This document shows, piece by piece, positions 1 to 57,346 of a stretch of 57,346 bases of DNA. Both the position numbers and the translations under genes were made by a program. The stretch is from Candidatus Woesearchaeota archaeon (GTDB lineage Archaea; Nanobdellota; Nanobdellia; Pacearchaeales; GW2011-AR1): the NCBI GenBank assembly GCA_964601675.1, contig CAZROF010000001.1:1-57346 (forward strand), given 5' to 3'. The notes beneath the pieces are model-generated. The model had not been told where the DNA came from, searched no databases, and was given only the letters and a program-made list of their open reading frames with translations. Within the stretch, counting starts at the first letter, position 1. Each line of letters opens with the position of its first letter.

Positions 1-160
1 CTACTTTAATATTTCTTGAAACTTAAGAGTTGTTAAATGCTGTCGGAGATACTGACTGAGAAACTCGCAGACTCAAAAGGCAACGTCCTTCCAGACTGCT
101 TCCTCTACCCCAAGGCTCAACCGCCTAGACTTCGCATACTCCCTACACAGACATCGGAGA
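1..160 (-). rRNA. rrl: 23S (LSU) rRNA, 5' end only; gene continues leftward off the window
   Basis: The reverse complement of about 43-124 reads GGCGGUUGAGCCUUGGGG..GGAAGGACGUUGCC..GUCUGCGAG..AUCUCCGA. By eye this lines up with the conserved LSU 5' segment (E. coli GGUGGAUGCCCUGGC..GAAGGACGUGC..CUGCGAUAAGC..AUUUCCGAAUGGGG). The region is G+C-richer than its surroundings and has no long ORF. The exact 5' end is uncertain. Confidence 0.5.
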
Positions 161-287
161 TAAATTCATTAAGGCAATAGATGTCAGGACTAAGCAGCCA
201 GTAGGAAAAAATCATCCGTTAAAGCATAGAGACGGAATAGAAATTATGACCAGTTAATTATTTAAAGATTCATTTACTGAAAAAGAA

Positions 288-572
288 ATGGGAATAAATC
301 TTAGTCAAAGAATGTGTTTAATAGTCACAACGGAAAAAAATATAAAAATATTAGAAAAAGATCAACTTGATGCCTTAAAAGAAATAGATATGGAATTTAA
401 AGGAATCGTAAAAGATGAATTCCCAGGACAGGATTTTTCTACAGTTTTAATGAAGAACGATAGTTCTTTAGGAAGTATGTATAGGTTAGCTCGTAAACAT
501 CAGAATGAGGAATATAATAGAGGCATAGAAGACCTTAGGGAAATACAATATAGATTAGAAGGATCAATATAG
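288..572 (+). CDS. hypothetical protein (94 aa)
   Basis: Intact ORF with normal composition; no recognisable motif. Confidence 0.35.
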   Translation: MGINLSQRMCLIVTTEKNIKILEKDQLDALKEIDMEFKGIVKDEFPGQDFSTVLMKNDSSLGSMYRLARKHQNEEYNRGIEDLREIQYRLEGSI

Positions 573-658
573 GGAATAAAGTTTTTTTATAAAAAAGTCA
601 GCAAAGTTATAGTTGGCTCTACCACAACCTTTTAATATCAAATCAATCTAAATCAACT

Positions 659-1060
659 ATGAAAGTAAAAAACAAAACTCTCCTAATTATATTCGCAATC
701 TGCCTAGTGGCATCATCCATTCTAGCGTTCGTCCCAATAAAAGAAATATGCGGAGGAGAAGCCTCTGCTTGTTCGATAGTCCAACACTCAAAATATGAAA
801 GTACTCTCGGAATAAACAATAGCTATTTCGGCATTATAGCATTTACGTTTCTAATCATTTTACTAATTTCTAATTCCAGAAAACCAGAGGACTATAAAAA
901 AATTATCCTAAATATAGGAATAACAGCCTCGGCATTAGTCGCCATATATTTCATCTATCTCCAGCTTTTTATAATAAAAGCTATCTGTCCGTATTGTATG
1001 GTAGTAGATACAGGAAGTATTGCAGCATTCGCAATAATTGTAGCGACGAGAAAAAAATGA
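659..1060 (+). CDS. vitamin K epoxide reductase (VKOR) family membrane oxidoreductase
   Basis: Multi-TM protein with a loop Cys pair (CGGEASAC), an HSKYESTLG segment and a membrane CxxC (CPYC), as in VKOR/DsbB-analog proteins. Confidence 0.7.
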   Translation: MKVKNKTLLIIFAICLVASSILAFVPIKEICGGEASACSIVQHSKYESTLGINNSYFGIIAFTFLIILLISNSRKPEDYKKIILNIGITASALVAIYFIYLQLFIIKAICPYCMVVDTGSIAAFAIIVATRKK

Positions 1061-1269
1061 AAATTAAGTTAAGAGTTCAACCAAATTCTTCTCGTCAAGA
1101 AATACAAAAAAGTATCGACGGTACGATATCAAAAGTCTTTCTAAAGAAGCCAGCAAAAGAAAATTCCGCAAACAAAGAATTAGAAAAACTTCTTTCAAAG
1201 CATTTTAAAGCAAAAGCAAAAATCCTCAAGGGGCATACATCTAAAAACAAAATAATAGAAATAATATAA
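1057..1269 (+). CDS. DUF167 (YggU-like) small protein
   Basis: MKIKLRVQPNSSRQEI...LKGHTSKNKIIEI fits the DUF167 pattern. The ATG at 1057 overlaps the VKOR stop (ATGA). The longer track ORF starting at 994 overlaps the upstream gene. Confidence 0.55.
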   Translation: MKIKLRVQPNSSRQEIQKSIDGTISKVFLKKPAKENSANKELEKLLSKHFKAKAKILKGHTSKNKIIEII

Positions 1270-1571
1270 TGGCATTGGAAGAAATAACATATTATATCGA
1301 CGGGAAAAAGAAAACGATTAAAGCAAAAATCCTCAAAATGACATTAGAAAAAGGCATAGGTCTGATGTTTCAAAAAAATTCCCCTCCACTTTTGTTTCCA
1401 TGTAAGAGATATCAATGGCTTCCAATAACTTCACTATTTTGCAAACCCTTCAAGGCAATATGGCTCGATGAAAAAATGCATGCGACCAGAGTTATCCAAG
1501 TCAAAAAATGGAAATTTAATATTTCTGGATATGGGAAATTTTTATTAGAAATTCCTTTAAATGCTAAATAA
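1269..1571 (+). CDS. DUF192 family protein
   Basis: GIGLMFQ...AIWLDEK...KFLLEIP resembles the DUF192 pattern (GLM..lLF..f.LD..fid...yvLEl). The start overlaps the previous stop. Confidence 0.5.
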   Translation: MALEEITYYIDGKKKTIKAKILKMTLEKGIGLMFQKNSPPLLFPCKRYQWLPITSLFCKPFKAIWLDEKMHATRVIQVKKWKFNISGYGKFLLEIPLNAK

Positions 1572-1752
1572 TACAACTTCTCGTCGATAAAATTGATTAT
1601 AAATAACTAAACTCCTTTCACTCAAGAGTGGAATGACAAAAATAACCAAGTCAACATAAATTGAAAATTTCGGAATTTACTTTCAAAAATTTTTTTAAAT
1701 TAAAACCTCGACGATGTTCTGAGTTACTAGCCGATTTTGTATATGACCAAAA

Positions 1753-1812
1753 CATTTAAATAGAAAATCAACTCTAAAGAATTAAGTTTACGAAGAAGAG
1801 GTAAAAAGGAGG
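1753..1812 (+). promoter_or_regulatory. TATA-like box (catttaaata, 1753-1762) plus Shine-Dalgarno GGAGG (1808-1812) for the 1820 gene
   Basis: The A/T box sits about 60 nt upstream of the ATG, and GGAGG lies 7 nt upstream of the ATG. This is one of the few genes here with an evident leader and SD. Confidence 0.4.
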
Positions 1813-1819
1813 TTAAAAA

Positions 1820-2032
1820 ATGGGAAAAATCATTGCAAAAAATGTCGTTGAACGAAAATCTGGATTTCTATATTATGTAGATGGGCAAGGTAACGTTTGC
1901 GAAGCTAAAATGGCTAGAGGCGGAAAGAAGAAGAAAAAGGTTATTAAGAAAGTAGTCAAAAAGAAAGTAGTCAAGAAAAAAGTAACCAAAAAGAAAGTCG
2001 TTAAGAAGAAAGCAACCAAGAAGAAGAAGTAA
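1820..2032 (+). CDS. small basic protein: about 35-aa beta-hairpin-like N-domain plus Lys-rich KKKVV-repeat tail
   Basis: MGKIIAKNVVERKSGFLYYVDGQGNVCEAKMARGG is followed by (KKKVV/T)n. It has a strong SD. I treat it as a candidate nucleic-acid-binding or chromatin protein. Confidence 0.6.
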   Translation: MGKIIAKNVVERKSGFLYYVDGQGNVCEAKMARGGKKKKKVIKKVVKKKVVKKKVTKKKVVKKKATKKKK

Positions 2033-2067
2033 ATCTTCAATTATTATTATTTAATTAAATCATATTC

Positions 2068-2105
2068 AATGAATCTCCCTCGTTAGGGAGCTTGGGAGAT
2101 TCATT
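2068..2105. terminator. perfect 12-bp inverted repeat hairpin between convergent genes
   Basis: AATGAATCTCCC (2068-2079) and GGGAGATTCATT (2094-2105) with a 14-nt loop, flanked by T/A runs. It lies between the ends of the 1820-2032(+) and 2152-2532(-) genes. Confidence 0.45.
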
Positions 2106-2151
2106 ATAATTTATTCAATTTTTAAAGTCTTCTAACATATAATTAACTTGT

Positions 2152-2532
2152 TTACTTTTTATTCTCTCTAAAATTAGTAATAGCCAACTTCAAAGCATCC
2201 GCAGCCAAATTAGAACAATGCTCCTTAATCGAAGGCAATTTACCCAAAGCCTTTGAAACATCCTTGTTTGTTATTTTCTCTGCTTCTTTTAATGTCTTTC
2301 CTTTAGCCAATTCTGTAGTCATAGAACTCGTAGCAATAGCAGCAACGCAACCCATCGTCTGAAATTTTATATCCGAAATCTTGTCATCACTAACTTTAAT
2401 CATAATTTTCATAACATCACCACAGCTCGGATTCCCAACTATAGCCTCAGCATCAGCATCTTTTAATTCCCCCATATTTCGCGGGTTCCTAAAATAATCT
2501 AAGACATTCTTATTATAATCAACATTGCTCAT
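2152..2532 (-). CDS. iscU: IscU/NifU-type Fe-S cluster scaffold
   Basis: GNPSCGDVM, FQTMGCVAAIATSS and HCSNLAADAL match the three conserved Cys motifs of IscU/NifU-N. Confidence 0.85.
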   Translation of the reverse strand: MSNVDYNKNVLDYFRNPRNMGELKDADAEAIVGNPSCGDVMKIMIKVSDDKISDIKFQTMGCVAAIATSSMTTELAKGKTLKEAEKITNKDVSKALGKLPSIKEHCSNLAADALKLAITNFRENKK

Positions 2533-2725
2533 CAGAATTTAACTCCTTTACTAACTCATCAATATTAACCCCATGCTGCTTAGCTCCCTCTTCTAACGTC
2601 TCGAACTGTGCCATTGGGCAACCTCCACAGAATAAACCACGCTCACCTAATTTACGTCCAGCTTCCCTGTTTAATTCGATTATCTCCGCAAATGTCATAT
2701 CCTTATTAATTTCCTTTTTTACCAT
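2519..2725 (-). CDS. DUF1858 / hybrid-cluster-protein-associated redox disulfide domain protein
   Basis: MTFAEII...GLFCGGCPMAQFETLEEGAKQHGVNIDELV fits the DUF1858 CGGCP family. It overlaps both neighbours, which suggests operon coupling. Confidence 0.65.
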   Translation of the reverse strand: MVKKEINKDMTFAEIIELNREAGRKLGERGLFCGGCPMAQFETLEEGAKQHGVNIDELVKELNSDEQC

Positions 2726-3870
2726 TACTCCTCCTCCATATCTTCATTGAATTTAAATGGACTTATCTCTCTTAATTTTTCAACACCCTTTCGAATATTC
2801 TCTGTAATATAGCTCTCATTTCCAATCACATCAGTCCCTAAACTAAGGCGTAAGCTCCCATGAATATACATCTCATCAACCCCAATTACTTTTAACACAT
2901 AACTTTCTTTTAGTTTAGTTGAAGCACAAGCCGAGCCAGTAGAAACATAGATTCCCACTTCATTTAACATAAGCATCAAACTCTCCCCCTCAATTCCGTA
3001 AAATGAAACATTAATATTATTGTAAATCCTATCTCTCATATGCCCATTAATCCTAACACCCTTAATCTCTCTTAACATTTCAATAATCAAGTCCCGACTA
3101 GCCCTAACATTATCAATTTTAAAATCAACATCAATAGCAGCAGCTAGTCCAACCGCCCCAGGCACATTTTCAGTTCCACTTCTAAGCCCACCCTCTTGTC
3201 CACCTCCAGTCACGATAGGTTTGATTTTTACTCCGTCTCGAACATATAATATCCCAATACCCTTGGGTGCACAAACCTTGTGCCCAGAAACCGACATCAA
3301 ATCAATAGAAGCCATAGCAAGATTTTCCTTCAAAAATCCCTGCACATTATCAGTATGAAAATAAACACCACGCTTCTTACAGATTCTCCCAATTTCTTCG
3401 ACAGGCTCAATTACCCCAATTTCATTATTAACATACATTACTGAAACTAAAAGCGTATCATCCCTAATCTTTCTTCTAATATCATCAATACTCACCATAC
3501 CTTCGCTGTCAACATCCAAATAGTCAACATCATAGCCCTCTTTCTCCAAATCTCTACAAGTATCCAAAACGCAAGGATGTTCTATGCTAGAAGTTATAAT
3601 ATGTTTCTTTTCGGGGTTAGCTTTTGCAAGTCCACGAATAGCCAAATTATTAGATTCAGTCCCCCCGCTAGTAAAAATAATCTCTTTTGGTTCACATCCA
3701 AAATAACCAGCAATTTTCTCTCTGGCATATTCAAGCTTAGCCTTAGCTATCTTTCCCACATTATGCAAGCTAGAAGCATTCCCATAACTAAGCGTCATAA
3801 CCTCATCCACAAATTTAGCCACATTATCATCCACCTTGGTAGTCGCAGCATTGTCTAAATAAATTTCCAT
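2725..3870 (-). CDS. iscS: cysteine desulfurase (NifS/IscS, class V aminotransferase)
   Basis: MEIYLDNAATT.., SGGTESNN, SVSGHKV (PLP Lys) and GSACAS (active-site Cys loop). The start is taken at ATG 3870, 1 nt after the upstream stop. The track ORF extension to 3933 overlaps the upstream gene. Confidence 0.9.
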   Translation of the reverse strand: MEIYLDNAATTKVDDNVAKFVDEVMTLSYGNASSLHNVGKIAKAKLEYAREKIAGYFGCEPKEIIFTSGGTESNNLAIRGLAKANPEKKHIITSSIEHPCVLDTCRDLEKEGYDVDYLDVDSEGMVSIDDIRRKIRDDTLLVSVMYVNNEIGVIEPVEEIGRICKKRGVYFHTDNVQGFLKENLAMASIDLMSVSGHKVCAPKGIGILYVRDGVKIKPIVTGGGQEGGLRSGTENVPGAVGLAAAIDVDFKIDNVRASRDLIIEMLREIKGVRINGHMRDRIYNNINVSFYGIEGESLMLMLNEVGIYVSTGSACASTKLKESYVLKVIGVDEMYIHGSLRLSLGTDVIGNESYITENIRKGVEKLREISPFKFNEDMEEE

Positions 3871-3871
3871 T

Positions 3872-4237
3872 TCAATATTCAGGATCACAATTACAGTAAT
3901 CCAAAACCTCCTTATTATATTGCTTACAGACATTACAACTGCACTTATTGTCCTTCATAAATCTAAGGATTTTTTGAATTTCTAAAATAGCAATCTTAGG
4001 ATTTTCACTAATTAAAATAGCCGATTTTTTAATTTCAACTTTCGTTTTTGAATTAAGTTTAACTTTATTCGCCCTCTTGTTGGATAAGTATTGACTAACT
4101 GCCGCTTTACTAATTCCAAGAGCATTTCCCGCTTTTTCATAACTAAACCCATACTTATTTGTCAATAGCTTAGCTAGTTCTTTGCGAATAGCAGGAAGGA
4201 TATACCAAACTTCGATTTCCTGAGGTAGTGAATACAT
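3872..4237 (-). CDS. HTH transcriptional regulator with C-terminal Cys cluster
   Basis: YEKAGNALGISKAAVSQYLSNKR is a helix-turn-helix. The C-terminus is CSCNVCKQYNKEVLDYCNCD (five Cys). It is the first gene of the iscS-iscU operon. Confidence 0.65.
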   Translation of the reverse strand: MYSLPQEIEVWYILPAIRKELAKLLTNKYGFSYEKAGNALGISKAAVSQYLSNKRANKVKLNSKTKVEIKKSAILISENPKIAILEIQKILRFMKDNKCSCNVCKQYNKEVLDYCNCDPEY

Positions 4238-4238
4238 A

Positions 4239-4254
4239 GTTAACTATAGTTAAC
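4239..4254. promoter_or_regulatory. 16-bp perfect palindrome GTTAACTATAGTTAAC, candidate operator
   Basis: It lies 1 nt upstream of the regulator ATG (4237, minus strand). It sits between that ATG and a TATA-like tttataaataaat (about 4255-4270 on the minus strand). Confidence 0.45.
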
Positions 4255-4506
4255 ATTTATTTATAAAACTTTCTAAAAATAAATTTTTATGATAATTATT
4301 CCCTACAATCCAGCTTCCCGGGGTTTTTATTTTTTTCTTTATATTATACTGAATAAGAATGTCCCTTATTTTAACTTGAAGAATTCCTTCCTTATTAATT
4401 TCTTTTTCATCAGATAAGAAACATCCTTATCAAAAAATTAATTTATGCAATAAAATAATTATATCTACTTACAACATATATCTCCTGTTTGCGCACTATT
4501 CAAAAA

Positions 4507-4677
4507 TTAAACAACTGAAATAGCCCCAACCGGACATCCACTCTCAGCAGCTTTAGCGCAATCACTGTCTCCTTTGCCATGAGCTTTACCTTCTCTCATC
4601 TCAAAACTCTTAGGACAAGTTGCAACACAAGCACCACATCCAATGCATTTATCTTTATCCACACTTATTTTAACCAT
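4507..4677 (-). CDS. small single-cluster 4Fe-4S ferredoxin (56 aa), not in the ORF track
   Basis: My translation is MVKISVDKDKCIGCGACVATCPKSFEMREGKAHGKGDSDCAKAAESGCPVGAISVV*. It has CxxCxxC...CP plus a distal CP. The start overlaps the upstream ORF end by 8 nt. Confidence 0.7.
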   Translation of the reverse strand: MVKISVDKDKCIGCGACVATCPKSFEMREGKAHGKGDSDCAKAAESGCPVGAISVV

Positions 4678-4873
4678 TTTTCACCTCACTTTTATTTATT
4701 TCAATATTAGGTGTGGCATTTCCAGAATTATTTATTCGAAAATATTCATTATGAATAATCTCATTATTAAAAGTAGAACCTGTTATTACATTCCCAGTCA
4801 TATTCGTCACAAATAAAAATCCCAGACCAACAAGAATCAAAATACCAATACCAATTAACAACCTCCTATCCAT
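4670..4873 (-). CDS. small N-terminally anchored membrane protein
   Basis: One TM helix (LLIGIGILILVGLGFLFV). It appears translationally coupled to the ferredoxin ORF. Confidence 0.4.
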   Translation of the reverse strand: MDRRLLIGIGILILVGLGFLFVTNMTGNVITGSTFNNEIIHNEYFRINNSGNATPNIEINKSEVKNG

Positions 4874-4894
4874 AAATAAAGGATAACAGTAATG

Positions 4895-4903
4895 TTTATA
4901 AAT
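4895..4903 (+). promoter_or_regulatory. TATA-like box tttataaat upstream of lemA
   Basis: It ends 20 nt before the ATG at 4924. The same spacing recurs at many genes, which implies short or absent leaders. Confidence 0.4.
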
Positions 4904-4923
4904 TTAATCGAACTAAATAAAAT

Positions 4924-5472
4924 ATGATAACTTGGATTCTAATTGCTATATTAACAATTATAGTCGCAACCTTCTTAACTTATTATAATCGTTTCGTGGC
5001 ATTATCTCAACAAATAGACAACTCCCTAGCGCAAATTAATGTTCAACTAAAAAAACGTTCTGACCTAATTCCAAATCTATTGTCCTCAGTAAAGGGTTAT
5101 ATGAAGCACGAGCGAGCGGCAATAAAAGAAGTAACTGATGCAAGAAAAGCATTAGTCTCAGCAAAGGGTGTTGAGAAAAAAATGCAGGCAGGAAATCAAT
5201 TGCAATCAGCCCTAAAGTCAATCTTCGCAATTGCAGAGGGATATCCAGATCTAAAAGCGAATACAACATTCCTTCAACTGCAACAAGAACTCTCCTCAAT
5301 AGAGGACAAGGTCGCATACGCTCGACAATATTATAACGACGGGATAATGTCTTATAATGTAATGACGAAAAAAGTTCCAGGTATGTGGTTTGCTTCATTA
5401 TACGGATTTAAGGCAAGAGAATATTTAAAAATTCCAGAAGCAGCAAAGGCAGTGCCCAAGATTGAATTCTAA
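4924..5472 (+). CDS. lemA: LemA family protein
   Basis: N-terminal TM helix plus the YNRFV..IDNSLAQINVQLKKRSDLIPNL..V.GY..HE pattern typical of LemA. Confidence 0.85.
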   Translation: MITWILIAILTIIVATFLTYYNRFVALSQQIDNSLAQINVQLKKRSDLIPNLLSSVKGYMKHERAAIKEVTDARKALVSAKGVEKKMQAGNQLQSALKSIFAIAEGYPDLKANTTFLQLQQELSSIEDKVAYARQYYNDGIMSYNVMTKKVPGMWFASLYGFKAREYLKIPEAAKAVPKIEF

Positions 5473-5552
5473 AAATTCGCGCCATTCGTGAAAATTCGCG
5501 GATAAATTTTTTCCATACCAAAATATAAAAACCAATCTCACCTCTCAAATTT

Positions 5553-6443
5553 ATGCAAACACAACGCCTCTCATTCCACGACGAAATCAGAAAAAACAAA
5601 ATCAGTTCCTATTTCCTAGTCACAATTATCCTTTTTACTTTACTGTTGCTAACCTATTCAATTGCATTCATAATAGGTGGAAACTACTTCTTCCTAATCC
5701 TAATAATAGGAATCCCAATATCAATCGGTTACGTCCTAATAGGCTTTTATAATTCAGACAAAATAGCAATAGCATCTGCCAATGCAAAACTAGCAAAAGG
5801 CCCACAATACAGACAATATCACAACACAGTAGAGGGATTGTGCCTAGCATCTGGTCTACCAAAACCGCGTCTCTACATTATGCAAAACCAACAAATCAAT
5901 GCTTTCGCATCAGGAAGAGATCCGGAGCATGCCATCGTATGTGTTACACAAGGAGCGCTAGACAAGCTATCAAAACAGGAACTTGAAGGCGTCCTCGCTC
6001 ACGAACTTTCCCATATCGCAAACTATGACATCCGCTTTATGACTCTGACCGCAGTTCTAGTCGGAATGATAGCAATAATTTCCGAAATGTTTTTACGAAG
6101 TTTATTTTGGTCTTCATTCACGGGAGGAAATAATAGAAATAATAATAACGTGATATTCATGATAATCGGAATTGCTCTTGCAATCCTCGCTCCAATAATC
6201 GTAGCACTCGTCCAGCTATCAATATCGAGAAAACGGGAATACGCAGCCGATTCTTCTGCCGTGAAATTCATGCGAACCCCAACGGGATTAATTGGAGCCC
6301 TAACAAAAATAAAGAATAACACTCCGATGAAAGTTTCTGGTGCAGTCTCGCCATTGTTCTTGGCAAAACCTACAAAGGAAAAAGAATGGTTTCAGACTCA
6401 TCCACCCTTGTCTAAGAGAATTGCGAGACTGGAAAGGATGTAA
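5553..6443 (+). CDS. htpX: HtpX-like M48 zinc metalloprotease
   Basis: HELSHIANYD (HExxH), multiple TM helices, NAFASG and REYAADS motifs. It has the classic LemA-HtpX pairing. Confidence 0.85.
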   Translation: MQTQRLSFHDEIRKNKISSYFLVTIILFTLLLLTYSIAFIIGGNYFFLILIIGIPISIGYVLIGFYNSDKIAIASANAKLAKGPQYRQYHNTVEGLCLASGLPKPRLYIMQNQQINAFASGRDPEHAIVCVTQGALDKLSKQELEGVLAHELSHIANYDIRFMTLTAVLVGMIAIISEMFLRSLFWSSFTGGNNRNNNNVIFMIIGIALAILAPIIVALVQLSISRKREYAADSSAVKFMRTPTGLIGALTKIKNNTPMKVSGAVSPLFLAKPTKEKEWFQTHPPLSKRIARLERM

Positions 6444-6487
6444 TCAAACCCATATAACTTTATAAACTTAAAAATATTCTCCTTAAT

Positions 6488-6766
6488 ATGGGCAATATAG
6501 AAAAAGTTTTTGTAAATCCAGAAGGAGAAATTAAATCATTATTCTACGAAACAAGAACAGGAAGAACCGTCGACAATCCTGTGCTTATAATTTCCAAGTC
6601 AGAAGACATAAGCGATGAAGTTGAAAGAAGATTGCCGGAAGGTGCAAACGCTTATTCTTGTAGCCTATCAAGGAAGATGCAGGATTCAAAAGAGGGATTT
6701 GCATTTGCTATAACGGGGTTTTATCCTTGCTATGCTGCTTCGGTTCAATATCATAAAATAGATTGA
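6488..6766 (+). CDS. hypothetical protein (92 aa)
   Basis: ORF only. Confidence 0.3.
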   Translation: MGNIEKVFVNPEGEIKSLFYETRTGRTVDNPVLIISKSEDISDEVERRLPEGANAYSCSLSRKMQDSKEGFAFAITGFYPCYAASVQYHKID

Positions 6767-6862
6767 TAGTTATGCTTTTGGCTGGACATTTATAAGATTG
6801 CAAATTGAAAAGGATATGAAGTAATTATTTTATAATGACTACAGGCACTAACTCTTATAAAG

Positions 6863-7735
6863 ATGCAATCTCGTATTATTATTATGCCAACAACTGAAAA
6901 ATTGGAAGAAAGATTATATAATATTTTTACACATAGAGAACATAGGTGTGGCAAAAAAGACGCAACAAGGAAGCCGGCTATAATTCAAAACATCAGGCAC
7001 AGACTAGATAAAGAACTTCCTATACATTTTCTACAATTTTGGGGCGGGGCAAAAAATCCCAATCTAGCTATTTCTTCTGCTGATTTATGTGAAGAAAGAT
7101 CCTTAGATCATTTGTTTGCTATACATAATGAGGTAAAAAAGATTTATAATCCAGGGCTGGCAATCACTATTTCAACTGGAGATGGGAGAGTAAAATTCGC
7201 AAATGATATACCTAAGGAAGATGTGGAAGAATATAATGATAGTTTTTTAAAAATGTTATCTAATTCTAAATACGAGGGGATATTTAATTTGAAACCTGTC
7301 TCAGTTTTTTACTCAGAGAATAAATCATTTTGGAGTACGCTTAAAGAAACCTACAAAGAGGTTAACGAGAGCTTTGATTCTTTGCCGTGTATAGATAGGT
7401 TATTGCAGGATGGGAGTAATAATATAAAAGGCTTAAATCTCGACAGGCGAGAAGCTGCATTGAGATACGTTTCCATTATGGTTACAGAAGAAAGAGTAAA
7501 ACTATACGAAGAATTTGAAGACCACATTAGAACCTTTTTTATAAAATTTGGTTCTGATTATGGCGCGATTTATAAAAAATTTCTTCCTGATTTGGAAAGT
7601 CCATTTTTGACATCTAAATGTGGGCTGTCTTTTTATACTGGTTCAAAGGGGAATATAACTCAACCATGGCAAGCAAAAGCTATAGTAGAAGATAATAAGG
7701 TATTATTTTTAAGTCAAAGAAGATTAAAAGGATAG
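6863..7735 (+). CDS. PvcA/Dit1-family (isonitrile-synthase-like) protein
   Basis: By eye against P. aeruginosa PvcA as recalled: PIHFLQFWGGAKNPN..DLCEERSL..IYNPGLAITISTGDGRV..DVEEYN..ML versus PIRFVLPAFPAKSPN..DMAEELSL..VYPPGARLTICSDGRVF..AVSRYG..MI. Also TQPWQAKAIV versus TPWHGVAV near the C-terminus. Confidence 0.5.
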   Translation: MQSRIIIMPTTEKLEERLYNIFTHREHRCGKKDATRKPAIIQNIRHRLDKELPIHFLQFWGGAKNPNLAISSADLCEERSLDHLFAIHNEVKKIYNPGLAITISTGDGRVKFANDIPKEDVEEYNDSFLKMLSNSKYEGIFNLKPVSVFYSENKSFWSTLKETYKEVNESFDSLPCIDRLLQDGSNNIKGLNLDRREAALRYVSIMVTEERVKLYEEFEDHIRTFFIKFGSDYGAIYKKFLPDLESPFLTSKCGLSFYTGSKGNITQPWQAKAIVEDNKVLFLSQRRLKG

Positions 7736-7736
7736 T

Positions 7737-8738
7737 CTATTTTCCCATCAAAAACTCATGAACACCCTTAGCCGCAACAGCCCCTTCTCCAGCAGCCGTA
7801 ATCATCTGTCTCAACTTACTGTCACTAACATCCCCAGCCGCAAAAACTCCATCCACACTAGTCTTACAATCCTTCCCAGTAACAATATAACCACTATCCA
7901 TAGTCAAACCCAAATCTTTTAAAACCTCAGTTGCAGGAACCGCCCCAGCCTCAATAAAAATCCCACTAACATTCAAAACCTCCTCCGACTCTTTACCCTC
8001 AACTTCCGACTTTAGAATTTTAAGTCTACTAACAACATTTTCTCCTAAAACTTCAATAGGTACCGCATTATAAATAACATTAATCTTTTTGTTATTCTTA
8101 ATCGCGACCAGACTCACGGGCTCACATCTCATTTCATTCCCACGATAAACAACAGTCACCTTATCACAAATATCCGCTAAATAAAGTGCAGCCTTAGCAG
8201 CCGAATTAGCCCCGCCAATAACTGCAACCTCCTTTCCCTTAAAGAAATTTCCGTCACACGTGGCACAATAACTAACACCTTTCCCCAAAAACTCTTTTTC
8301 TCCCGGAATATTCAACTGTCTATGCTCTGTTCCAAGACATACAATTAAACTCTTAGCCTTGGCAATATTATCTCCATAATGCAGGACAAAAACATCCCCA
8401 TCTTTTTCCACTTTCTCAAAACTAGCCTCTAAAAATTCAGCCCCAAATTTTTCAGCCTGTGTTTTAATGTTCGTCATTAACTCTTGTCCAGAACCAATAA
8501 ATCCAGGCCAGTTTTCAACCTCTCCAGCCAAATTCGCAGTCCCACCAAAACTCGCAGCTACAATTAGTGTTTTTATATTGTAACGACCAGTATAAATCGC
8601 CGCAGTTAATCCAGCAGGACCTCCTCCTAAAATTAAAACATCATAAGATGAATTTCGGAGTTTAGATTTTTTAGAATTAAAATGGGAAGATTCCGTCTTG
8701 TTAATTTTGTCTTGCGAAATCTTACTAACATCTTCCAT
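7737..8738 (-). CDS. trxB: thioredoxin reductase-type flavoprotein disulfide reductase
   Basis: GGGPAGLTAA (FAD), CATCDG redox site, GGANSAAKAAL and GDV. The canonical NADPH motif HRRxxxR reads YRGNEMR here, so the reductant specificity is uncertain. There is a roughly 30-aa N-terminal extension. Confidence 0.8.
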   Translation of the reverse strand: MEDVSKISQDKINKTESSHFNSKKSKLRNSSYDVLILGGGPAGLTAAIYTGRYNIKTLIVAASFGGTANLAGEVENWPGFIGSGQELMTNIKTQAEKFGAEFLEASFEKVEKDGDVFVLHYGDNIAKAKSLIVCLGTEHRQLNIPGEKEFLGKGVSYCATCDGNFFKGKEVAVIGGANSAAKAALYLADICDKVTVVYRGNEMRCEPVSLVAIKNNKKINVIYNAVPIEVLGENVVSRLKILKSEVEGKESEEVLNVSGIFIEAGAVPATEVLKDLGLTMDSGYIVTGKDCKTSVDGVFAAGDVSDSKLRQMITAAGEGAVAAKGVHEFLMGK

Positions 8739-8824
8739 ATCAAAAGATGCAAAAAGGGGTTTTTATAGTTTGGGAAAAAGCAGAAATTAACAAAACTTAA
8801 ATACCGGATTATCCAAAACATACT

Positions 8825-9847
8825 ATGAACCCCCAAGAAAAACTAAACCTAATCAAAAGAAATACAGCCGAAATAATAGGAGAATCAGAACTAAAAAAAC
8901 TACTAGAAGAAAAAGAAGAACCTTCAGTATACATCGGAACCACACCAACAGGAGTCCCTCATATCGGATACTTTATATGGGGACTAAAACTAGCAGACCT
9001 TCTAAACGCAGGATTTAGGGTGAAAATTCTCCTCGCGGATTTGCACGCAGCTCTTGACAACACACCATGGGAAGTCTTGGAATATCGTTACGATTTTTAC
9101 GCAAAAATAATACCCCTAATGATAAAAGCAATGGGAGCCAATATAGAAAAACTAGAATTCATAAAAGGCTCAGATTTTCAACTATCAAAAGATTACGTTT
9201 TAGATATATTCAAAATCTCAAGCCAAACAACTGTCCATGATTGCCACAAAGCCGCCTCGGAAGTAGTCAAACTAGGAGACAATCCAAAATTATCAGGATA
9301 CATCTACCCACTGATGCAAGCACTCGATGAAGAATACTTAAAAGTGGATATGCAAATTGGGGCAATAGATCAAAGAAAAATTATGGTAATGGCAAGAGAA
9401 CAACTTCCAAAATTAGGATACAAAAAAAGAATAGAACTGATGGTCCCATTCCTTCCAGGATTAGTTGGCAAAAAAATGTCAGCTTCAGTTGAAGCTTCGA
9501 AAATAGGATTAATGGATTCTCCAGAGACAGTTCAGAAAAAAGTGAAATCAGCGGACTTCATAGCAGGTAATAGTGATAATGGGACAATGGGATTTTTTGA
9601 AAAAATAGCCTTTGTTCTACTTCAAGATAAAAATGAAAAACTAATAATAGAGCGACCAAAAAAATTTGGCGGCAATTTAGAATTTGAAACTTATAAAGAA
9701 TTAGAAAAAGCAGTTATTAAAGAAACCATTCATCCTCTTGATGTGAAAAATGCAGCTGCATCACAAATTACAAATCTTCTTTCAGAAATAGAAAGCCATA
9801 GAGAAGAATTAGAAAAATTAGAAAAACTAGCATATCCAAAAAAATGA
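8825..9847 (+). CDS. tyrS: tyrosyl-tRNA synthetase, archaeal type
   Basis: VYIGTTPTGVPHIGY (HIGH), AGFRVKILLADLHAALDN (compare M. jannaschii ..ILLADLHAYLN) and KMSAS (KMSKS). Confidence 0.9.
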   Translation: MNPQEKLNLIKRNTAEIIGESELKKLLEEKEEPSVYIGTTPTGVPHIGYFIWGLKLADLLNAGFRVKILLADLHAALDNTPWEVLEYRYDFYAKIIPLMIKAMGANIEKLEFIKGSDFQLSKDYVLDIFKISSQTTVHDCHKAASEVVKLGDNPKLSGYIYPLMQALDEEYLKVDMQIGAIDQRKIMVMAREQLPKLGYKKRIELMVPFLPGLVGKKMSASVEASKIGLMDSPETVQKKVKSADFIAGNSDNGTMGFFEKIAFVLLQDKNEKLIIERPKKFGGNLEFETYKELEKAVIKETIHPLDVKNAAASQITNLLSEIESHREELEKLEKLAYPKK

Positions 9848-9894
9848 TTTTTCATATCCAAAACATTTAAATATAGAACCAACATTTATAATTC

Positions 9895-10368
9895 ATGAAA
9901 GATGGTGATGTAGAATGTTGCTCAAGTTTCGACCCAAAAAAATGGGATAAGAAAAAAGTGACATGGAAAGATAAAATGTTTATCAAGGACAAAGTTTTCT
10001 CATTCTTCCATGTTCCACTTAATTTCACAAATGTAATTCACAGGAACACCGAAAAAATCAAAAAAGCAAAAGCATCACTAAAAGACACGATGGTTCTAAC
10101 TGATGAAGCATCTTTATTTCACACAAATGTATACATAAGCACAAAAAGAGCAATACCAGGAGTTCACGACGTAAAAGTGAGTGGAACATTTCTAACAAGA
10201 GTTTTCGAAGGTTCTTATAGTAATATAAAGAAGTGGACAAAAGAAATGGAAGAATATGTGAAGCTGGAGAAAAAGCAATTGAAACATATGTATTATTATT
10301 ACACACAGTGCCCTAAATGCGCAAAAGAGAAAGAGAAGAAATATGTAGTGTTGTTTGCAGAGATTTAA
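9895..10368 (+). CDS. conserved uncharacterised protein with CC...CPxC motifs
   Basis: ECCSSFDPKKWD..., FLTRVFEGSY and YYYTQCPKCAKEKEKKYVVL resemble a family often annotated generically as hydrolase. The function is unknown. Confidence 0.4.
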   Translation: MKDGDVECCSSFDPKKWDKKKVTWKDKMFIKDKVFSFFHVPLNFTNVIHRNTEKIKKAKASLKDTMVLTDEASLFHTNVYISTKRAIPGVHDVKVSGTFLTRVFEGSYSNIKKWTKEMEEYVKLEKKQLKHMYYYYTQCPKCAKEKEKKYVVLFAEI

Positions 10369-10411
10369 TTTTTGTCCAAAACTTCTTAAATTGATTTATC
10401 TAAGATATTTT

Positions 10412-11383
10412 ATGAAATCTATTAAAAAAAATATAGAACAAGTAGTGAAGCCAAAGATTTTACCAAAATCAACAACTAAACCAAAGCGAGCTCTAGTTCT
10501 CTATTCTGGCGGCCTAGATTCTCGTTTAGTCATACGCCTACTTCAAGATCAAGATTTTGAAATAACAGCTCTCTATTTTGCACTCCCATTCGGCTGCGGA
10601 TGTTGTAATATAAATTGCAATTTCAACTTCACCCAAAAAGAAAAAGTGAAATTAGAAATTATGGACGTCAACAAAGAGCCACTTTTATCAGAATACCTCG
10701 AAATCCTAAAAAATCCAAAACACGGAACAGGCGCAGGCATTAATCCCTGTAAAGATTGTAAAATTTTTATGTTCAAAAAAGCAAAAGAATATGCAGATTC
10801 TCATGGCATCAAATTAATTGCAACAGGTGAAGTTATAGGGCAAAGACCAATGTCTCAAATAAGCTCAGCAATGAAGATAATAGATAAAGAAATAGGTTTT
10901 GAAATTTTAAGACCACTTTGTGCGCAGAAAATAAAAGAAACTTCATTTGAGAAATCCGGATTAGTTGATAGGGACAAACTCTTATCAATCACAGGAAGAG
11001 GAAGAAAAACACAAATAGAACTAGCAGAAAACTACAAAATAAAATATCCAACTCCTGGAGGCGGATGCTTTCTTTGTGAAAAATCCCCAGCCGCACGTCT
11101 TCAATACCTTCTAGAAAAAAACCTAATAACAGAAGAAATATTACCATTAACCATGATAGGCAGACATTTCTACATAAATAACATATGGTTCGTAGTAGCA
11201 AGAGATGCAAAAGAATCCCAAATTATCACGACATTTAAAAATCATATTTCAGATGACTACGGCAAACCAGCAATATATTATAGCCAACAACAAGGCAAAA
11301 GCGAAGCATTGTCTCTTCAAGAAGCATATTCAACCGGAGACAAAGAAGAAGAAAGAAATAAATTCAAAAAATATAAATTATGA
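10412..11383 (+). CDS. PP-loop ATP pyrophosphatase, ThiI-like tRNA thiolation enzyme (no THUMP domain seen)
   Basis: LVLYSGGLDS (PP-loop), CKDCKIFMF..A and ATGEVIGQRPMSQ (compare ThiI TGESLGQVASQ), plus extra Cys clusters (CGCCNINC, GGGCFLCE). The start is taken at the ATG 10412. Confidence 0.6.
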   Translation: MKSIKKNIEQVVKPKILPKSTTKPKRALVLYSGGLDSRLVIRLLQDQDFEITALYFALPFGCGCCNINCNFNFTQKEKVKLEIMDVNKEPLLSEYLEILKNPKHGTGAGINPCKDCKIFMFKKAKEYADSHGIKLIATGEVIGQRPMSQISSAMKIIDKEIGFEILRPLCAQKIKETSFEKSGLVDRDKLLSITGRGRKTQIELAENYKIKYPTPGGGCFLCEKSPAARLQYLLEKNLITEEILPLTMIGRHFYINNIWFVVARDAKESQIITTFKNHISDDYGKPAIYYSQQQGKSEALSLQEAYSTGDKEEERNKFKKYKL

Positions 11384-11865
11384 AAGCAGTTTGGAAATTT
11401 ACCAATGGTCGCGAATTAAATAAATCAGAATTCATAAATTATTTCGAAAGAAAAGTTTTTCGAACAATAAGAAAATTCCAAATGCTTCCCGAAGACAAAA
11501 TTTTTAAACTGAAAAAAAGTAAAGAACTAAACACACTCGTATTAAAACAAATTCTGTCACAAAAATTCCAAATAAAAGAAATGTCAAAATCCAATATATC
11601 AGCAGATAATCTATCCCAAGTTGCAGAGGATATTTTTAAAAATATAATGAAAGGCAATTTTAAAAAAACGAGAAACGAGAAAGCTCCATTATTATATATT
11701 TCTGACAAAGAAATAGAATTATACTGCAAATTAAAAGAAATAAAAGGGGAGAGTAGAAAACAAAATGAAGAAATACAAAGCCTTTTTAAAAAATTCCTAA
11801 ATAAAAATCAAGACCTAGAAATTAATATTCTCAAAGCCCAAAATCAATTAGATGAAATTAGTTAA
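11380..11865 (+). CDS. degenerate PP-loop-ATPase-like protein (TtuA/TilS-like fold lacking SGGxDS)
   Basis: PLLYISDKEIELYCKLKEI matches the PL..v.EkEi..Ya motif of N-type ATP pyrophosphatases. The PP-loop position reads KKSKELNT instead. It overlaps the previous gene (ATGA). Confidence 0.35.
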   Translation: MKAVWKFTNGRELNKSEFINYFERKVFRTIRKFQMLPEDKIFKLKKSKELNTLVLKQILSQKFQIKEMSKSNISADNLSQVAEDIFKNIMKGNFKKTRNEKAPLLYISDKEIELYCKLKEIKGESRKQNEEIQSLFKKFLNKNQDLEINILKAQNQLDEIS

Positions 11866-12406
11866 AAAAAAGACACGGATGATGCTAAGAGTAGGAGTGA
11901 CCATGATAACCATGGTATCATTTATATTAATTTCTTATGCCCTAATAAATTCTGAAATATTACAACAAGAATTAAAAGTTGCAGTTCAAAATTATGGAAT
12001 TCCGTCACTCTTCACATTATCTTTACTATTGGACTTAGCTCCTCAATTAATTTCTCCCGTCATGGTACTCACAGCAGCAATCTTTGCAGGAATCAATATC
12101 AATTATGCAATCATTATAACAATCCTCGGGTCAACGATAGGCTCAATATTGGGATTTGTCTTTGGTAAAAAATATATGCATACCGCTGTGAATCTTTTGA
12201 CACTAAAAAGATCAAGAGAAGATATTACTAGTCTTACAAATAAATACGGAAAAATAATAGTCCCGATAGCAGCAATATCTCCACTACCTTATCTTCCCGT
12301 TTTATTAGGCGCAATGAATTTTTCAAAAAGAAATTTCATAATATACGGACTAATTCCAAGGGCATTTAGCTTTATACTATACGGATACTTAATACATATA
12401 ATCTAA
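11852..12406 (+). CDS. DedA/VTT-domain membrane protein
   Basis: Multi-TM protein. LDLAPQLISPV...GSILGFVFGKKY fits the VTT (SNARE-associated/TVP38) domain. Confidence 0.55.
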   Translation: MKLVKKKTRMMLRVGVTMITMVSFILISYALINSEILQQELKVAVQNYGIPSLFTLSLLLDLAPQLISPVMVLTAAIFAGININYAIIITILGSTIGSILGFVFGKKYMHTAVNLLTLKRSREDITSLTNKYGKIIVPIAAISPLPYLPVLLGAMNFSKRNFIIYGLIPRAFSFILYGYLIHII

Positions 12407-13617
12407 TGAAAAAACTAATAAAATCAAACAAATCACAAAGAAGCATTACGAAATATTCCACTCCAAAGTACGGAGATACAAACATTTCCAAAGGAGATTC
12501 CAATATATATCTCTTAGGAAGCTCAAGTCTAATAAATGATATAGGTAGCGAGATGATAACCCCGCTCTTGCCATTTATAATTACATCCCTAGGGGGAGCA
12601 GGTCTAGCAATAGGACTAATCTCGGGACTTAGGGAAGGACTCTCAAGTTTAATTAAACTTATAGGCGGATATCTTTCCGACATAACAGGAAGAAGAAGAC
12701 GTTTCGTCTTTGCAGGATATCTAACATCAATTATTTTTAGATTACTCTTAGCCTTTGCAACAACAACATCTCAAATCATAACATTTGTATCACTAGAAAG
12801 ATTTGGAAAAGTCAGAGACGCGCCACGAGACGCAATCCTAATAGATACAACAACAAAAAGAGGACGGAGCTTTGGAATACACCAAGCAATGGATACATCA
12901 GGAGCAATCATTGGATCTCTTATGGTTTTACTCTTATTCTGGAGACTTAACTGGAGTTTTTCAGCAATAATAATAACAGCGGCGGCAATATCATCAATGT
13001 CTCTCATACCACTAATATTCGTAAGTAAAACAAGTAGAAAAAAACAAAAAACAAAATTCCTTAAATCTATAAAATCTCTAGATACAAGATTAAAATACAT
13101 AATATTCACACTCTCCGTATTTACTCTTGCCAACTTTGGACTCTACTTCTTCATAATACTAATAGCAAAAAACATAACAGGTGGGTTTCTAGCCCCCCTT
13201 CTTCTCTTTCTCCTCTTTAATACAGTCTCTGCAGGGTTTACAACATTTTTCGGAAAACTTTCAGACTCCATTGGAAGAAAAAAAGTCCTCTTAATGGGAT
13301 TTTTCCTCTTTGCAATAGTCAGTCTAGCCTTCATTTTTAATACACACAATCTAACATCAATAACAATAATATTCGCAGCATATGGTCTCGTTAATGCAAT
13401 CACACTATCAAACCAAAAAGCCCTAGTCTCAGATTTTGCAGGCAATATGAAAGCGACAGCAATGGGAGTATATTATTTCGTAACAGGACTAGTAAATATC
13501 TTGGCAGGCTTAATTGCAGGTATACTCTGGGACATCTCACCAGAAACAATGTTTATATATATATTCTGCGTAGCATTAATCGCAACAATTCTACTTGGTT
13601 TTGTTAAAGAAAATTAG
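12406..13617 (+). CDS. MFS transporter
   Basis: About 12 TM helices. GYLSDITGRRRR and GKLSDSIGRKK are the duplicated MFS loop motifs. Confidence 0.75.
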   Translation: MKKLIKSNKSQRSITKYSTPKYGDTNISKGDSNIYLLGSSSLINDIGSEMITPLLPFIITSLGGAGLAIGLISGLREGLSSLIKLIGGYLSDITGRRRRFVFAGYLTSIIFRLLLAFATTTSQIITFVSLERFGKVRDAPRDAILIDTTTKRGRSFGIHQAMDTSGAIIGSLMVLLLFWRLNWSFSAIIITAAAISSMSLIPLIFVSKTSRKKQKTKFLKSIKSLDTRLKYIIFTLSVFTLANFGLYFFIILIAKNITGGFLAPLLLFLLFNTVSAGFTTFFGKLSDSIGRKKVLLMGFFLFAIVSLAFIFNTHNLTSITIIFAAYGLVNAITLSNQKALVSDFAGNMKATAMGVYYFVTGLVNILAGLIAGILWDISPETMFIYIFCVALIATILLGFVKEN

Positions 13618-13659
13618 CTTCTAAACAAAGTTTATATAATACCATGGAGTGACATTAAC

Positions 13660-14472
13660 ATGGATTTTAATACAGCCTTAAAATTTAGCAACAAAATAAA
13701 AAAAGAAACTTTCTTTATCAATCCCTTATTTATATTTCAAAATTGTTTTACAAAAAACGGCATACTTTACGAAAATGAATTAATTGAAGAAGTTAATCCG
13801 TTATTAATTTATCCAGATAATCACGAGGATATATCAAATCAAATAATAGGAACAGGTTTTGAAAATGATATCGATAAAATAGAAAATATATATACAATAG
13901 ATAAAAAAGAAGAATTAGGTTTGGAGTTTTTTTATTCTACAAATGATTGGATAAATTTGGAAGGATCAAAATTCAAAAGGATAAGAAATCAAATTAAGAA
14001 ATTCAAGAAAGATTATGATTTTAGAATATTGCAAGATTATCCTAAAGATAAAGTGATTGAATTTTTAGAAGAATGGGGAAATGAAAAACGAAAAAAAGAA
14101 GTCAAAGAATTGACAAAAGAGTTATTTGAACATGAGCTAAAAGAGACCAAAAAAAATCTAAATTATATTGATAAGTGTGAAAATAAAAAACTCTATATAG
14201 AAAGTGATGGAAAACTTCTGGGTTTTGCAGTTGCAATAAAGTACGGAGATAATTGGGCATTACTAATCCAAAAAAATATTCACGGAATTACTGGACTATC
14301 TCAGTTGTTTTATCATTTAATCTCAGAGGAAATAGGAAAAGACGAAATATATGCTACCGGAGCAGAAGCTCAAGATCCAAACATGAAAGCATTTAAGGAA
14401 AGCTTAAGGCCTATCGGAATTAAAAAATTATACACAATTTATATTGGTTCTAAAAGAACGCTTGATAGCTAA
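13660..14472 (+). CDS. DUF2156-like (MprF C-terminal/GNAT-fold) protein
   Basis: LEGSKFKRIRNQIKKFKK and TGAEAQDPNMKAFKESLRP resemble the DUF2156 pattern (l.G.k....R...n.f.k ... nlG....gl..FK..f.P). Confidence 0.4.
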   Translation: MDFNTALKFSNKIKKETFFINPLFIFQNCFTKNGILYENELIEEVNPLLIYPDNHEDISNQIIGTGFENDIDKIENIYTIDKKEELGLEFFYSTNDWINLEGSKFKRIRNQIKKFKKDYDFRILQDYPKDKVIEFLEEWGNEKRKKEVKELTKELFEHELKETKKNLNYIDKCENKKLYIESDGKLLGFAVAIKYGDNWALLIQKNIHGITGLSQLFYHLISEEIGKDEIYATGAEAQDPNMKAFKESLRPIGIKKLYTIYIGSKRTLDS

Positions 14473-16077
14473 TTCTTTATCTTGTGACTCCAAATACTCC
14501 GAATAATTTCCTTCATAGCTTTTAATCTCACCATCACCAACATCCAAAACCCGAGTAGCAATCCTATCCATAAAATACCTATCATGCGAAACAATAACAA
14601 CTGTGCCAGGAAAATCCCTAATAGCTTTCTCTAAAGAATCCTTCAAATGAATATCCAAATTATTAGTTGGCTCATCAAGCAATAAAATCTCATTGTTCTC
14701 TAAGGTAATCCGAAGTAAATTAAGACGACCTTTCTCTCCACCAGACAATTTTCCAATTTTTTGGACCAAAAACTTATCCTTAAATCCAAACTTCGAAAGT
14801 GTCATCTTCAAAACCTCAATATCTCTCCCACATTTCTCTTCAATAAATTTAGCCACAGTTTTTCCTCCACTAACTCCATCAAGCTCTTGATCAAAATAAC
14901 CAATCTTCAAATTATCTCTCCTAAAAACAGAACCCTTAGTAGCTTTTTCAATTCCCATTAATATCTTTAAGAGAGTAGTTTTCCCAAAACCGTTCCCCCC
15001 AATAACAGCAATCTTCTCCCCTTGCTCAATCTCCAAATCAACTCCCTCAAAAAGAACCCGATTGCCAAACTTCTTAGTCACACCAGAAAGCCGAAAAACC
15101 TCACACTTGTGTAACTTCTTATCGGGAAAAACTATTTCTATATCAATAACTAAGTCCGCAGGGTTAACCCCAATAACAACCTCACCAGCCTCCCTCTCTA
15201 GCCTATCCGCCAAGCACTTTAACCTCTTACTCCCAGCGAGACCAGCCCAGCGTCGCTTCTCAGCAGCACTCTCCATCAACTTAGCTTTCCTCCGAGTAGC
15301 GTCCTTAAATTTCTGTCCAAGGAGTCGTAAATGCTCACGCTCACTCTCCTCATAATCACTATATCTACCAGCATATTTCTCAAACTTCTTATCCTCAATC
15401 TTCAAAACCTCATTAACAATTTCATTTAAAAAATATCTATCATGAGAAATAACAATCAAAGATTTAATATTATCCTTAACATACTGCCCCAGCCATTCAG
15501 AAGATTTCAAGTCCAAATGATTCGTCGGTTCATCCAAAAAATAAATATCAGCCTTCCGAGCAAGGCATTCCGCAAGTCGAAGCTTCACCTTTTGCCCTCC
15601 GCTCAAACTCGATATCTTCTGGGACAAAATATCTTCACTAACTTCGAGCTTACCCAAAATATCAATCAGATTAACATTCTCAGAATCAATCGAATCTTCC
15701 GCCAAAAGGAGATTATATCTATCCATCAAAGAATTAAGATTATCCTCATCTTCATATATCTCAGGGGTCCCCATTTTTTGTTCCATTCCATATTTCTTAT
15801 CTTCCAATCTCTTTTTTTTATCTTCCATATAATCCCTAAACGACCTATCCAAATTCTCAAAATTACTTTCTTGTTCCATCATACTAACCCCAATACCCTC
15901 ACTAACTATCCGACCAGAAAAATCCTCCTGACCAGATAAACACTTCAAAAAAGTAGACTTACCAGCACCATTTTTACCAACCAAGGCGATTCGTTTATCT
16001 GAATGAATAACCAAGTTAATATTCTCAAGCAAATTTTCTCTTTCAAAACCTTTTGTAAAATCATTAATAGATATCAT
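14428..16077 (-). CDS. ABC-F family ATPase (two NBDs, no TMD)
   Basis: Two Walker A motifs (GKNGAGKST, GGNGFGKTT), two signatures (LSGGQK, LSGGEK), EPTNHLD / EPTNNLD, SHDRYF twice, and a charged inter-domain linker. Confidence 0.85.
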   Translation of the reverse strand: MISINDFTKGFERENLLENINLVIHSDKRIALVGKNGAGKSTFLKCLSGQEDFSGRIVSEGIGVSMMEQESNFENLDRSFRDYMEDKKKRLEDKKYGMEQKMGTPEIYEDEDNLNSLMDRYNLLLAEDSIDSENVNLIDILGKLEVSEDILSQKISSLSGGQKVKLRLAECLARKADIYFLDEPTNHLDLKSSEWLGQYVKDNIKSLIVISHDRYFLNEIVNEVLKIEDKKFEKYAGRYSDYEESEREHLRLLGQKFKDATRRKAKLMESAAEKRRWAGLAGSKRLKCLADRLEREAGEVVIGVNPADLVIDIEIVFPDKKLHKCEVFRLSGVTKKFGNRVLFEGVDLEIEQGEKIAVIGGNGFGKTTLLKILMGIEKATKGSVFRRDNLKIGYFDQELDGVSGGKTVAKFIEEKCGRDIEVLKMTLSKFGFKDKFLVQKIGKLSGGEKGRLNLLRITLENNEILLLDEPTNNLDIHLKDSLEKAIRDFPGTVVIVSHDRYFMDRIATRVLDVGDGEIKSYEGNYSEYLESQDKELAIKRSFRTNINCV

Positions 16078-16311
16078 AGTAAAATATAAAATTTAGATAA
16101 TTTTGCATAAATGCTCCCTAGGGAAACAATTATTAGCCAGCACAGAAAGAAATAACAAAGTCAAAGCTACAAAGAGATCCTTTCACTCGCAAACTTTGTT
16201 TACTTACCATAATAAAAAATATTACTCTCAACTTTTAAACTTACCGATTTAAAATTTTGACTATCACTCCCAAAATCATCTAAATCTCTAATAAAAATAA
16301 CTTCAAAGAAA

Positions 16312-18099
16312 TTATTTTATATACCCACCTTTCTGTAATCCCCAAAATCTCCGATACTCTCCACGCTTCCCAATCAACTCGTCATGAGTCCCAACCTCAA
16401 TAATCTTACCCTTCTTCATAACAACAATCTTATCCGCATGCATAATTGTAGATAACCTATGCGCAATAATAATAGAAGTACGACCCTTCATTAATTTCGC
16501 CAAACTCTTCTGAATCTCAAACTCAGTTTCACTGTCCAATGCACTTGTTGCCTCATCTAAAACCAAAATCTTCTTATTCGCTAAAATTGCCCGTGCAATA
16601 GAAACTCTTTGTTTTTCACCACCAGATAACTTTACACCACGCTCCCCCACAATCGTTTTTTCTTTTTCAGGCATTTCGGCAATAATTTTTTCCAACTGTG
16701 CAAATCTAATTGCTTTCTTAATTTCATCCTTGGTGGCTTTAGGATTAGAAAACTTAATATTATTCCAAATACTGTCATCAAACAAAACACACTCCTGTGG
16801 CACAATACTCATAGCGCTCCTTAAGCTCTCTTGCTTAAAGTCCCGAATATCTTCGCCATCAATTAAAACTGCACCCTTCTCGACATCATAAAAACGATAT
16901 AGTAAATTAATAAGAGTAGATTTTCCACATCCTGAGTGCCCGACAAAAGCAATTTTCTTATTAGCCTCAATCTTTAAATTAAAATCCTGAAATATTTTCC
17001 GCTTTTTATATTTGAAATCGATATCTCTAAATTCAATAGCTCCTTTATTGATCTTCAAAACTCTAGCCCCAGCTTTATCTTCGATATTTCGAGGAATTTT
17101 TCCATAATCAAATAAGGACTGAAAGTTTGCCATAGACCTATAAAATTCCTGTATCCCACCAACAAAATTCCACATAGACCCTATTAAATTTACATAAATA
17201 GTATAAATGAAAACAATAGTTCCAAGTGTTATTCCCCCAGCCAAAAATTTAACGATAGGAAAATAAAGCAAGAATAACGTTCCAACTGTCACAATAAAAA
17301 CCTGTCCAGCTTCGAGCCACCTATAATATTCCCAGTACTTCAAATTAGCCTTCTTTGTATTTAAAACAAAATCTCTAAACTTACGACGTATTAAAAACTC
17401 CTTTCCAAAATATTTGATAGATTCAATATTGGTAAAAACATCGCTAATATTTCCTTTTTCTAAATCTTCAGCATCATTAGCTTCTAATTTGGCAGACTGC
17501 TGAGCTTGCTGAACGAAAAAACTAAACAAAATAAAAGAAAGAGCAGTTATGCCGACTACTATGGAAGAAGCTAAACTAAAATATATCAAAGAAAATCCTA
17601 CAATTGTAATTTGTAAAATAAAGGGTAAAAAATTATAAGTGATAGTATTAGTAATTCTTTCTATAGAATCAGAACCTCTGCCTATTTTAGAAATTAAAGA
17701 ACCTGTTTTTTGTTTGACATGGAAACTATAATCTAAATTAAGAATATGCTTGAAATATTTCTCTTTTAGATGCGCCATCATTTTAACTTCCAATTGTGCT
17801 GTAAGGTGACTCCTAAACCAAAAAGAGACCATTTGAACAATGTTGCCGATAGTATATAAGACTGCAACAATAATTAAGATAAATACAAATTCCTTCATTT
17901 CAAGGCTTCTACCTACAAAAAGAGTTCCTTTATCTATAATTTCTTTAAATAAGAATTTGGGAATAACCTGCATTAATTCGACAAGAATAACATTAATTAT
18001 TAGAAAAATAAGTAATTTTTTATAATTCTTTAAAATAGCCCAGTATTCTCTAAGATTATGTTTAAAATCTATCTTTTTCTTATCGTTTTTCTTTGCCAT
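16312..18099 (-). CDS. ABC exporter, fused TMD-NBD (ABCB/MsbA-like)
   Basis: Six TM helices plus GHSGCGKST, LSGGEKQRVSIARA and LVLDEATSALD. The start is taken at the ATG 18099 (the track start at 18129 is TTG). Confidence 0.9.
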   Translation of the reverse strand: MAKKNDKKKIDFKHNLREYWAILKNYKKLLIFLIINVILVELMQVIPKFLFKEIIDKGTLFVGRSLEMKEFVFILIIVAVLYTIGNIVQMVSFWFRSHLTAQLEVKMMAHLKEKYFKHILNLDYSFHVKQKTGSLISKIGRGSDSIERITNTITYNFLPFILQITIVGFSLIYFSLASSIVVGITALSFILFSFFVQQAQQSAKLEANDAEDLEKGNISDVFTNIESIKYFGKEFLIRRKFRDFVLNTKKANLKYWEYYRWLEAGQVFIVTVGTLFLLYFPIVKFLAGGITLGTIVFIYTIYVNLIGSMWNFVGGIQEFYRSMANFQSLFDYGKIPRNIEDKAGARVLKINKGAIEFRDIDFKYKKRKIFQDFNLKIEANKKIAFVGHSGCGKSTLINLLYRFYDVEKGAVLIDGEDIRDFKQESLRSAMSIVPQECVLFDDSIWNNIKFSNPKATKDEIKKAIRFAQLEKIIAEMPEKEKTIVGERGVKLSGGEKQRVSIARAILANKKILVLDEATSALDSETEFEIQKSLAKLMKGRTSIIIAHRLSTIMHADKIVVMKKGKIIEVGTHDELIGKRGEYRRFWGLQKGGYIK

Positions 18100-18239
18100 A
18101 TTATCTATTCGAAATCCAGACTGCCACAAAAGATATGGTTAATAAAAAATATATAAAATACTCATTGTAGACGAGTCACAACATGACCGAATATTATAAA
18201 AGATTCAATCTTCTTTATAAAACTTCTTAGTAATTAAAA

Positions 18240-20366
18240 TTATTCGGCTCTCTTCAATAAATCTTTCAACTTAGCCTGATCCAGCCTCACATCCCGAATC
18301 TCACTCACAACATAAGTCGCCTTCTCTCCAATCTCCTTCCCTTTCAAAACTTTCAAATTTCTAAGCAACTTTTTCCTTATACTTTCTGAAACAACAACTC
18401 TAGCAGAATGAGTATCACTCATTCGCTTTGCGAGAGAAATAGTATTACCAATCCCAGTATACTTTAATTTTCCATTGTCTTTAGCAGCAACTAAGTCACC
18501 AGCATGGATTCCAATCCCAAATTCAATCTTATCCCTAAATTTCTTGTTATACATCTTTAAGGCTTCTAGTATGTTCATTCCGCATTTAACAGCTAAAGAC
18601 TCATTGCCGTAGGTTCGAGTCACGAGTGGATTAAATATGATAAAAATATAATCATTTCTATAGTCAACTAGACCCTTGCCCTTTGCTTCCTCAATAATTT
18701 TTTTCAAAGAATCTATACCCGCACCACCTAATTCTTCATAGTTTTTAACGCTCAGCGAAATGACTGAAGAAGTATACTTTTCGCCCTTTAATACTAAAGC
18801 AGACTCAGCTCCTGATAATCCCCTTTTTGTAAAATCAACCATGGTTTTATCTTCTTTACTATAATTTTTACTATCAAGACTCTGAGCAGCAGCAGATTTA
18901 TTAGTAAAAGCTAGACTATCCCCCATTTGCGATTTAACCGAAGTGGGAATTTTGTCTCCGACCTTTTTAGTGATTTTAGTTCCAGTATTTTGTAATTTTT
19001 TAGTCTTATTATGCTCCTTAATCTTATTAAACCACGTCCCAAAAAAACCATTCCCTTCCCCTATAATCTTAGTCTTTCGATATTTTATAATTAAAATTAG
19101 TCCGATACCACCAATCATAACTATTAAGAAAATCCAAATAATAGAATAGTTTTGAAAAAAAGGTCCGTTCTGAAAATCATTAACCGAGATAGCATCCCCT
19201 GTAAGTAGGACTTGATGAGTTATATTATCAGATCCATCGTCTACAACTACATTATATTTACCCATTGGGGCCTGTAAACTAAATTTTCTGACTTCTCCGA
19301 CTCTGATGTTTAAGTCTAAATTCATAACTTTTTCTCCTATATCTACAGTGATAGATTTATTGTATAGAGTATTCCCAACATTTTTTACAACCAAAATATT
19401 GTCTTCAAAATCAAATTTAACTTTTTGTAAAGCACTCACCTCGAACTCACGAGTCTGAGTCATATTGTCAAATTTAGCAACAATTTTCCAAGTGCCAACG
19501 CTAGAATTACTCATCAAATCAATCAATGTGAAATCACCAGCATTAAGAGCATTCTTAATATCACTCCCATCAGGAGAAATAATATTAATAGAAACTGTTC
19601 CCTTCATCTCAACTCCAGATTGATCGAAAACCGCAGCACCTATGCTAAAGTTATTGCCAGGAACAACATTATTATCGGATAGACTTAAAACCAAGGAACT
19701 TGCGACTTGATTAACCGTATAGGAACTAAGCCCGTAACCCTTATTTAAAACCCCATTAGCTCCTACATCGTAAGCATATACATTTAAACTATAAAATCCA
19801 GCTTCACTAGTTTTTGGAATATTGAATGTTTCTTCCACAGCTCCATCTTTAATTTCCTTACTAAAAGAACTAGCATTGGAACCCTCGATAAAACCATTTA
19901 ATAAAACTCCATTAGTTTTAAGAGCAGTTATGTTGACAATAACAGCTTCTCCAGGATTATATGTGGCCTTATTTAAAGAGACATCCACCGCAACATTATT
20001 GCTAATCTTAAAAAGATTGCTTAATGCGATATCCGATTCCATAGAGACAGCAACCTGACAGGATCCGATAATGTTACTTAAATTAGATGTTCCCAAATCC
20101 TCGCGATTTAAAATTTTATAAGCGGAATATTTTTGGTCACTATCTGCTGGAAAAGATCTCGCAGGAATCCTCACTAGATTAATGCTCTCATTATTACAGA
20201 CTAAATTAATATCTAAATTCCCGCTGTCAATGCCCCTCAATCCACCCAAATCAACATACAGCCTATCCCCTAAATTATAAACACTTTTCATTTCATTAAT
20301 AGAAATATCAGCAAAAACCCCAGAACAAACTATTATAATTACAACTAAAAATAACAACTTTTTCAT
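18240..20366 (-). CDS. single-pass receptor-like protein: signal peptide, large Ig-like ectodomain, TM, C-terminal class III nucleotidyl-cyclase-like (degenerate) domain
   Basis: The C-terminus carries FGIGIHAGDLV..YTGIGNTISLAKRM..ARVVVSE, like cyclase homology domains (iGihtG.v..G..g.tVN.AaRl). The first metal Asp position reads N (SVKNYEEL) and the catalytic Asn reads S. Confidence 0.55.
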   Translation of the reverse strand: MKKLLFLVVIIIVCSGVFADISINEMKSVYNLGDRLYVDLGGLRGIDSGNLDINLVCNNESINLVRIPARSFPADSDQKYSAYKILNREDLGTSNLSNIIGSCQVAVSMESDIALSNLFKISNNVAVDVSLNKATYNPGEAVIVNITALKTNGVLLNGFIEGSNASSFSKEIKDGAVEETFNIPKTSEAGFYSLNVYAYDVGANGVLNKGYGLSSYTVNQVASSLVLSLSDNNVVPGNNFSIGAAVFDQSGVEMKGTVSINIISPDGSDIKNALNAGDFTLIDLMSNSSVGTWKIVAKFDNMTQTREFEVSALQKVKFDFEDNILVVKNVGNTLYNKSITVDIGEKVMNLDLNIRVGEVRKFSLQAPMGKYNVVVDDGSDNITHQVLLTGDAISVNDFQNGPFFQNYSIIWIFLIVMIGGIGLILIIKYRKTKIIGEGNGFFGTWFNKIKEHNKTKKLQNTGTKITKKVGDKIPTSVKSQMGDSLAFTNKSAAAQSLDSKNYSKEDKTMVDFTKRGLSGAESALVLKGEKYTSSVISLSVKNYEELGGAGIDSLKKIIEEAKGKGLVDYRNDYIFIIFNPLVTRTYGNESLAVKCGMNILEALKMYNKKFRDKIEFGIGIHAGDLVAAKDNGKLKYTGIGNTISLAKRMSDTHSARVVVSESIRKKLLRNLKVLKGKEIGEKATYVVSEIRDVRLDQAKLKDLLKRAE

Positions 20367-20456
20367 ATTTGAAATACACTTCTTTACTATATAAATATTA
20401 TGAACATTTACAAGGATATCAATAAATATAAAAAGATATAGTTATGATATAAAATT

Positions 20457-21572
20457 ATGGCAGAAATGAAGGTGAACCCCTATGATGTAGAAGGTAAAAT
20501 TGATTACGACCGACTCATCAAAGAATTCGGAATAAAAAAAATAAACCAAAAACTTCTAAAAAGAATAAAAAATATAACAGGCGAAGTTCATCCTTATTTA
20601 CGAAGAGGAATATTTTTCGCACATCGAGATTTAGAAAAGTTACTAGATGCATATGACAAAGGAGAAAAATTCTTTCTTTACACAGGGTGCGGACCCTCAG
20701 GACCAGTCCACCTAGGGCACTACTCAATCTGGAGTTTTGTGAAATGGTTACAAGATAAATTCGACGTGGAGCTATGGTTTCAATTTACAGACGATGAAAA
20801 ATTCCTATACAAAAATAAGAGTTATGAAGAAATACAAGAATGGATGCACGAAAATATGTTAGATGTGATAGCTCTAGGATTTAATCCTAGAAAAACACAC
20901 TTCCTAATCGACACAAAACACGCGGGAATAATGTATCCCGAGGCAATCAAGGTAGCAAAGAAGATAACTTTCTCGACAATAAAATCCTCATTTGGATTCA
21001 CAGATTCGAATAATATAGGTTCAATCTTTTATACATCAATGCAAACAGTTCCAATTTTCCTCCCAAACGTCCTAAACAACAAGTCAGAATATTGTTTAAT
21101 TCCATTAGCAGTAGATCAGGACCCACATTTCAGAATATCAAGAGATGTGGTACAAAAACTCGGACATAAAAAACCAGTAATTCTTCACGCAAAATTCATG
21201 TCACCACTAACAGGAATTTCCGGGAAATCAAGTAGTTCAGACTCGGGTAAAGCAATCCTTATGACAGACAATTCAAAAACAGTAAAAAACAAAATCAACA
21301 AACACGCATTCTCAGGCGGACAAGAAACAGTCGAAGAACACCGAGCAAAGGGTGGAAACGTAGATGTGGACGTCGCCTGCCAATGGTTAAAATATTTCGA
21401 ACATGACGACGAAAAACTTGCAGAGATTTACGATAAATATTCAAAAGGAGAACTTCTATCAGGAGAAGTTAAAAAAATACTAATAGAAAAAATAAATAAA
21501 ATTTTATCAGAACATCAAAAAAGAAGAAAATCGGCAGAAAAACAATTAGATAAATTTATTTACAAGAATTAA
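20457..21572 (+). CDS. trpS: tryptophanyl-tRNA synthetase, archaeal/eukaryotic type
   Basis: FFLYTGCGPSGPVHLGHY..KWLQDKFDVELWFQFTDDEKFL closely parallels eukaryotic and archaeal TrpRS. It has a KMSKS-like GKSSSS motif. Confidence 0.9.
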   Translation: MAEMKVNPYDVEGKIDYDRLIKEFGIKKINQKLLKRIKNITGEVHPYLRRGIFFAHRDLEKLLDAYDKGEKFFLYTGCGPSGPVHLGHYSIWSFVKWLQDKFDVELWFQFTDDEKFLYKNKSYEEIQEWMHENMLDVIALGFNPRKTHFLIDTKHAGIMYPEAIKVAKKITFSTIKSSFGFTDSNNIGSIFYTSMQTVPIFLPNVLNNKSEYCLIPLAVDQDPHFRISRDVVQKLGHKKPVILHAKFMSPLTGISGKSSSSDSGKAILMTDNSKTVKNKINKHAFSGGQETVEEHRAKGGNVDVDVACQWLKYFEHDDEKLAEIYDKYSKGELLSGEVKKILIEKINKILSEHQKRRKSAEKQLDKFIYKN

Positions 21573-21922
21573 TAATCTTCGTTATCAGAAATACGACTAG
21601 TGCTACCAACAAATCTATAGTCCCTAACAGTCATATCATAAGAGCCACCAACGGTACACTGTTCTGGTTCATCAATGGTCCAATATTGTTTGCCACTTGT
21701 CTTAGCCAAAGAATTATCTTCATAAACAGACACATAAACACCACTAGTTTTGTCAAAAAATGAACTCTTACAAACTAAATCATCTATTCTTTTCTCGGTT
21801 CCACATGTATTAAGGCACGCGAGAGTAACTCCTGCAAGAACTACATCCCTCAGATTCTTTTTCCATCCCCTACTTAAGATAGCCTCAGCAATAGGATTTT
21901 CATTTCGATATCTATTTCCCAT
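21569..21922 (-). CDS. hypothetical protein, possible membrane or lipid anchor
   Basis: Hydrophobic segment VVLAGVTLACLNTCG. It lies directly downstream of the KaiC-like gene. Confidence 0.3.
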   Translation of the reverse strand: MGNRYRNENPIAEAILSRGWKKNLRDVVLAGVTLACLNTCGTEKRIDDLVCKSSFFDKTSGVYVSVYEDNSLAKTSGKQYWTIDEPEQCTVGGSYDMTVRDYRFVGSTSRISDNEDY

Positions 21923-21972
21923 AACAACCCAAACCCTCTAATCTATTTAAACCTTTCGTTTTGCAACCATTA

Positions 21973-22968
21973 CTAAGTAACAACATTAGAACTAGAAAAA
22001 GCCGTCTTTTCCCTAGCTTGAGGGGCGACATTATTCGAAGGCAACTTAGGCAACTCCTGATGAATAGGAGCAGTAGGTATAACGGAAACCGAGCCATCAT
22101 CACGCTTAACAGCAGGGACTAAAGCAACGGGAGCAACTAAGTCCTCTCTCTTAGGAATCACCTCAACCGGACTAGAAGTTTCCTTCTTTTGGGAAATAAC
22201 CTTAGGCACCATACTAACATCAACCTTCTGAACAGCAGCCCTTTCCACCTGCGACACAACCCTCCCCTCCTTATTAAAAACCTCAATACCACCGTCCCGA
22301 ATTATCATCCCAATAGCAGCCCTTTCATGTGCAGTTCTTCTCATTTTCGCAATCCTAATAGCCCTATCTCCAACGCCAGCAACTGGAGATTCATAAAAAA
22401 TACTAACAGAATCACTAAGGAATCGCAAGATATCAGTTTTTGTCCATTCGCTTCCACTTGTCCAATTCATCTCACCCTCTAAGCTTTCATCCGCAAAAAT
22501 CGTCGTAACTTTAAGTCTCTTCATTAAACTCGACAACTCAAAAATAGTTTGCCTAATTTTTCCCTTATCACTTAAACTCAAGGCCAAAACCGAAACTGGA
22601 TCGAAGCAAATTCGTCTCACATTATTTTTACTAATCATCCGAGTTAATTCCTTCTTTAATTCTTCAATCGAAGTCTGCGGAGCAAACCTCATAAATTTAA
22701 TCTTTCCCTCCTCACTGAGCTTCGAAAAATCCCATCCATGCGCCATAGAGTCATTAAGTGTATCAAGAATATCTGGCTCAAAACTACAATACAATCCATT
22801 CTCGCCAAATTTCGCAATTCCATTCCAAAGGAACTGTAAAAGAAAAGTACTCTTTCCAGAGCCAGGACCTCCAACAATTAGGTTATCACTATTTCTAACG
22901 AAACCTCCGTCACACAACTTATCAAATCCAACAATGCCAGTAGGACATCTGTCAATCACCCCGTTCAT
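21973..22968 (-). CDS. KaiC/RecA-superfamily ATPase with Pro/Val-rich C-terminal tail
   Basis: TGIVGFDKL..GG, Walker A GGPGSGKST and Walker B-like RICFDPVS. About 90 aa of low-complexity tail. Confidence 0.75.
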   Translation of the reverse strand: MNGVIDRCPTGIVGFDKLCDGGFVRNSDNLIVGGPGSGKSTFLLQFLWNGIAKFGENGLYCSFEPDILDTLNDSMAHGWDFSKLSEEGKIKFMRFAPQTSIEELKKELTRMISKNNVRRICFDPVSVLALSLSDKGKIRQTIFELSSLMKRLKVTTIFADESLEGEMNWTSGSEWTKTDILRFLSDSVSIFYESPVAGVGDRAIRIAKMRRTAHERAAIGMIIRDGGIEVFNKEGRVVSQVERAAVQKVDVSMVPKVISQKKETSSPVEVIPKREDLVAPVALVPAVKRDDGSVSVIPTAPIHQELPKLPSNNVAPQAREKTAFSSSNVVT

Positions 22969-22989
22969 GGGATAGTGAAATAAAAGAAT

Positions 22990-23000
22990 TATTTAAATGT
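22990..23000 (-). promoter_or_regulatory. TATA-like box (aaacatttaaataa on minus strand) for the KaiC-like gene
   Basis: It lies about 25-30 nt upstream of the ATG at 22968 and immediately outside the transposon end. Confidence 0.4.
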
Positions 23001-23003
23001 TTA

Positions 23004-23012
23004 CTAATACGT
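23004..23012 (+). repeat. left target-site duplication ctaatacgt
   Basis: An identical 9-mer in direct orientation sits at 35441-35449. Each copy abuts one terminal inverted repeat. Confidence 0.75.
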
Positions 23013-23029
23013 GGCTTTGTTTAATAAGT
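23013..23029 (+). repeat. left terminal inverted repeat ggctttgtttaataagt
   Basis: Exact reverse complement of 35424-35440. Confidence 0.8.
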
Positions 23030-23048
23030 CCAAATAACAACTTACTTT

Positions 23049-24308
23049 TTAAACAGAAATTTCTCTTGTATGTTCAAGACTAAATTCTGCTTTTACCCCC
23101 AACTCTTTTATTTCTTGAATAACAACACAAACATTATGACATAAAACTTTAATCAACATCTCATTAAATTGTGCTATTTGTTTTTTGCTTCTTATATCTC
23201 CTCTAAATTTTGTTTTAATCATATGAAATACTGTTTCTGAATTAGACCTTTTATGATAATGTTCTAAAAAATCCTCATGTTTATACATAAAATAATGATA
23301 CATCTTTTTCCAAACAGAAGATTTACCTCTTTTACCTGTAACATTTTTCTTAAATGGAATAAAAGGAACTCCGCCAACTTCTTTAATAACTTTAAGGTTG
23401 GCTTTACTACTATATGCTTTATCCCCCGAAACTTCTGAAATTCCAAAATTCTCGGCTGTTTTATGAACTAATCCCTTTAATTGTGGGCTATCATTTTCTT
23501 GCCCTTCTGTTATCTTAACTCCTGTAATAATATTAGTTTTAACTCCACTTATCAAATGGGCTTTAATCCAAACCTTGTATTTCCTTTCCTTTCCCCACTT
23601 ATAATCAAACCAACGAGCATATCTTGAAGTAGAAAAACCTGAACTATCAATTGCAAAATCCTTTTCTATTTCTTTAAGAGGTAGGGAACTAATTGTTATT
23701 AGATTTTCTAAAATTGTTTTAACTTCTCCCTTATTCATAAAATTAGATAATGAAGAATAACAAGGAACCTTATCAACTAATCCGTAATCGTGTGCAATTT
23801 TCATATCAGACATAAATCTTCTTAATGAAAATCCTGTATAAACCTTCATTACAGAACCAAAAAGCATATCTGAAAAAGGTAAAGTTGGCCGACCAAATTT
23901 ATATTCAGGTTGTTCAATATTCTCGCATAAATCTTTTAACAACTTCATAAAAATTAACTTCTCATTTGTTTGAAATTTATTATAAGCAGACCATTTTTGA
24001 GTATAAGAAACTTTTACTCCATTTGTTTCTATGATTTTCCCTTCTTCGTCTATTTGTCTTTTAATATAAAATTCTACTGCGTAAATATGCTTACATTTAG
24101 ATTTTCTTAAAGTGCAATCAGGACAATTGCATTTTGGTTCGTGTCCGTTAAAACTTACTTTATATGCTTTAAAAGATGTTTGAGAGCCAACTATCCAATA
24201 ATTATTATGCTTTCTTAATCGTCCAGATTGAAAGATTAACTTACCTCTCTCTTCTCGGTTAAGTTTTCTTATATCTGTTGTTTGTGTTTGATTATTTACT
24301 TTTATCAT
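23049..24308 (-). CDS. DDE transposase, IS4/IS5 superfamily, with N-terminal SWIM zinc finger
   Basis: SWIM finger CNCPDCTLRKSKCKHIYA. DDE candidates are DSSGF, GDKAY and SNSETVF. There is an exact Y-x2-R-x3-E-x6-K signature (YHKRSNSETVFHMIK). Confidence 0.85.
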   Translation of the reverse strand: MIKVNNQTQTTDIRKLNREERGKLIFQSGRLRKHNNYWIVGSQTSFKAYKVSFNGHEPKCNCPDCTLRKSKCKHIYAVEFYIKRQIDEEGKIIETNGVKVSYTQKWSAYNKFQTNEKLIFMKLLKDLCENIEQPEYKFGRPTLPFSDMLFGSVMKVYTGFSLRRFMSDMKIAHDYGLVDKVPCYSSLSNFMNKGEVKTILENLITISSLPLKEIEKDFAIDSSGFSTSRYARWFDYKWGKERKYKVWIKAHLISGVKTNIITGVKITEGQENDSPQLKGLVHKTAENFGISEVSGDKAYSSKANLKVIKEVGGVPFIPFKKNVTGKRGKSSVWKKMYHYFMYKHEDFLEHYHKRSNSETVFHMIKTKFRGDIRSKKQIAQFNEMLIKVLCHNVCVVIQEIKELGVKAEFSLEHTREISV

Positions 24309-24489
24309 CTTACTTATATAGGTAATAACTACTATATAAATCTTTCTATTTCTTACTGATATAAGTAAATAGTATATAATTACCGACGATAAAATAATAC
24401 TTATATTCTTGAGTTTTATATAATTAACTAATATTAACTATGTTTTTATAAACAATAATTATATAAAGTAGTTAAACTTAAATAAATTT

Positions 24490-24675
24490 ATGAGTAACAA
24501 AGAAAAGTATAAAATTAAAAAAGTGGTAAATGCTTTTAAGTGTTTAAGGTGCGGACATGAATGGATACCCCGCGTGGAATTATCACAACTTGAAGGTGAA
24601 TTAAAAGAAAAGCCCAGAATCTGCCCAAAATGTAAGTCTGCTTATTGGGATTTAGAACCTAAAACCAAAAAGTAA
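24490..24675 (+). CDS. small zinc-ribbon protein (61 aa)
   Basis: CLRCGHEW ... CPKCKS (two CxxC knuckles) with basic termini. Confidence 0.5.
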   Translation: MSNKEKYKIKKVVNAFKCLRCGHEWIPRVELSQLEGELKEKPRICPKCKSAYWDLEPKTKK

Positions 24676-24717
24676 TGGGGTTTGAAAGCCGACTCTTCAT
24701 TTTGGAAAAATAGAAAA

Positions 24718-25280
24718 TTATTTATTTAACTCAATCAACCTAATTGTACTTTCTCTCACCACTCTTGCTACTTCCCTAAACTCATCATAAGTTAATACCC
24801 ATTGATTACTTACATCAGGATATTCTTCACCCATTAGATTAATAATTTTTGGATGATAATCTGAACCGTTATATATATCTCTAACCCTCCTTAAATTTGA
24901 ATCTCCAATACAAGCGATTATTCCTCCCCCATCAACTGCATGTGTTTGAGTGGGATAATCTACAAATTCTAAATCTAATTCAGCAAGATATCTGTCCCTA
25001 TTCGCTCTCTCCTTTATGAGAAATTTTTCTAATATTCCTCTAGGATTTGTTTCAAAATTATCCACCTCCTTTGTAGACAAAATATCTCGTTCATAGGCAT
25101 CACTGAAAAATTGTTTTAAGTATTTAGCTAGTTGATTTCCATCAGATCTTGTTATCACATCAACCATAGTTCCAGTTGAAAATAGCGTATACTCTTGATT
25201 TTTGCTAATCTGGCCACAGCTAACGCTACTGGGCTTTTCCCATTATTTGCTGTACATACAAATTCTATCCTTTTTACCAT
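24718..25280 (-). pseudogene. LMW protein-tyrosine-phosphatase/ArsC-like gene, frameshifted; P-loop CX5K instead of CX5R
   Basis: The 41-aa ORF at 25155-25280 reads MVKRIEFVCTANNGKSPVALAVARLAK.. (LMW-PTP P-loop V-C-x-x-N-x-x-[R>K]-S-P). The 149-aa ORF (24718-25167) continues the fold in another frame (ITRSDG.., IIACIGDSN.., PDVSNQW..YDEFREV). A 1-nt indel in the A5 run (T5 on the plus strand, 25199-25203) would fuse them. Confidence 0.5.
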
Positions 25281-25357
25281 ATTACTACTAAATAGTTACA
25301 AGATATAAATCTTTGCATTTTACAAATATTAAAAAACTTGATTTTCGTATTGAGATT

Positions 25358-25984
25358 ATGATAAAAGTAAAAATTTGTGGAATACATTCTAGCAATGAAG
25401 CAAAAAAGGCTATTGAATATGGGGCCGATTTTTTAGGATTACTTATAGATATTCCTGAAACTAATTTAAGTTTAAATCCAATCGAAGCTAAAAAAATTAT
25501 ATCTTATAATCATAAAGGAAAATTTATTATACTTACTATAGAAATGAAGTCCAGAAAATTATTATCTTTGGTTAATGAGATTTCGCCTTGGGGGATTCAA
25601 CTTTTAAGACCAACAAGTGAAAATGTAAATTTTCTTTCAAAAAATAGTGAAGTAAAGATAATACCTGTGGTTCACATAACTAACAAAAGAGATATTAATC
25701 AAATTGAATCATATAATAATGCCGATTATATCCTATTAGATTCTAGGTTTGGCAATCATCTTGGAGGAACGGGTAAAGTTCATGATTGGAACATAAGTAA
25801 AAAAATTGTAAAAAATACCAATATACCCATAATATTGGCAGGAGGTTTGAATAAATCAAATATTAAAGAAGCTATTAGTAAAGTTAAACCATATGCCGTA
25901 GATGTTGAATCTTCCCTTAGGAACAACATAGGTTTTAGAGACTTCTTAAAAATTAAAAAGTTCATAGATAAAGCAAAAAATTAA
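25358..25984 (+). CDS. trpF: phosphoribosylanthranilate isomerase (TrpF)-family protein
   Basis: MIKVKICGI..GADFLGLL..IQLL..ILLDS..GGTGKVHDW..ILAGGLNKSNIKEAI..PYAVDVESS..FIDKAK tracks T. maritima TrpF almost motif for motif. The catalytic Cys (KICG) and Asp (LLD) are present. The start is taken at the ATG 25358. Confidence 0.8.
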   Translation: MIKVKICGIHSSNEAKKAIEYGADFLGLLIDIPETNLSLNPIEAKKIISYNHKGKFIILTIEMKSRKLLSLVNEISPWGIQLLRPTSENVNFLSKNSEVKIIPVVHITNKRDINQIESYNNADYILLDSRFGNHLGGTGKVHDWNISKKIVKNTNIPIILAGGLNKSNIKEAISKVKPYAVDVESSLRNNIGFRDFLKIKKFIDKAKN

Positions 25985-27069
25985 TCAAAATCTTTTGAAA
26001 AAGGGCCAAACACCTTATTCTTCAATAACCAGCTCCAATGTACTCTTGGAGATTCTTTTATCTTCAATTTTCCAAATGGAATTTCAAAAACTTGAGGCAT
26101 ATTATATTCATTAACTTTTTCTTCAATAGGATCATAGTATAATATTTTTGGAATACAAATATTTCTTTTATCTTTATTACTCGCAAGAATTAACGGACAT
26201 TGTATTTCTTGTCCTCTAACATAGAGGAATTTTTTCCATTTTTCTACATCATTAAAAGGAATCATAGAAGGAATAAAAACAATATCTATATCTTTATTAG
26301 CCAAATAATGGGAAATTCTCGGATTCAATAAATCATAACAGATTATAACTGCCACTTTTATTCCTTTATGCTCAATTATTTTTGGGAATCTTCCTTTTTT
26401 CATTATTTTTTTTTCGTTAGCAAAGGCTGTAGACTTACTTATTTGAATTGGACTTTTTTTCATAAAATATGTTTCAGGTCCCTGATTACCATATTTGCCA
26501 AATATTGTCCCTTCTGGAAATCCTTTTGGATTAAAGTTCATTCTTGAGAATGGATATGATTCCGGAAATAAGTATAAATCGGATTTGTTTTTTGAAATAA
26601 TTTTTTTTGAAATATTAACATCTTCCCTAGAATTGATGACATTTCCACAAAAGGCCGAAACTTTTAGAATCTCTAAACCTCTAAATTTTTCTTCAATAGT
26701 TGCATTAATTTCTCCGGAAACAATATATTTTCTACTATTGAAAGTCTTTTCAATCAGTTTTCGTTTGGTTTTTTTGTTTTTGAAAATTTTTCCAAAAGGG
26801 ATGTGAGGATTTTTACTTGTCCAATTCAGAACTAATTCATTTTTCATAGTCTTATTCTTTGCAAAACATAAAACATACGGGCCCAGTATAAATGCTATTT
26901 CTCTATAGAAATAATTTCTAAACTCTTCTTGTTTTAATACAACAAATTTTGAACTTTTGAATAGATTAAATATTTCATAAGTGGTTGATAAGTTCACTTT
27001 CTTTAAAAGTCTTGAATACCATTTTTCATTTTTCATTTGAGTTAATTTCAACAAGACCATCTTTACCAT
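25981..27069 (-). CDS. carbon-nitrogen hydrolase (nitrilase superfamily)-like protein with about 180-aa N-terminal extension
   Basis: Candidate E-K-C triad: DLYLFPESY (Glu), YFMKKSP (Lys) and VAVIICYDL (Cys). An alternative start at 27036 would reduce the overlap with the upstream gene. Confidence 0.55.
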   Translation of the reverse strand: MVKMVLLKLTQMKNEKWYSRLLKKVNLSTTYEIFNLFKSSKFVVLKQEEFRNYFYREIAFILGPYVLCFAKNKTMKNELVLNWTSKNPHIPFGKIFKNKKTKRKLIEKTFNSRKYIVSGEINATIEEKFRGLEILKVSAFCGNVINSREDVNISKKIISKNKSDLYLFPESYPFSRMNFNPKGFPEGTIFGKYGNQGPETYFMKKSPIQISKSTAFANEKKIMKKGRFPKIIEHKGIKVAVIICYDLLNPRISHYLANKDIDIVFIPSMIPFNDVEKWKKFLYVRGQEIQCPLILASNKDKRNICIPKILYYDPIEEKVNEYNMPQVFEIPFGKLKIKESPRVHWSWLLKNKVFGPFSKDFD

Positions 27070-27346
27070 TAATCTTGACCTTCATACCATCAGAAACTGT
27101 ATCTAATAACTCTTTTATTCCAACAATACATGGTTTTTTAATCTCTCTACAAAATATTGAAGCATGAGATAACAATCCTCCGTATTCTGTAAGAACTGCT
27201 CCAACATTCAACATTTCAGCACTCATTTCGGGAGATGTGGATGTAGCTACAAGAATATCATTTTCATTAAATTCTTTCTCTTTTGAAAAAATCTTGATAG
27301 TTCCCTCAAATTCCCCTTCAGAAGCAGGAATGCCTTTGAGTATCAT
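27026..27346 (-). CDS. stand-alone PEP-utilising-enzyme mobile (phosphohistidine swivel) domain protein
   Basis: GIPASEG...ILVATSTSPE...AVLTEYGGLLSHASIFCREIKKPCIVG is the classic swivel domain with the phospho-His (SH). Confidence 0.8.
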   Translation of the reverse strand: MILKGIPASEGEFEGTIKIFSKEKEFNENDILVATSTSPEMSAEMLNVGAVLTEYGGLLSHASIFCREIKKPCIVGIKELLDTVSDGMKVKINGKDGLVEINSNEK

Positions 27347-28242
27347 TTATGGCCTCCTAAAATATGATATATTCCTTGACTAAGTTTGTCTTCTGGAATC
27401 TCGCATGTTTTCATATAAAATTTAACTATTTCTTCGGGGAAAGGTGTTTTAAGAAATCCTTTTTGTGCTTCTGGAACACTAAAATCAAAAGCATTAAAAA
27501 TTTGGTTAATAACATATTTTCTATTAAATTCTTTAGAATTTTTTAATTCATTAATTTTATTTTTAACTTCTTCAAATAAAATATCCAATTCTCCTCCAAT
27601 TGTTTCCCCCCCCTCAATAAATACCTGGGACTGATCAAGATTTTCTGGTTCAATAATATGTTCAAAAAAATCGATTTTCATATCTTGTTTTGGAGATATA
27701 ATAATTATTTTTTTGTTTAAAGCTAATCTATGATAGTAACGATAAACGCTGTTGTCATCAAAAAATAATTGTACTCCATTAGATCTAAAAATAGGATTAA
27801 CCATTTCTGTTAAGTTATCGAGTAAAAATACTAATTTTTTTACATCTACTTTTTTTGAATTAGCATCCAAATCCCATTCAGGCATCCATGATTTGGAAGT
27901 ATAATCATCAAGATAATTTTCTTTTTTAAATAGCATAATTTTCGATAAGATTCCCATTAAAAGATCTTTATGATTCTCTTCTCCCATCATTTCCTTTGCT
28001 TTTTCATTTAAAAAATAAAAAACTAATCCTGAAAGTTTTCCAGGCATTAATCCTTTTTCAAATAAGCTTTTAGGATCATTTTTCCAACCCATTAAATTTT
28101 TACCCACTTCTGGAATTAAAAATGGACCCGAATAATACATAGCTTCAACTGAGTTTATTGGCCATTGTGATAAAACATCTGATTCATGTTGTACCTTTGC
28201 TACATCCCTAGAGATGTTTTTCAATATTCTATTTATTTCCAT
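27343..28242 (-). CDS. hypothetical protein; possible substrate-binding middle module of a split PEP-synthase-like kinase
   Basis: No motif recognised. Its stop overlaps the start of the swivel-domain gene (ATGA). Confidence 0.35.
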   Translation of the reverse strand: MEINRILKNISRDVAKVQHESDVLSQWPINSVEAMYYSGPFLIPEVGKNLMGWKNDPKSLFEKGLMPGKLSGLVFYFLNEKAKEMMGEENHKDLLMGILSKIMLFKKENYLDDYTSKSWMPEWDLDANSKKVDVKKLVFLLDNLTEMVNPIFRSNGVQLFFDDNSVYRYYHRLALNKKIIIISPKQDMKIDFFEHIIEPENLDQSQVFIEGGETIGGELDILFEEVKNKINELKNSKEFNRKYVINQIFNAFDFSVPEAQKGFLKTPFPEEIVKFYMKTCEIPEDKLSQGIYHILGGHK

Positions 28243-28258
28243 AAAATGAAAAACCGAG

Positions 28259-28942
28259 TTATATTTTTAAAGTTTTTGATTTGTTAATTTTTCCAGCTAG
28301 AATCCAATGAGCACTTTTTACATTATATCTACCAATTGGTGCAATAATTTTCTCTCCAATCAATAAATTATCTAATCTAAAAAAACTTTCAGCTTCTTTT
28401 TTACCCCAATATTCTATCACAATATCTCTCTTTCCGGGTTTATCTTGTAAATAAGTATTTTTTCTCACTTCTTTTCCTACCCTATATCTAGAATCATTTT
28501 TTGATCTAAGGGAAAATATAATCCATGCACCATTTTTTGATACTCTTATAATTTCTTCAATAGTTTTTTCTTGATCTTTTTGGGAGAGGTAATGAAAAAT
28601 ACCCCAAAGAATAACAACATCAAATGAATTATCATTATGGGGTATATTGGTAGAACTAGCCAACTTTATTTCTGAATTAACATTCCACTTTTTTAAGAAC
28701 TTTTTAGATGTTGATACTGCCTAGTTTGAACTATCGATTCCAAAGGTAATACATCCCTCATAATCAAACATCAATAAATGCCTTCCAGCCCCACACCCAA
28801 TATCAAGAACCTTTTTGCCTTTAAGATTTCCTAGATACTTTTCAGAAAAAGTAAATATTTCTTCAGATGGCCAGTATATGTATTTTGAACTTTTCTTATA
28901 GAATTTATTCCAGATTTCTTTATTGTTTTCTGATTTCTTCAT
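28259..28942 (-). pseudogene. class I SAM-dependent methyltransferase interrupted by one in-frame TAG (28721-28723)
   Basis: The N-terminal ORF ends ..VLDIGCGAGRHLL..GIDSSN-TAG. The same frame continues with no other stop: AVSTSKKFLKKWNVNSEIKLASS..NSFDVVILWGIFHYL (post-I/II motifs). Confidence 0.6.
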
Positions 28943-28993
28943 AAGGAAATTAGGTTTAGAAAGTTTTTAAAATATACTTTCCTCTTAATTATT

Positions 28994-30085
28994 ATGGAAA
29001 TAATAAAAAAAATGAACAATTTAGTTGAGGGAGATAAGATTAAATCTATTGAAGATTGGAAAAAGATAAGCATTAGTACTAAAAAAGATCTATCAGAATC
29101 GATAGTTCCTAAAAATTTCCTTGAATTAAGGATTACAAGTGGATCTACAGGAAAACCTCTTTATGTTTTTTATTCTAATAAAGCCGTAGAAGGGTTTATT
29201 AATCGAACAAGAAAATCAATAAAATTATCTGGAGTATCAAATAAAGATATTGTTTTGAATCTTTTTGCGTATGGAAATTATGTTCCTGGAAGTATGTATG
29301 AAAGGGCTTGCTTATTGGAAGGGATATCAATATTACCCCTCGGGGCCCCAAATACTTATCCAAAAGAAAAAATTATGGAAGTTATTTTAAAGGTGAAACC
29401 AACAGTGTGGTTTTCGGTGCCAAGCTATGCTTTAGGTTTGTTAGAAGTTCTTAATAAAATTAATCCGAAAATTATGCCAAAAAAAATACTTGTTGCAGGA
29501 GAAATGTTATTAAATTCATATATATTAAGATTTAAAGAATTAGGAGTAGAAGTCATTAATCATTTTGGTTTAACAGAATGTCCTGCCATTGGAGTTTCTA
29601 AAAAAGGAGATCCAAAATTGATAAAAGTAATTAATGAGGGGATATATGTGGAGGCAGTAGAGATAAATAAAAATTTAGAATTAGTAATAACTGATTTAAA
29701 TAATAGTTCTACAAAAATAGTGCGTTATAATACAAAAGATGTCTTAGAAAAGATTAAATATACTAGTAATGGTTCAATAAGCGAATTTTCTATTACTGGG
29801 AGAGATGATGATTTAATAAAATTACAAGGGATGCTTACATCAAAAATAAAAATAGAAGATGCATTATCAAAATATACTAATGAGTTTATTGTTAATTTTA
29901 GAACAAAAGAGAATAGCGATTATGTTGAATTTATTCTTCCTTCTGAATTTAAGAATAAAGAAGATGATATCATGAAAGAACTCTCATTTATTTTTGCTAA
30001 GAAAGAATTTATCTTTCAAAATAAAATTGAAGTCCCTAAAACAAGTTCTCACAAATTAAGACATATTGTCGACCTAAGAAAATGA
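28994..30085 (+). CDS. adenylate-forming enzyme, PaaK / coenzyme F390 synthetase / CapK-like
   Basis: ITSGSTGKP, NHFGLTEC, YNTKDV, GRDDDLIKLQG and a C-terminal ..SSHKLRH (ANL core motifs in a short, roughly 360-aa format). Confidence 0.7.
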   Translation: MEIIKKMNNLVEGDKIKSIEDWKKISISTKKDLSESIVPKNFLELRITSGSTGKPLYVFYSNKAVEGFINRTRKSIKLSGVSNKDIVLNLFAYGNYVPGSMYERACLLEGISILPLGAPNTYPKEKIMEVILKVKPTVWFSVPSYALGLLEVLNKINPKIMPKKILVAGEMLLNSYILRFKELGVEVINHFGLTECPAIGVSKKGDPKLIKVINEGIYVEAVEINKNLELVITDLNNSSTKIVRYNTKDVLEKIKYTSNGSISEFSITGRDDDLIKLQGMLTSKIKIEDALSKYTNEFIVNFRTKENSDYVEFILPSEFKNKEDDIMKELSFIFAKKEFIFQNKIEVPKTSSHKLRHIVDLRK

Positions 30086-31641
30086 GAGACAAAATTCTCA
30101 TTATTGGTGCATCTAGTAAGGTTGCTCAATCTATTTCAGAAATGTTAACTAATTATGGCTTTGAATTGATTGGCACTTATAATAAAAAATATCCTCAAAA
30201 TCCTGAGTGTTATAAAAAATTAAAAAAAATTAATTTTGTAATTAATGAAGATATAAATAAACTTGATAAATTAAAAAATATTTCAGACATTATATTTACA
30301 ATAGGAAAAGCAGAATTTTTAAATGAAGAAGCTTCCAAAATTAATTATAAGGCATTGGAAAATTTAGTTAGTTATTTGAAAAAGAAAAAGAAAAATATTA
30401 GAATAATATTTTGTTCGTCATCAGCAGTATATGGAAATAACAAATCCAAAATTATCTTCGAAAATTCGAACAAAATTCCTACTAGTTATTATGGAAATTA
30501 TAAATTAAAAGCAGAAAATATTTTAAAAAAGTCATATATAGATTTTGTTATAGTTAGATTTCCAATTATATTTGGATTATATTTTAAAAAAAAATTCAAT
30601 AGATTTATCGAAGCAATAAAAGATGATAAAGCTACAATGTTTGGTGATGGGAGTAATAATTTTTCTTTTATTCATCAAAATGATCTATCAAATTTTATTA
30701 TGAAAATTATTGAAAATATAGAAATTAAAAATGAAGATTTTAATATTGCTTCTGGATTTACATCACAAAAAGATTATCTAAATCTGGTTGTAAATATATT
30801 TAATAAAAAAATAAAAAAATCTGCGACTTTAAAAGAATTATTCAGAATTGCTCAAAAACAGCAGAAAGGATATAACAAATCAAATAAGAAACCTTCCCTT
30901 TTAAAAGAAGACGTAATAAGTTTATCAAGAGATCGTATATATAGTATTGATAAAGCAAAAAAATATGTTTCTTGGAAACCAAAATATACAATTAATAAAT
31001 CAGTTGGTGATACCTTCAAAGAAAATATGTTGTTATCAAGATGGGATGGGATTAAAATTTTAAAATATTTATATCCAGACAAATTGCTACCAGTAAAAAT
31101 ATACAGGAATCCATCAGAATTTAATCCAAATCAGTTTATGAAAAAGAAAGAAGAGATTTGGAGCATAACTATAAGGGATGAAGAAGGAGATATAATTAAT
31201 ACCGACCACTTATTTTCAAGAGACTCTAATAACATAAAAAAATTTATGATTAACAATAAGAAGCCAAATAAAGTATATATTGTTAGATTAAGTCCTCCAA
31301 GAGATGATATTTTATACTATGGCTCTTTTTTGATTGATAAAAATAATTTTAAGAATAAAGTGATTATTACAATATCAAAGAATCCTGAAGAACTATTTGT
31401 TATGAGAGAAGAAGGGAAATCACTTAAACTTCTTCCAAGAGATTATGTTCCAGACTACAATCTCATCTATGAAGGGGGAAAAGTTGAGGGAGAATTTCCA
31501 AAAAAGTATACAAAAATTCTTGAGAAAGATATTGAAAAATTATCTCATCTATTGAAAAAAACAAAAAGAGAAGATTTAACAATACCTGTTCTTTTTATAA
31601 TAAGTAAAAAAGGTGTTCAGTATATAAGTTTAGGACTATGA
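30082..31641 (+). CDS. NAD-dependent epimerase/dehydratase (extended SDR) fused to an about 200-aa uncharacterised C-terminal domain
   Basis: ILIIGASSKVAQS (Rossmann), SSSAVYG and YGNYK (YxxxK). I recognise no motif in the C-terminal half. Confidence 0.6.
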   Translation: MRDKILIIGASSKVAQSISEMLTNYGFELIGTYNKKYPQNPECYKKLKKINFVINEDINKLDKLKNISDIIFTIGKAEFLNEEASKINYKALENLVSYLKKKKKNIRIIFCSSSAVYGNNKSKIIFENSNKIPTSYYGNYKLKAENILKKSYIDFVIVRFPIIFGLYFKKKFNRFIEAIKDDKATMFGDGSNNFSFIHQNDLSNFIMKIIENIEIKNEDFNIASGFTSQKDYLNLVVNIFNKKIKKSATLKELFRIAQKQQKGYNKSNKKPSLLKEDVISLSRDRIYSIDKAKKYVSWKPKYTINKSVGDTFKENMLLSRWDGIKILKYLYPDKLLPVKIYRNPSEFNPNQFMKKKEEIWSITIRDEEGDIINTDHLFSRDSNNIKKFMINNKKPNKVYIVRLSPPRDDILYYGSFLIDKNNFKNKVIITISKNPEELFVMREEGKSLKLLPRDYVPDYNLIYEGGKVEGEFPKKYTKILEKDIEKLSHLLKKTKREDLTIPVLFIISKKGVQYISLGL

Positions 31642-32762
31642 TAAAACAAATTAAAAACAAATTAAAAAAGGTAATAAAAAGAGAAAAAGAAACCTCCTTA
31701 CTTAGAATTGGAATTCCTCAACCTCCGGCTCCACAAAATTATTTTCAAAAAGAAATAAAACAATTATTAAAATTAAACCCAAATAATATAGGCACTACTA
31801 CGAGAATGAAGTTTTCTCAAGATAGTTGTAGAGAACTTGAAAATAAGGCGATAAAAAAGATCTCTAAGTGGTTCCATGGTTCTAATCTGGATGGGTACAT
31901 TAATAGTGGTTCTACTGAGGGGAATATTATGGCATTATGGATAGGAAGAGAATATCTTAAGAAGAAGGGCAAACCCCTAATTATTTCTCATAATGAGAGT
32001 CATTATTCTTTAGATAAAGCGGCAAGACTGCTTGATTTAAAAATAATAAAAACAAAAGCTAAATTTTGGAACAAACCCCTTGATAAAAATCAGCTTAAGG
32101 AAGCAACAAAAAATATAAAATCTCCTTTAATTATAGTTGGAACCTTAGGCCATACTTCAACTGGAACAATAGATAATATAGAATCAATAACAGAATTTAT
32201 CAAAGAATATAAAAAACCGTGTTTTTTGCATCTTGATGCTGCTGTTGGAGGATTTTTTATCCCATTTTTAAGTCAAAATAAATATTCAGACTTTGGAAAT
32301 TCTTTTGTTAAATCATTAACCTTTGATTATCATAAATATGGTTTCCTTTATTACTCTTCAGGAATTTTTTTGTGTAGAAATGGTCTGCAAGATAATATTG
32401 GTAGTGACACTGAATATATTAAAATTTTTGACGACACCCTTATAGGTTCAAGATCTGGAATATTGCCTGCAATTATTTGGGCAAATACAGAATATTTAGC
32501 CAAAAAGGGATTTAAGAAAAGAGCAATGAAAATTATCTCAAATAAAAATAAATTTATTAAAAGATTAAATGAAAAAAATATCAAATATATTGAAACCCCT
32601 TCTATGCCAATGGTTTGTATAATTTTAAAGAAAAGGCTCCCGAAATACATGGAAATAAAATTTAGAATCCACTCCCTAAAAAGAAAAGAAGGTTATACTT
32701 ATACAATTTATTTTTATCCAAAATATCTTAAAAGTTACGAAGAATTATTAAAAATTATATAA
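31638..32762 (+). CDS. PLP-dependent group II decarboxylase (MfnA-like Tyr/Asp decarboxylase family)
   Basis: SGSTEGNIMAL, HLDAAVGGFFIPF and SLTFDYHKYGF (PLP-Lys in HK). Confidence 0.7.
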   Translation: MIKQIKNKLKKVIKREKETSLLRIGIPQPPAPQNYFQKEIKQLLKLNPNNIGTTTRMKFSQDSCRELENKAIKKISKWFHGSNLDGYINSGSTEGNIMALWIGREYLKKKGKPLIISHNESHYSLDKAARLLDLKIIKTKAKFWNKPLDKNQLKEATKNIKSPLIIVGTLGHTSTGTIDNIESITEFIKEYKKPCFLHLDAAVGGFFIPFLSQNKYSDFGNSFVKSLTFDYHKYGFLYYSSGIFLCRNGLQDNIGSDTEYIKIFDDTLIGSRSGILPAIIWANTEYLAKKGFKKRAMKIISNKNKFIKRLNEKNIKYIETPSMPMVCIILKKRLPKYMEIKFRIHSLKRKEGYTYTIYFYPKYLKSYEELLKII

Positions 32763-33827
32763 GATTGAATAACCTTTATTATTTGGTTTAGCCGTAAATG
32801 TAATCATCTTTTTATCTTTTAAAATTTTTTCTATCTTCATTGGATCTTTTGTTAGAATATATATTGCAGGTCCACAAGATGAAACAGAGATTATAGGGGT
32901 TATCTCATTCCTATATTTCATTAGCGATTTTACTAGAGAATATAATCCTTTCCATGTTCTTGAATCTATTACTAAACTTCCAGTATTAAATCTATAATAT
33001 TGCAATATGTCCCCAATAGATTTCATGTTTTTATTCATTATCGAAGGAATAAGTTCATGTAAAACCTTCCAAGCAATCTCTTTTGAGAAATCTTTACTTG
33101 ATTTTAACATTTTTGGAAATTGAGCTTTTTCGATTGCCATTAAACATTGAGCATCACATTTTTTATACATCTTGGGTATCCCAAAAACAAATGTATAATC
33201 TTCAGGAAATTTTTCTTTGAAAATTATATTTGATTCTCCTACAATTATCTGCATCCCCCCACCATATAGGGCTACAGAAGGAGAACCACCATTGCATTGG
33301 ACATGAATTAACCTTTCGTCATCTGATTCAATTTCTTCCCCATGATTTTGTGCAATAAACAAAGTTAATTGTCTTGGGTTTATTGGCTTTCCATATGCTT
33401 CATTTATTGCTATACAAACGGCACTTATTAACGAAGAGGAAGATCCTAGACCAGCGTGGGGGTAATCATATACATTATTTGCTTCAATTAAAAGCGAATC
33501 TTTTATTTTTAGAGCATTTTTCATCATTAATGCTGCATGTTTTACTATTGATTTTCTTTTTGTTTTTCTAGATAATGTAACAGATTTTTCTTTATTTTTT
33601 ATGATTTCTATTTTAGCATAAGTGTTCACATTAACTGAAAATGCAAGTTCACCCGCATTATAAACAAATTTTTTCTTTGGTTTCGTTAGGGTTTTTAAAT
33701 CAAAGCACATTGTATTCAATCGTGCTGGAACAATGACCTTTATTTTTTTATGTCTAATAACAGGAATATTTATTTTCCCTTTAATTGGGTTAAATATTTT
33801 TCCTGCTTTAAATATCTCTAATCTCAT
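32748..33827 (-). CDS. GHMP-kinase-superfamily protein of the archaeal COG1907 / beta-RFAP-synthase-like type
   Basis: The GHMP motif is PHAGLGSSSSLISAV. The N-terminus IVPARLNTMCFDL resembles the psRLHf.liDl start of the beta-RFAP-synthase group rather than the PGK..L.GEH start of true kinases. Confidence 0.55.
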   Translation of the reverse strand: MRLEIFKAGKIFNPIKGKINIPVIRHKKIKVIVPARLNTMCFDLKTLTKPKKKFVYNAGELAFSVNVNTYAKIEIIKNKEKSVTLSRKTKRKSIVKHAALMMKNALKIKDSLLIEANNVYDYPHAGLGSSSSLISAVCIAINEAYGKPINPRQLTLFIAQNHGEEIESDDERLIHVQCNGGSPSVALYGGGMQIIVGESNIIFKEKFPEDYTFVFGIPKMYKKCDAQCLMAIEKAQFPKMLKSSKDFSKEIAWKVLHELIPSIMNKNMKSIGDILQYYRFNTGSLVIDSRTWKGLYSLVKSLMKYRNEITPIISVSSCGPAIYILTKDPMKIEKILKDKKMITFTAKPNNKGYSILYNF

Positions 33828-33857
33828 AACAATGATAACACAAACAGATTTAAAAAG

Positions 33858-34802
33858 TTAATCCACTAAAGTTGTAATTGGTCTACTCTGAAGAATATAA
33901 AATTTATCCTTCCTTTTTGCCCATTCAATATCTACAGGGAATTTATAATGCTCTTCAATCATTTTTACTAATTTGCCCAATATTACAATTTCTTTTTTTG
34001 TCAAAACTTGATTTTCTCCTTTTTTCTTTAATTGCTTCCATTTATTTTCTCCCTTCTTATTTTTAAATAATCCCTTTACTTTATTATTGATGTTTATATC
34101 TAAGATTCTCCAGTCAGTCTTATCTAAAATATAACTATCTGGAGTGATCTCTCCAGAAACAATCGCCTCTCCCAATCCAAAACATGCTTCAATAACTAAT
34201 TGGTTTTTATCTTTTGTGATTGGATGGACAGAAAAAGCAACTCCAGATTCACTGCTATCTATCATTTTTTGAATAACTACTGCTACGGATATTTTTTCTT
34301 CTTTTAATTTTTTTTCAAGACGATATATTAATGCTCTTGGAGTGAACAGCGAGGCCCAACATTTTTTAATATTCATTATTAGGTTTTCTTTTGAAGTGTT
34401 AAGATAAGTATTTAACTGTCCTGCCCATGCTGCATTAGCACCATCTTCTGAAGTCGCCGAGCTCCTAACAGCAACATATTCTGATTTTAATTTACTATGA
34501 GACTTTATAATTTCATCTTTAATCTTTTTAGGAATATTCTTAGAAATAATTGCAAAATTTATTCTTTCTGAAGCCTTATTTATGCTATTAATCTCTTTTA
34601 GATTTATAGAATCTAATTCCGAGTCAATCTCTATTGATACATCGGTTTCTTTAATAAATTCTTCAAATGCATTTGAGAGTATAACAAATCCTCCAGGTAA
34701 TTCTATATTTGAATTAATTAACTCTCCTAATGAAGCACCCTTGCCCCCTGCTATTTCAACATCGTTTTTATTAATCGAATTTAAATTTCTCACATATCTC
34801 AT
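33858..34802 (-). CDS. stand-alone PPDK_N (PEP/pyruvate-binding ATP-grasp) domain protein
   Basis: GGKGASLGEL, VAVRSSATSEDGANAAWAGQ.NTYLN and VDIEWA..KFYILQSRPIT match the PEP synthase / PPDK N-terminal nucleotide-binding domain. Confidence 0.8.
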   Translation of the reverse strand: MRYVRNLNSINKNDVEIAGGKGASLGELINSNIELPGGFVILSNAFEEFIKETDVSIEIDSELDSINLKEINSINKASERINFAIISKNIPKKIKDEIIKSHSKLKSEYVAVRSSATSEDGANAAWAGQLNTYLNTSKENLIMNIKKCWASLFTPRALIYRLEKKLKEEKISVAVVIQKMIDSSESGVAFSVHPITKDKNQLVIEACFGLGEAIVSGEITPDSYILDKTDWRILDININNKVKGLFKNKKGENKWKQLKKKGENQVLTKKEIVILGKLVKMIEEHYKFPVDIEWAKRKDKFYILQSRPITTLVD

Positions 34803-34883
34803 GTTTTTAATAACAAATATAACATTATAAATTTATTTAATTATAAAAGAAAATCTTTTAAGGCTAAAAAGTTATTTATTAAT

Positions 34884-35363
34884 ATGAAATTTATAGTAGA
34901 TTTTAAGGGAAGGATTTCAGATAATGAATGGCATGATAACACAAACTTTAAAAATTTGGATAATGTAACACAAGTTTATGCATTTATATTTAATAAACAA
35001 GGGAAAGTTTGTTTGATTAAATATAAGGGTAGGTGGGGAATTCCAGGAGGGACACCTGAAAAAGAAGATAAATCTTTTGAAGATACTCTCAAAAGGGAAG
35101 TACAAGAAGAGGCAGATTTAAAAATAAAAAATATAAAAAGAGTTGGTTATATAAAAGTCATACCAAGGGATGGATCAAAGATTCATTATTTATTAAGATA
35201 TACGGCTTTTGTAGATAAAATTAATAATCAAACCGAAGATCCTGCAATCGGGGAGATTTTAGAGAGAAAATTTATTGATCCAAAGGAAATTTGTAAATAT
35301 ATTGGTTGGGGCAACTGTGAATTTCAATTGAATAAAGCTATTAAGGTTTATAATAACTTCTAA
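34884..35363 (+). CDS. NUDIX hydrolase
   Basis: Nudix box GGTPEKEDKSFEDTLKREVQEEADL (Gx5Ex7REUxEExGU). Confidence 0.85.
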   Translation: MKFIVDFKGRISDNEWHDNTNFKNLDNVTQVYAFIFNKQGKVCLIKYKGRWGIPGGTPEKEDKSFEDTLKREVQEEADLKIKNIKRVGYIKVIPRDGSKIHYLLRYTAFVDKINNQTEDPAIGEILERKFIDPKEICKYIGWGNCEFQLNKAIKVYNNF

Positions 35364-35423
35364 GATTCCTTTCTTCATTTTTAGAAGATATCTTAAGAAG
35401 GAGGGACTATTTAAACAACCACT

Positions 35424-35440
35424 ACTTATTAAACAAAGCC
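35424..35440 (+). repeat. right terminal inverted repeat acttattaaacaaagcc
   Basis: Exact reverse complement of 23013-23029. Confidence 0.8.
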
Positions 35441-35449
35441 CTAATACGT
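35441..35449 (+). repeat. right target-site duplication ctaatacgt
   Basis: Identical direct copy of 23004-23012. Confidence 0.75.
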
Positions 35450-35462
35450 AGAAAGAACTTTC

Positions 35463-36083
35463 CTAAAAAAAACTTTGATTTATTTCCGCTTTTAAAAATG
35501 GTAGTTCTTTTTCCATACGAACAACCTTACTAGCAGAACTATCATATTTTCCATCACAACGAGAAGTCGCATCCCAACAATCAGCTATGGCTAAATATTT
35601 AGAATCAGGATGTAATCCATCCAAACTTAAAGTAGGATAAGAGTCTTTCCCCTTATGTCTATGGTGATCTCTTACTAAATGTGCATAATCTTCACTAAAT
35701 CCAGCCTTTCTCAGCATACTAGCAGATTTTTCCGGATGAGATTTCATAACCCCATGTTCCCAAGCCTCAAATTTACCAGGGTTGAGTAAAACCCTTCTCT
35801 GAATTTCCAATTTTCCAATATCGTGAGTAATTCCCGCAAAATACATTTTTTTAGCATTTAATCCAAAGCGTCCACTTATTTTAAGAGAGTGCTGGGCAAC
35901 ATTTAATGAATGTATATAAAGAGCAGGACAAGCTTCCTTTATTTTTTTGAGAGCCATAAAACTAAACTCACGCATCTTATTATCGAATCCCAATTTATTA
36001 AATATAACATTCAATCTATCTGAATCGATACTCGTATTATCAACCAAATTTTTATTTAACACGTTATTACTTAGCAATGACAT
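35463..36083 (-). CDS. stand-alone HD-GYP-like phosphohydrolase domain protein
   Basis: GITHDIGKLE (HD) and DHHRHKGKDSYP (compare HHE..DG.GYP). Confidence 0.6.
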   Translation of the reverse strand: MSLLSNNVLNKNLVDNTSIDSDRLNVIFNKLGFDNKMREFSFMALKKIKEACPALYIHSLNVAQHSLKISGRFGLNAKKMYFAGITHDIGKLEIQRRVLLNPGKFEAWEHGVMKSHPEKSASMLRKAGFSEDYAHLVRDHHRHKGKDSYPTLSLDGLHPDSKYLAIADCWDATSRCDGKYDSSASKVVRMEKELPFLKAEINQSFF

Positions 36084-36110
36084 GTTAATAAACCTTTCGC
36101 CTCAGCAAAC

Positions 36111-36120
36111 TTTTATAAAT
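36111..36120 (+). promoter_or_regulatory. TATA-like box ttttataaat upstream of thrS
   Basis: It ends 20 nt before the ATG at 36141. Confidence 0.4.
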
Positions 36121-36140
36121 TCTCAAATTCTTCCTTTTAT

Positions 36141-37838
36141 ATGAAAACCTTAAACTTGCACTGCGATTACATAAAATTCAAAACACTAAAAAAAGCAATA
36201 AAAACAATCGACGAAATTGCACCAAACCAAATACAAGAAGGAGAAGTAGAAGAATGCTTAGTTGTAATGACAGCGGTGGAAAAAGCAGATTCAAAAAAGT
36301 CAGTTTCGCAGCTAGTAGAATCAATCAAAAAAATCGCAGCTGATGTGAAAACTGAAAACATAGTTCTTTATCCTTATGCGCATTTATCTTCCAATCTTAG
36401 TTCACCAGAAACAGCAATCAGAATATTAAACGAAACAGCAAAACAACTATCTCCCCTAAAAGTAACTCAAGCACCATTTGGATATTACAAATCTTTCGAA
36501 TTAAAGGTTAAGGGACATCCTTTATCTGAATTGTCTAGAGAATTTAAGACTGAAGGGGATGAGGAAGTCACAGATATATCTGAAGATCAAAGAAAGAAGT
36601 TATTAAACACAATATCAAAAGCAAAACTTGACACATCTAAATTAGCAGAAAATGATCATAGGATAATAGGATCTAAGATGAACCTATGGAGTTTTAACAA
36701 TGTAGCTCCCGGAATGGTCTTCTGGCACCCAAAAGGACTTCATATTAGAAACAAGCTAATCGAATATTGGAAAGAGCTCCACAGAAAAGACTATGAAGAA
36801 ATATTAACCCCACAAATCATGGATAGAAAACTCTGGGAAGTTTCTGGACATTGGTCAAAATTTGGAGAAAATAACTTTAAAACAACTTATGAAAACAGAG
36901 ACTTCTTAGTCAAACCAATGAACTGTCCAGGCGGAATGCTAGTCTATAAAACATCCCCAAAAACATACAAAGACCTACCATTAAGAGTAGGAGAACTGGG
37001 AACGTTACATAGAATTGAATTATCAGGGACACTAGGCGGACTCTTTAGGGTAATCCAATTCACACAAGATGACGCTCACATATTTTGCACAGAGGATCAA
37101 TTAGAAGACGAAGTAGCAGGAGTAATAGACCTAATCCATAAAACCTTCAATCAATTCGGACTAGAATTTGATCATGTAGAACTCTCAACTAGACCAGAAA
37201 AAAGAGTAGGTGCAGAAGAAACATGGGATTTAGCAGAAGTGGCACTAGAAAAAATTCTGAAAAAATCGGGAATGAAATATGTAATTAATGAAGGAGATGG
37301 AGCATTTTACGGACCAAAAATAGACTTTCATCTAAAAGACTCCCTCCAGAGAACATGGCAATGCTCCACAATCCAACTCGACATGGCACTACCAGAAAGA
37401 TTCGACCTCCAGTATCAAGACAAAGAAAACAATAATCAAAAACCAATTATGTTACATAGAGTAATCTATGGTTCACTTGAAAGATTCATAGGAATAATAA
37501 CAGAACATTTTAACGGAAAATTCCCACTCTGGCTTTCTCCAAACCAAATTAAAATCATGACTCTAAACGACGACTCAAAAGATTACGCTAAAAAAATATC
37601 AGATAATCTATTTAAAGAAGGATTTGAGGTAGAATTAAATGATAAATCAGAATCAATGGGAAAGAAAGCAAGAAAAGCACAGATTCAAAGATTCAATTAT
37701 CTTGTGACAGTCGGAGAGCAAGAGATGAAAGAGAATAAAATAGCTGTTAGGAAAAGGGATTCAAAAGAAATCACAACAATGACATTAGAGAAATTCAAAG
37801 AAAAAATAAAACAAGAAATATCTCAGAAACAATTATAA
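36141..37838 (+). CDS. thrS: threonyl-tRNA synthetase with archaeal N-terminal editing domain
   Basis: A class II core (FWHPKG, MNCPG, RVGELGTLHR.E.SG.L.GLFRV..FTQDDAHIF, GAFYGPKID) is preceded by an archaeal-type editing domain (LHCDYIKF..VVMTAVEK..YPYAHLS). Confidence 0.9.
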   Translation: MKTLNLHCDYIKFKTLKKAIKTIDEIAPNQIQEGEVEECLVVMTAVEKADSKKSVSQLVESIKKIAADVKTENIVLYPYAHLSSNLSSPETAIRILNETAKQLSPLKVTQAPFGYYKSFELKVKGHPLSELSREFKTEGDEEVTDISEDQRKKLLNTISKAKLDTSKLAENDHRIIGSKMNLWSFNNVAPGMVFWHPKGLHIRNKLIEYWKELHRKDYEEILTPQIMDRKLWEVSGHWSKFGENNFKTTYENRDFLVKPMNCPGGMLVYKTSPKTYKDLPLRVGELGTLHRIELSGTLGGLFRVIQFTQDDAHIFCTEDQLEDEVAGVIDLIHKTFNQFGLEFDHVELSTRPEKRVGAEETWDLAEVALEKILKKSGMKYVINEGDGAFYGPKIDFHLKDSLQRTWQCSTIQLDMALPERFDLQYQDKENNNQKPIMLHRVIYGSLERFIGIITEHFNGKFPLWLSPNQIKIMTLNDDSKDYAKKISDNLFKEGFEVELNDKSESMGKKARKAQIQRFNYLVTVGEQEMKENKIAVRKRDSKEITTMTLEKFKEKIKQEISQKQL

Positions 37839-37912
37839 TCCTAGGTATGAACTAAGAGTACAATAAGTAAACTAATACCTAAATTTATATAGTTAAAATA
37901 ATATATAAACCT

Positions 37913-38170
37913 ATGAGGTGGGGAAAAATTATATTACTTTTTCAAGCAATTATAACATTAATGATAGGTATAGCCTTTTTTTCTCAATTAACAGTTATAG
38001 GGGGTTCTGATATATCACAGCTAAAAATAGATTTTACATCAGGAAAGAATTTAACAGAAAATTCATCACAAACAATAGATAATATAAGAACTCGTTTCAG
38101 TATAGCGTCATATGTTCTTCTAATAATAGGGCTAGTAGAAGTAATTCTAATCATGCGTCTCATGAGTTAA
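37913..38170 (+). CDS. small membrane protein (2 TM)
   Basis: Two hydrophobic helices; no motif. Confidence 0.35.
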   Translation: MRWGKIILLFQAIITLMIGIAFFSQLTVIGGSDISQLKIDFTSGKNLTENSSQTIDNIRTRFSIASYVLLIIGLVEVILIMRLMS

Positions 38171-38200
38171 ACCTATAAACCAAAATTTCTTATTTTTTAT

Positions 38201-38719
38201 ATGAAAATTCAAGAGTTAATAGAAGAACTACAAGATAAATCAGAACATTCCGAATTTAAGTCTCAAAATCCAAAAACATTTTTCGCAGCAGCATTCTTAA
38301 TTTTAGATTTAGAGAACCAAACCGAGCAAATACAGTTGGATTATTTTCTTCCAGAAGAAAACAAAATCGCAGCGTTCTCTCATCCCTTCACCAAGCCGAA
38401 AATTCATGACAATATAATCTCAGTTTCAAAGGAAGGTCAAACAAAACCAGCAAATCCTCAGCCAATGCAAGCCCAAACTGCAAAAATAAAAATCGATATA
38501 GATAATCTAGAATCTGCCTGTAGTGAAATAATAAAAGAAAATGAGTCCAAACTCCAACCAACAAAAATAATAGCAATCCTAAAAGACGACATTTGGAATC
38601 TAACTTGCATGGACAACGCCCTCGGAATCGTAAGAATAAAAATCAACGCAATTTCAGGAGAGGCAATTGACTTCAACAAAGGCTCCCTAATGGATTTTAT
38701 GGGAATGAAGAAAAAATAG
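38201..38719 (+). CDS. hypothetical protein, possibly tandem PepSY-like
   Basis: Two repeats of a ..I.L.....W.L.C......V.I.I.A.SGE.I pattern; weak evidence. Confidence 0.35.
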   Translation: MKIQELIEELQDKSEHSEFKSQNPKTFFAAAFLILDLENQTEQIQLDYFLPEENKIAAFSHPFTKPKIHDNIISVSKEGQTKPANPQPMQAQTAKIKIDIDNLESACSEIIKENESKLQPTKIIAILKDDIWNLTCMDNALGIVRIKINAISGEAIDFNKGSLMDFMGMKKK

Positions 38720-38833
38720 AATCCATTTGGATTTTGCCCAAGTAAAAAACAATCCACGATAAATTATAATCGTAATTTTGAGAGATGGCAATTATCCCAT
38801 AACCTTTATATACATCTAATCATATAATCTACT

Positions 38834-39007
38834 ATGAATAAAAACAAATTAAAAATATTAATACCGAATGCCGTCGCACTAGCTATGGGAGCTACAAGTA
38901 TTGTATTACTAACATTAAAGGAATCCCAAGAGACAGTCCCCATTCTTTTGTCAATTGCAGTTTTCTGCTTAGCATACGTTGGAATAAAAAATATGAATAA
39001 AAAGTAA
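38834..39007 (+). CDS. possible 57-aa two-TM membrane protein (below ORF-track cutoff)
   Basis: MNKNKLKILIPNAVALAMGATSIVLLTLKESQETVPILLSIAVFCLAYVGIKNMNKK*. Confidence 0.3.
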   Translation: MNKNKLKILIPNAVALAMGATSIVLLTLKESQETVPILLSIAVFCLAYVGIKNMNKK

Positions 39008-39019
39008 TAATTCTCTAAA

Positions 39020-39610
39020 TTACTTCTTTTTAACTATCACAACAATATTTTTCCCCACCTCAACTCTCTTCACTAAAAACCCAACACTCTCTAGCACTGA
39101 CATTAACTCATCAACATCATAAATATAAGTAAATCTATTATATTTTTTCCCATTAACAGTCCAGGGAATAAAACACTCCTTATCTTTATTCTTAATTCTA
39201 CTATCCTTTCCTCGTCCCCAAACCGAAATTATGGCCTCCCCTCCCCTCTTTAAAACTCGATAAACTTCCTCTAAACTCTTTCGCCTCTTATTTGCAGAAT
39301 CAACACAATGCAAAACTCGAGCAAAAACCACAAAATCAAAAAACTCATCATCATAAGGAATATCATAAACGTATCCTTTCTTCAACTCAACATACCCCTT
39401 ACCCTCAGCAAACTTCAAAAGCTCCTCAGAAAAATCAACACCATAAAACTTCAACTCCTCACTATTCAAACAATTTCTACCAGACCCACACCCCAAGTCC
39501 AAAACCATGCCTTTTTTACCAGACAAAAATTTAACAATTTCCTCCGCAGATCTGACCCTACAAGTTGCCCACTCTCCCGCAATAGAATCCCAAATTTTTT
39601 CTTGTTCCAT
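39020..39610 (-). CDS. class I SAM-dependent methyltransferase, Trm9-like
   Basis: VLDLGCGSGRN, FDFVVFARVLHCV, LKRGGEAIISVWGRG..ECFIPW...NRFTYIYDVDEL resembles the Trm9/ALKBH8-MT pattern (vWa.eq...vpW....RyYH.F...EL). Confidence 0.7.
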   Translation of the reverse strand: MEQEKIWDSIAGEWATCRVRSAEEIVKFLSGKKGMVLDLGCGSGRNCLNSEELKFYGVDFSEELLKFAEGKGYVELKKGYVYDIPYDDEFFDFVVFARVLHCVDSANKRRKSLEEVYRVLKRGGEAIISVWGRGKDSRIKNKDKECFIPWTVNGKKYNRFTYIYDVDELMSVLESVGFLVKRVEVGKNIVVIVKKK

Positions 39611-39671
39611 CTAAATAGGAATATGTCGTCGTTTATAATAATACTTATTAACTTTCATCCTATAAAATAAC

Positions 39672-40279
39672 ATGGGAATAGAAAGACTGATAGATTTTCA
39701 CTTAACTATTAACACCCTAAAAGATACTACTAGATACAGTTCATGCAGAGAATCCATGCGAGAATCTACACCAGATCATTCCTGGAAGTTAGCACTTCTT
39801 GCAGGGATACAATAGATGAATTGGGACTTAATATAGATCCGGTTTATGCAAATAAAATTGCGCTGATTCATGATATATGCGAATATAAAATGCAATTTGA
39901 TATAGATTCATTTGATATAGTAAAAGGAAAAAATACAAAAAAATACAAAAAAGAACTAGAAAATAAAACAGTAGCAGGACTAGCAGAAGAATATGGAAGA
40001 CAAGATATTTATGATGCTTGGATAGATTTTGAGCAAGGAAACACTCCAGAAGCAAAATACATTAAGGCCTTAGACAAGATAGAATCATTGCTCCATATGA
40101 TAAAGAGAGGAGATAGGGGAAGAAATCAAAAAGATGGAGATCATATGGCACTTTGCGCAGATAAAGCCGTCCTCGCATTTCCAGAAGTAATCCCATTATT
40201 AAAGGAAGTAAAAAAAAGATTAAGAAATCTTTTTGAAGATGAAGGAATGGAGTGGAAACCAGAATACAACAAGGTATAA
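39672..40279 (+). pseudogene. HD-domain hydrolase (YfbR-like 5'-nucleotidase family), frameshifted
   Basis: The 47-aa ORF at 39672-39815 reads MGIERLIDFHLTINTLKDTTRY..ESTPDHSWKLALLAGIQ*. The 39743-40279 ORF continues in another frame with ..DTIDELGLNIDPVYANKIALIHDICE.. (HD motif). A 1-nt indel at the G-run 39804-39806 would fuse them. Confidence 0.55.
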
Positions 40280-40300
40280 TTTTATAAATTTGTCTTCCAA

Positions 40301-40370
40301 AAGTTCTAACCTAAAAATATTAAGATAATGTATGGTATACCATAATACTATGGTAAGTTCTAACCTAAAA
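40301..40370 (+). repeat. two 16-nt direct repeats aagttctaacctaaaa (40301-40316, 40355-40370) flanking a 14-bp palindrome tatggtataccata (40331-40344)
   Basis: Exact matches read directly. They lie in the longest noncoding stretch of the window. Confidence 0.6.
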
Positions 40371-40747
40371 GAAAAGACATTGAGATTCTTCATTATTAAT
40401 TAAAAATCTCATTATTTTATCATACAACCGATATCAACTTATAATCTCGGGAGAGAAGAAACTTTTTTGATTAGTGATAGTCATTTGAGGACGTATAGAT
40501 GTGAGAAAACCAAAATTTTATTTTGGTACGAAACCCCTGAAAAGATAAAAAGTTTGGATATTTTTAAAAAGAGCAAAATAATATTAATGAAAGGAATGTC
40601 AGACTAAATGGCTGAATTGATTCTAAGTATTATGTATCTATTTAAACCATAAAATCTCAAACAATCTTAACAATATCATCAAACTTACAAGTCAAAGAAT
40701 ACAACTTAGCAGGACGATAACTAACGCCCTCCTCAATTCCATCAAAC

Positions 40748-40755
40748 ATTTAAAC
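40748..40755 (+). promoter_or_regulatory. TATA-like box atttaaac upstream of elp3
   Basis: It ends 20 nt before the ATG at 40776. The 16-mer atttaaaccataaaat (40748-40763) is also present at 40640-40655. Confidence 0.4.
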
Positions 40756-40775
40756 CATAAAATTCTTTCCTTACT

Positions 40776-42182
40776 ATGAAAAAATCCAAAGTTCGTAAAC
40801 CAACCAAAACAATCTCCGGAGTAACTCCTCTAGCCGTTATGCTCCCACCTAGAAAATGTAATCACGGAACCTGCCTCTACTGCCCCTCATTTAATGTTCC
40901 AAAATCTCACAAATCTACCAATGTAGGTGCTCCCCAATCCTACACCCCAGAATCCCCAGCAGTTCTTAGAGCAAGAGAATGCAACTACGATCCAAAAAAA
41001 CAAATAAAAGTTAGACTAAAAGCATTCGACTATATGCACCACCCAACAGAAAAAATAGAGCTAATAATTATGGGAGGAACCTTCCTTTCTTATCCGAGAG
41101 AATTCCAATTCGACTTCATAAAAAAATGCTATGATGCCTTAAACAAGAAATCTTCAAAATCTCTAACTGAAGCAAAAAAAATAAACGAAACAGCAAAACA
41201 TAGAGCAGTAGCTATTTGCATAGAAACAAGACCAGATGTTTGTACGCCTTCTCAAATAAAAGATATCTTAGAGTTTGGAGCAACACGAGTAGAACTTGGA
41301 GTTCAGGCGATTTCAGACGAAATTTACAAAAAGGTAAATAGGGGTCACACTGTCCAAGATGTAATTGACGCAACAAAAAGATTGAAGCAAGCGGGATTTA
41401 AAATAGGATACCATCTTATGCCCGGAATACCAGGCTCGAACCAAAAAAAAGATATACAAATGTTCAAGAAAATATTCAAATCTTCTGACTTCAAGCCAGA
41501 CCAAATAAAAATCTATCCATGCCAAGTCTTAAAGGGTGCAGGAATAGAAAATCTATATTATGGAGGAGAATATCTTCCTTATGATAAGCAAACCGTAGCA
41601 AATCTAATAATCAAAATGCTCAAACTAACACCACGTTATTGCAGAATCATGAGAATAATGCGTGAAATCCCTCCACACTATCTAATCGCCGGAATAAAAA
41701 ACATAGATATGCGTCATGATATAGAAAAAAATATAGATAAAAAGAAGTCTAAAATTCAGGAAATACGATTTAGAGAAATAGGATTTGCAGTTCGAGATAA
41801 AAGAAAGATAAATACAAAATTAAGACTAAAAACAACAAAATACAAAGCTTCAGGAGGAGTAGAATATTTTATGGAAATAATAAATCAAGATAATATTCTT
41901 TTTGGACTTCTAAGATTGAGACTAGATAAAAAGTTACCAGCAATGATTAGAGAATTACATATTTATGGACAAGCATTAAATATAACGACCTCTAATAATA
42001 TGGCTAAAGCATCTCAACATCAAGGACTAGGAAAACAATTAATGAAAGAATCAGAAAAAATAGTAAAGAAAAAAGGATTCAAAAAGTTAAGAATAATATC
42101 GGGAGTAGGTGTTAGAGAATATTATAAAAAACTAGGGTATAAATTAGATAAAGAAAAAATATATATGGAAAAGAAACTATAA
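40776..42182 (+). CDS. elp3: Elp3-type radical SAM / GNAT tRNA U34 modification enzyme
   Basis: Radical SAM cluster CNHGTCLYCP, ELGVQ, an Elp3 core, and a C-terminal GNAT (HQGLGKQLM). Confidence 0.9.
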   Translation: MKKSKVRKPTKTISGVTPLAVMLPPRKCNHGTCLYCPSFNVPKSHKSTNVGAPQSYTPESPAVLRARECNYDPKKQIKVRLKAFDYMHHPTEKIELIIMGGTFLSYPREFQFDFIKKCYDALNKKSSKSLTEAKKINETAKHRAVAICIETRPDVCTPSQIKDILEFGATRVELGVQAISDEIYKKVNRGHTVQDVIDATKRLKQAGFKIGYHLMPGIPGSNQKKDIQMFKKIFKSSDFKPDQIKIYPCQVLKGAGIENLYYGGEYLPYDKQTVANLIIKMLKLTPRYCRIMRIMREIPPHYLIAGIKNIDMRHDIEKNIDKKKSKIQEIRFREIGFAVRDKRKINTKLRLKTTKYKASGGVEYFMEIINQDNILFGLLRLRLDKKLPAMIRELHIYGQALNITTSNNMAKASQHQGLGKQLMKESEKIVKKKGFKKLRIISGVGVREYYKKLGYKLDKEKIYMEKKL

Positions 42183-42275
42183 TATATATATTACAATATA
42201 GTATACCAGAGTATATATGTTAATTCAAAAAAATAGACAAGAGCTTTCCAAAAGGATGCGTGGGCTATCTATTCC

Positions 42276-42587
42276 CTAATCCTCTAAAGCGACAACTGTC
42301 ATATAGATAAAGTTATATAAGCTCTCTACATAGTCTCTCTCTGTCTTTTTCTCTGTCCATTCGCAATATGGTGAATATCGGAAATCTACTTTCAAATGGG
42401 AATTTTTATCTCCTTTCCAATCTAAATCAGGAGCAGATAAGCCTAACCCCTTTAGATATCCCTTTAGATTCTCTAATTCTTCTTTACTCTTAAGGGAAAC
42501 CAAGGTTTCCTCGAGAGATTTTATTTTTTCTTTCATATCAATCTCCTCAAAATAGATTATATAAACTTTACGGTAGTAACAAATCAA
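42276..42587 (-). CDS. hypothetical protein (likely start at ATG 42536)
   Basis: ORF only, with a coiled-coil-like N-terminus. Confidence 0.3.
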   Translation of the reverse strand: MICYYRKVYIIYFEEIDMKEKIKSLEETLVSLKSKEELENLKGYLKGLGLSAPDLDWKGDKNSHLKVDFRYSPYCEWTEKKTERDYVESLYNFIYMTVVALED

Positions 42588-42623
42588 TTATAAAAAATCC
42601 AGCAGGACAAAAGTCCCACTGGA

Positions 42624-42702
42624 GATACTTCTCCCGAGTCAGACTATTTACTTGATAATTTAAATAACGGGAGGTTAAATTTATCAAGATAGGAGAAGTA
42701 TC
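42624..42702. other. 79-nt two-tier hairpin (11-bp outer stem, 13-bp inner stem with one bulge)
   Basis: gatacttctcc (42624-42634) pairs with ggagaagtatc (42692-42702). cttgataatttaa (42651-42663) pairs with ttaaatttatcaag (42675-42688). It could be a terminator for the 42835-43905 gene or a small RNA. Confidence 0.35.
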
Positions 42703-42834
42703 ATATTATACTAATATAAAAGTTTTATTAAAACCTTATTAAAGCCATTGGGCAAAAGAATAAGATGTCGGATACAAATCAGCATATATTATCCTTGAAT
42801 AAATAACTAAAATAACTTCTTCTTTTCTTTATTC

Positions 42835-43905
42835 TTATTTCTTTGAATTCTTTTTGCTATCAGGTGTATCTTCATTGTTTCTTTTCCTTCTCCACATAAA
42901 AAAGAAAGCCAATAACACTAAAGCAATAAGAATCGCAATTACAGTCCAGCTACCAACACCACCACCAATAACAGCACCAGTCATTAAGGAAATAAATCCT
43001 TTTTTAGGAGTAGCTGTTTCATTATCACCAGCCAAACTAAAACCAGTTTCATTTGATGTCTCATTTTGCACAATTACAGCATCTACAACACATTTCCCAA
43101 CGCCATTTTCAAGATTGAAATGATATCCATCTCGGCAATTAGGTTTAACCCATCCCCCACTACCAGAAGACTCTTTTTTAGAAGACCCACCACAAGATCC
43201 ACAATTTCCTCCACAATCTATTCCAGTTTCTCTTCCATTTTGTATCCCATCGCTACAAGTAGGTATAATTTCAATAATAGGCTTAGTAATCACAACATCA
43301 ACAACAGTCCCATTGCTCACATTCAAATTTTCACTCGTTCCATTATACTCGCCCTTAATAGCAAAAACACTGAAAATATGAGAACTATTACACTCACTCT
43401 CTAAAAATTCAACAGAATAACTTCCATTAACATTACTAATATTCATTTTAGGAATACCGTCACAAGTCACACTAACATTCGCACCTTCAACAACAGTCCC
43501 ATTTAATGTAGTATTATAAACAGTCCCATTGAAGATAATAATAGATTCAACAACCTCTTTCTTTTCAATCGCAATATTCATAACAGCCCCGAATAAATCA
43601 CTAACATCATTAGCTCCATCACTCCCAGAATAATCTCCTTTCTCGGCAGAAACAATATAATTACTTGAGTTATTACATTCACTAGATAAGAAACTCACAC
43701 CATAAACACCATCACTTTCACTAATAGTGCTCTTCAAAATACCATCACAAGTTACATTAACATTAGCACCTGTTACATTATCGCCACCAATAGTGGTGTT
43801 ATATATGACTCCAGTAATAGGAGTATCAGCAGAAACAATCCCAAAAGAAAAAACCATCAAAAACAATAAAATGAATCCAAACTTTTTTTCCATATTATAT
43901 ATCAT
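42835..43905 (-). CDS. surface protein: signal peptide, two CarboxypepD_reg-like beta-sandwich repeats, 4-Cys module, C-terminal TM plus basic tail
   Basis: The repeats read GVIYNTT..GANVNVTCDG..SDGVYGVSF and GTVYNTT..GANVSVTCDG..VNGSYSVEF. Then PTCSDGIQNGRETGIDCGGNCGSC, followed by WTVIAILIALVLLAFFFMWRRKR. Confidence 0.6.
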   Translation of the reverse strand: MIYNMEKKFGFILLFLMVFSFGIVSADTPITGVIYNTTIGGDNVTGANVNVTCDGILKSTISESDGVYGVSFLSSECNNSSNYIVSAEKGDYSGSDGANDVSDLFGAVMNIAIEKKEVVESIIIFNGTVYNTTLNGTVVEGANVSVTCDGIPKMNISNVNGSYSVEFLESECNSSHIFSVFAIKGEYNGTSENLNVSNGTVVDVVITKPIIEIIPTCSDGIQNGRETGIDCGGNCGSCGGSSKKESSGSGGWVKPNCRDGYHFNLENGVGKCVVDAVIVQNETSNETGFSLAGDNETATPKKGFISLMTGAVIGGGVGSWTVIAILIALVLLAFFFMWRRKRNNEDTPDSKKNSKK

Positions 43906-43923
43906 ATTAGTTACTTTTTAAAT

Positions 43924-44370
43924 TTATTCTTTTCTGACAACAAAAAACACTCCAAGGGCGCTCATCATTGTTAATATTCCCATGAAAAATCCGAATTCAG
44001 GAACAATCGAAACATTAACAACACCTAAATCCCAGTTGTTCAATATAGCATCTTCATGAATAATACCAGAAGCAGATCCATCCATACCGTTTTTTTCAGC
44101 AATAATATTCAAAGAATCACCAGCACTGCAAGATTCTTTATTGTAGATAGCAGTATAGCTACCAGTTGATTCACTAGTTACATTTTGGATATTCCCATTG
44201 CAATTAACCTCAACATTAGCTCCATCAACAACATTAGAAAAATCAGCATTATAAATTTTGCCAGTAATTAAAGTACTCCCATCATTATCAGAAACAGCTC
44301 CAGCAAATGAAACCGACAAGAGTATTGCCATTAGAAATGTTACCATTAGAAAATTAAATAGAGTTTTCAT
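43924..44370 (-). CDS. small PEF-CTERM surface protein (signal peptide + one CarboxypepD_reg-like domain + PEF-CTERM)
   Basis: The C-terminus is VPEFGFFMGILTMMSALGVFFVVRKE: a PEF motif, a TM helix and a basic tail. Confidence 0.7.
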   Translation of the reverse strand: MKTLFNFLMVTFLMAILLSVSFAGAVSDNDGSTLITGKIYNADFSNVVDGANVEVNCNGNIQNVTSESTGSYTAIYNKESCSAGDSLNIIAEKNGMDGSASGIIHEDAILNNWDLGVVNVSIVPEFGFFMGILTMMSALGVFFVVRKE

Positions 44371-44545
44371 ACAATATTATAAAAAATCAGCTTTAAAAGT
44401 ATTATGAAGATAGACTATAGATGTCAGATGGAGCAAAATAACGTCATTTATTCTAAAGAAACTGACAATTACCTAATTCCTCTAAAATATTAATGATTTT
44501 ATATAATGCCCAAAGTTTAATAACTTTATACTGATTAATACCGAT

Positions 44546-46063
44546 ATGGGACGCAATACAGCAAACTCGTCAAAAGATATACAAAATAAAACGAATAGCT
44601 TTGTAAAAAAATCCCCCTTGACTAGAGTATCGTCAAAAATTACAAAAGCTATTAAAAATGTAAAGTTAGAGTATATATTTCTTTCAATTATATTATTATT
44701 CGGTTTCTTCTTAAGAATTTTCAAATTAGGCAAACCTTCTCTCTGGGTAGATGAATCAACTTCTGCCATCGCCTCTAAAATGATTCTAGCGAAAGGATTT
44801 CCAATATTTGATTCTGGATTATTATACAGCAGGGCATATCTATTCCATTATTTGCAATCTTTTTTCTTATTGTTTGGACAGACAGATTTTCTCATTCGTT
44901 TGACCTCTGTAATAGTAGGACTCCTAACTATTCTTCTTGTATACTTTATCGGGAGGGAATATTCTAAATCAGGAGGGTTAATATCTGCATTATTTATGAG
45001 TGTATTCTATCTTGAAGTATTCTATTCCAGACAGGCAAGATTCTACCAGTTATTTCAGTTATTGTTTTTCTTATCAATTTATCTTTTATATAAATCAAAG
45101 AGAAATCCAAAGTTCCTATATACCTCACTGATAGTATTATTTATCACCATAAATGTTCAAATTGCGGGCTTAGTCTTAACTCCTTTTTTTATTATTCATA
45201 TTTTGATTTATAGCAAGAAATGGAGAAAATATTTTGCCATAGTCCCCTTAGTTCCACTTATAGAAAAATTCATGCCAGCGAGGGGGCTTTCAACAGATTC
45301 TGCTAGCTCTGCAGTAAACTATGTCAGTAAATATGCGGCATACACACACAACCTAATTTATATGATTATTCTGTTTTCCCCGGGTGTAATCTGGGGTTAT
45401 TTCAAAAAGAAAAGACTAACTTCACTTATTGTTTTGCCCTCAATTATTCTTTTAATAGGAATATTTCTTCTTCAAACATTTGCCCTAAGATACATCTATT
45501 TCATGGTCTTCCCGTTAATACTGTATTTTTCCTTATTTATGTCGTTTTTGTATGAGAGATATGGGAGGATGATTTTACTAGTTATTTTGGTATTATTGAT
45601 TTTTCCTTCTAACTTTGTTTTTCCATATACCTCTGTTAATATCTTAAAGCCAATTGACTATTCTTTATATGATTCTTCCGCCCCAACTACGAATTACAAA
45701 AATTTACCCCTAGATTTATTGGCGGATTTAAAAAATCCTCAGAACATCCTAGTCTCTTATTTCTCTTCAGATGTGGAATGGAATATCCGTAAGCCAGATT
45801 ATGTCTTGCCCTTTTCAATGGACGGGAGAGGTTATGATCAGATTTCATATAATAATTCAAAAGGAATTTTGGTGGATAGATACTCTGGTTCTCCTATATT
45901 AGATTTTAAGCCAGAAAATTCTTACTACGTCTTAGCGGATAGATTTTCAGTTAGCAAACTTAAACCCTCTCAAAGAGAATTTTTAAGGAGCTTAACAAAA
46001 GGATGTACAATTCCTTACGAAAATTTTGATTTGAGGATTTTTTCCTGCTTTCTGGATAATTAG
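44546..46063 (+). CDS. GT39/GT83 (PMT/ArnT-like) polytopic glycosyltransferase
   Basis: LRIFKLGKPSLWVDESTSA (loop-1 DE motif) followed by more than 10 TM helices and a soluble C-terminal domain. Confidence 0.65.
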   Translation: MGRNTANSSKDIQNKTNSFVKKSPLTRVSSKITKAIKNVKLEYIFLSIILLFGFFLRIFKLGKPSLWVDESTSAIASKMILAKGFPIFDSGLLYSRAYLFHYLQSFFLLFGQTDFLIRLTSVIVGLLTILLVYFIGREYSKSGGLISALFMSVFYLEVFYSRQARFYQLFQLLFFLSIYLLYKSKRNPKFLYTSLIVLFITINVQIAGLVLTPFFIIHILIYSKKWRKYFAIVPLVPLIEKFMPARGLSTDSASSAVNYVSKYAAYTHNLIYMIILFSPGVIWGYFKKKRLTSLIVLPSIILLIGIFLLQTFALRYIYFMVFPLILYFSLFMSFLYERYGRMILLVILVLLIFPSNFVFPYTSVNILKPIDYSLYDSSAPTTNYKNLPLDLLADLKNPQNILVSYFSSDVEWNIRKPDYVLPFSMDGRGYDQISYNNSKGILVDRYSGSPILDFKPENSYYVLADRFSVSKLKPSQREFLRSLTKGCTIPYENFDLRIFSCFLDN

Positions 46064-46103
46064 TTGGAATAAAACTTTTAAACAAATTATACACTCACTC
46101 TTT

Positions 46104-46541
46104 ATGAGAAAAATATTTTTGGTTTTGATTATGGGTTTGTTTGTTTTTTCTATTGCTGGTGTCAGTGCAACGACACTTATTAACGGAGTAATTTATAGTA
46201 GTAATCATATTACATTTGTTTCTGGTGCAAACGTTAGTATAGCGTGCACTCATAGAGATATAATTAATTATAAAAATTCTATTAGCATTTCTGATGGTTC
46301 TTATGGTGCAAGTTTTTTGGAAAGTAAATGCGATGAGGGAGATTCTGTAACTGTTATTGCTAGTAAAGGGGATTTGTCTGGAATTAAAACGAAGGTGGTT
46401 CAAAATAAAATAGACTATCCTGGGGTTAGTGTAAATCTTGCAGTTGTTAATGTAGCAATGACTCCAGAATTCGGATTTTTTCTTGGAACCCTAACTCTAA
46501 TCAGTGTTGTTGGAATCTTCTTCGTAGTTAGAAGGGATTGA
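46104..46541 (+). CDS. small PEF-CTERM surface protein
   Basis: GVIYSSN..GANVSIAC..SDGSYGASF domain. The C-terminus is TPEFGFFLGTLTLISVVGIFFVVRRD. Confidence 0.75.
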   Translation: MRKIFLVLIMGLFVFSIAGVSATTLINGVIYSSNHITFVSGANVSIACTHRDIINYKNSISISDGSYGASFLESKCDEGDSVTVIASKGDLSGIKTKVVQNKIDYPGVSVNLAVVNVAMTPEFGFFLGTLTLISVVGIFFVVRRD

Positions 46542-46620
46542 AAACTCTTAGAAACAGACTTTCTTCTAATAGATAGTTAATCACAATAAACCTTTTAAAG
46601 CAGGATATGATTGATTTTTT

Positions 46621-47070
46621 ATGAAAAAACAAATCACATTATTTTCAGTATTTATGATAGTCGTTATTATGAGCTTCTCTGTATCCGCAAGTACGTCATA
46701 TATAGATCTTTCCAATATTAAAGACACCGTAGTTGGAGGGGTTATTTATAGTAGTGGATCTTTTACTACAGTACCGGGTGCTAATGTGGCAATTACCTGC
46801 GAAGGAGTTACTAAGGAAACAGTTAGCGATTCCATTGGGGTGTATTCTGTACAATTTACTCCATTTCAATGTAGTCTTAATGATGTTGTAACAGTTATCG
46901 CGAAAAAAGGAGATTTATCAGGAGTTAAAACTGCTCCCGTTAATGACTATGGTTTAACTGTAAATTTAGCTATTGTTAATGTCCCAATGACCCCAGAATT
47001 TGGATTCTTTTTTGGAACCCTAACTCTAATTAGCGCTGTTGGAATCTTCTTCGTAGTTAGAAGAGATTAG
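46621..47070 (+). CDS. small PEF-CTERM surface protein
   Basis: GVIYSSG..GANVAITCEG..SIGVYSVQF domain. The C-terminus is TPEFGFFFGTLTLISAVGIFFVVRRD. Confidence 0.75.
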   Translation: MKKQITLFSVFMIVVIMSFSVSASTSYIDLSNIKDTVVGGVIYSSGSFTTVPGANVAITCEGVTKETVSDSIGVYSVQFTPFQCSLNDVVTVIAKKGDLSGVKTAPVNDYGLTVNLAIVNVPMTPEFGFFFGTLTLISAVGIFFVVRRD

Positions 47071-47277
47071 ATGAGTGGTTAGTTTCTAGCAATATTATTT
47101 ATGTAATGTGATTTGTCCAGTGAGATAACCTTTTGAAGAGATATGATTATATGTCATAAATATTCTTATGAAAATTATCTATTCCATATGAGTTCTTTTT
47201 GTTTTCGTTTAATCCCTAAATCTTACTCAATACTAAGAAACAATCAAATTGGGACGCTGAATAACTGCCTATATAAA

Positions 47278-50040
47278 TTACTCTTTAATTAAAAAATCAT
47301 CCATAACACCAAACCCTTTAAAATATATGTCTCCTCTGGTGGGAGTCATTCCATATTTTTTCTGAATTTTAAATCTAAATTTATTGCCTGATTCCATATA
47401 ATGCAAAATTCCATCTTTATCTTGAGTAGATTTAGGTGTTCCTTGGGGCTTAAATCCGTTAGCCATGTTTATAGTATATGTAATTTCTTCAGGCCTGAGA
47501 TAGGAATATTTCGCTAGGTATTTTGCACCTATCGGAGAATGCAAACCTTTAGAATATCTGAGCCATCCACCGGAATCTCCAAGATAAAACCTCATATCAA
47601 GACTATTTTCTGCATAATTCAGATTAATCACTCCAAGATATAATTCATCTACCTTAGATAAGTCGAAATTTATATTATAATCGGTCCAATGGGAATAATA
47701 ATTCTCCGAAAAATTAGCATTAAATCCCACGACTTTATTCTTCCCGTCTTGGAATAGCCTTGCGTTGGATCCATATTTTTCCATAAAATCTGCATCAAGA
47801 TTTTCTTGTGTCTGCTGATTTGCGCTATAAATCATAATCGGGGTTGCTGTCGCAATTGCGTCAAACTCAATATTATTTTCTTTTGTATATGTAAAAGAGT
47901 CATAATTGCAAAATCTTAATCGTAATTTACTAATCTCTCCTGTTTGCCCCGCTCCTTCTAGTTTTGCTTTATGATTATTCGCAACAAATGATGACCATCC
48001 ATCTTCTTGATTTTTTCCTAATTTTAAAGATAATTTATACCACCCTCCGTTTGAAAACTGATATAATCGAACATTTTCATGTTGATTTGATGGTACTTTT
48101 AACTTTCCTCTAATATCATGAATATCGTTTATATTGTATCGTTGGCCTGGAGTTAGCGGAAGATCTATGGCCCGACTTTTCCCATGTTCTAATCCAGCTA
48201 AATTCATTTCATAACTAAATTGTCCTTCATATGGATTTTCCTGAATTATCGCCACATCGTTTGATAAATTGGAACTACCTACTTTTCTCCAAGTATTTTC
48301 CCCCGATTCGGCATCGGATAATATCTGTTCTAAGCTCGTTTTGGCACCAATGTGATAAGAAATATCTCCTATATTATCACTATCATCTTGTGATTTTCCA
48401 GTTATATCAATAAATGAGTTTTCCTTTATATTTCGGACTAAATCACTTTGAGAAGGATGAATTAGTATTTTATCATTTGTAATATATTCTACTGTTTGAG
48501 GACTTCCTCCGATATCTATTTCAGCATAAGGTACTGCTTCGTTAAAAGTAATAGAAATATTTCTTAAGTCTTTGTCGTAATTAACAGATTCTACTATAGG
48601 GGGAGTGACATCTAGATTAGTTATAATTTCTAGCTCTCCACTTGCATTTTTAATTACCTTAAAGTGATCTTCATATAAGTTTCCTGCAAAATCATTAATT
48701 TTAATGTCCTTAACTTCGTCTATTTTTACTATTATCTCTTGAGGATAGGAAGAAACTCCGCAATTATCATAAGAGGCTCCAGAAACTATAATATTACCTT
48801 GACTGTCTTTAAATGGTTTATCAAATGTGAAAGTTAACGGTGTTCTATCTAAAATTACATCAAAAGTTTTTGTTGATGAATGGCTATATTCATCTGTAGC
48901 AGTGACCTGAACAGGATTATCATTTTCTTTCCATTGGGTTGTATATTCTAATGGATTTGTTACTTCTGGGTATAATTTCCCGTTTATTTCTGCGGAACTT
49001 TTAGATGGGTCTTTTACATTCACCTTTAATACATAGTTGGGGTCCTTGGTGCAAATTTTTTGAGCCCCATCTTTATTATATATACTAGTCTCATTCATCT
49101 CATTGTAATATCGACTAAATTCTACCATTATCCGTGGGGGCATACTGTCATAAAATGTTTGACCCCTAAAGGCTTCTCCTCTATTCCCTGAGCTATCTGT
49201 TGCATAACAAGTTATATCATTTGTACCTTGATGGAGATATATAGGATTTGCCCAACTGACCACTTCAGGACCAATTTTAGAAATTGCTTTTGGATAGCCA
49301 TTACACTTAATATCTTTTACAGAATAAGCATCTTGTGCTGTTCCTGTTATCTTTAATTGATTGTTTTTTATAGAAGTGGGGGTGATGATTGATTTTGAAA
49401 ATGGATTCACAGTTATACTAGGACCTAATGTATCTTTTATAATTGTAGTCACAAGTTCGCCTGGAGTTCCATCATGATTTGTGAAATCTGTAGTTATTTT
49501 ATTTAATCCTTCGAAAAGCGGTATGTCTCGCTTGAAATAACCGTTTGAATTTATAGACTGAATCTCATTATTTATTGTTACATAGGGGTTTGTTGTGTTG
49601 AAAACAAAGCCTTCATAAAAATAAGTTTCTTTATTCGTAAATGTATTTTTTGGAGGGTGATTAACACATATAAAAGCATTTTCTTTTATTGATGAGTTTG
49701 AGGGAGACTTTGGCTCTGAAAATTCTGTTGAATCTCCGGTATCAGAATTTCCAGATATTCTAAATAGAAGTGTTGAACTTGGATCGATCGTCGTTGCGAA
49801 AGAATTTGCACAAAGAGTTCTGCCACATACATTTGTAGTTCTTGCAGAATTCACTAACTTATATCTTCCAAAATTTTCCTGCATTTGTGTAGTATAAAAA
49901 TCATAATAGGGGCTAGATTGAGTCCATGCTATGTAAACAGTTTTATCTGCTGCTTGAACAACTTTTTCGGGGATAGTTACATTAGTTACCAAAGTAGCTA
50001 ATCCTAATGTTAGAGCTGTCTTGACTAATTTATTTCTCAT
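47278..50040 (-). CDS. large secreted protein (920 aa) with Ig-like repeats
   Basis: N-terminal signal peptide (ALTLGLATLVTNV..VQAADK). It has HYR/Ig-like segments (GTNDITCYATDSSGN) and no C-terminal anchor. Confidence 0.55.
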   Translation of the reverse strand: MRNKLVKTALTLGLATLVTNVTIPEKVVQAADKTVYIAWTQSSPYYDFYTTQMQENFGRYKLVNSARTTNVCGRTLCANSFATTIDPSSTLLFRISGNSDTGDSTEFSEPKSPSNSSIKENAFICVNHPPKNTFTNKETYFYEGFVFNTTNPYVTINNEIQSINSNGYFKRDIPLFEGLNKITTDFTNHDGTPGELVTTIIKDTLGPSITVNPFSKSIITPTSIKNNQLKITGTAQDAYSVKDIKCNGYPKAISKIGPEVVSWANPIYLHQGTNDITCYATDSSGNRGEAFRGQTFYDSMPPRIMVEFSRYYNEMNETSIYNKDGAQKICTKDPNYVLKVNVKDPSKSSAEINGKLYPEVTNPLEYTTQWKENDNPVQVTATDEYSHSSTKTFDVILDRTPLTFTFDKPFKDSQGNIIVSGASYDNCGVSSYPQEIIVKIDEVKDIKINDFAGNLYEDHFKVIKNASGELEIITNLDVTPPIVESVNYDKDLRNISITFNEAVPYAEIDIGGSPQTVEYITNDKILIHPSQSDLVRNIKENSFIDITGKSQDDSDNIGDISYHIGAKTSLEQILSDAESGENTWRKVGSSNLSNDVAIIQENPYEGQFSYEMNLAGLEHGKSRAIDLPLTPGQRYNINDIHDIRGKLKVPSNQHENVRLYQFSNGGWYKLSLKLGKNQEDGWSSFVANNHKAKLEGAGQTGEISKLRLRFCNYDSFTYTKENNIEFDAIATATPIMIYSANQQTQENLDADFMEKYGSNARLFQDGKNKVVGFNANFSENYYSHWTDYNINFDLSKVDELYLGVINLNYAENSLDMRFYLGDSGGWLRYSKGLHSPIGAKYLAKYSYLRPEEITYTINMANGFKPQGTPKSTQDKDGILHYMESGNKFRFKIQKKYGMTPTRGDIYFKGFGVMDDFLIKE

Positions 50041-50171
50041 CTTCCTTTTTATTTAATATAGTTATTTATATATAAACTTTTATATATATAAGAAGACATT
50101 TAGAATAAGCATATATTTTGAAAAATCGTTTTCATTATAAATGTGTAAATAAAGTGTGCGATATTTCACTC

Positions 50172-53100
50172 ATGGGAGAAAACTACAAAAAAACGCGTTG
50201 TGGATTATTATTGATAATTTTATTTTTAAGCGTGAATATTTCAGCCATCAGCAACGAGACTATAAGCTTCGAGGGAGCAGGGTGGCAGGTTTTCAATATA
50301 ACTATTGGGTATTCTCATATAAATGATTTTACTTTTGACATTTCTGGGAAGGCATATAATTCGTCGTATCCTTCTAATGTAACTGTTAGTTTTGGGAATG
50401 ATTCAAATGTAGGATGGTCATATATGCCTTATAATTCAAGCATAGCTGAAAATGCAAGTTTGATTGAATTTTCTTGGTCTACTAGTCCGTCTACTGCACA
50501 AATTGATTTTATGAGTGGAAATGTCGATGGAACTTATTTAGCTCGACTAACAAATAACCTTTTTACTAAATCTGGTGCCTCTAGCAATGGAAATATCGCG
50601 ATTGGATCGGCAGATAATATTAATGCGCAAGTTTTAGAAATAATAACAGATAATTCCTCTACTCACGCATTTTTACCTTTTATATCTCCTCTTGCCGGTG
50701 GATATGCAGGACTTTATTTGACAAAAGGAGGGTCTACCTATTATTGTAATAGTGATCATAATTTTTCCGCTGTGGTTTCTTGTAATTTGACTTTAGCCGA
50801 AGCTTTAGTCCCTGAGCATCTAGCAAGAGGAGCAGATATTATAAATTTTAGTTGGCTTGAACCAGTGAGTAGTCCAAGCATAGTTAGTGCTATAAATTCT
50901 AGGCTTCAAAGTTGTGGGGTTCCTTGTAATGTTTCAATTAATGTTAGTAGCGCAACTGCGGGAAATATTACGTTCTCAGAATTTGCGGTTGTTGGACCTG
51001 AACCTCCCGCCAATATTTCAATAATTTCTGAAAATTCTACGTATTATCAAATAAATATATCTTCAGAGGCAAACTTAACTAGTGTTAAATATTCCTTTGG
51101 GAAAATACCTGTAGTTAATATTATTCCTATTGTTGCCAACGATGATGAGCCTATTTTAACTGCAAGTCAACGAATTAGATATAATATTCTTATTGATAAT
51201 CTTGCCAGCGCTTGGGATAACTTAACAAACTATAGTCACCCGCTAAATTTTACTTTCTATCAAAATCCGAAAGTTATATCTGATTATTCTATAGGGGAAA
51301 ATAATTTTCTGACATTTTCGTCCAATGCTTTTATTTTAGCAGAAACTCTTGATTCCTCACCGGGTCCTAATATTAATGTTATATTAGATATTCATGATTA
51401 TTTTCCTAATGAAGGTGCTAGCAATTTAAGATCACCTGCTATTTCTGATAATGTAATTGGAAAGGTGTATATGAACGGCTTTTCGGACAGTAATAATAAA
51501 ACTTCTCAATATTTTTATTACAATGAAATTCTTATGAATACGCTTCTCCATGAACTTGCGCATACTTTTATCTTTTATCCTCAAAGTAACGGCAGTAAAT
51601 TATTTTACACTGATCATCCCGCAAGTTTTACTAATATATCAGGTTTTGAAACATATAATGTAACAAAATCCCCAACAGGCAGCGAAGGTTATTATGAAAT
51701 TTATTCTATTTTAAACCAGTTAAGAGTTTATATTGGAAAAGCAGATATTGGAAATGTCTCTCCCCTTCTTTCACCTTTGGATAAGATGTTGCTTGGAATT
51801 TTAAGTTATCATGAGGATGAGAACTATACATTTTACAATGCAAATATTACATGGGAGAGTGATAGATATAATGTTAGTGAAATTACTCCTATAATATATA
51901 ATAATACATACGACATATATATTGTTGCAAATAGAGATATTGAATTTTGGGATGTCAGGTCTGATTCGACAAAAATTGACATGGGGACTAGTACTTCGTT
52001 TTTGATTCCAAAGGCTAGTCAAGGAGATAGTGCTTTATGGGTTTTTGCAGGAGATATAGGACATCCAGATTATTTTAAAGTGTTTAATAATAATGCTTAT
52101 TCAACTAATCAGACTATTATAAATTCTATTTTTTCTGTTAATCTTATTTCTCCCTATGATACCCTTTCTTCGTATGACAATAGCCCAACATTTTATTGCA
52201 GAGCATACGGAAATATTTCCAATATTACATTATATACCAATATAGGAGGGTGGGGAATAGGGGCGAATAATCTTAGTGGAGGAATTATTAATTATACTAT
52301 TTCTAATCTTAATCCTGGTACATATAAGTGGAATTGTTTAGCTTATAATGGCACAAATAATTATTTATTTGCTTCAAATTATACATTCACTATTTTGGGG
52401 AGCGTGCCCCATACTACACTAGGGATTCCTAAAAATGCTTTGCATACTAGATTGACAAATATAAAATTTGCCTGTAATGCTTCTGATGAAATGCAACTAA
52501 CTAACATGTCCCTTTATGGAAACTGGTCAGGAGGATGGCATGCTAATGAAACTGTTAACGTTTCCGGCACATCAAATTCTACAATTTTTACGAAAGTATT
52601 GCCTGAGGGGACTTATGAGTGGAATTGCAAATCAATAAACAACTTAAGTAGCTCTGCCTTTGCTTCTTCTAATAGAACTCTTATAATAACAAACTTAACG
52701 GTGACATTTAATTCATCTAAATGGGATATGTCTGAAACAACTAATTTTTCGAATAAAACAGTGGATGAGTTGAGAAATTTATCTTACGTCAGATTTAAAA
52801 ATTCTTTAGGGAGGATTTCTTTTAAAAATAATCTTTCAATTTTAAGGAATCTTGACATCAAAAATAAAATCAATATAAAAAGTAACTATATTTTTATTAA
52901 TTCTAGTGCTCTGCCTGAATTCGATATCTCCGCGAACCTAACATTGTTTGGTTTAAACTTTAGCAATGTATATGTTTTGCGAGATGGTACAAATTGCACA
53001 AGTTGTGTTATTTATAATTACAGTGGGGGTGTTCTGAATTTTGGGGTTAATGGATTTAGTACTTATTCTGCTGGGGGGCTACCGACTTGCTCGGATGGGG

Positions 53101-53756
53101 TTATGAATGGGGATGAAACTGGAGTAGATTGTGGTGGATCTTGTAGTGCATGTAATAGCGGAAGTAATAATGAGAATTCTGGTGGTGGTGGAGGAAGCGG
53201 AGCTAGTATTAGTCCTATTGTCGAACATAAGGATATACAAGTGATAATTCCTGAGAATATTACAAGGAAAATCACAAATGATACAATAATTTTTATTTAT
53301 CTAGAAAATCCCACAAATGGGCTGAATTTAACTGGATTAAATCTAACTGTCAGTTCAAATATCACTAATTTATCAGTCATGCTTGATAGATATTATATAA
53401 AAAATATCAGCGCAGGAGAGACACAAAAAATAAATCTATCTATTAATGGTAGCAAGGGAGAATATGAGATTAATTTTAGTATTTATATTGAGAGTTTAAA
53501 TATTACTAAAGTATTCACAATGAAAGTTAATCTAACTAAAGAGGATTATAATGAAGCTGTTGTTAAAGATGTAAAGCAGATAGATAGTGAATCAAGAAAT
53601 ATATCTTGGATATGGATTATAATTGGAATAGTTGCCTTAATTTTGATATTTATATTCGCTAAAAAAGGATGGAATAATATCTCAACAAAGAGTAAAGACA
53701 GCATAGCTATTGCTACGAATTATATTATGAATTTGGAAAAATCCCCTAGTTCTTAA
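50172..53756 (+). CDS. giant sequon-rich surface protein with HExxH motif, 4-Cys module and C-terminal TM anchor
   Basis: The start is taken at ATG 50172 (the track start at 50118 is TTG). It has a signal-like CGLLLIILFLSVNISA, dozens of N-x-S/T sequons, LLHELAHTF, PTCSDGVMNGDETGVDCGGSCSAC and a C-terminal WIWIIIGIVALILIFIFAKK. Confidence 0.6.
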   Translation: MGENYKKTRCGLLLIILFLSVNISAISNETISFEGAGWQVFNITIGYSHINDFTFDISGKAYNSSYPSNVTVSFGNDSNVGWSYMPYNSSIAENASLIEFSWSTSPSTAQIDFMSGNVDGTYLARLTNNLFTKSGASSNGNIAIGSADNINAQVLEIITDNSSTHAFLPFISPLAGGYAGLYLTKGGSTYYCNSDHNFSAVVSCNLTLAEALVPEHLARGADIINFSWLEPVSSPSIVSAINSRLQSCGVPCNVSINVSSATAGNITFSEFAVVGPEPPANISIISENSTYYQINISSEANLTSVKYSFGKIPVVNIIPIVANDDEPILTASQRIRYNILIDNLASAWDNLTNYSHPLNFTFYQNPKVISDYSIGENNFLTFSSNAFILAETLDSSPGPNINVILDIHDYFPNEGASNLRSPAISDNVIGKVYMNGFSDSNNKTSQYFYYNEILMNTLLHELAHTFIFYPQSNGSKLFYTDHPASFTNISGFETYNVTKSPTGSEGYYEIYSILNQLRVYIGKADIGNVSPLLSPLDKMLLGILSYHEDENYTFYNANITWESDRYNVSEITPIIYNNTYDIYIVANRDIEFWDVRSDSTKIDMGTSTSFLIPKASQGDSALWVFAGDIGHPDYFKVFNNNAYSTNQTIINSIFSVNLISPYDTLSSYDNSPTFYCRAYGNISNITLYTNIGGWGIGANNLSGGIINYTISNLNPGTYKWNCLAYNGTNNYLFASNYTFTILGSVPHTTLGIPKNALHTRLTNIKFACNASDEMQLTNMSLYGNWSGGWHANETVNVSGTSNSTIFTKVLPEGTYEWNCKSINNLSSSAFASSNRTLIITNLTVTFNSSKWDMSETTNFSNKTVDELRNLSYVRFKNSLGRISFKNNLSILRNLDIKNKINIKSNYIFINSSALPEFDISANLTLFGLNFSNVYVLRDGTNCTSCVIYNYSGGVLNFGVNGFSTYSAGGLPTCSDGVMNGDETGVDCGGSCSACNSGSNNENSGGGGGSGASISPIVEHKDIQVIIPENITRKITNDTIIFIYLENPTNGLNLTGLNLTVSSNITNLSVMLDRYYIKNISAGETQKINLSINGSKGEYEINFSIYIESLNITKVFTMKVNLTKEDYNEAVVKDVKQIDSESRNISWIWIIIGIVALILIFIFAKKGWNNISTKSKDSIAIATNYIMNLEKSPSS

Positions 53757-53814
53757 TACCCGAAATCAGGAAACTAATCAGTGTATTTAAAAATGTTCTT
53801 TCAGCTTAAAATAT

Positions 53815-54759
53815 ATGGCTTTACCAAAAGGATTCAAGGAGTTTTTAGTTAAGGGATTTATCTTAGCTAGCTTGTTCGTATTAATTCAACTAATCACAAT
53901 GGGGCTCGTCGCCAAAACCACCCTCCCCGGGAATCTAAAGCTCTTTGCAATGGATGACCTAGCAGAAGCCGCAATTTTTATGTTAGCTATCTTTATTGGA
54001 TTAAATAGGGATAAAATTTTGAAAATTAAAAGCTATTCTGTCGGAATCAAGACAAGAATCTCATCAGCAGCCTTAGTCATATTGGGGTTATCTGTTTATT
54101 TTGCATATAAGATATTTTTAATAACAAATATAGGATTGACTGCTAGCCACATCTATTCCCTTACAATAATAGAATATTTATTATTATTCATAACCTTATT
54201 TTTTCTTATTAGCCTAGTTTTTGGATTTAAATTTTGTAAGGATTTTTTTAAGGAATTCAAAGCTGGAATATTTTATGTTTTAACCGGAACAATAGTAGTA
54301 TATTCACTAACAAGAGAGTTTCAAAAACTCTGGGTTTACCTTAGCGGATTTGTAGGAAACTCTATTCATTATCTCTTAGGATTAATCGGAACCTCTTATC
54401 TTTATTATGTGAGGGACCTACCTATCATCTCTTTTAACGGCTTTACCATAGGCGTCGCACAAACCTGTTCTGGAATTGATTCTGTTTTATTATTTACCGG
54501 ATTATATCTAGGTATTCTAGCCTGGGACTGGAAATTGATAAATAAGAAAAAAGCCATTGCCGTATATTTTCCCGCACTCTTTGGGGTATTTGTCTTAGAT
54601 ATCATTAGAATTTTCTTACTAATACTAATTGGGGCTTATGTCTCGGAGAGTTTTGCCTTACATACATTCCATACCAACGCTGCATCATTCCTTTTTATTA
54701 TCTATTTCGCACTATTCTGGAAATTTAGCTATAATTGGATGAAAATTAAAAATAAGTAG
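53815..54759 (+). CDS. archaeosortase (exosortase/archaeosortase family; ArtC-like by substrate motif)
   Basis: About 8 TM helices. The catalytic-type motif is VAQTCSGIDS, with conserved Arg (LDIIRIF) and His (LHTFHTNA) positions. It neighbours three PEF-CTERM genes. Confidence 0.8.
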   Translation: MALPKGFKEFLVKGFILASLFVLIQLITMGLVAKTTLPGNLKLFAMDDLAEAAIFMLAIFIGLNRDKILKIKSYSVGIKTRISSAALVILGLSVYFAYKIFLITNIGLTASHIYSLTIIEYLLLFITLFFLISLVFGFKFCKDFFKEFKAGIFYVLTGTIVVYSLTREFQKLWVYLSGFVGNSIHYLLGLIGTSYLYYVRDLPIISFNGFTIGVAQTCSGIDSVLLFTGLYLGILAWDWKLINKKKAIAVYFPALFGVFVLDIIRIFLLILIGAYVSESFALHTFHTNAASFLFIIYFALFWKFSYNWMKIKNK

Positions 54760-54818
54760 TATACTTTTTTCACAATAAGATTTAAATAGTGATTTCATCC
54801 TTATTAAATAGTAACAAA

Positions 54819-56702
54819 ATGAAAGACAAGACACCATATTCAGAGGCATATAAGAGAAAGTATTATACTAAAAAAGAAGTAGGCACACCTAATCTAATTA
54901 AAAAAGAAAATTTAGTAGTCCCCAAAGAAAAACCTATAAAAGAAATTCACAATATATTTCCTAAGAAGAGAAATATAAGATTAGAGAGAAAAATATTTGC
55001 TCAAAAACTAAAGAATGAAAAAAAATCTCGTAAGAAAGCACTAAAAGAGGCTAAAAAAGAGGCTAGGATGATAGCAAGGGAGAACAAAAGGGAACTAAAA
55101 GAATCAATTAAGCAAGTAAAGAAAAAAGAAAAACTCGTAAAGGAAAGAAGGAAAAAGAAAGAGAAGCTTTTCAAGGAGAAAATAAAAACCGAACTAGCTG
55201 AAGAGAAAATGAAGAGAATACTCCTCGAAGAAAAGATTAGAAAAAAGTTGGCTCAGGAGAAATCTAGGAATAGACCCAAAGAAGAAAATTTCGTAGAAGA
55301 AGCAAGGGATGTATTAACTAGCAAAAAGGCTTTGAAAATTGAAAAGTATGTAGTATTTCTCTTTTATTTATTAGTTTTTTTAGGAGCGGGATATTTCCTA
55401 TTAATTAACACCAACCCTAATGCCATACCAAACAGTTTTTATAATTATGAACTATCCGCCTCTGATTCTATGATTTCTAGTAGTCTTAGGAGTTTATACC
55501 TAAAAGACCCAACGGCTCTGGGTGGCATAGCAGAAATCAACAATGAAAGTGCTAGAATGATTGTCTCCGAGAAACCTTTTAATTTTGTATTTAACCCAAA
55601 AAGAAAGATTGGGGAAAACGCAAGTGCAAACATTCAACTCTCCTTTATCAAATCCAATACAGAAATTTACCTAAATGACGAACTAATAATCCCTAACCTA
55701 GACGGTTTTGAAAGAGTTACAAACTTTAGCAATAAGGAGATTTGGGTAAGAGAAAATATGATAAAACCATTTTACATTAAAGAAAATAATACAGAAGATT
55801 TCATCTACGCAAACTTTCCCGGGAAAAGTATCTATTCTTTCGAAAAAATAAAAGGAGGAGCTCCAATAATCCCCGATTACACCAAAGAAGAAACTAGCAT
55901 TAATAAATATGGAAGATTCAGGGGAAATCTAAAACTGGCAGTCTACGCCGAAGGGGACTTGAACATCAATTTTGTAAAGCAAGATTTAAATTGGTATATA
56001 GGAAAAGACGAGTATACCGTAAAAATAACAGACCCCCAAGGAAATGTCTATCTAAATGAAACCTACTGGGATGACGGGGATAAGAAAGACAGTGGAAAGG
56101 GAGATTTTAAACAAAATATAGATGTCAGAGGGAAAAACCTCCCAAAGAATATTTACTATGTGACATTTACTAGAGACAAGAATAATAAAGCGGCCGATTC
56201 AACAATAGGGAATATTAAAATTAATTCTAATAAAGTTTTAATTGTCGGGAAAAGTTTGCCCCTAAGAGAATTCAACTTTTATACAGAGGTTGGCACTCCC
56301 GAGAAGATTGGATTTTATTATTGGCATAACAGAAAAAATCAGAAGATAAAAGTTACCGGGACAAAAAATATGACAATTGATTTAAATGAGAGCTGGAAAG
56401 GGAAAAGATATGAAGAAGAATTAACGAGAGGTCAATACTCCTTTGAAGCCTCAAAAGGGGATTTATGGATTTATTCTAATGCTATTTCTCCCTCAAAAGA
56501 AAGCTGGTTTTACCTCCCAAAAGAGGGAGAAGATAAAATGATTAATCAAGATGTCATAGTTCTTAATAGGAATAAACTTAAGATTGACGGTGATGATATG
56601 GTTTATAATGGGACTATCGCTATCCATGAGGGCGAAAAGATAAGAGTGCAGGTTCTTGACGGATTAAAGACATATTTTAAAAATATAAAATTGGTGATAT
56701 GA
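54819..56702 (+). CDS. type II membrane protein: Lys/Glu-rich cytoplasmic N-terminus, one TM, about 430-aa extracytoplasmic domain
   Basis: The start is taken at ATG 54819 (the track start is GTG). It has a K/E coiled-coil-like tract, then the TM helix VVFLFYLLVFLGAGYFLLI. No motif recognised. Confidence 0.45.
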   Translation: MKDKTPYSEAYKRKYYTKKEVGTPNLIKKENLVVPKEKPIKEIHNIFPKKRNIRLERKIFAQKLKNEKKSRKKALKEAKKEARMIARENKRELKESIKQVKKKEKLVKERRKKKEKLFKEKIKTELAEEKMKRILLEEKIRKKLAQEKSRNRPKEENFVEEARDVLTSKKALKIEKYVVFLFYLLVFLGAGYFLLINTNPNAIPNSFYNYELSASDSMISSSLRSLYLKDPTALGGIAEINNESARMIVSEKPFNFVFNPKRKIGENASANIQLSFIKSNTEIYLNDELIIPNLDGFERVTNFSNKEIWVRENMIKPFYIKENNTEDFIYANFPGKSIYSFEKIKGGAPIIPDYTKEETSINKYGRFRGNLKLAVYAEGDLNINFVKQDLNWYIGKDEYTVKITDPQGNVYLNETYWDDGDKKDSGKGDFKQNIDVRGKNLPKNIYYVTFTRDKNNKAADSTIGNIKINSNKVLIVGKSLPLREFNFYTEVGTPEKIGFYYWHNRKNQKIKVTGTKNMTIDLNESWKGKRYEEELTRGQYSFEASKGDLWIYSNAISPSKESWFYLPKEGEDKMINQDVIVLNRNKLKIDGDDMVYNGTIAIHEGEKIRVQVLDGLKTYFKNIKLVI

Positions 56703-56703
56703 G

Positions 56704-57346
56704 ATGGGAAATATAAAAAATTCTATTAGGATTATTGTTAATGGGGTTAGAAATATTGATTATTATAAGATTCTTCATCACTTTACCATCGGGATTGATT
56801 TTTTGTTTGCGATGTTTTTATTGATGAGCTATCTGGGAGATGCGATTAGTTCTTGGGCTGGGTTTATACCTTATTTCTTTTATTTTGTCGTCGCTATTAA
56901 TACTCTATTTTTTGCTTCAAAGATAAAAAAGATTCCTGAGGAGGATAGGGATGAGTCGAGTATGATTTATTATTTCTCACATTTCTTTTTATTGAGTTTG
57001 GTTATTATTGCGGTTAATCAGTTTTTGAAGAGGCCTTGGATTATTTCGCATTTGAATTATATTAGTGCCTTGAGTGTTGCTTTTGGATTTCTGACGTTTT
57101 ACGCTTATCGGGATCGGGTTGAGAGGGAGATTGAGGACGAGAGGGTTAGTGAAGAGAGAGCGGAGAAGAAGAGGTTGGCGGAGTTTGATTGGAAGTTTCC
57201 TTTTCTGAAGAGGTTTGATTTTTCTTATGGGTTTGAGAGGTTTTGGAAGGAGAGACGGTTTTTTATGTTGTTTTTGGCGGGGGTGTTTTGCCCGTTTGTG
57301 TTTTTGGGTCGGTTGCCGTATGTTTTGGGACGGTGGGGGTATGGGG
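56704..57346 (+). CDS. partial polytopic membrane protein, open to the window edge
   Basis: ATG at 56704 with an open frame to 57346 (no stop, so absent from the track). It has several TM segments and extremely G/T-ending codons. Confidence 0.4.
   Translation, partial: MGNIKNSIRIIVNGVRNIDYYKILHHFTIGIDFLFAMFLLMSYLGDAISSWAGFIPYFFYFVVAINTLFFASKIKKIPEEDRDESSMIYYFSHFFLLSLVIIAVNQFLKRPWIISHLNYISALSVAFGFLTFYAYRDRVEREIEDERVSEERAEKKRLAEFDWKFPFLKRFDFSYGFERFWKERRFFMLFLAGVFCPFVFLGRLPYVLGRWGYG

Follow-up and report, generated by a model that had tools for sequence, protein, structure and literature searches.

The 12,428-bp segment at 23013-35440 of the 57,346-nucleotide stretch of Candidatus Woesearchaeota DNA that we analysed (the window) is almost certainly a unit transposon—an insertion sequence with passenger genes—whose one transposase is a DDE enzyme of the IS903 group of the IS5 family. 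Its repeats enclose a single gene for a transposase, along with passenger genes that take up about 11 kb (Table 1). A reading made earlier from the sequence only had given the element perfect 17-bp terminal inverted repeats and a 9-bp target-site duplication, and the coordinates and sequences of both are as it described them. In this DPANN (Pacearchaeota/Woesearchaeota-type) archaeon an HD-domain gene and a KaiC-like gene are separated by a short spacer, and there the element sits, directly upstream of the conserved promoter motif of KaiC, AAACATTTAAATAAT; the 57-bp spacer reconstructed by removing it was calculated correctly.

Table 1. Features of the element and its borders (positions in the window)
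Feature	Position	Strand	Evidence or remark
Target-site duplication, left copy, ctaatacgt	23004..23012		9/9 identity to 35441-35449
Terminal inverted repeat, transposase-stop end, GGCTTTGTTTAATAAGT	23013..23029	+	17 bp; 16/18 bases as in the IS903 inverted repeat
Subterminal inverted copy of repeat core, reverse complement CTGTTTAAAAAGT	23044..23056	-	Overlaps transposase stop codon; putative second transposase-binding site
Transposase, 419 aa, DDE_Tnp_1 core and putative N-terminal SWIM zinc finger	23049..24308	-	PF01609, IS5_2, IS903 alignment, conserved residues
Zinc-ribbon protein, 61 aa, CxxC...CxxC	24490..24675	+	Divergent from transposase; putative regulator; conserved partner gene
149-aa protein, no family match	24718..25167	-	Profile searches
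Phosphoribosylanthranilate-isomerase-like (PRAI) protein	25313..25984	+	PF00697, 3e-24
Carbon-nitrogen hydrolase-like protein	25981..27069	-	PF00795
Stand-alone PEP-utilising mobile (phosphohistidine swivel) domain	27026..27346	-	PF00391, 6.6e-21
299-aa protein, no family or PDB match	27343..28242	-	Profile and PDB searches
SAM methyltransferase, in-frame TAG at 28721-28723	28259..28942	-	Profile match
PaaK-like adenylate-forming enzyme	28994..30085	+	Profile match
NAD-dependent epimerase/dehydratase with C-terminal extension	30082..31641	+	Profile match
PLP-dependent decarboxylase, MfnA/histidine-decarboxylase-like	31638..32762	+	Profile match
GHMP-kinase fold, beta-RFAP-synthase-like protein	32748..33827	-	Profile match
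Stand-alone PPDK_N (ATP-binding domain, PEP synthase type)	33858..34802	-	1.1e-92
NUDIX hydrolase	34884..35363	+	Profile match
Subterminal direct copy of repeat core, reverse complement TTGTTTAAATAGT, cargo end	35406..35418	-	Putative second transposase-binding site
Terminal inverted repeat, cargo end, ACTTATTAAACAAAGCC as read at the right end	35424..35440	-	Exact reverse complement of left 17-mer
Target-site duplication, right copy, ctaatacgt	35441..35449		9/9 identity to left copy

By itself the inverted repeat is weak evidence. The terminal repeats are the sole perfect 17-bp inverted pair no more than 20 kb apart when the whole window is scanned, but 27 of 100 shuffled windows also contain at least one such perfect pair. 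The exact 9/9 flanking duplication carries a further chance probability that we estimate at about 1e-5, and a chance origin is untenable because the repeat adjoins the transposase stop codon and the architecture recurs throughout the family. Nor is the 17-mer a common motif of the window, which would have spoken against a transposon: it occurs there at just two sites, even when up to three mismatches are tolerated.

Collinear 12.4-kb elements occupy three further sites in other DPANN genomes, at 96%, 90% and 78% identity. The copy in Pacearchaeota CG1_02_32_132/UBA92, 90.1% identical with only 23 gap columns, retains both ends and has its own perfect 9-bp duplication, TATTAGGCA, next to an AlaRS locus; the 96.2% copy has a third, distinct flank, and the 78% copy, with a fourth, carries the 17-bp repeat unchanged. 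The transposase and its cargo are found together, then, at four different sites in four genomes, with both ends and the duplication seen at two. Because the flanks differ, the copies do not represent orthologous positions in closely related genomes, and because the closest copy lies elsewhere in genome context, the element has moved within the lineage. All genes, cargo included, have dN/dS values of 0.03-0.29 between copies. In relatives the element-free order is ThrRS, HD, 41 bp, KaiC-like, class I tRNA synthetase—the uninterrupted HD-KaiC arrangement that had been predicted—in genomes with a KaiC-like protein of only 71% identity. The exact empty site, also predicted, was sought in JGI metagenomes and not found, either for the host site or for the UBA92-type site.

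The composition of the element sets it apart from its surroundings. Its GC content is 0.278 versus 0.334 in the rest of the window, and its GC3 is 0.192 versus 0.277 in host genes (p=1e-6). Host genes over 1-44 kb carry a strand-dependent codon skew (AT3 skew about +0.3 to +0.45 for genes on the plus strand, about -0.2 to -0.5 for those on the minus strand), which is absent inside the element, where the skew is approximately zero. This low-GC3, skew-free composition covers all 12.4 kb and ends at the repeats. The contrast in codon usage that the sequence-only reading remarked upon is therefore real, and the arrival it called recent is recent on the scale of the time in which newly acquired DNA takes on the composition of the host.

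The transposase matches Pfam PF01609 (2.8e-23) and the NCBIfam IS5_2 model (NF033579), the latter with 131.5 bits over model positions 2-287 of 289, a near miss below the curated equivalog cut-off of 140 bits. The plasmid sequences closest to it are IS5 family elements such as ISVa2, and it aligns with the IS903 transposase over the full length of the latter (24% identity, E=3e-10). The catalytic residues are D221, D296 and E358, and the Y-x2-R-x3-E-x6-K signature noticed earlier consists of Y351, R354, E358 and K365; each of these DDE and YREK positions shows 98% conservation or more across 120 homologues, and the same residues align in IS903. Together with the 9-bp duplication and the 16 of 18 shared end bases, they place the enzyme, as judged from sequence, in the IS903 group; of the ‘IS4/IS903’ type suggested at first, the IS903 part stands and the IS4 part falls. 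The residues of the putative SWIM finger, C60, C62, C72 and H74 (CxCx9CxH), are at least 98% conserved among homologues, and PF04434 is assigned to several close homologues in precomputed Pfam data, but in this protein the Pfam score is 18.9 bits, just under the threshold of 19.6. The gene ends just inside the left repeat, as claimed, at a distance of 19 nt rather than 20 bp. Between copies of the element its dN/dS is 0.13, which indicates purifying selection.

These ends, duplication and core residues, shared with IS903, lead us to presume the same cut-and-paste chemistry. By that analogy, the transposase would bind the GGCTTTG...AAGT termini, and probably also the subterminal copies of that site, which co-vary with it; the element would be excised by cuts at the outermost G, and inserted into a target opened by cuts 9 bp apart. 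The ctaatacgt duplication is what repair left behind, and the landing site was the HD/KaiC-like spacer, just upstream of the KaiC promoter motif. Sequence features suggest that the element is active in transposition. It could, alternatively, have arrived by transposition and now be an immobile relic, a fixed genomic island that moves, if at all, only by means of a transposase supplied from elsewhere. The 57-kb window shows a single copy, a gene of the cargo has been inactivated, and the metagenomes yielded no excision product or empty site, all of which would suit a relic. We consider this unlikely, nevertheless: the repeats and duplication are perfect, the transposase is full-length with all catalytic and zinc-binding residues intact and is under purifying selection, a 96% copy occupies another site, and the composition shows no drift toward that of the host.

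Much less credible is the idea that only an IS of about 1.7 kb—transposase plus zinc-ribbon gene—is mobile, and that the adjoining 10.7 kb on the right belong to ordinary host DNA or to an unrelated island, with a chance or solo copy of the 17-mer at the far end. Compact versions do exist, one family member being 1.8 kb, and shuffling produces perfect inverted pairs by chance in 27% of windows. An inner, IS-sized repeat copy is absent, however, as had been noted at the outset; the sole candidate, GGCTTTC at 24687-24693, lacks conservation in the 90% copy. The 9-bp duplication bounds the 12.4-kb unit, not the 1.7-kb core; the low-GC3, skew-free stretch does the same; HD and KaiC are adjacent in relatives; and cargo accompanies the transposase at the three other sites, whose different flanks contradict the idea directly. 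The earlier proposal that the whole 12.4-kb segment is the mobile unit gains strong support from the same observations, and from the architecture of the family. That a mobile-element contig was joined to a host contig at a repeated sequence, during assembly or binning, is the least probable explanation of all: the contig is metagenome-assembled and the GC content of the element does differ from that of its flanks, but an independent Logan contig (SRR6439371, 19,261 bp) is 100% identical over 22106-34308, 12.2 kb that include the left junction, a chimera would not create exact inverted repeats flanked by a 9-bp direct repeat that is itself exact, both flanks are neighbours in related genomes, and the same architecture appears in assemblies of many unrelated projects.

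The unit transposon has numerous relatives. At 33 further loci, transposase relatives are accompanied by GGCTTTG...AAGT repeats and perfect 9-bp duplications around units of 1.8-11.4 kb, so that all 35 bounded family elements have perfect duplications. GGCTTTG was the criterion by which family ends were selected, whereas AAGT was found, unselected, and recurs at 90-99% among the 70 ends. Thirty-two of the 35 exceed 3.5 kb; the smallest, L013 (1.8 kb), has two ORFs. Family cargo consists mostly of restriction-modification and other defence genes, or of glycosyltransferases. The transposases form at least 886 clusters at 50% identity, mainly from DPANN and methanogenic archaea, with some from Acidobacteriota and others from Dehalococcoidia. 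On balance, we favor regarding these as a large family, apparently undescribed as such, of DDE cargo transposons with IS903-like termini, asymmetric multi-site ends, a SWIM-finger transposase, and a small zinc-ribbon or ribbon-helix-helix regulator.

The ends of these elements are asymmetric: subterminal copies of the terminal core co-vary with it, and are inverted at one end and direct at the other. An element’s own core occurs inverted at +32 in 34 of 35 elements, versus 1.1 of 35 with foreign cores, and direct at +25 in 31 of 35, versus 0.6 of 35. The transposition module comprises the transposase and the 61-aa zinc-ribbon gene, whose dN/dS between copies is 0.03; in 21 related loci, tblastn matches to it are located upstream of the transposase gene. 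Conservation and co-variation suggest that the subterminal repeats are second transposase-binding sites, putatively giving family elements several sites per end, and that the zinc-ribbon protein may be a DNA-binding regulator.

IS903-group elements are compact, about 1 kb long with a single ORF (ISfinder); the present element, at 12,428 bp with 15 ORFs, is not. Its terminal repeat nearly matches that of enterobacterial IS903 (1057 bp), GGCTTTGTTGAATAAATC versus GGCTTTGTTTAATAAGTC, 16/18, the reference being a copy annotated on a K. pneumoniae plasmid. Both have repeats of about 18 bp that start with GGC, a 9-bp target duplication, and a DDE_Tnp_1 core with aligned D, D, E and Y-2-R-3-E-6-K. 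The transposases, in contrast, are only 24% identical, and that of the archaeal element is extended at its N-terminus by about 105 aa that include the putative SWIM zinc finger. The element also has a second conserved small gene, for a putative DNA-binding protein, and one or two extra co-varying subterminal sites at each end; its family spans 1.8-12.4 kb with habitual cargo, and is found mainly in DPANN and methanogenic archaea with some Acidobacteriota, whereas IS903 has 1.06 kb, one ORF and enterobacterial hosts.

In overall plan the element resembles the transporter IS (tIS) and unit transposons of bacteria: a single transposase, one pair of repeats, unrelated passengers inside, a duplication around the whole, and occurrence at multiple sites. 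These were described for bacteria, however, and in the archaeal family cargo is the rule. Composite transposons of the Tn903 type share the kind of ends, the 9-bp duplication and the carriage of resistance or other genes in between, but contain two complete IS copies; the element, which has a single transposase gene and no more than two copies of the repeat, is not a composite. Casposons, too, are archaeal, cargo-carrying and bounded by terminal inverted repeats and target-site duplications, but their duplications are longer and they encode a Cas1 integrase and family B polymerase; profile searches of all the element’s ORFs detected neither a Cas1 nor a PolB domain, which rejects that assignment. 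Ends of the Tn7, Mu and Tn402 type are likewise asymmetric with several copies of the transposase-binding sequence each—putative ones, in our case—but those systems use TnsAB, MuA or TniA with ATPase partners, none of which is present in the element, and make 5-bp duplications.

The 15 ORFs amount to 14 genes, one of them split by a stop. Cargo accounts for 12-13 genes, or up to 14 ORFs if the interrupted methyltransferase is counted as split; 11 cargo genes are uninterrupted, and the methyltransferase alone is not, its counterpart in the 78% copy being intact (224 aa). From their sequences, the passengers look like a cluster for the biosynthesis or modification of a small molecule, combining split PEP-synthase-like phosphotransfer with beta-RFAP-synthase-like, PRAI-like, PLP decarboxylase, PaaK-like ligase, epimerase, CN-hydrolase and NUDIX proteins. 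The premature stop may mean that the cluster has lost part of its function.

Little is understood of how genes are acquired by DPANN archaea, whose genomes are tiny and which rely on other cells. The element family offers a concrete, testable mechanism, in which a simple IS903-type transposase would move as much as about 11 kb of passenger DNA in a single event, and the very clear ends and target footprint allow every insertion to be delimited to the base. That an end should be nearly identical to that of enterobacterial IS903, when the transposases are only 24% identical, is a striking case of co-conservation of protein and DNA site across domains. According to a 2019 survey of archaeal mobile elements, DNA transposons with passenger genes had gone undetected in archaea (PMC6563490); if our reading is right, the family would fill that gap, as the first clear class of DNA transposons in this domain that carry passengers and have a single transposase. 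The system is compact, with two short ends, one transposase and possibly a small cofactor, and tolerates more than 10 kb of cargo; it could be developed into a genetic tool for archaea. The family would, moreover, be a major vehicle for restriction-modification and defence systems, glycosylation genes and biosynthetic clusters among DPANN archaea, their hosts and some bacteria, and, since restriction-modification and defence dominate its cargo, it probably shapes virus-host and symbiont-host conflicts in uncultivated archaea.

The 12,428-bp element (23013-35440) bears the footprint of a transposition event at both ends, and the terminal repeats and flanking duplications described in the sequence-only reading match the window exactly, bases and coordinates alike (see table). 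The 17-mer occurs only twice in the window, even with up to three mismatches allowed, and its two copies are the sole perfect 17-bp inverted pair up to 20 kb apart anywhere in it. By itself, a 17-bp inverted repeat would not be convincing, given that 27 of 100 shuffled AT-rich windows hold at least one such pair. Chance is ruled out because an exact direct repeat (9/9) lies right outside both arms, and because of the further evidence from copies elsewhere, a family of similar elements, an empty gene order and base composition. No inner, IS-sized repeat turned up either, as had been claimed: the search with three mismatches gave no further 17-mer in the window, and the one candidate, GGCTTTC at 24687-24693 in the 3' end of the zinc-ribbon gene, reads TGCTTTC in the 90% copy described below and is missing from other relatives.

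Features of the element and its ends (window coordinates)
Feature	Position	Strand or orientation	Remarks
Left target duplication	23004-23012		ctaatacgt
Left terminal repeat	23013-23029		GGCTTTGTTTAATAAGT
Subterminal copy, transposase-stop end	23044-23056	inverted	starts +32, overlaps stop codon
Transposase	23049-24308	-	sole one in element; Pfam DDE_Tnp_1, NCBIfam IS5_2
Zinc-ribbon ORF, 61 aa		divergent from transposase
Protein, 149 aa			no family match
Protein, 299 aa			no family match
PRAI-like enzyme			cargo
Carbon-nitrogen hydrolase-like protein			cargo
PEP-utilizer swivel domain			cargo; stand-alone
PPDK_N domain			cargo; stand-alone
SAM methyltransferase			cargo; split by in-frame stop
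PaaK-like adenylating enzyme			cargo
Epimerase/dehydratase fusion			cargo
PLP decarboxylase			cargo
GHMP-fold, beta-RFAP-synthase-like protein			cargo
NUDIX hydrolase			cargo
Subterminal copy, cargo (ATG-side) end	35406-35418	direct	starts +25
Right terminal repeat	35424-35440		ACTTATTAAACAAAGCC
Right target duplication	35441-35449		ctaatacgt

That the whole segment moves as one unit, as had been proposed, is shown by its presence at other sites at 96%, 90% and 78% identity. BLAST against the family loci aligned 11.3 kb of the window, at 89.5% identity, with a contig of Pacearchaeota UBA92; the other side of this copy was fetched through a PPDK_N cluster member, OIO81628.1, and the two pieces, 100% identical over an overlap of 10,443 bp, were merged. 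The resulting ‘90% copy’ is 12,439 bp long and collinear with the element, and the alignment of the two (90.1% identity) has only 23 gap columns. The 17-bp repeats of the copy are identical to those in the window, a perfect duplication of its own (TATTAGGCA) flanks it, and an AlaRS locus is adjacent. A copy in a Logan contig (96.2% identical over 5.2 kb) has a third distinct flank, and the 78% copy, from a Woesearchaeota genome, has a fourth, and its cargo end retains the 17-bp repeat unchanged. Comparison of the window with the 90% copy gives a dN/dS of 0.03-0.29 for every gene, those of the cargo and the zinc ribbon included; judged by these values, the passengers are kept by selection, and they travel with the transposase. 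Exact-protein look-ups for the KaiC-like, HD, NUDIX and PPDK_N products returned no record, probably because start-codon calls differ.

On either side lie genes for a KaiC-like ATPase, an HD-domain protein and a ThrRS of archaeal type, the last with an archaea-specific editing domain, so the host is an archaeon; homologues place it among Pacearchaeota/Woesearchaeota-type DPANN archaea. The predicted empty site joins ...tttactaatacgt directly to agaaagaac.... Exact empty-site DNA had no match in JGI metagenomes, either for the window site (GTTTACTAATACGTAGAAAGAACT) or for the UBA92-type site of the 90% copy (AACTACCTATTAGGCAATACTCAA), and because the nearest KaiC-like proteins are just 70-76% identical, there is no close strain for comparison. 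The evidence comes instead from synteny through KaiC-like homologues. Two contigs with KaiC-like proteins 71% identical to that of the window read ThrRS(-), HD(+), 41 bp, KaiC-like(+), a small ORF and a class I tRNA synthetase(-); this is the ancestral order, with no insertion in the HD-KaiC gap. Four relatives in the 70-76% range (loci L089, L090, L091 and L092) share the motif AAACATTTAAATAAT, which precedes the start codon of the KaiC-like gene by some 20-30 nt and probably serves that gene as BRE/TATA promoter. In the window this motif (22969-23003) directly abuts the duplication; the insertion thus split the HD-KaiC spacer and spared the promoter-like element, and the 57-bp spacer rebuilt in the sequence-only reading is correct. 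Integration at a tRNA gene is excluded, since the window contains neither tRNA genes nor Rfam families.

Base composition changes at the repeats. GC is 0.278 within the element and 0.334 outside, the step falling at the repeats themselves, and GC3 is 0.192 versus 0.277 (Mann-Whitney p=1e-6). The 90% copy, too, is AT-richer than its own host (0.281 versus 0.35-0.36). Host genes between 1 and 44 kb have an AT3 skew of about +0.3 to +0.45 on the + strand and about -0.2 to -0.5 on the - strand, whereas in the 12 element genes the skew is near 0 in either orientation. Third-position skew thus confirms the codon contrast noted by eye, and the absence of the strand-dependent imprint inside the element supports its recent arrival. 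In the same 1-44 kb region, third positions on the + strand are A-rich and C-rich regardless of gene direction; the skew weakens or reverses past ~44.5 kb (sign change at ~44-46 kb), and cumulative GC skew has its minimum at ~48-49 kb. This switch may mark a replication origin or terminus; a search for Orc1/Cdc6 near 44-46 kb found none.

The transposase adjoins the left repeat, as had been noticed, with its stop codon 19 nt away rather than 20 bp. It matches Pfam DDE_Tnp_1 at 2.8e-23 and covers positions 2-287 of the 289 in NCBIfam IS5_2, at 131.5 bits against a cut-off of 140; a SWIM zinc-finger match at residues 57-82 is sub-threshold. The end sequence of IS903, confirmed on annotated plasmid copies, has an 18-bp repeat (GGCTTTGTTGAATAAATC) identical to that of the element (GGCTTTGTTTAATAAGTC) at 16 of 18 positions. 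The two transposases are 24% identical (E=3e-10) in an alignment that spans essentially the whole IS903 protein, the archaeal one differing by ~105 additional N-terminal residues. When 120 homologues were aligned with IS903, D221, D296 and E358, together with Y351, R354, E358 and K365, proved at least 98% conserved and coincident with IS903 residues; C60, C62, C72 and H74 (CxCx9CxH, the SWIM pattern) are equally conserved inside the archaeal family. The DDE, Y-x2-R-x3-E-x6-K and SWIM residues picked out from the sequence are therefore present and conserved, and the catalytic ones intact. Among plasmids, the best hits are to IS5 family elements (ISVa2, for example) at ~25% identity. Because end sequence, 9-bp duplication and catalytic core agree, the element is assigned to the IS5 family, IS903 group; of the earlier label ‘IS4/IS903-type’, the IS903 part stands and the IS4 part is not the best fit. 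Sequence searches found no relative of solved structure for the transposase or for the 299-aa cargo protein. By homology with IS903, the element would move by a DDE cut-and-paste mechanism that opens its target with a 9-bp stagger; in IS903 itself, replicative transposition can also occur at low frequency. The element in the window is presumably still active.

Unlike those of IS903, the ends of the element are asymmetric: the repeat core (positions 7-17) recurs once inside each of them, direct at one and inverted at the other, and in some relatives there is a third copy ~20 nt further inward. Cores differ among family members (GTTTAATAAGT and GCACGTAAAGT, for example), and each element's own core recurs, with two mismatches at most, at +25 direct in 31 of 35 elements and at +32 inverted in 34. 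When cores from dissimilar elements were substituted, the figures fell to 0.6/35 and 1.1/35. Co-variation of this kind is the signature of putative functional protein-binding sites, which would presumably bind the transposase. An 11.4-kb element at locus L015 (594-11964) shows the reverse arrangement relative to its transposase gene, with the inverted +32 site at the ATG side and the direct +25 site at the stop side, indicating inversion of the transposase module within it. Many family members also carry a small gene directly upstream of the transposase and divergent from it. Its zinc-ribbon version (C-x2-C ... C-P-x-C-K-S-P-Y-W) has tblastn matches in 21 related loci, some of them distant members from Methanoregulaceae and Acidobacteriota, and in five loci (L008, L017, L021, L031 and L053) a 42-62-aa ribbon-helix-helix-like protein (…SLKIDxxLWKxxKxxCI…YxExLIxKxL) replaces it. 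Two alternative small, presumably DNA-binding partners thus occupy one position, probably in a regulatory role.

The element's ORFs include no integrase, second transposase, Cas1 or PolB. Its cargo looks like a pathway for building or modifying a small molecule. The PPDK_N, 299-aa and swivel-domain proteins resemble a split PEP-synthase or rifampicin-phosphotransferase-type phosphotransfer system, and the presence of beta-RFAP-synthase-like and PRAI-like enzymes suggests that a phosphoribosyl arylamine is acted on. A known defence system was considered and rejected, PADLOC giving only weak DndA/SspA-like matches to the PLP enzyme. The methyltransferase is interrupted by an in-frame TAG at codon 74 (28721-28723) in the window and by an independent in-frame stop at codon 24, a Trp position, in the 90% copy; in the 78% copy (locus L095, 15858-16532) it is intact, at 224 aa, a pattern that suggests relaxed selection on this one gene or its inactivation more than once. 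A stand-alone PPDK_N, 63% identical, adjoins a PEP-utilizer protein of 459 aa in a more distant DPANN genome (L096, 8583-10948), where the surroundings are ordinary chromosome and the other cargo genes are missing. The split phosphotransfer pair would thus predate its recruitment into the transposon's cluster.

A search for other copies of the repeat and transposase found relatives likewise bounded by repeats and 9-bp duplications. An exhaustive HMMER search of 1.84 billion cluster representatives gave 886 transposase clusters at E<=1e-30, and a scan of one genome per GTDB species gave 80 loci encoding transposase relatives. Elements were taken as bounded when GGCTTT[GA] ends had mutually matching arms, so that repeat positions 1-7 were selected for; positions 14-17 (AAGT), not selected for, are 90-99% conserved. 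The 80 loci hold 33 further bounded elements, 35 in all with the window and the 90% copy, and every one of the 35 has a perfect 9-bp target duplication. They range from 1.8 to 12.4 kb, 32 exceeding 3.5 kb, and their hosts include Pacearchaeota, Woesearchaeota, Parvarchaeum, Aenigmatarchaeota, Methanoregulaceae chromosomes and Blastocatellia/Pyrinomonadaceae. This transposase family habitually carries cargo: Type IIG or type I-like methylase-nuclease fusions in 10 elements, and in others a type III restriction-modification pair, a C5 methylase, a D12 methylase with GmrSD, a PLD-helicase with an Eco57I-type enzyme and a PD-(D/E)XK nuclease, or HerA-NurA. The element at L008 has an eight-gene cluster, in which both genes tested are glycosyltransferases.

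On one Blastocatellia UBA11740 contig, two family elements (L055, 6430-16776, and L060, 6081-16483) lie head to tail with copies of one 9-mer alone between them (GAACCATAG / CTATGGTTC) and the end of a third just outside. Insertions at L035, L040, L061 and L067 likewise adjoin another element's GGCTTTG end, a pattern suggesting that a single hot spot was hit repeatedly or that insertions target the ends of elements already present. The 35 target sites (L004-L079, the window and the 90% copy, M082) are A-rich at -8/-7 and T-rich at -4/-3 upstream, and A-rich at +3 and T-rich at +7/+8 downstream of the duplication; on inspection, these weak symmetric flanks are reminiscent of a palindromic target preference.

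A full-text literature search found no description of this transposase family; a named relative may exist in ISfinder. A 2019 survey of archaeal integrated elements stated that passenger-carrying DNA transposons were undetected in archaea (PMC6563490), and no archaeal example came out of a 2010 survey of mobile restriction-modification units (PMC2853133). Aloposons are unrelated, since they integrate at tRNA sites (PMC8813620). The cargo transposon recognized in the sequence-only reading is real, and its interpretation is supported overall. It is no new category, because the IS903 group and insertion sequences with passenger genes are both already known; the family-level picture is of more interest than the single element in the window.

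Follow-up and report, generated by a model that had tools for sequence, protein, structure and literature searches.

The window analysed here, a 57,346-nucleotide stretch of DNA from a Candidatus Woesearchaeota archaeon, carries eleven packed and partly overlapping genes between positions 25358 and 35363, and the question is what such a gene set might do. A sequence-only reading had not recognized the combination as any described pathway. This was borne out: searches of Pfam, NCBIfam, PADLOC and the literature returned no matching pathway, and the literature search found no paper that describes the cluster. The interpretation that we favor, with a little better than even confidence, is that of a functional multi-enzyme operon under selection, which makes or tailors a small molecule using a three-component dikinase and PRPP/amine-type steps, and which travels as transposon cargo. 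Our best guess for the product is a PRPP/amine-derived phosphorylated metabolite.

The cluster is the cargo of an IS903-like (IS5-family) unit transposon of 12,428 bp that spans positions 23013-35440 and is defined by the following features:

23004-23012, no strand: left 9-bp target-site duplication, CTAATACGT; identical 9-mer at 35441-35449
23013-23029, plus strand: left terminal inverted repeat, 17 bp, GGCTTTGTTTAATAAGT; perfect inverted copy at 35424-35440
23049-24308, minus strand: IS5-family DDE transposase, 419 aa, with N-terminal SWIM zinc finger (Pfam DDE_Tnp_1 3e-23, SWIM 1e-3)
35424-35440, minus strand: right terminal inverted repeat, inverted match of 23013-23029
35441-35449, no strand: right 9-bp target-site duplication, CTAATACGT; same 9-mer at 23004-23012

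The transposase scores 131.5 bits (4e-38) against the NCBIfam model transpos_IS5_2, whose cut-off is 140, and has a dN/dS of 0.12. The terminal repeat GGCTTTGTTTAATAAGT also bounds the L005 element on both sides and occurs at a single end of L006. The L005 copy has its own target duplication, TATTAGGCA, unlike the CTAATACGT of the window, and Pacearchaeota UBA92 holds a 90%-identical copy of the element at another insertion site with another duplication. Transposon carriage, suspected at the outset, is thus confirmed by inverted repeats and target-site duplications in two genomes, the 9-bp duplications being distinct at the two sites. The inverted repeat of IS903B matches GGCTTTGTTTAATAAGT at 15 of 17 positions (IS903 sequence GGCTTTGTTGAATAAATC; PMC10569121), and the element shares with IS903 a DDE_Tnp_1 transposase of the IS5 family and a 9-bp direct repeat of the target. 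It differs in its size (12.4 kb, with 12 passenger ORFs), in the N-terminal SWIM extension of its 419-aa transposase and in its DPANN-type archaeal hosts; alongside IS903, the nearest element class is that of the passenger-carrying IS derivatives (unit transposons, or "tIS"). GC content is 0.25-0.29 within the element versus 0.31-0.38 in the flanks.

The cargo genes, all found as originally listed, are these:

25358-25984, plus strand: TrpF-like phosphoribosyl-arylamine (Amadori) isomerase (Pfam PRAI 2e-24)
25981-27069, minus strand: two-domain protein, N-domain plus CN-hydrolase amidase domain (CN_hydrolase 7e-6, AF2, Foldseek)
27026-27346, minus strand: free-standing phospho-histidine swivel protein, 106 aa (Pfam PEP-utilizers 7e-21)
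27343-28242, minus strand: 299-aa novel-fold protein, putative dikinase substrate-binding subunit (no family; linkage)
28259-28942, minus strand: SAM methyltransferase with an in-frame TAG (Methyltransf_11/25 on the C-terminal part)
28994-30085, plus strand: PaaK-like adenylate-forming ligase, 363 aa (AMP-binding 1e-12)
30082-31641, plus strand: extended SDR plus conserved C-terminal domain of unknown type (Pfam Epimerase 6e-21)
31638-32762, plus strand: group II PLP-dependent amino-acid decarboxylase, HisDC/MfnA-like (Pyridoxal_deC 6e-18)
32748-33827, minus strand: divergent GHMP-superfamily protein (GHMP_kinases_N 3e-7)
33858-34802, minus strand: stand-alone ATP-grasp dikinase subunit, PPDK_N (Pfam PPDK_N 1e-92)
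34884-35363, plus strand: Nudix hydrolase (NUDIX 7e-14)

Families were assigned and checked by Pfam, NCBIfam or structure prediction, and the original calls of TrpF, MfnA-like decarboxylase, PaaK-like ligase, SDR fusion, CN-hydrolase, methyltransferase and Nudix hydrolase were right. Junctions overlap by 4-44 nt, which indicates translational coupling.

Conserved co-localization, on which the initial reading had made its case depend, was found in other genomes: the set recurs in matching order on at least eight independent contigs from archaea and bacteria. A nine-gene core (PPDK_N, GHMP, PLP decarboxylase, SDR fusion, PaaK-like ligase, 299-aa protein, swivel, CN-hydrolase, TrpF) is syntenic across DPANN archaea and bacterial MAGs at 42-65% protein identity, with its order kept in the window, L005-7, L016, L003, L020 and L021; L001 is a variant with no SDR fusion and no PPDK_N gene within 10 kb. 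The archaeal hosts bear Pacearchaeota and Woesearchaeota labels, and a bacterial example is L021, where the cluster adjoins mraZ-mraW-PBP-Mur ligase. The families are rare, with about 20-40 members in 5.8 billion proteins. The carriers are a few ultra-small archaea and bacteria, the host of the window being a tiny, symbiotic-type archaeon.

One could envision an accidental neighborhood or a decaying cargo, whose genes have no joint function. The methyltransferase is nonsense-mutated in the window and in L005, an LMW phosphatase is truncated, and L002/L008 retains no more of the cluster than the genes for the 299-aa and swivel proteins plus a decarboxylase gene fragment. However, order and orientation are kept across domains, the start/stop overlaps point to coupled translation, the catalytic residues are intact in the window genes and invariant among orthologues, and every gene is under purifying selection (dN/dS 0.05-0.28). 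Matching order on so many contigs, combined with this selection, excludes chance juxtaposition, and synteny, invariant residues and dN/dS largely refute this explanation, to which we give almost no credence.

Within the selected operon, the best-supported module, as judged from sequence, is a probable small-molecule dikinase made of three components, the PPDK_N protein, the His-swivel protein and the 299-aa protein. The suggestion that a PEP-synthase-like enzyme is divided among three genes therefore described something real: the PPDK_N protein aligns to residues 1-313, the N-terminal part, of the RPH, PigC and PEP-synthase models, and the swivel protein aligns to the C-termini of the RPH and PigC models. 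The swivel motif TEYGGLLSH, with His61 invariant among orthologues, is of the T/SxxGGxxxH form seen in RPH and HpeH (PMC12167813). The 299-aa protein has no Pfam or NCBIfam match and belongs to a family with only 26 representatives among 1.84 billion; its AF2 model (pLDDT 90) has no fold match in the PDB (best E 0.35). The parts are linked physically and genetically. The 299-aa and swivel genes overlap by 4 nt (ATGA), the two proteins are naturally fused in P0018, and distant relatives of the 299-aa protein likewise have an adjacent swivel gene (L023). Since no resemblance to the RIF-binding or HpeH substrate domain is detectable in either sequence or fold, it is linkage that designates the 299-aa protein as the putative specificity (acceptor-binding) subunit.

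Among known relatives, HpeHI, CreHI and the phenylphosphate synthase PpsAB are two-component dikinases, and the rifampin phosphotransferase RPH is a single chain (PMC12167813; PMC4844700). The window enzyme has in common with them the PPDK_N-type ATP-grasp module, the His swivel domain and its motif and, preceding the swivel on the N-terminal side, a third part specific for the substrate; a separate ATP-grasp protein is also possible in the HpeHI/CreHI/PpsAB group. In contrast to these systems, it comprises three separate proteins, the swivel standing alone at 106 aa, and its substrate partner has 299 aa against roughly 450. The expected reaction would be the same, ATP + substrate giving AMP + Pi + phospho-substrate: the PPDK_N protein would bind ATP, the beta-phosphate would pass to His61 of the swivel with release of AMP and Pi, and the phospho-swivel would dock on the 299-aa acceptor holder to phosphorylate a hydroxyl. 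PpsAB, CreHI and HpeHI, the characterized relatives that are likewise split, phosphorylate a phenolic hydroxyl.

These relatives act in resistance (RPH) or phenol catabolism (PpsAB, CreHI, HpeHI; PMC12167813), PaaK belongs to a catabolic enzyme family, and carriage by transposons is typical of resistance cargo. The cluster might accordingly serve resistance, detoxification or catabolism, the dikinase phosphorylating a xenobiotic or antibiotic (as RPH does) or starting phenolic breakdown (as PpsAB and HpeHI do) while the PaaK-like ligase, amidase and decarboxylase process the aromatic. We consider this very unlikely: ring-reducing or ring-cleaving enzymes, carboxylases and transporters are absent, typical anabolic types are represented among the nine conserved enzymes (TrpF, GHMP/PRPP-type, SDR, PLP decarboxylase), the substrate subunit shows no relation to the fold of the RIF-binding and HpeH domains, and the dikinase lies in a biosynthesis-like operon rather than in the catabolic or resistance setting of its relatives.

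For the small-molecule operon that we prefer, signs of PRPP or ribotide chemistry come from two proteins. The TrpF-like protein matches PRAI over the full profile and shares with TrpF the full-length barrel, the catalytic Cys and Asp (Cys7 and Asp128, invariant in 10 orthologues) and the phosphate-binding GGTG and C-terminal motifs; it scores 122 bits against NCBIfam TrpF equivalog cut-offs of at least 172. Unlike TrpF it stands alone, other trp genes being absent from every locus, and its gene always adjoins the CN-hydrolase fusion gene and phosphatase genes. The GHMP protein had been read as COG1907/beta-RFAP-synthase-like. The family assignment stands, and beta-RFAP synthase models are its best in NCBIfam (1e-13 and 6e-11), but its 42-51 bits miss every one of their cut-offs (113-328), and in a profile-based PDB search homoserine kinase (3e-4) and MDD come ahead of ForT (0.1). 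With the COG1907 branch (beta-RFAP/RHP synthase, ForT, PyfQ) it shares the GHMP fold, an H-x-G-x-G-S phosphate loop with invariant His (PH[SA]GLGSS, invariant among orthologues) and an invariant Arg on the N-terminal strand (PxRLN) (PMC8183095, PMC6787355). In ForT a similar loop, His99-Ser104, is where the PRPP pyrophosphate binds. By sequence, the protein may thus be COG1907/beta-RFAP-synthase-like or a plain kinase. Elsewhere, the L003 His_Phos_1 protein is closest to alpha-ribazole-5'-P phosphatase (2e-29), and L020 has a phosphoribosyltransferase-like ORF.

Such signs invite the thought that a cofactor or cofactor-like block is made or salvaged for reduced hosts, either a methanopterin/riboflavin-type arylamine-ribityl unit or a ribotide compound resembling a lower ligand. 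The COG1907-like GHMP protein, TrpF and the SDR could take a ribosyl unit through ribulosyl to ribityl, a CobC-like phosphatase and an MfnA-like decarboxylase are at hand, and methanopterin arylamine synthesis proceeds through a GHMP-type PRPP:aryl-acid synthase followed by phenol phosphorylation and then amination (PMC3261824). Yet the distribution is sporadic, and a needed cofactor would be commoner than these rare families; the cluster is borne by a transposon, pterin, flavin and corrin genes are absent nearby, and the GHMP protein falls short of the RFAP-synthase thresholds. This makes a cofactor distinctly unlikely.

The remaining core enzymes may act in amine, amide and sugar chemistry. 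In the 25981-27069 protein, whose true start is likely M12 at 27036, an N-domain (about 1-130) precedes the CN-hydrolase amidase domain (about 131-362), the Pfam match covering only the C-terminal two-thirds; the AF2 model (pLDDT 89) and Foldseek (nitrilase-superfamily amidases, 1e-11) confirm the fold. E170, K212, E219 and C244 are invariant, as is C68 of the N-domain. The latter is 45-48% identical to free-standing proteins whose genes, in L011 and L012, immediately precede PaaK-like genes, suggesting that it partners with the PaaK-like ligase. The ligase itself matches NCBIfam PaaK models (5e-22, under cut-off) and PaaK structures in the PDB (8e-19), with TSGSTG, E195, D249 and K354 invariant. 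Ligase and N-domain also occur in quite different clusters (L011-L014) and are therefore generic tools. Genetic linkage of a CN-hydrolase to an adenylate-forming enzyme recalls glutamine-dependent NAD+ synthetase (NadE), the link here being an N-domain that travels with PaaK-like ligases; unlike in NadE, the adenylating enzyme is of ANL/PaaK type and not an N-type ATP pyrophosphatase, and the window gene sequences give no sign of NadE-like glutaminase activity or an ammonia channel. The SDR (residues 1-310; S113, Y137 and K141 invariant) is of epimerase/dehydratase/reductase type, and neither Pfam nor PDB sequences yielded a match to the roughly 200-aa domain at its C-terminus. The PLP decarboxylase, with H232-K233 invariant, matches HisDC and MfnA models (1e-47, under cut-off) and, in the PDB, MfnA (1e-26) and serine decarboxylase (1e-23).

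Could these enzymes instead add a phosphate, phosphoramidate or amide-type decoration, MeOPN- or glucuronamide-like, to a surface or S-layer glycan? In that case an amide or hydroxyl would be activated by the dikinase, with the decarboxylase as the source of an amino-alcohol or amine; a sugar-acid amide would come from the ligase, and the SDR would modify a nucleotide sugar. An extended SDR of nucleotide-sugar epimerase/dehydratase type, a decarboxylase related to serine decarboxylases, phosphatases in bacterial versions and a GT28 glycosyltransferase in the related cluster L013 would all suit this scheme. So would the kinase, the L-glutamine kinase Cj1418 being of the PPDK-like class. The Campylobacter jejuni MeOPN pathway (Cj1415-Cj1418 and methyltransferases; steps summarized in 10.1101/2024.11.05.622173) likewise clusters a PPDK-like kinase, an amide hydrolase and a methyltransferase. 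However, the window cluster lacks its cytidylyltransferase, 3'-kinase and glycan machinery, has a hydrolase from another superfamily (CN-hydrolase, not class-I amidotransferase) and contains additional TrpF, GHMP, PaaK-like and PLP decarboxylase genes, of which TrpF and GHMP would have no role there. Nucleotidyltransferase, glycosyltransferase, flippase and polymerase are absent from all core loci, and the cluster is portable cargo inserted in unrelated contexts. The earlier proposal of an MeOPN-like route does not hold, as no locus has a cytidylyltransferase, Cj1415-type kinase, class-I amidotransferase or glycosyltransferase, and we regard glycan decoration more broadly as unlikely.

For the favored operon we infer the following substrates, step order and product. 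The decarboxylase would generate a primary amine from an amino acid; the PaaK-like ligase would adenylate a carboxylic acid and, together with the two-domain protein (Cys68 in the N-domain, Cys244 in the CN-hydrolase), make, amidate or remodel an amide. The GHMP protein would couple PRPP to the aryl/amine moiety, or phosphorylate that moiety, and the TrpF-like enzyme would perform the Amadori rearrangement of an N-substituted 5-phosphoribosylamine to a 1-amino-1-deoxyribulose-5-phosphate. The SDR might then reduce or epimerize the sugar part, the Nudix hydrolase trim phosphates (a role shared in bacterial versions by additional CobC-like and LMW phosphatases) and the methyltransferase decorate the product. 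The sequence-only reading had likewise put forward PRPP plus arylamine followed by a TrpF-type rearrangement. That chemistry is the most coherent on offer and is supported circumstantially by the TrpF residues, the ForT-like GHMP loop and the CobC-like phosphatase of bacterial versions, with a precedent in the arylamine steps of methanopterin synthesis (PMC3261824), but the proposed relation to methanopterin or methanofuran was not seen and the GHMP protein lies under all beta-RFAP cut-offs.

Outside the nine-gene core, the Nudix hydrolase has an invariant E72, E75 and E76 in its Nudix box, and bacterial versions of the cluster add CobC-like and LMW phosphatases. Two further features had escaped the initial reading. 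The methyltransferase gene has an in-frame TAG at 28721-28723, where orthologues have Glu74, and the window copy is inactivated; L005 has a different nonsense mutation, W24 to stop. The second is a remnant:

24718-25167, minus strand: 149-aa LMW-phosphatase-like ORF with no catalytic CX5R loop (alignment to LMWPc proteins)

In other versions of the cluster the LMWPc proteins, with which this ORF aligns, retain CX5RS; the in-frame sequence upstream of the ORF is degenerate and contains stop codons. It is a truncated cluster member, an LMW-phosphatase remnant that has lost its P-loop, and its dN/dS of 0.24-0.28 indicates that constraint persists.

The eleven ORFs between 25358 and 35363 occupy both strands with nearly zero intergenic space, so that the tight packing remarked on in the sequence-only reading is borne out by their positions. 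Profile searches recovered every family proposed there, as follows:

TrpF/PRAI, full length (E 2e-24)
362-aa protein, a CN-hydrolase over its C-terminal two-thirds
27026-27346 (-), PEP-utilizers swivel domain, 106 aa (E 7e-21)
27343-28242 (-), 299-aa protein, no family in profile searches
28942 to 28259 (-), SAM methyltransferase
PaaK-like AMP-binding ligase
extended SDR with a fused domain of ~200 aa without family
group II PLP decarboxylase (HisDC and MfnA models at 1e-47)
divergent GHMP protein (best models beta-RFAP synthase, 1e-13 and 6e-11, far under cut-off)
33858-34802 (-), stand-alone PPDK_N ATP-grasp protein (E 1e-92)
Nudix hydrolase

The combination had not been recognised as any described pathway, and the literature searched, whether for this set of enzymes or for TrpF in CPR or DPANN, gave no description of such a gene set. 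We fetched the contigs of relatives of the 299-aa protein and mapped the window proteins onto them; a metagenome scan contributed just five further, short loci. The 299-aa family is rare, with only 23 relatives among 5.8 billion proteins and, when 1.84 billion were searched exhaustively with an HMM, 26 representatives; the relatives are stand-alone proteins of 280-305 aa. The co-localisation asserted earlier does recur in the fetched contigs, in a characteristic order: the GHMP gene faces a convergent run of PLP decarboxylase, SDR fusion and PaaK-like ligase; the 299-aa, swivel and CN-hydrolase genes diverge from the ligase and are met by TrpF from the opposite direction, PPDK_N lying nearby. 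Archaeal MAGs (L005 from Pacearchaeota UBA92, L006 and L007 from Woesearchaeota) are 73-91% identical to the window, and a second group of loci (L003/L010, L020, L021) shows 42-65% protein identity to the window cluster. L003/L010 is labelled "bacterium" and L021 adjoins mraZ-mraW-PBP-Mur ligase genes, which identifies both as bacterial. Bacterial versions carry two extra phosphatases, LMWPc and His_Phos_1, the latter closest to alpha-ribazole-5'-phosphate phosphatase (2e-29). L001/L009, a 985-kb contig labelled "archaeon", keeps the core but lacks both the SDR fusion and PPDK_N. Catalytic residues are invariant across orthologues in the PLP decarboxylase (K233), the Nudix protein (E72, E75, E76) and the SDR (S113, Y137, K141), and every gene has a dN/dS of 0.05-0.28 when compared with three orthologous copies. 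The cluster is an operon, conserved and under selection, whose enzymes belong to known superfamilies but whose combination is undescribed; the original finding holds, and on firmer ground than the sequence by itself could show.

Biosynthetic capacity is generally considered minimal in DPANN archaea and CPR bacteria. That a multi-enzyme operon should be kept under selection, shared across two domains and mobilised by a transposon points to a specialised metabolite or modification of importance to them. A defence system was considered and dropped, as PADLOC found nothing defence-like in the cluster, its matches being generic ones to the PLP fold and to Nudix. The window holds no RNA family in an Rfam scan, and scans for sigma-70 promoters and terminators, with models not suited to archaea, did not exceed shuffle expectation. 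A decayed version of the cluster is present in an uncultured bacterium (L002/L008 9695-11106, on a 516-kb contig), where the 299-aa and swivel genes survive, with 55 codons of the PLP decarboxylase gene as the only other remnant.

The mobility of the cluster could be read directly from the Pacearchaeota locus. BLASTN of L005 against the window gave a single block of ~12.5 kb at 90% identity (window 22986-35451), homology being absent on either side. Perfect 17-bp inverted repeats, GGCTTTGTTTAATAAGT, bound the block at 23013-23029 and 35424-35440. The window element is flanked by a 9-bp direct repeat, CTAATACGT; the L005 element has the same terminal repeats and a different flanking 9-mer, TATTAGGCA. 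Identical ends within different 9-mers show directly that the 12,428-bp element has moved by transposition, as one unit, to two different sites, and the earlier view of the cluster as transposon cargo is thereby established. One terminal repeat is present before the contig end in each of L006 and L016. The sole mobility gene encodes a DDE_Tnp_1 transposase of 419 aa that has a SWIM finger at its N-terminus and scores as IS5 family (NF033579, 4e-38, 131.5 bits, just below the cut-off of 140). The terminal repeat is identical at 15 of 17 positions to the inverted repeat of IS903B, GGCTTTGTTGAATAAATC, which likewise makes 9-bp duplications (PMC10569121). An IS5-family DDE transposase, terminal inverted repeats and a 9-bp duplication together place the element, as a passenger-carrying derivative, with the IS903 group, from which it differs little in its ends and not at all in duplication length. 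GC content is 0.25-0.29 within the element versus 0.31-0.38 outside, and the host is an archaeon; the flanking ThrRS carries the archaea-specific editing domain. In DPANN archaea the cluster travels as the cargo of an IS903-like transposon, and bacteria share it. It provides a clean case of an IS-derived archaeal cargo transposon, complete with terminal repeats, target duplications, two insertion sites and ends close to those of an enterobacterial IS903.

Such ends in an archaeal element could reflect either deep cross-domain conservation of IS ends or a recent bacterial origin. The insertion point is intergenic, between a KaiC-like ATPase gene (21973-22968) and an HD-domain gene (flank 35463-37838) that is followed by the archaeal-type ThrRS, and the element leaves host genes undisrupted. 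Compared with L006, the transposase gene (23049-24308 versus L006 13943-15028) has a dS of 0.66 and 85% nucleotide identity, and the cargo is more diverged (dS 0.75-2.0, 72-81%); compared with L005, the transposase ranks among the most diverged genes. This suggests a mosaic history, in which elements recombined with one another or the transposase module was replaced.

The sequence-only reading had described a PEP-synthase-like enzyme split into three genes, and the alignments agree: the PPDK_N protein aligns to residues 1-313, and the swivel protein to the C-terminal 100 residues, of the models for rifampin phosphotransferase (RPH), PigC/RedH and PEP synthase. The former has the ATP-grasp module of an RPH/HpeHI/PpsAB-type dikinase (Pfam PPDK_N, 1e-92). 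The latter carries the motif TEYGGLLSH with His61 invariant in 13 orthologues, as expected of a dikinase swivel; a T/SxxGGxxxH motif is on record for RPH as well as for HpeHI, CreHI and PpsAB, which are two-component dikinases of the phenol type (PMC12167813). In these, swivel and substrate-binding domain share one chain, the latter immediately N-terminal to the former. In the window cluster, by contrast, the position directly upstream of the swivel gene is taken by the separate 299-aa gene, with an ATGA overlap. A natural in-frame fusion of the two occurs in one family protein only, P0018, and distant family members at another locus (L023) again precede a swivel gene. The 299-aa protein matches nothing in Pfam or NCBIfam, permissive thresholds included. 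Its AF2 model is confident (pLDDT 90), and Foldseek against the PDB, RPH structures included, found no significant fold match (best E 0.35); the protein thus departs from the RIF-binding or HpeH-homologous, swivel-fused substrate domain of RPH, HpeHI and PpsAB. We conclude that the PPDK_N, swivel and 299-aa proteins form a putative three-component small-molecule dikinase, a proposal in which the gene linkage is observed and the chemistry and the acceptor are inferred. The expected dikinase reaction would run through a phospho-His and turn ATP and substrate into AMP, Pi and phospho-substrate. The 299-aa protein is predicted to be a new type of specificity subunit. A dikinase family so far of one- and two-component members would in this way gain a putative three-component one with a new-fold specificity subunit.

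A third type of cluster (L013 6936-15504) links a split dikinase to the same PaaK-like ligase family. It comprises PPDK_N, a methyltransferase, a swivel, a 252-aa protein with weak similarity to the 299-aa family (the profile match, itself weak, takes in the DFF(E/N)H motif), the ligase, a GT28 glycosyltransferase, a protein without assigned family, a radical-SAM/SPASM enzyme and a CN-hydrolase.

The ligase and the hydrolase may act in concert. The AF2 model of the 362-aa protein (pLDDT 89) has a nitrilase-superfamily domain from about residue 131, with Foldseek matches at 1e-11 to CJ1056C, a Nesterenkonia amidase, N-carbamoylputrescine amidohydrolase and Nit proteins. The Glu-Lys-Glu-Cys tetrad (E170, K212, E219, C244) is invariant in 23 sequences at canonical spacing and, with the alpha-beta-beta-alpha fold, makes the protein a nitrilase-superfamily amidase. 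Its N-terminal 130 residues form a separate beta-rich domain, in which Cys68 is invariant. Two Paceibacterota loci, L011 and L012, have free-standing proteins of 135-142 aa that share 45-48% identity with this domain. There these proteins are encoded immediately upstream of PaaK-like ligase genes, which argues that the domain is a module travelling with the ligase family. The window ligase has the core motifs (TSGSTG, E195, D249, K354), all invariant across orthologues. It differs from phenylacetate-CoA ligase PaaK in being ~70 aa shorter and in scoring 77-78 bits against the curated equivalog models, whose cut-offs are 646-700. All 39 members of its family come from CPR or DPANN, and some lie in other natural-product-like clusters (L013 and L014). 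One could envision, speculatively, either an acyl relay or a NadE-like glutamine-dependent amidation between ligase and hydrolase; both fit.

The Paceibacterota loci hold a distinct conserved cassette (L011 8746-13524, L012 9561-14393): the N-domain homologue, the PaaK-like ligase, ThiF, a ~350-aa protein without family and an FMN nitroreductase of the Acg type. Together, the genes for ThiF and the nitroreductase, which follow the ligase gene, correspond to a split Rv1355c-family protein. The L011 cassette lies near a C39 peptidase and an ABC exporter.

Two routes had been put forward for the cluster as a whole. One was a decoration of surface glycans akin to the MeOPN pathway of Campylobacter jejuni, and here the defining features fail. 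That pathway uses a Cj1416-type CTP:phosphoglutamine cytidylyltransferase and a Cj1415-type second kinase; the window element, L003, L020 and L021 contain no nucleotidyltransferase of any kind, no APS-kinase-like gene and no second kinase, and glycan machinery is likewise absent from the cluster. Just one further kinase-like gene is present, an AAA_17/18/33-type ORF next to the cluster in L001, where a nucleotidyltransferase is absent too. The hydrolases also belong to different superfamilies, that of C. jejuni being a Cj1417-type class-I glutamine amidotransferase-like protein and that of the cluster having the CN-hydrolase (nitrilase superfamily) fold.

The other route started from PRPP and an arylamine, with a TrpF-type rearrangement of the adduct, and it fares better in part. 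The TrpF protein is a PRAI (beta/alpha)8 barrel (86.6 bits against a Pfam gathering threshold of 22.7, profile positions 1-192/193). Its catalytic Cys and Asp, C7 (in KICG) and D128 (in LLDS), are invariant in 10 orthologues; we take them to be equivalent to Cys7 (base) and Asp126 (acid) of the T. maritima enzyme. The best NCBIfam equivalog score, 122 bits, falls short of the cut-off of 215, and trpA-E genes are absent from all loci examined. The cluster supplies a natural example of a TrpF enzyme that would act outside tryptophan synthesis. In the GHMP protein the loop PH[SA]GLGSS is invariant, and so is R36 in VPxRLN. The loop, compared with ForT by description, recalls the H-x-G-x-G-S tight turn (His99-Ser104) that binds the pyrophosphate of PRPP in that enzyme (PMC8183095), and R36 was set beside the N-terminal Arg expected of the COG1907 group, whose reaction is a PRPP-dependent, decarboxylative formation of a C-glycoside. 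TrpF, this loop, the SDR, a ribotide phosphatase of the CobC type and, in L020, an ORF resembling phosphoribosyltransferases all fit a route through a PRPP adduct. Against it, the GHMP protein scores only 42.1 and 51.0 bits with the beta-RFAP synthase models (cut-offs TIGR00144 113.5, NF040726 328), and no pterin or furan genes accompany it. Its single sequence matched nothing in the PDB, and its profile gave only weak matches, with homoserine kinase (3e-4) first, MDD second and ForT (0.1, confined to the C-terminal region) behind them. The family is also far too rare for a core cofactor route. On balance the evidence leans slightly towards the spirit of the PRPP proposal.

We infer from these assignments a pathway and an order of steps in which a PRPP adduct would undergo Amadori rearrangement, then reduction, then dephosphorylation. 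A precedent for pairing a COG1907-type enzyme with a phenol kinase comes from the methanopterin arylamine, for which the summary of White (2011) in PMC3261824 has a GHMP-type PRPP:4-hydroxybenzoate synthase act first and phosphorylation of the phenol follow, before amination. It is tempting to speculate further. The His-swivel dikinase, with its three components and new-fold specificity subunit, would phosphorylate a hydroxyl, possibly phenolic, of an amino-acid-derived amide; the COG1907-like enzyme, TrpF and the SDR would attach a PRPP-derived ribosyl group and rearrange it into a ribulosyl or ribityl phosphate. The product would be a new class of aryl- or amine-pentitol(phosphate) metabolite, made by a new pathway that DPANN archaea and CPR-type bacteria exchange on the IS903-like cargo transposon, and it might serve their episymbiotic lifestyle. 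As a whole, this scheme is unlikely. All eleven genes are small and suited to expression and assay.

The domain fused to the SDR (residues 312-519, window 31012-31641) has the invariant motifs WSxTIRD, NTxHLF, VRxSP...YYGS and LPRD, and no match in Pfam or among PDB sequences. A PDB hit to an SH2-like region of JAK2 around 'VR.SP' (E 0.5) was non-significant and treated as noise, and comparison with PPDK_N showed the two to be unrelated. NCBIfam PRK05865, a mycobacterial 'sugar epimerase family protein' of 854 aa, matches an SDR N-terminally and a swivel domain C-terminally, which hints independently at a functional link between SDR and swivel phosphotransfer.

Two cargo genes are broken in the window copy. 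The methyltransferase belongs to the family first proposed for it; the gene, however, is not intact, having an in-frame TAG at 28721-28723 (-) in place of Glu74. Orthologues have Glu (GAA/GAG) at this codon, and the 90% identical copy in L005/L015 (L005 9301-9990) has its nonsense mutation elsewhere (Trp24 to stop), so that a recoded TAG was rejected in favour of a nonsense mutant. The gene is intact in L006, L007 and L016. As its dN/dS is still low (0.09-0.15), the stops are recent and independent, or else assembly errors. Upstream of TrpF, a 149-aa ORF (24718-25167 (-), in the region 24718-25320 of the window) corresponds to the C-terminal three-quarters of the cluster's LMW phosphatase. Of the CX5R(S) loop region only degenerate in-frame sequence with stops is left, both in the window and in L007 (11400-11966); L007 has three stops there, on which ground selenocysteine or recoding in this leader was rejected. 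The remnant ORF is nevertheless conserved, with a dN/dS of 0.24-0.28, and the phosphatase-dead domain may have retained a function.

Follow-up and report, generated by a model that had tools for sequence, protein, structure and literature searches.

An unnamed archaeosortase-family branch and its PEF-tailed proteins in a predicted sorting cassette of a DPANN archaeon

The 57,346-nucleotide stretch of a Candidatus Woesearchaeota genome analyzed here (the window) holds a group of genes centered on a predicted sortase (Table 1). All open reading frames described in a first-pass annotation were found where it had placed them, including the PMT_2 glycosyltransferase, the 356-aa two-domain, TM-anchored relative of the small proteins discussed below, and the 920-aa and 1212-aa HExxH (HELAH) proteins. 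The annotation had bounded the locus at 42835–54759. The locus is real, but two conserved downstream partners had been missed; because these two further cassette genes come after the sortase, the functional unit extends past 54759 to the window end at 57346. The proposal of an episymbiotic-type host agrees with a DPANN-type archaeon, which is supported. The source habitat is a hydrothermal vent, and the organism is tiny and of symbiotic type. The sequencing runs that hold the locus are all DNA runs.

Table 1 Genes of the sorting cassette and its surroundings, numbered from the first letter of the window
Feature	Position	Strand	Description
Accessory two-domain paralog	42835..43905	-	356 aa; two beta-sandwich copies as in the PEF proteins, Cys-rich module, ordinary TM anchor, cytoplasmic tail
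PEF-tail substrate 3 (putative)	43924..44370	-	148 aa; tail of a divergent VPEF...RKE subtype; lies ahead of the GT-C gene, in opposite orientation
GT-C fold glycosyltransferase	44546..46063	+	505 aa, PMT_2/ArnT-like; opens the conserved cassette; WVDES in first extracytoplasmic loop
PEF-tail substrate 1 (putative)	46104..46541	+	145 aa; signal peptide, beta-sandwich, ...AMTPEF + 19 hydrophobic + RRD
PEF-tail substrate 2 (putative)	46621..47070	+	149 aa; 59% identity to substrate 1 (local alignment, 77% coverage)
Ig-repeat protein	47278..50040	-	920 aa, secreted (predicted), Glucodextran_B-type Ig-like domains; window-specific insertion (probable) between PEF genes and sortase
Sequon-rich protein	50118..53756	+	1212 aa, TM-anchored, HELAH at residue 478, Cys-rich module shared with the 356-aa protein; window-specific insertion (probable)
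Sortase	53815..54759	+	314 aa, archaeosortase-family polytopic cysteine transpeptidase/protease (predicted), unnamed subfamily mainly of DPANN archaea
Sortase partner	54789..56702	+	637 aa from GTG, or 627 aa from ATG 54819; single TM segment between a K/E-rich cytoplasmic helix and a ~430-aa all-beta ectodomain (predicted)
Second GT-C-like polytopic protein	56704..57346	+	N-terminal 214 aa, rest cut by window end; fifth cassette gene

The 314-aa product had been read as an exosortase/archaeosortase with Cys, Arg, and His positions, and profile searches bear out this predicted family membership. It passes the curated cutoffs of PF09721 (Exosortase_EpsH; 41.5 bits against 25.7) and of the exosortase/archaeosortase signature TIGR04178 (36.1 bits against 23, residues 214–303), and at least six hydrophobic 19-mers (Kyte-Doolittle) mark it as a polytopic membrane protein. 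The motif AQTCSGIDS is present, and the putative triad of Cys218 (TCSGIDS), Arg265 (IIRIF), and His286 (FHTNA) is intact. These residues are conserved in 183/184, 182/182, and 181/181 sequences, respectively, of an HMM-guided family alignment and are likewise invariant in alignment A1. The top named subfamily model is XrtE (TIGR04162), at 43.7 bits far below its cutoff of 150; scores against the XrtA and 8TM_EpsH models are also far under cutoff, and none of the ArtA–E models, including ArtC (TIGR03762, cutoff 100 bits), is matched at E ≤ 1. By sequence, we place the sortase in a subfamily that has no name and whose members come mostly from DPANN archaea. Its homologs number 2575 cluster representatives at E ≤ 1e-3. 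The subfamily occurs in Nanoarchaeota, Pacearchaeota, and Woesearchaeota, with single relatives in three further lineages, one of them a CPR bacterium. Elsewhere in the family there are fusions to a Wzx-type flippase, to Bac_transf, and to a (polysaccharide) pyruvyl transferase. The enzyme type is already known; the sortase branch, the tail signal, and the partner genes are all previously undescribed.

Three small paralogs end in PEF tails, as had been recognized, and no other such tail occurs in the 57-kb window. Each tail consists of PEF, a run of 19 hydrophobic residues, and a basic terminus; the C-termini read TPEFGFFLGTLTLISVVGIFFVVRRD (substrate 1), TPEFGFFFGTLTLISAVGIFFVVRRD (substrate 2), and VPEFGFFMGILTMMSALGVFFVVRKE (substrate 3). 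The position of substrate 1 between the GT-C and sortase genes recurs in loci L001, L003, and L007–L012, while substrate 3 is 34% identical to substrate 2 and has a tail resembling those of L003, L005, and L028. The architecture proposed for these proteins (a signal peptide, one CarboxypepD_reg/transthyretin-like beta-sandwich, and a tripartite tail) is borne out by an AF2 model of substrate 2 (pLDDT 76.7) with a helix at residues 2–19, eight strands across 36–120, and a helix at 127–148, for which Foldseek returned transthyretin-like and CnaB domains (E 1e-4 to 1e-3). P125-E126-F127, Cys60, and Cys84 are invariant in the substrate 2 alignments. Across 49 distinct tails the consensus is V-P-x-[VT]-P-E-F-G-x3-G-x-L-T-x2-[SG]-A-x-G-I-F-F-V-V-R-[RK]-x; the protein ends exactly 22 residues past PEF in 44 of these tails, and 39 of the 49 read PEFG. 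In the window tails and in this consensus, PEF directly adjoins the TM helix and the very last residues form a basic cluster; exosortase-type signals lack a spacer before the TM helix (bioRxiv 10.1101/2023.06.07.544157). The same tail is shared by unrelated passenger proteins, one an S8 subtilisin and others of 370–390 aa. The first-pass annotation had labeled the system PEF-CTERM/archaeosortase C. By the refuting condition that the annotation itself had set, that label falls, because neither TIGR03762 (E ≤ 1) nor TIGR03024 (cutoff 23; E ≤ 10, full proteins or isolated tails) matches the window proteins, while the concept of a sorting system survives.

The GT-C glycosyltransferase passes PF13231 (41.6 bits, cutoff 26.1) and gives a weak Agl23-like match (46.7 bits, below 126); a search for a PDB sequence relative found none. 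Its orthologs (61–78% identity) lie directly 5′ of PEF genes in L001, L003, L007–L012, L023, L030, L033, and L037. The WVDES motif after TM1 is kept as W[VI]DE in L003, and the meaning we give to this acidic stretch of the first extracytoplasmic loop comes from GT-C enzymes in general. Directly 3′ of the sortase gene, partner orthologs show 49–57% identity. All 47 partner homologs are unnamed or “hypothetical,” and searches of Pfam, NCBIfam, and PDB gave no match to the 637-aa protein. A fusion of sortase and partner in a continuous 802-aa ORF (P0046/L043) is known from one metagenomic contig. The partner model (AF2, pLDDT 82) has an ectodomain with generic beta-sandwich/CBM-like Foldseek matches only, which at TM 0.1–0.2 are structurally not significant; the ectodomain thus has no recognizable fold relative, and any role given to the partner is a guess. 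The truncated second GT-C-like protein is 63% identical to the N-terminus of a 696-aa protein with a weak PMT_2 match (L001, 12843–14933) and 48% identical to that of a 664-aa PMT_2 protein (L008, 12507–14501).

The conserved core, as predicted from these comparisons, comprises five genes, namely the GT-C glycosyltransferase, the PEF proteins (1–3), the sortase, the single-pass partner with its all-beta ectodomain, and the second GT-C-like protein. Of the interleaved genes that had been counted as parts of the system, the GT-C enzyme is conserved, whereas the 920-aa and 1212-aa genes are not found in the related loci searched. The 920-aa protein (PF09136, 53.5 bits over two stretches) has homologs in 0 of 22 such loci; the 1212-aa protein, with 71 N-x-S/T sequons against 26.9 expected from composition and sub-threshold Pfam matches throughout, is absent from the same number save for a partial 29% match in L022. 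We read these two genes as an insertion seen in this window alone, outside the conserved cassette. The 356-aa paralog matches CarboxypepD_reg in two stretches (26.9 bits, under the cutoff of 32.3), its domains are 31–44% identical to those of the PEF proteins, and it carries 18 sequons where 5.6 are expected. Similar genes follow the PEF gene in L028. As it has no PEF motif, it is probably not a sortase substrate.

Retrieval through the sortase alone yielded 19 non-redundant loci, of which 15 carry a PEF-tail gene within ~10 kb, at sortase identities down to 29%. No PEF gene lies in the available flanks of the other four (L006, L014, L016, and L022), and in one genome the PEF gene and sortase occupy separate sites of one 415-kb contig. 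Homology among the tails, and their recurrence close to a homologous sortase in this many loci, show that the association is not due to chance. One and the same five-gene order is shared by L001, L003, L007, L008, L011, and L012, and L009 and L010 follow it as far as their short contigs extend. Where present, the PEF paralogs number 1–3, in tandem beside a dedicated sortase, and two GT-C enzymes flank the sortase unit in every close relative, followed by a flippase/GT2/GT4 cluster. Because no named subfamily or sorting-signal model reaches threshold, the pairing of this enzyme with these tails is drawn from co-localization only.

We consider it probable (roughly 0.72) that the locus is a dedicated protein-sorting cassette in which a sortase of an unnamed exosortase/archaeosortase branch cuts and re-anchors small surface proteins. 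The PEF proteins would be exported by Sec via their N-terminal signal peptides, and their C-terminal helix would keep them in the membrane transiently. This helix, with its rigidly conserved length and Gly/Thr/Phe positions, would dock into the polytopic sortase. We infer that Cys218, aided by Arg265 and His286, would attack at or beside PEF, releasing the 22-residue tail and forming an acyl-enzyme. Resolution of this intermediate onto a membrane-resident nucleophile would leave a ~100-residue transthyretin-like beta-sandwich, free of signal peptide and tail, covalently tethered at the cell surface. Candidate acceptors are a glycolipid or glycan and, by the proposal made for ArtA, a lipid amine. 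ArtA depends on Cys173, Arg214, and Arg253 for its activity, and the mechanism put forward for it is a thioester/archaetidylethanolamine model (PMC9263693, PMC7157517). The sortase would work with four conserved neighbors or neighbor types, these being the GT-C glycosyltransferase, the single-pass all-beta protein (sometimes sortase-fused), the second GT-C-like protein, and, in most cases, a glycan-synthesis cluster next to them, and so sorting may go together with glycan assembly on the outer side of the membrane. An adhesin or host-contact role for the PEF proteins is speculation.

The glycan-related setting suggests a variant of this mechanism that differs in the acceptor, which would be a sugar or lipid-linked glycan and not a lipid amine; alternatively, the main product could be a glycan/EPS layer conjugated with the small proteins, as at bacterial PEP-CTERM/EpsH loci. 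The two flanking GT-C enzymes with the cluster behind them, the family fusions to glycan-related domains, the weak likeness of the partner ectodomain to CBM/glycan-binding beta-sandwiches, and the absence of PssA/PssD-type lipid genes or domains from the window ORFs scanned are all in its favor. The ectodomain likeness, however, lacks structural significance, the PEF proteins bear just 0–2 N-glycosylation sequons each, and no precedent for a glycan acceptor has been shown in the exosortase/archaeosortase superfamily, leaving this reading rather unlikely. It is very improbable that the locus is a canonical archaeosortase C/PEF-CTERM system, as in methanogens and ANME archaea. The window tails do share its signal layout, and the distant relatives L020 (Methanosarcinales) and L017 match ArtC weakly (39–42 bits), as their tails do TIGR03024 (12.5–16.9 bits), so the clades are probably related. 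Yet these same matches are a positive control showing that both models are in the library, where they go unmatched by the window proteins and XrtE is the best named hit. We know of no description of a GT-C and partner-protein cassette as an ArtC feature.

We give scarcely any credence to covalent polymerization of pilin-like subunits, in which the sortase would join the C-terminal carboxyl of one to a Lys of the next, as Gram-positive class C sortases do. In Foldseek, the SpaA, BcpA, and GBS pilins have CnaB-type domains that match the mature domain (E 5e-4 to 5e-3), the paralogs are in tandem, and Lys96 is invariant among 12 close homologs; but many non-pilin proteins match this generic transthyretin-like sandwich equally well, the distantly related L017 and L019 homologs have another residue in place of this Lys (sequences read by eye), and the presence of the tail on an S8 protease better fits general anchoring. 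Least probable is that the PEF tails are ordinary permanent membrane anchors and the sortase homolog acts on something else. Cleavage of the tails is a prediction, and the 356-aa and 1212-aa neighbors do have plain TM anchors. Such anchors, however, would need neither an invariant PEF, a fixed 19+3 length, nor conserved intramembrane Gly/Thr/Phe across passengers of unrelated fold, and they would not track the sortase gene through archaea and bacteria.

Among known systems, archaeosortase C/PEF-CTERM belongs to the same superfamily, and PEF adjoins the TM helix ahead of a basic end in both. Distant members of the present family weakly match both of its models, the window proteins neither; the window-type tail adds invariant Gly+3, Gly+7, and Thr+10, GIFFVV, and an exact 22-residue length, and the cassette, which lies in a DPANN lineage, has a pair of GT-C enzymes along with the novel partner. 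Neither the sortase (E ≤ 1) nor the tails (E ≤ 10) matched any model named for thaumarchaeal PEFG-CTERM or thaumarchaeosortase, which we presume to be NCBIfam families, a result that carries no positive control for their presence in the library. The ArtA/PGF-CTERM system of Haloferax volcanii is, to our knowledge, the sole experimentally studied archaeosortase. In methanogens, linkage of ArtA with PssA/PssD is seen; the neighbors here are GT-C enzymes. Membership in ArtA/PGF-CTERM was rejected, as no ArtA model is among the matches of the window sortase (in a search whose positive control covered the ArtC and PEF-CTERM models), the motif is PEF in place of PGF, and the window ORFs scanned have no PssA/PssD-type domains. 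The two systems share a polytopic enzyme, a Cys and an Arg that are conserved and that ArtA requires (PMC9263693), and a tripartite C-terminal signal, and ArtA, with its proposed thioester mechanism and lipid anchoring (PMC7157517), is the mechanistic template for the present proposal. H. volcanii has nine predicted ArtA substrates, one being the large S-layer glycoprotein, and genomes that encode ArtA have 1–52 predicted substrates (PMC6098224); those here number 1–3, are small, and lie adjacent to the sortase gene.

Of the named subfamily models, that of exosortase E/VPEID-CTERM scores highest with the window sortase and with the relatives of this enzyme (43.7–68.9 bits), and its cognate VPE(ID) motif resembles VPE(F) here. 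Membership was rejected, as these scores are far under the cutoff and the 314-aa window protein matches just positions 49–290 of the 516-position model, which, per its name, includes a protease part. Gram-positive sortase-pilin operons likewise set a dedicated transpeptidase beside 1–3 small CnaB/transthyretin-like substrate genes, but their enzyme fold and signal are unrelated, and polymerization is without evidence here. Bacterial PEP-CTERM/exosortase (EpsH) loci also place a sortase homolog amid polysaccharide/glycan biosynthesis genes; they differ in motif and belong to diderm bacteria with tens of substrates, whereas the present system belongs to mostly archaeal, monoderm cells with few, adjacent substrates.

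Every gene listed in the first-pass annotation appears in an ORF map of the window. The motif AQTCSGIDS falls within the 314-aa sortase, and in a motif-agnostic scan of the 57-kb window tripartite C-termini were returned for three small ORFs only (see table). The 314-aa protein scores above the curated cutoffs of both Pfam Exosortase_EpsH (41.5 bits, cutoff 25.7) and the NCBIfam exosortase/archaeosortase signature TIGR04178 (36.1, cutoff 23, residues 214–303), and hydropathy gives it at least six membrane segments. Among aligned family members, Cys218 is conserved in 183 of 184, Arg265 in 182 of 182, and His286 in 181 of 181. This Cys/Arg/His set defines the exosortase/archaeosortase superfamily (bioRxiv 10.1101/2023.06.07.544157), and the Cys and Arg have been found essential by experiment in ArtA (PMC9263693). 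When 1.84 billion cluster representatives (50% identity level) were searched with a profile, 2575 sortase relatives were recovered at E≤1e-3, 222 of them also at E≤1e-30; the family is therefore large. Close homologs are named “archaeosortase/exosortase family protein” (Nanoarchaeota and Pacearchaeota MAGs) or are unnamed. In the PDB, no sequence match was found for the sortase profile, for the product of the next gene downstream (hereafter the partner) or for the GT-C protein.

Positions of the features discussed, in the window and in related loci retrieved by homology (L numbers)
Feature	Locus	Position (strand)	Remark
708-aa protein	window	18240-20366 (-)	
DDE_Tnp_1 transposase	window	23049-24308 (-)	
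Transposase and adjoining low-GC stretch	window	23049-34000	
356-aa protein	window	42835-43905	
Small ORF (PEF gene)	window	43924-44370 (-)	ends in [VT]PEF, 19 hydrophobic residues and RKE or RRD
Small ORF (PEF gene)	window	46104-46541 (+)	ends in [VT]PEF, 19 hydrophobic residues and RKE or RRD
Small ORF (PEF gene)	window	46621-47070 (+)	ends in [VT]PEF, 19 hydrophobic residues and RKE or RRD
1212-aa protein	window	50118-53756	
Sortase, 314 aa	window	53815-54759 (+)	
Fourth cassette gene (partner)	window	54789-56702	49-57% identity to counterparts
N-terminal extension of partner	window	54789-55300	
Fifth cassette gene (GT-C-like)	window	starts 56704	cut off by the window edge
Rce1-like (CPBP) protease gene	L005	7073-7765	
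Larger proteins with PEF tail	L013; L029; L031	1941-3191; 5092-6216; 3654-4826	a 416-aa S8 subtilisin-like protease and two 370-390 aa proteins
Two ORFs beside sortase homolog	L016	7526-9479 (-)	
Small protein and sortase homolog	L018	2199-2666 and 9842-10807	

The window is ordinary archaeal chromosome from a hydrothermal-vent metagenome. It encodes a threonyl-tRNA synthetase with the archaea-specific editing domain, two class I (Trp/Tyr-type) tRNA synthetases, and an Elp3-like protein, the last read from its translation and from a radical-SAM/acetyltransferase counterpart in related locus L008. When RNA evidence was sought, the runs containing the locus proved to be DNA metagenomes only. Away from the locus, a transposase gene adjoins a low-GC stretch (25–30% vs about 33%) that carries genes for a PRA isomerase, a CN-hydrolase, an AMP-binding enzyme, a 519-aa NAD-epimerase, a PLP decarboxylase, and a GHMP kinase, and that may be an acquired island. 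A 708-aa protein pairs a weak, sub-threshold MG2 (alpha-2-macroglobulin-type) match with a nucleotide-cyclase catalytic-domain match barely above cutoff, an odd combination.

PEF-CTERM (TIGR03024) and archaeosortase C (ArtC, TIGR03762) are given as a recognised pair in a passage of PMC5244752 that cites Haft et al. 2012. The first-pass annotation had assigned the locus to this pair and had itself made the label depend on such matches; neither model matches any window protein, isolated tails at E≤10 included, and the label does not stand. What survives is the broader concept of a sortase with PEF-type substrates of its own. Models missing from the library and matches lost to filters were ruled out by a positive control, in which both models were found, sub-threshold: the sortases of loci L020 and L017 score 39–42 bits on ArtC (cutoff 100), and the L020 tails score 12.5–16.9 bits on TIGR03024 (cutoff 23). 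In the NCBIfam HMM search, the ArtA–E models gave no match to the window sortase at E≤1, and the top named subfamily was exosortase E, whose cutoff of 150 bits far exceeds the score of 43.7. From the lack of window matches and the sub-threshold scores in L020 and L017, we infer that the clade, a member of neither ArtC nor XrtE, is probably a relative of both.

The AlphaFold model of a PEF protein (pLDDT 76.7) contains a signal helix, an eight-stranded sandwich (residues 36–120), and a terminal TM helix (127–148). Foldseek groups the sandwich with transthyretin-like, carboxypeptidase-D regulatory, and CnaB domains (E 1e-4 to 1e-3), a placement with which the sub-threshold CarboxypepD_reg matches to the small proteins are consistent. 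Homologs of these proteins have no NCBI names; the close ones share two invariant cysteines, and all retain the tail. Across 49 distinct tails gathered from all fetched loci, P, E, and F are invariant, Gly+3, Gly+7, Thr+10, Gly+16, and Phe+18/+19 are 80–90% conserved, and the protein ends exactly 22 residues past PEF in 44. Conservation of this kind inside the membrane is what would be expected of a signal read by a membrane-embedded enzyme. The same tail also ends larger passengers, among them an S8 subtilisin, and therefore behaves like a portable sorting module that is not tied to any one protein family; the clientele of the sortase would thus not be limited to small beta-sandwich proteins.

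Of 19 non-redundant sortase-seeded loci (window, L001, L003, L005-L009, L011, and L013-L022), 15 carry a PEF-tail gene in the 10-kb flanks that were available, in most cases immediately upstream of the sortase. This pairing is kept down to 29–33% sortase identity, and the paired loci include Methanosarcinales, Acidiferrales, and CPR (Levyibacteriota) MAGs. When the search was seeded with the small proteins instead, 19 metagenome loci were retrieved in which PEF genes stand singly or in tandem arrays, with at most three per locus, and a sortase is present in five with contigs reaching beyond the PEF genes (L023, L024, L029, L039, and L040). One genome has its cassette divided between two sites of a 415-kb contig: a GT-C and a PEF gene at one (L037, 415,824-bp contig), and the sortase, an unrelated 164-aa ORF, the partner, the second GT-C-like gene, and a glycan cluster at the other (L042, a 294,974-bp assembly of the same protein, from the same genome). 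Adjacency is therefore usual, not obligatory. A larger insertion between PEF gene and sortase in L037 was considered and rejected, the sortase part being at the L042 site. The Levyibacteriota locus, L018, has a homolog of the small proteins whose tail reads SVPEFST, and a sortase homolog 7 kb away; this suggests that the system is common to DPANN archaea and CPR bacteria.

Two further neighbourhoods deserve mention. Beside the L016 sortase homolog, which is without a nearby PEF gene, two ORFs look by eye SagB-type dehydrogenase-like and YcaO-like. At L005, whose sortase is 36% identical to that of the window, an Rce1-like (CPBP) intramembrane protease gene stands directly upstream of the PEF-tail gene.

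Gene order is shared by all close relatives: a GT-C gene (PMT_2), one or two PEF genes, the sortase, a protein of ~500–600 aa, and a GT-C-like protein of 630–730 aa, usually with a flippase/GT2/GT4 cluster downstream on the other strand. The same five cassette genes are found in the window, and the extent of the locus needs correction accordingly: the genes first ascribed to it are present, but the fourth and fifth cassette genes lie beyond the coordinates it was given. Within the window, genes for 920-aa and 1212-aa proteins place 6.7 kb between the PEF genes and the sortase. Except for one partial match in L022, neither has a counterpart in the 22 related loci searched, and by this comparison the two, both coding for large surface proteins, are inserted locally. 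At its position the minus-strand PEF gene is likewise an extra copy, and close-relative cassettes yielded no counterpart, upstream of GT-C, of the TM-anchored 356-aa paralog. The 356-aa and 1212-aa proteins have in common a Cys-rich module, TCSDG[IV]xNGxETG[IV]DCGGxCxxC, and a strong excess of N-x-S/T sequons (18 vs 5.6 expected and 71 vs 26.9 expected, respectively), unlike the PEF proteins, which carry 0–2 and are not enriched.

The partner has no Pfam, NCBIfam, or PDB relative, and each of its 47 homologs is unnamed or “hypothetical”. In its model (pLDDT 82), a long cytoplasmic helix rich in Lys and Glu leads through one TM segment to an all-beta ectodomain of ~430 residues. Foldseek returned a generic beta-sandwich with jelly-roll/CBM-type likeness only, at TM-scores of just 0.1–0.2, and we therefore assign the partner no fold family or function. 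Its N-terminal Lys/Glu-rich extension is unusually long in the window and in L001 (a predicted single helix of ~100 residues); most orthologs are 480–530 aa and do without it. In one relative, on a single contig, the partner is joined in frame to the sortase C-terminus in a continuous 802-aa ORF (P0046), Rosetta-stone evidence that the two proteins probably act together. This fusion was the sole match when the extra parts of the long sortase fusions were compared with the window proteins by BLAST. Pfam shows that elsewhere in the family the sortase is joined to a Wzx-type flippase (Polysacc_synt), to an initiating sugar transferase (Bac_transf), or to a polysaccharide pyruvyl transferase. These fusions to glycan enzymes, together with the two GT-C neighbours, tie the family to glycan assembly.

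In the best-supported reading, PEF proteins would be exported by Sec, the tail would dock within the membrane, Cys218 would cleave at PEF, and the cleaved protein would be transferred to a membrane-resident nucleophile, a scheme for which the model proposed for ArtA (PMC7157517) is the template. No PssA/PssD or other lipid-synthesis genes were found in the window. Given the glycan gene context, a glycolipid or glycan acceptor is a serious alternative, albeit one we regard as rather improbable. Plain permanent anchoring by the PEF tails is unlikely because the motif is so rigid.

Pilus-like polymerisation of the PEF proteins would be in line with their CnaB-type fold, the tandem paralogs, and a Lys that is invariant in close homologs. 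That Lys is not retained in distant homologs, however, and the same tail is found on a protease, so we grade polymerisation low. The broadest proposal is a long shot: the sortase would do more than lipid-anchor its substrates and, with the ectodomain partner (fused or adjacent) and both GT-C enzymes, would assemble the small CnaB/transthyretin-like subunits into a covalent surface structure; the product would be a sortase-polymerised fibre or a protein-glycan conjugate layer, serving host-cell contact in ultra-small DPANN archaea and at least one CPR bacterium.

DPANN cells require physical contact with a host. To our knowledge, almost nothing has been established about how their surface is made, and experimental archaeosortase studies are confined to ArtA of haloarchaea; our literature search found no description of an archaeosortase in DPANN archaea. 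The present family brings a very simple, adjacent, and rigidly defined substrate along with conserved partners, one of which is fused to the enzyme in a relative. It offers a model, compact and testable, of intramembrane signal recognition by exosortase-type enzymes, as well as a handle on the acceptor they use. The 26-residue tail provides a sequence signature for finding DPANN surface proteins in metagenomes, and the curated models of NCBIfam 20.0 cover neither this subfamily nor its signal.

Three elements are already known: the superfamily of the enzyme, the logic of the tripartite signal, and the PEF motif. New are an unnamed subfamily, mainly from DPANN archaea, that the curated models of NCBIfam 20.0 do not reach; its PEFG-type tail of fixed length; and a conserved cassette of five genes, among them two for GT-C enzymes and one for a novel partner, fused to the sortase in one relative. 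The value of the system lies in its compactness as a model and in the annotation gap it marks, not in a new principle, and its connection to glycan assembly is one that bacterial PEP-CTERM/EpsH loci likewise possess.
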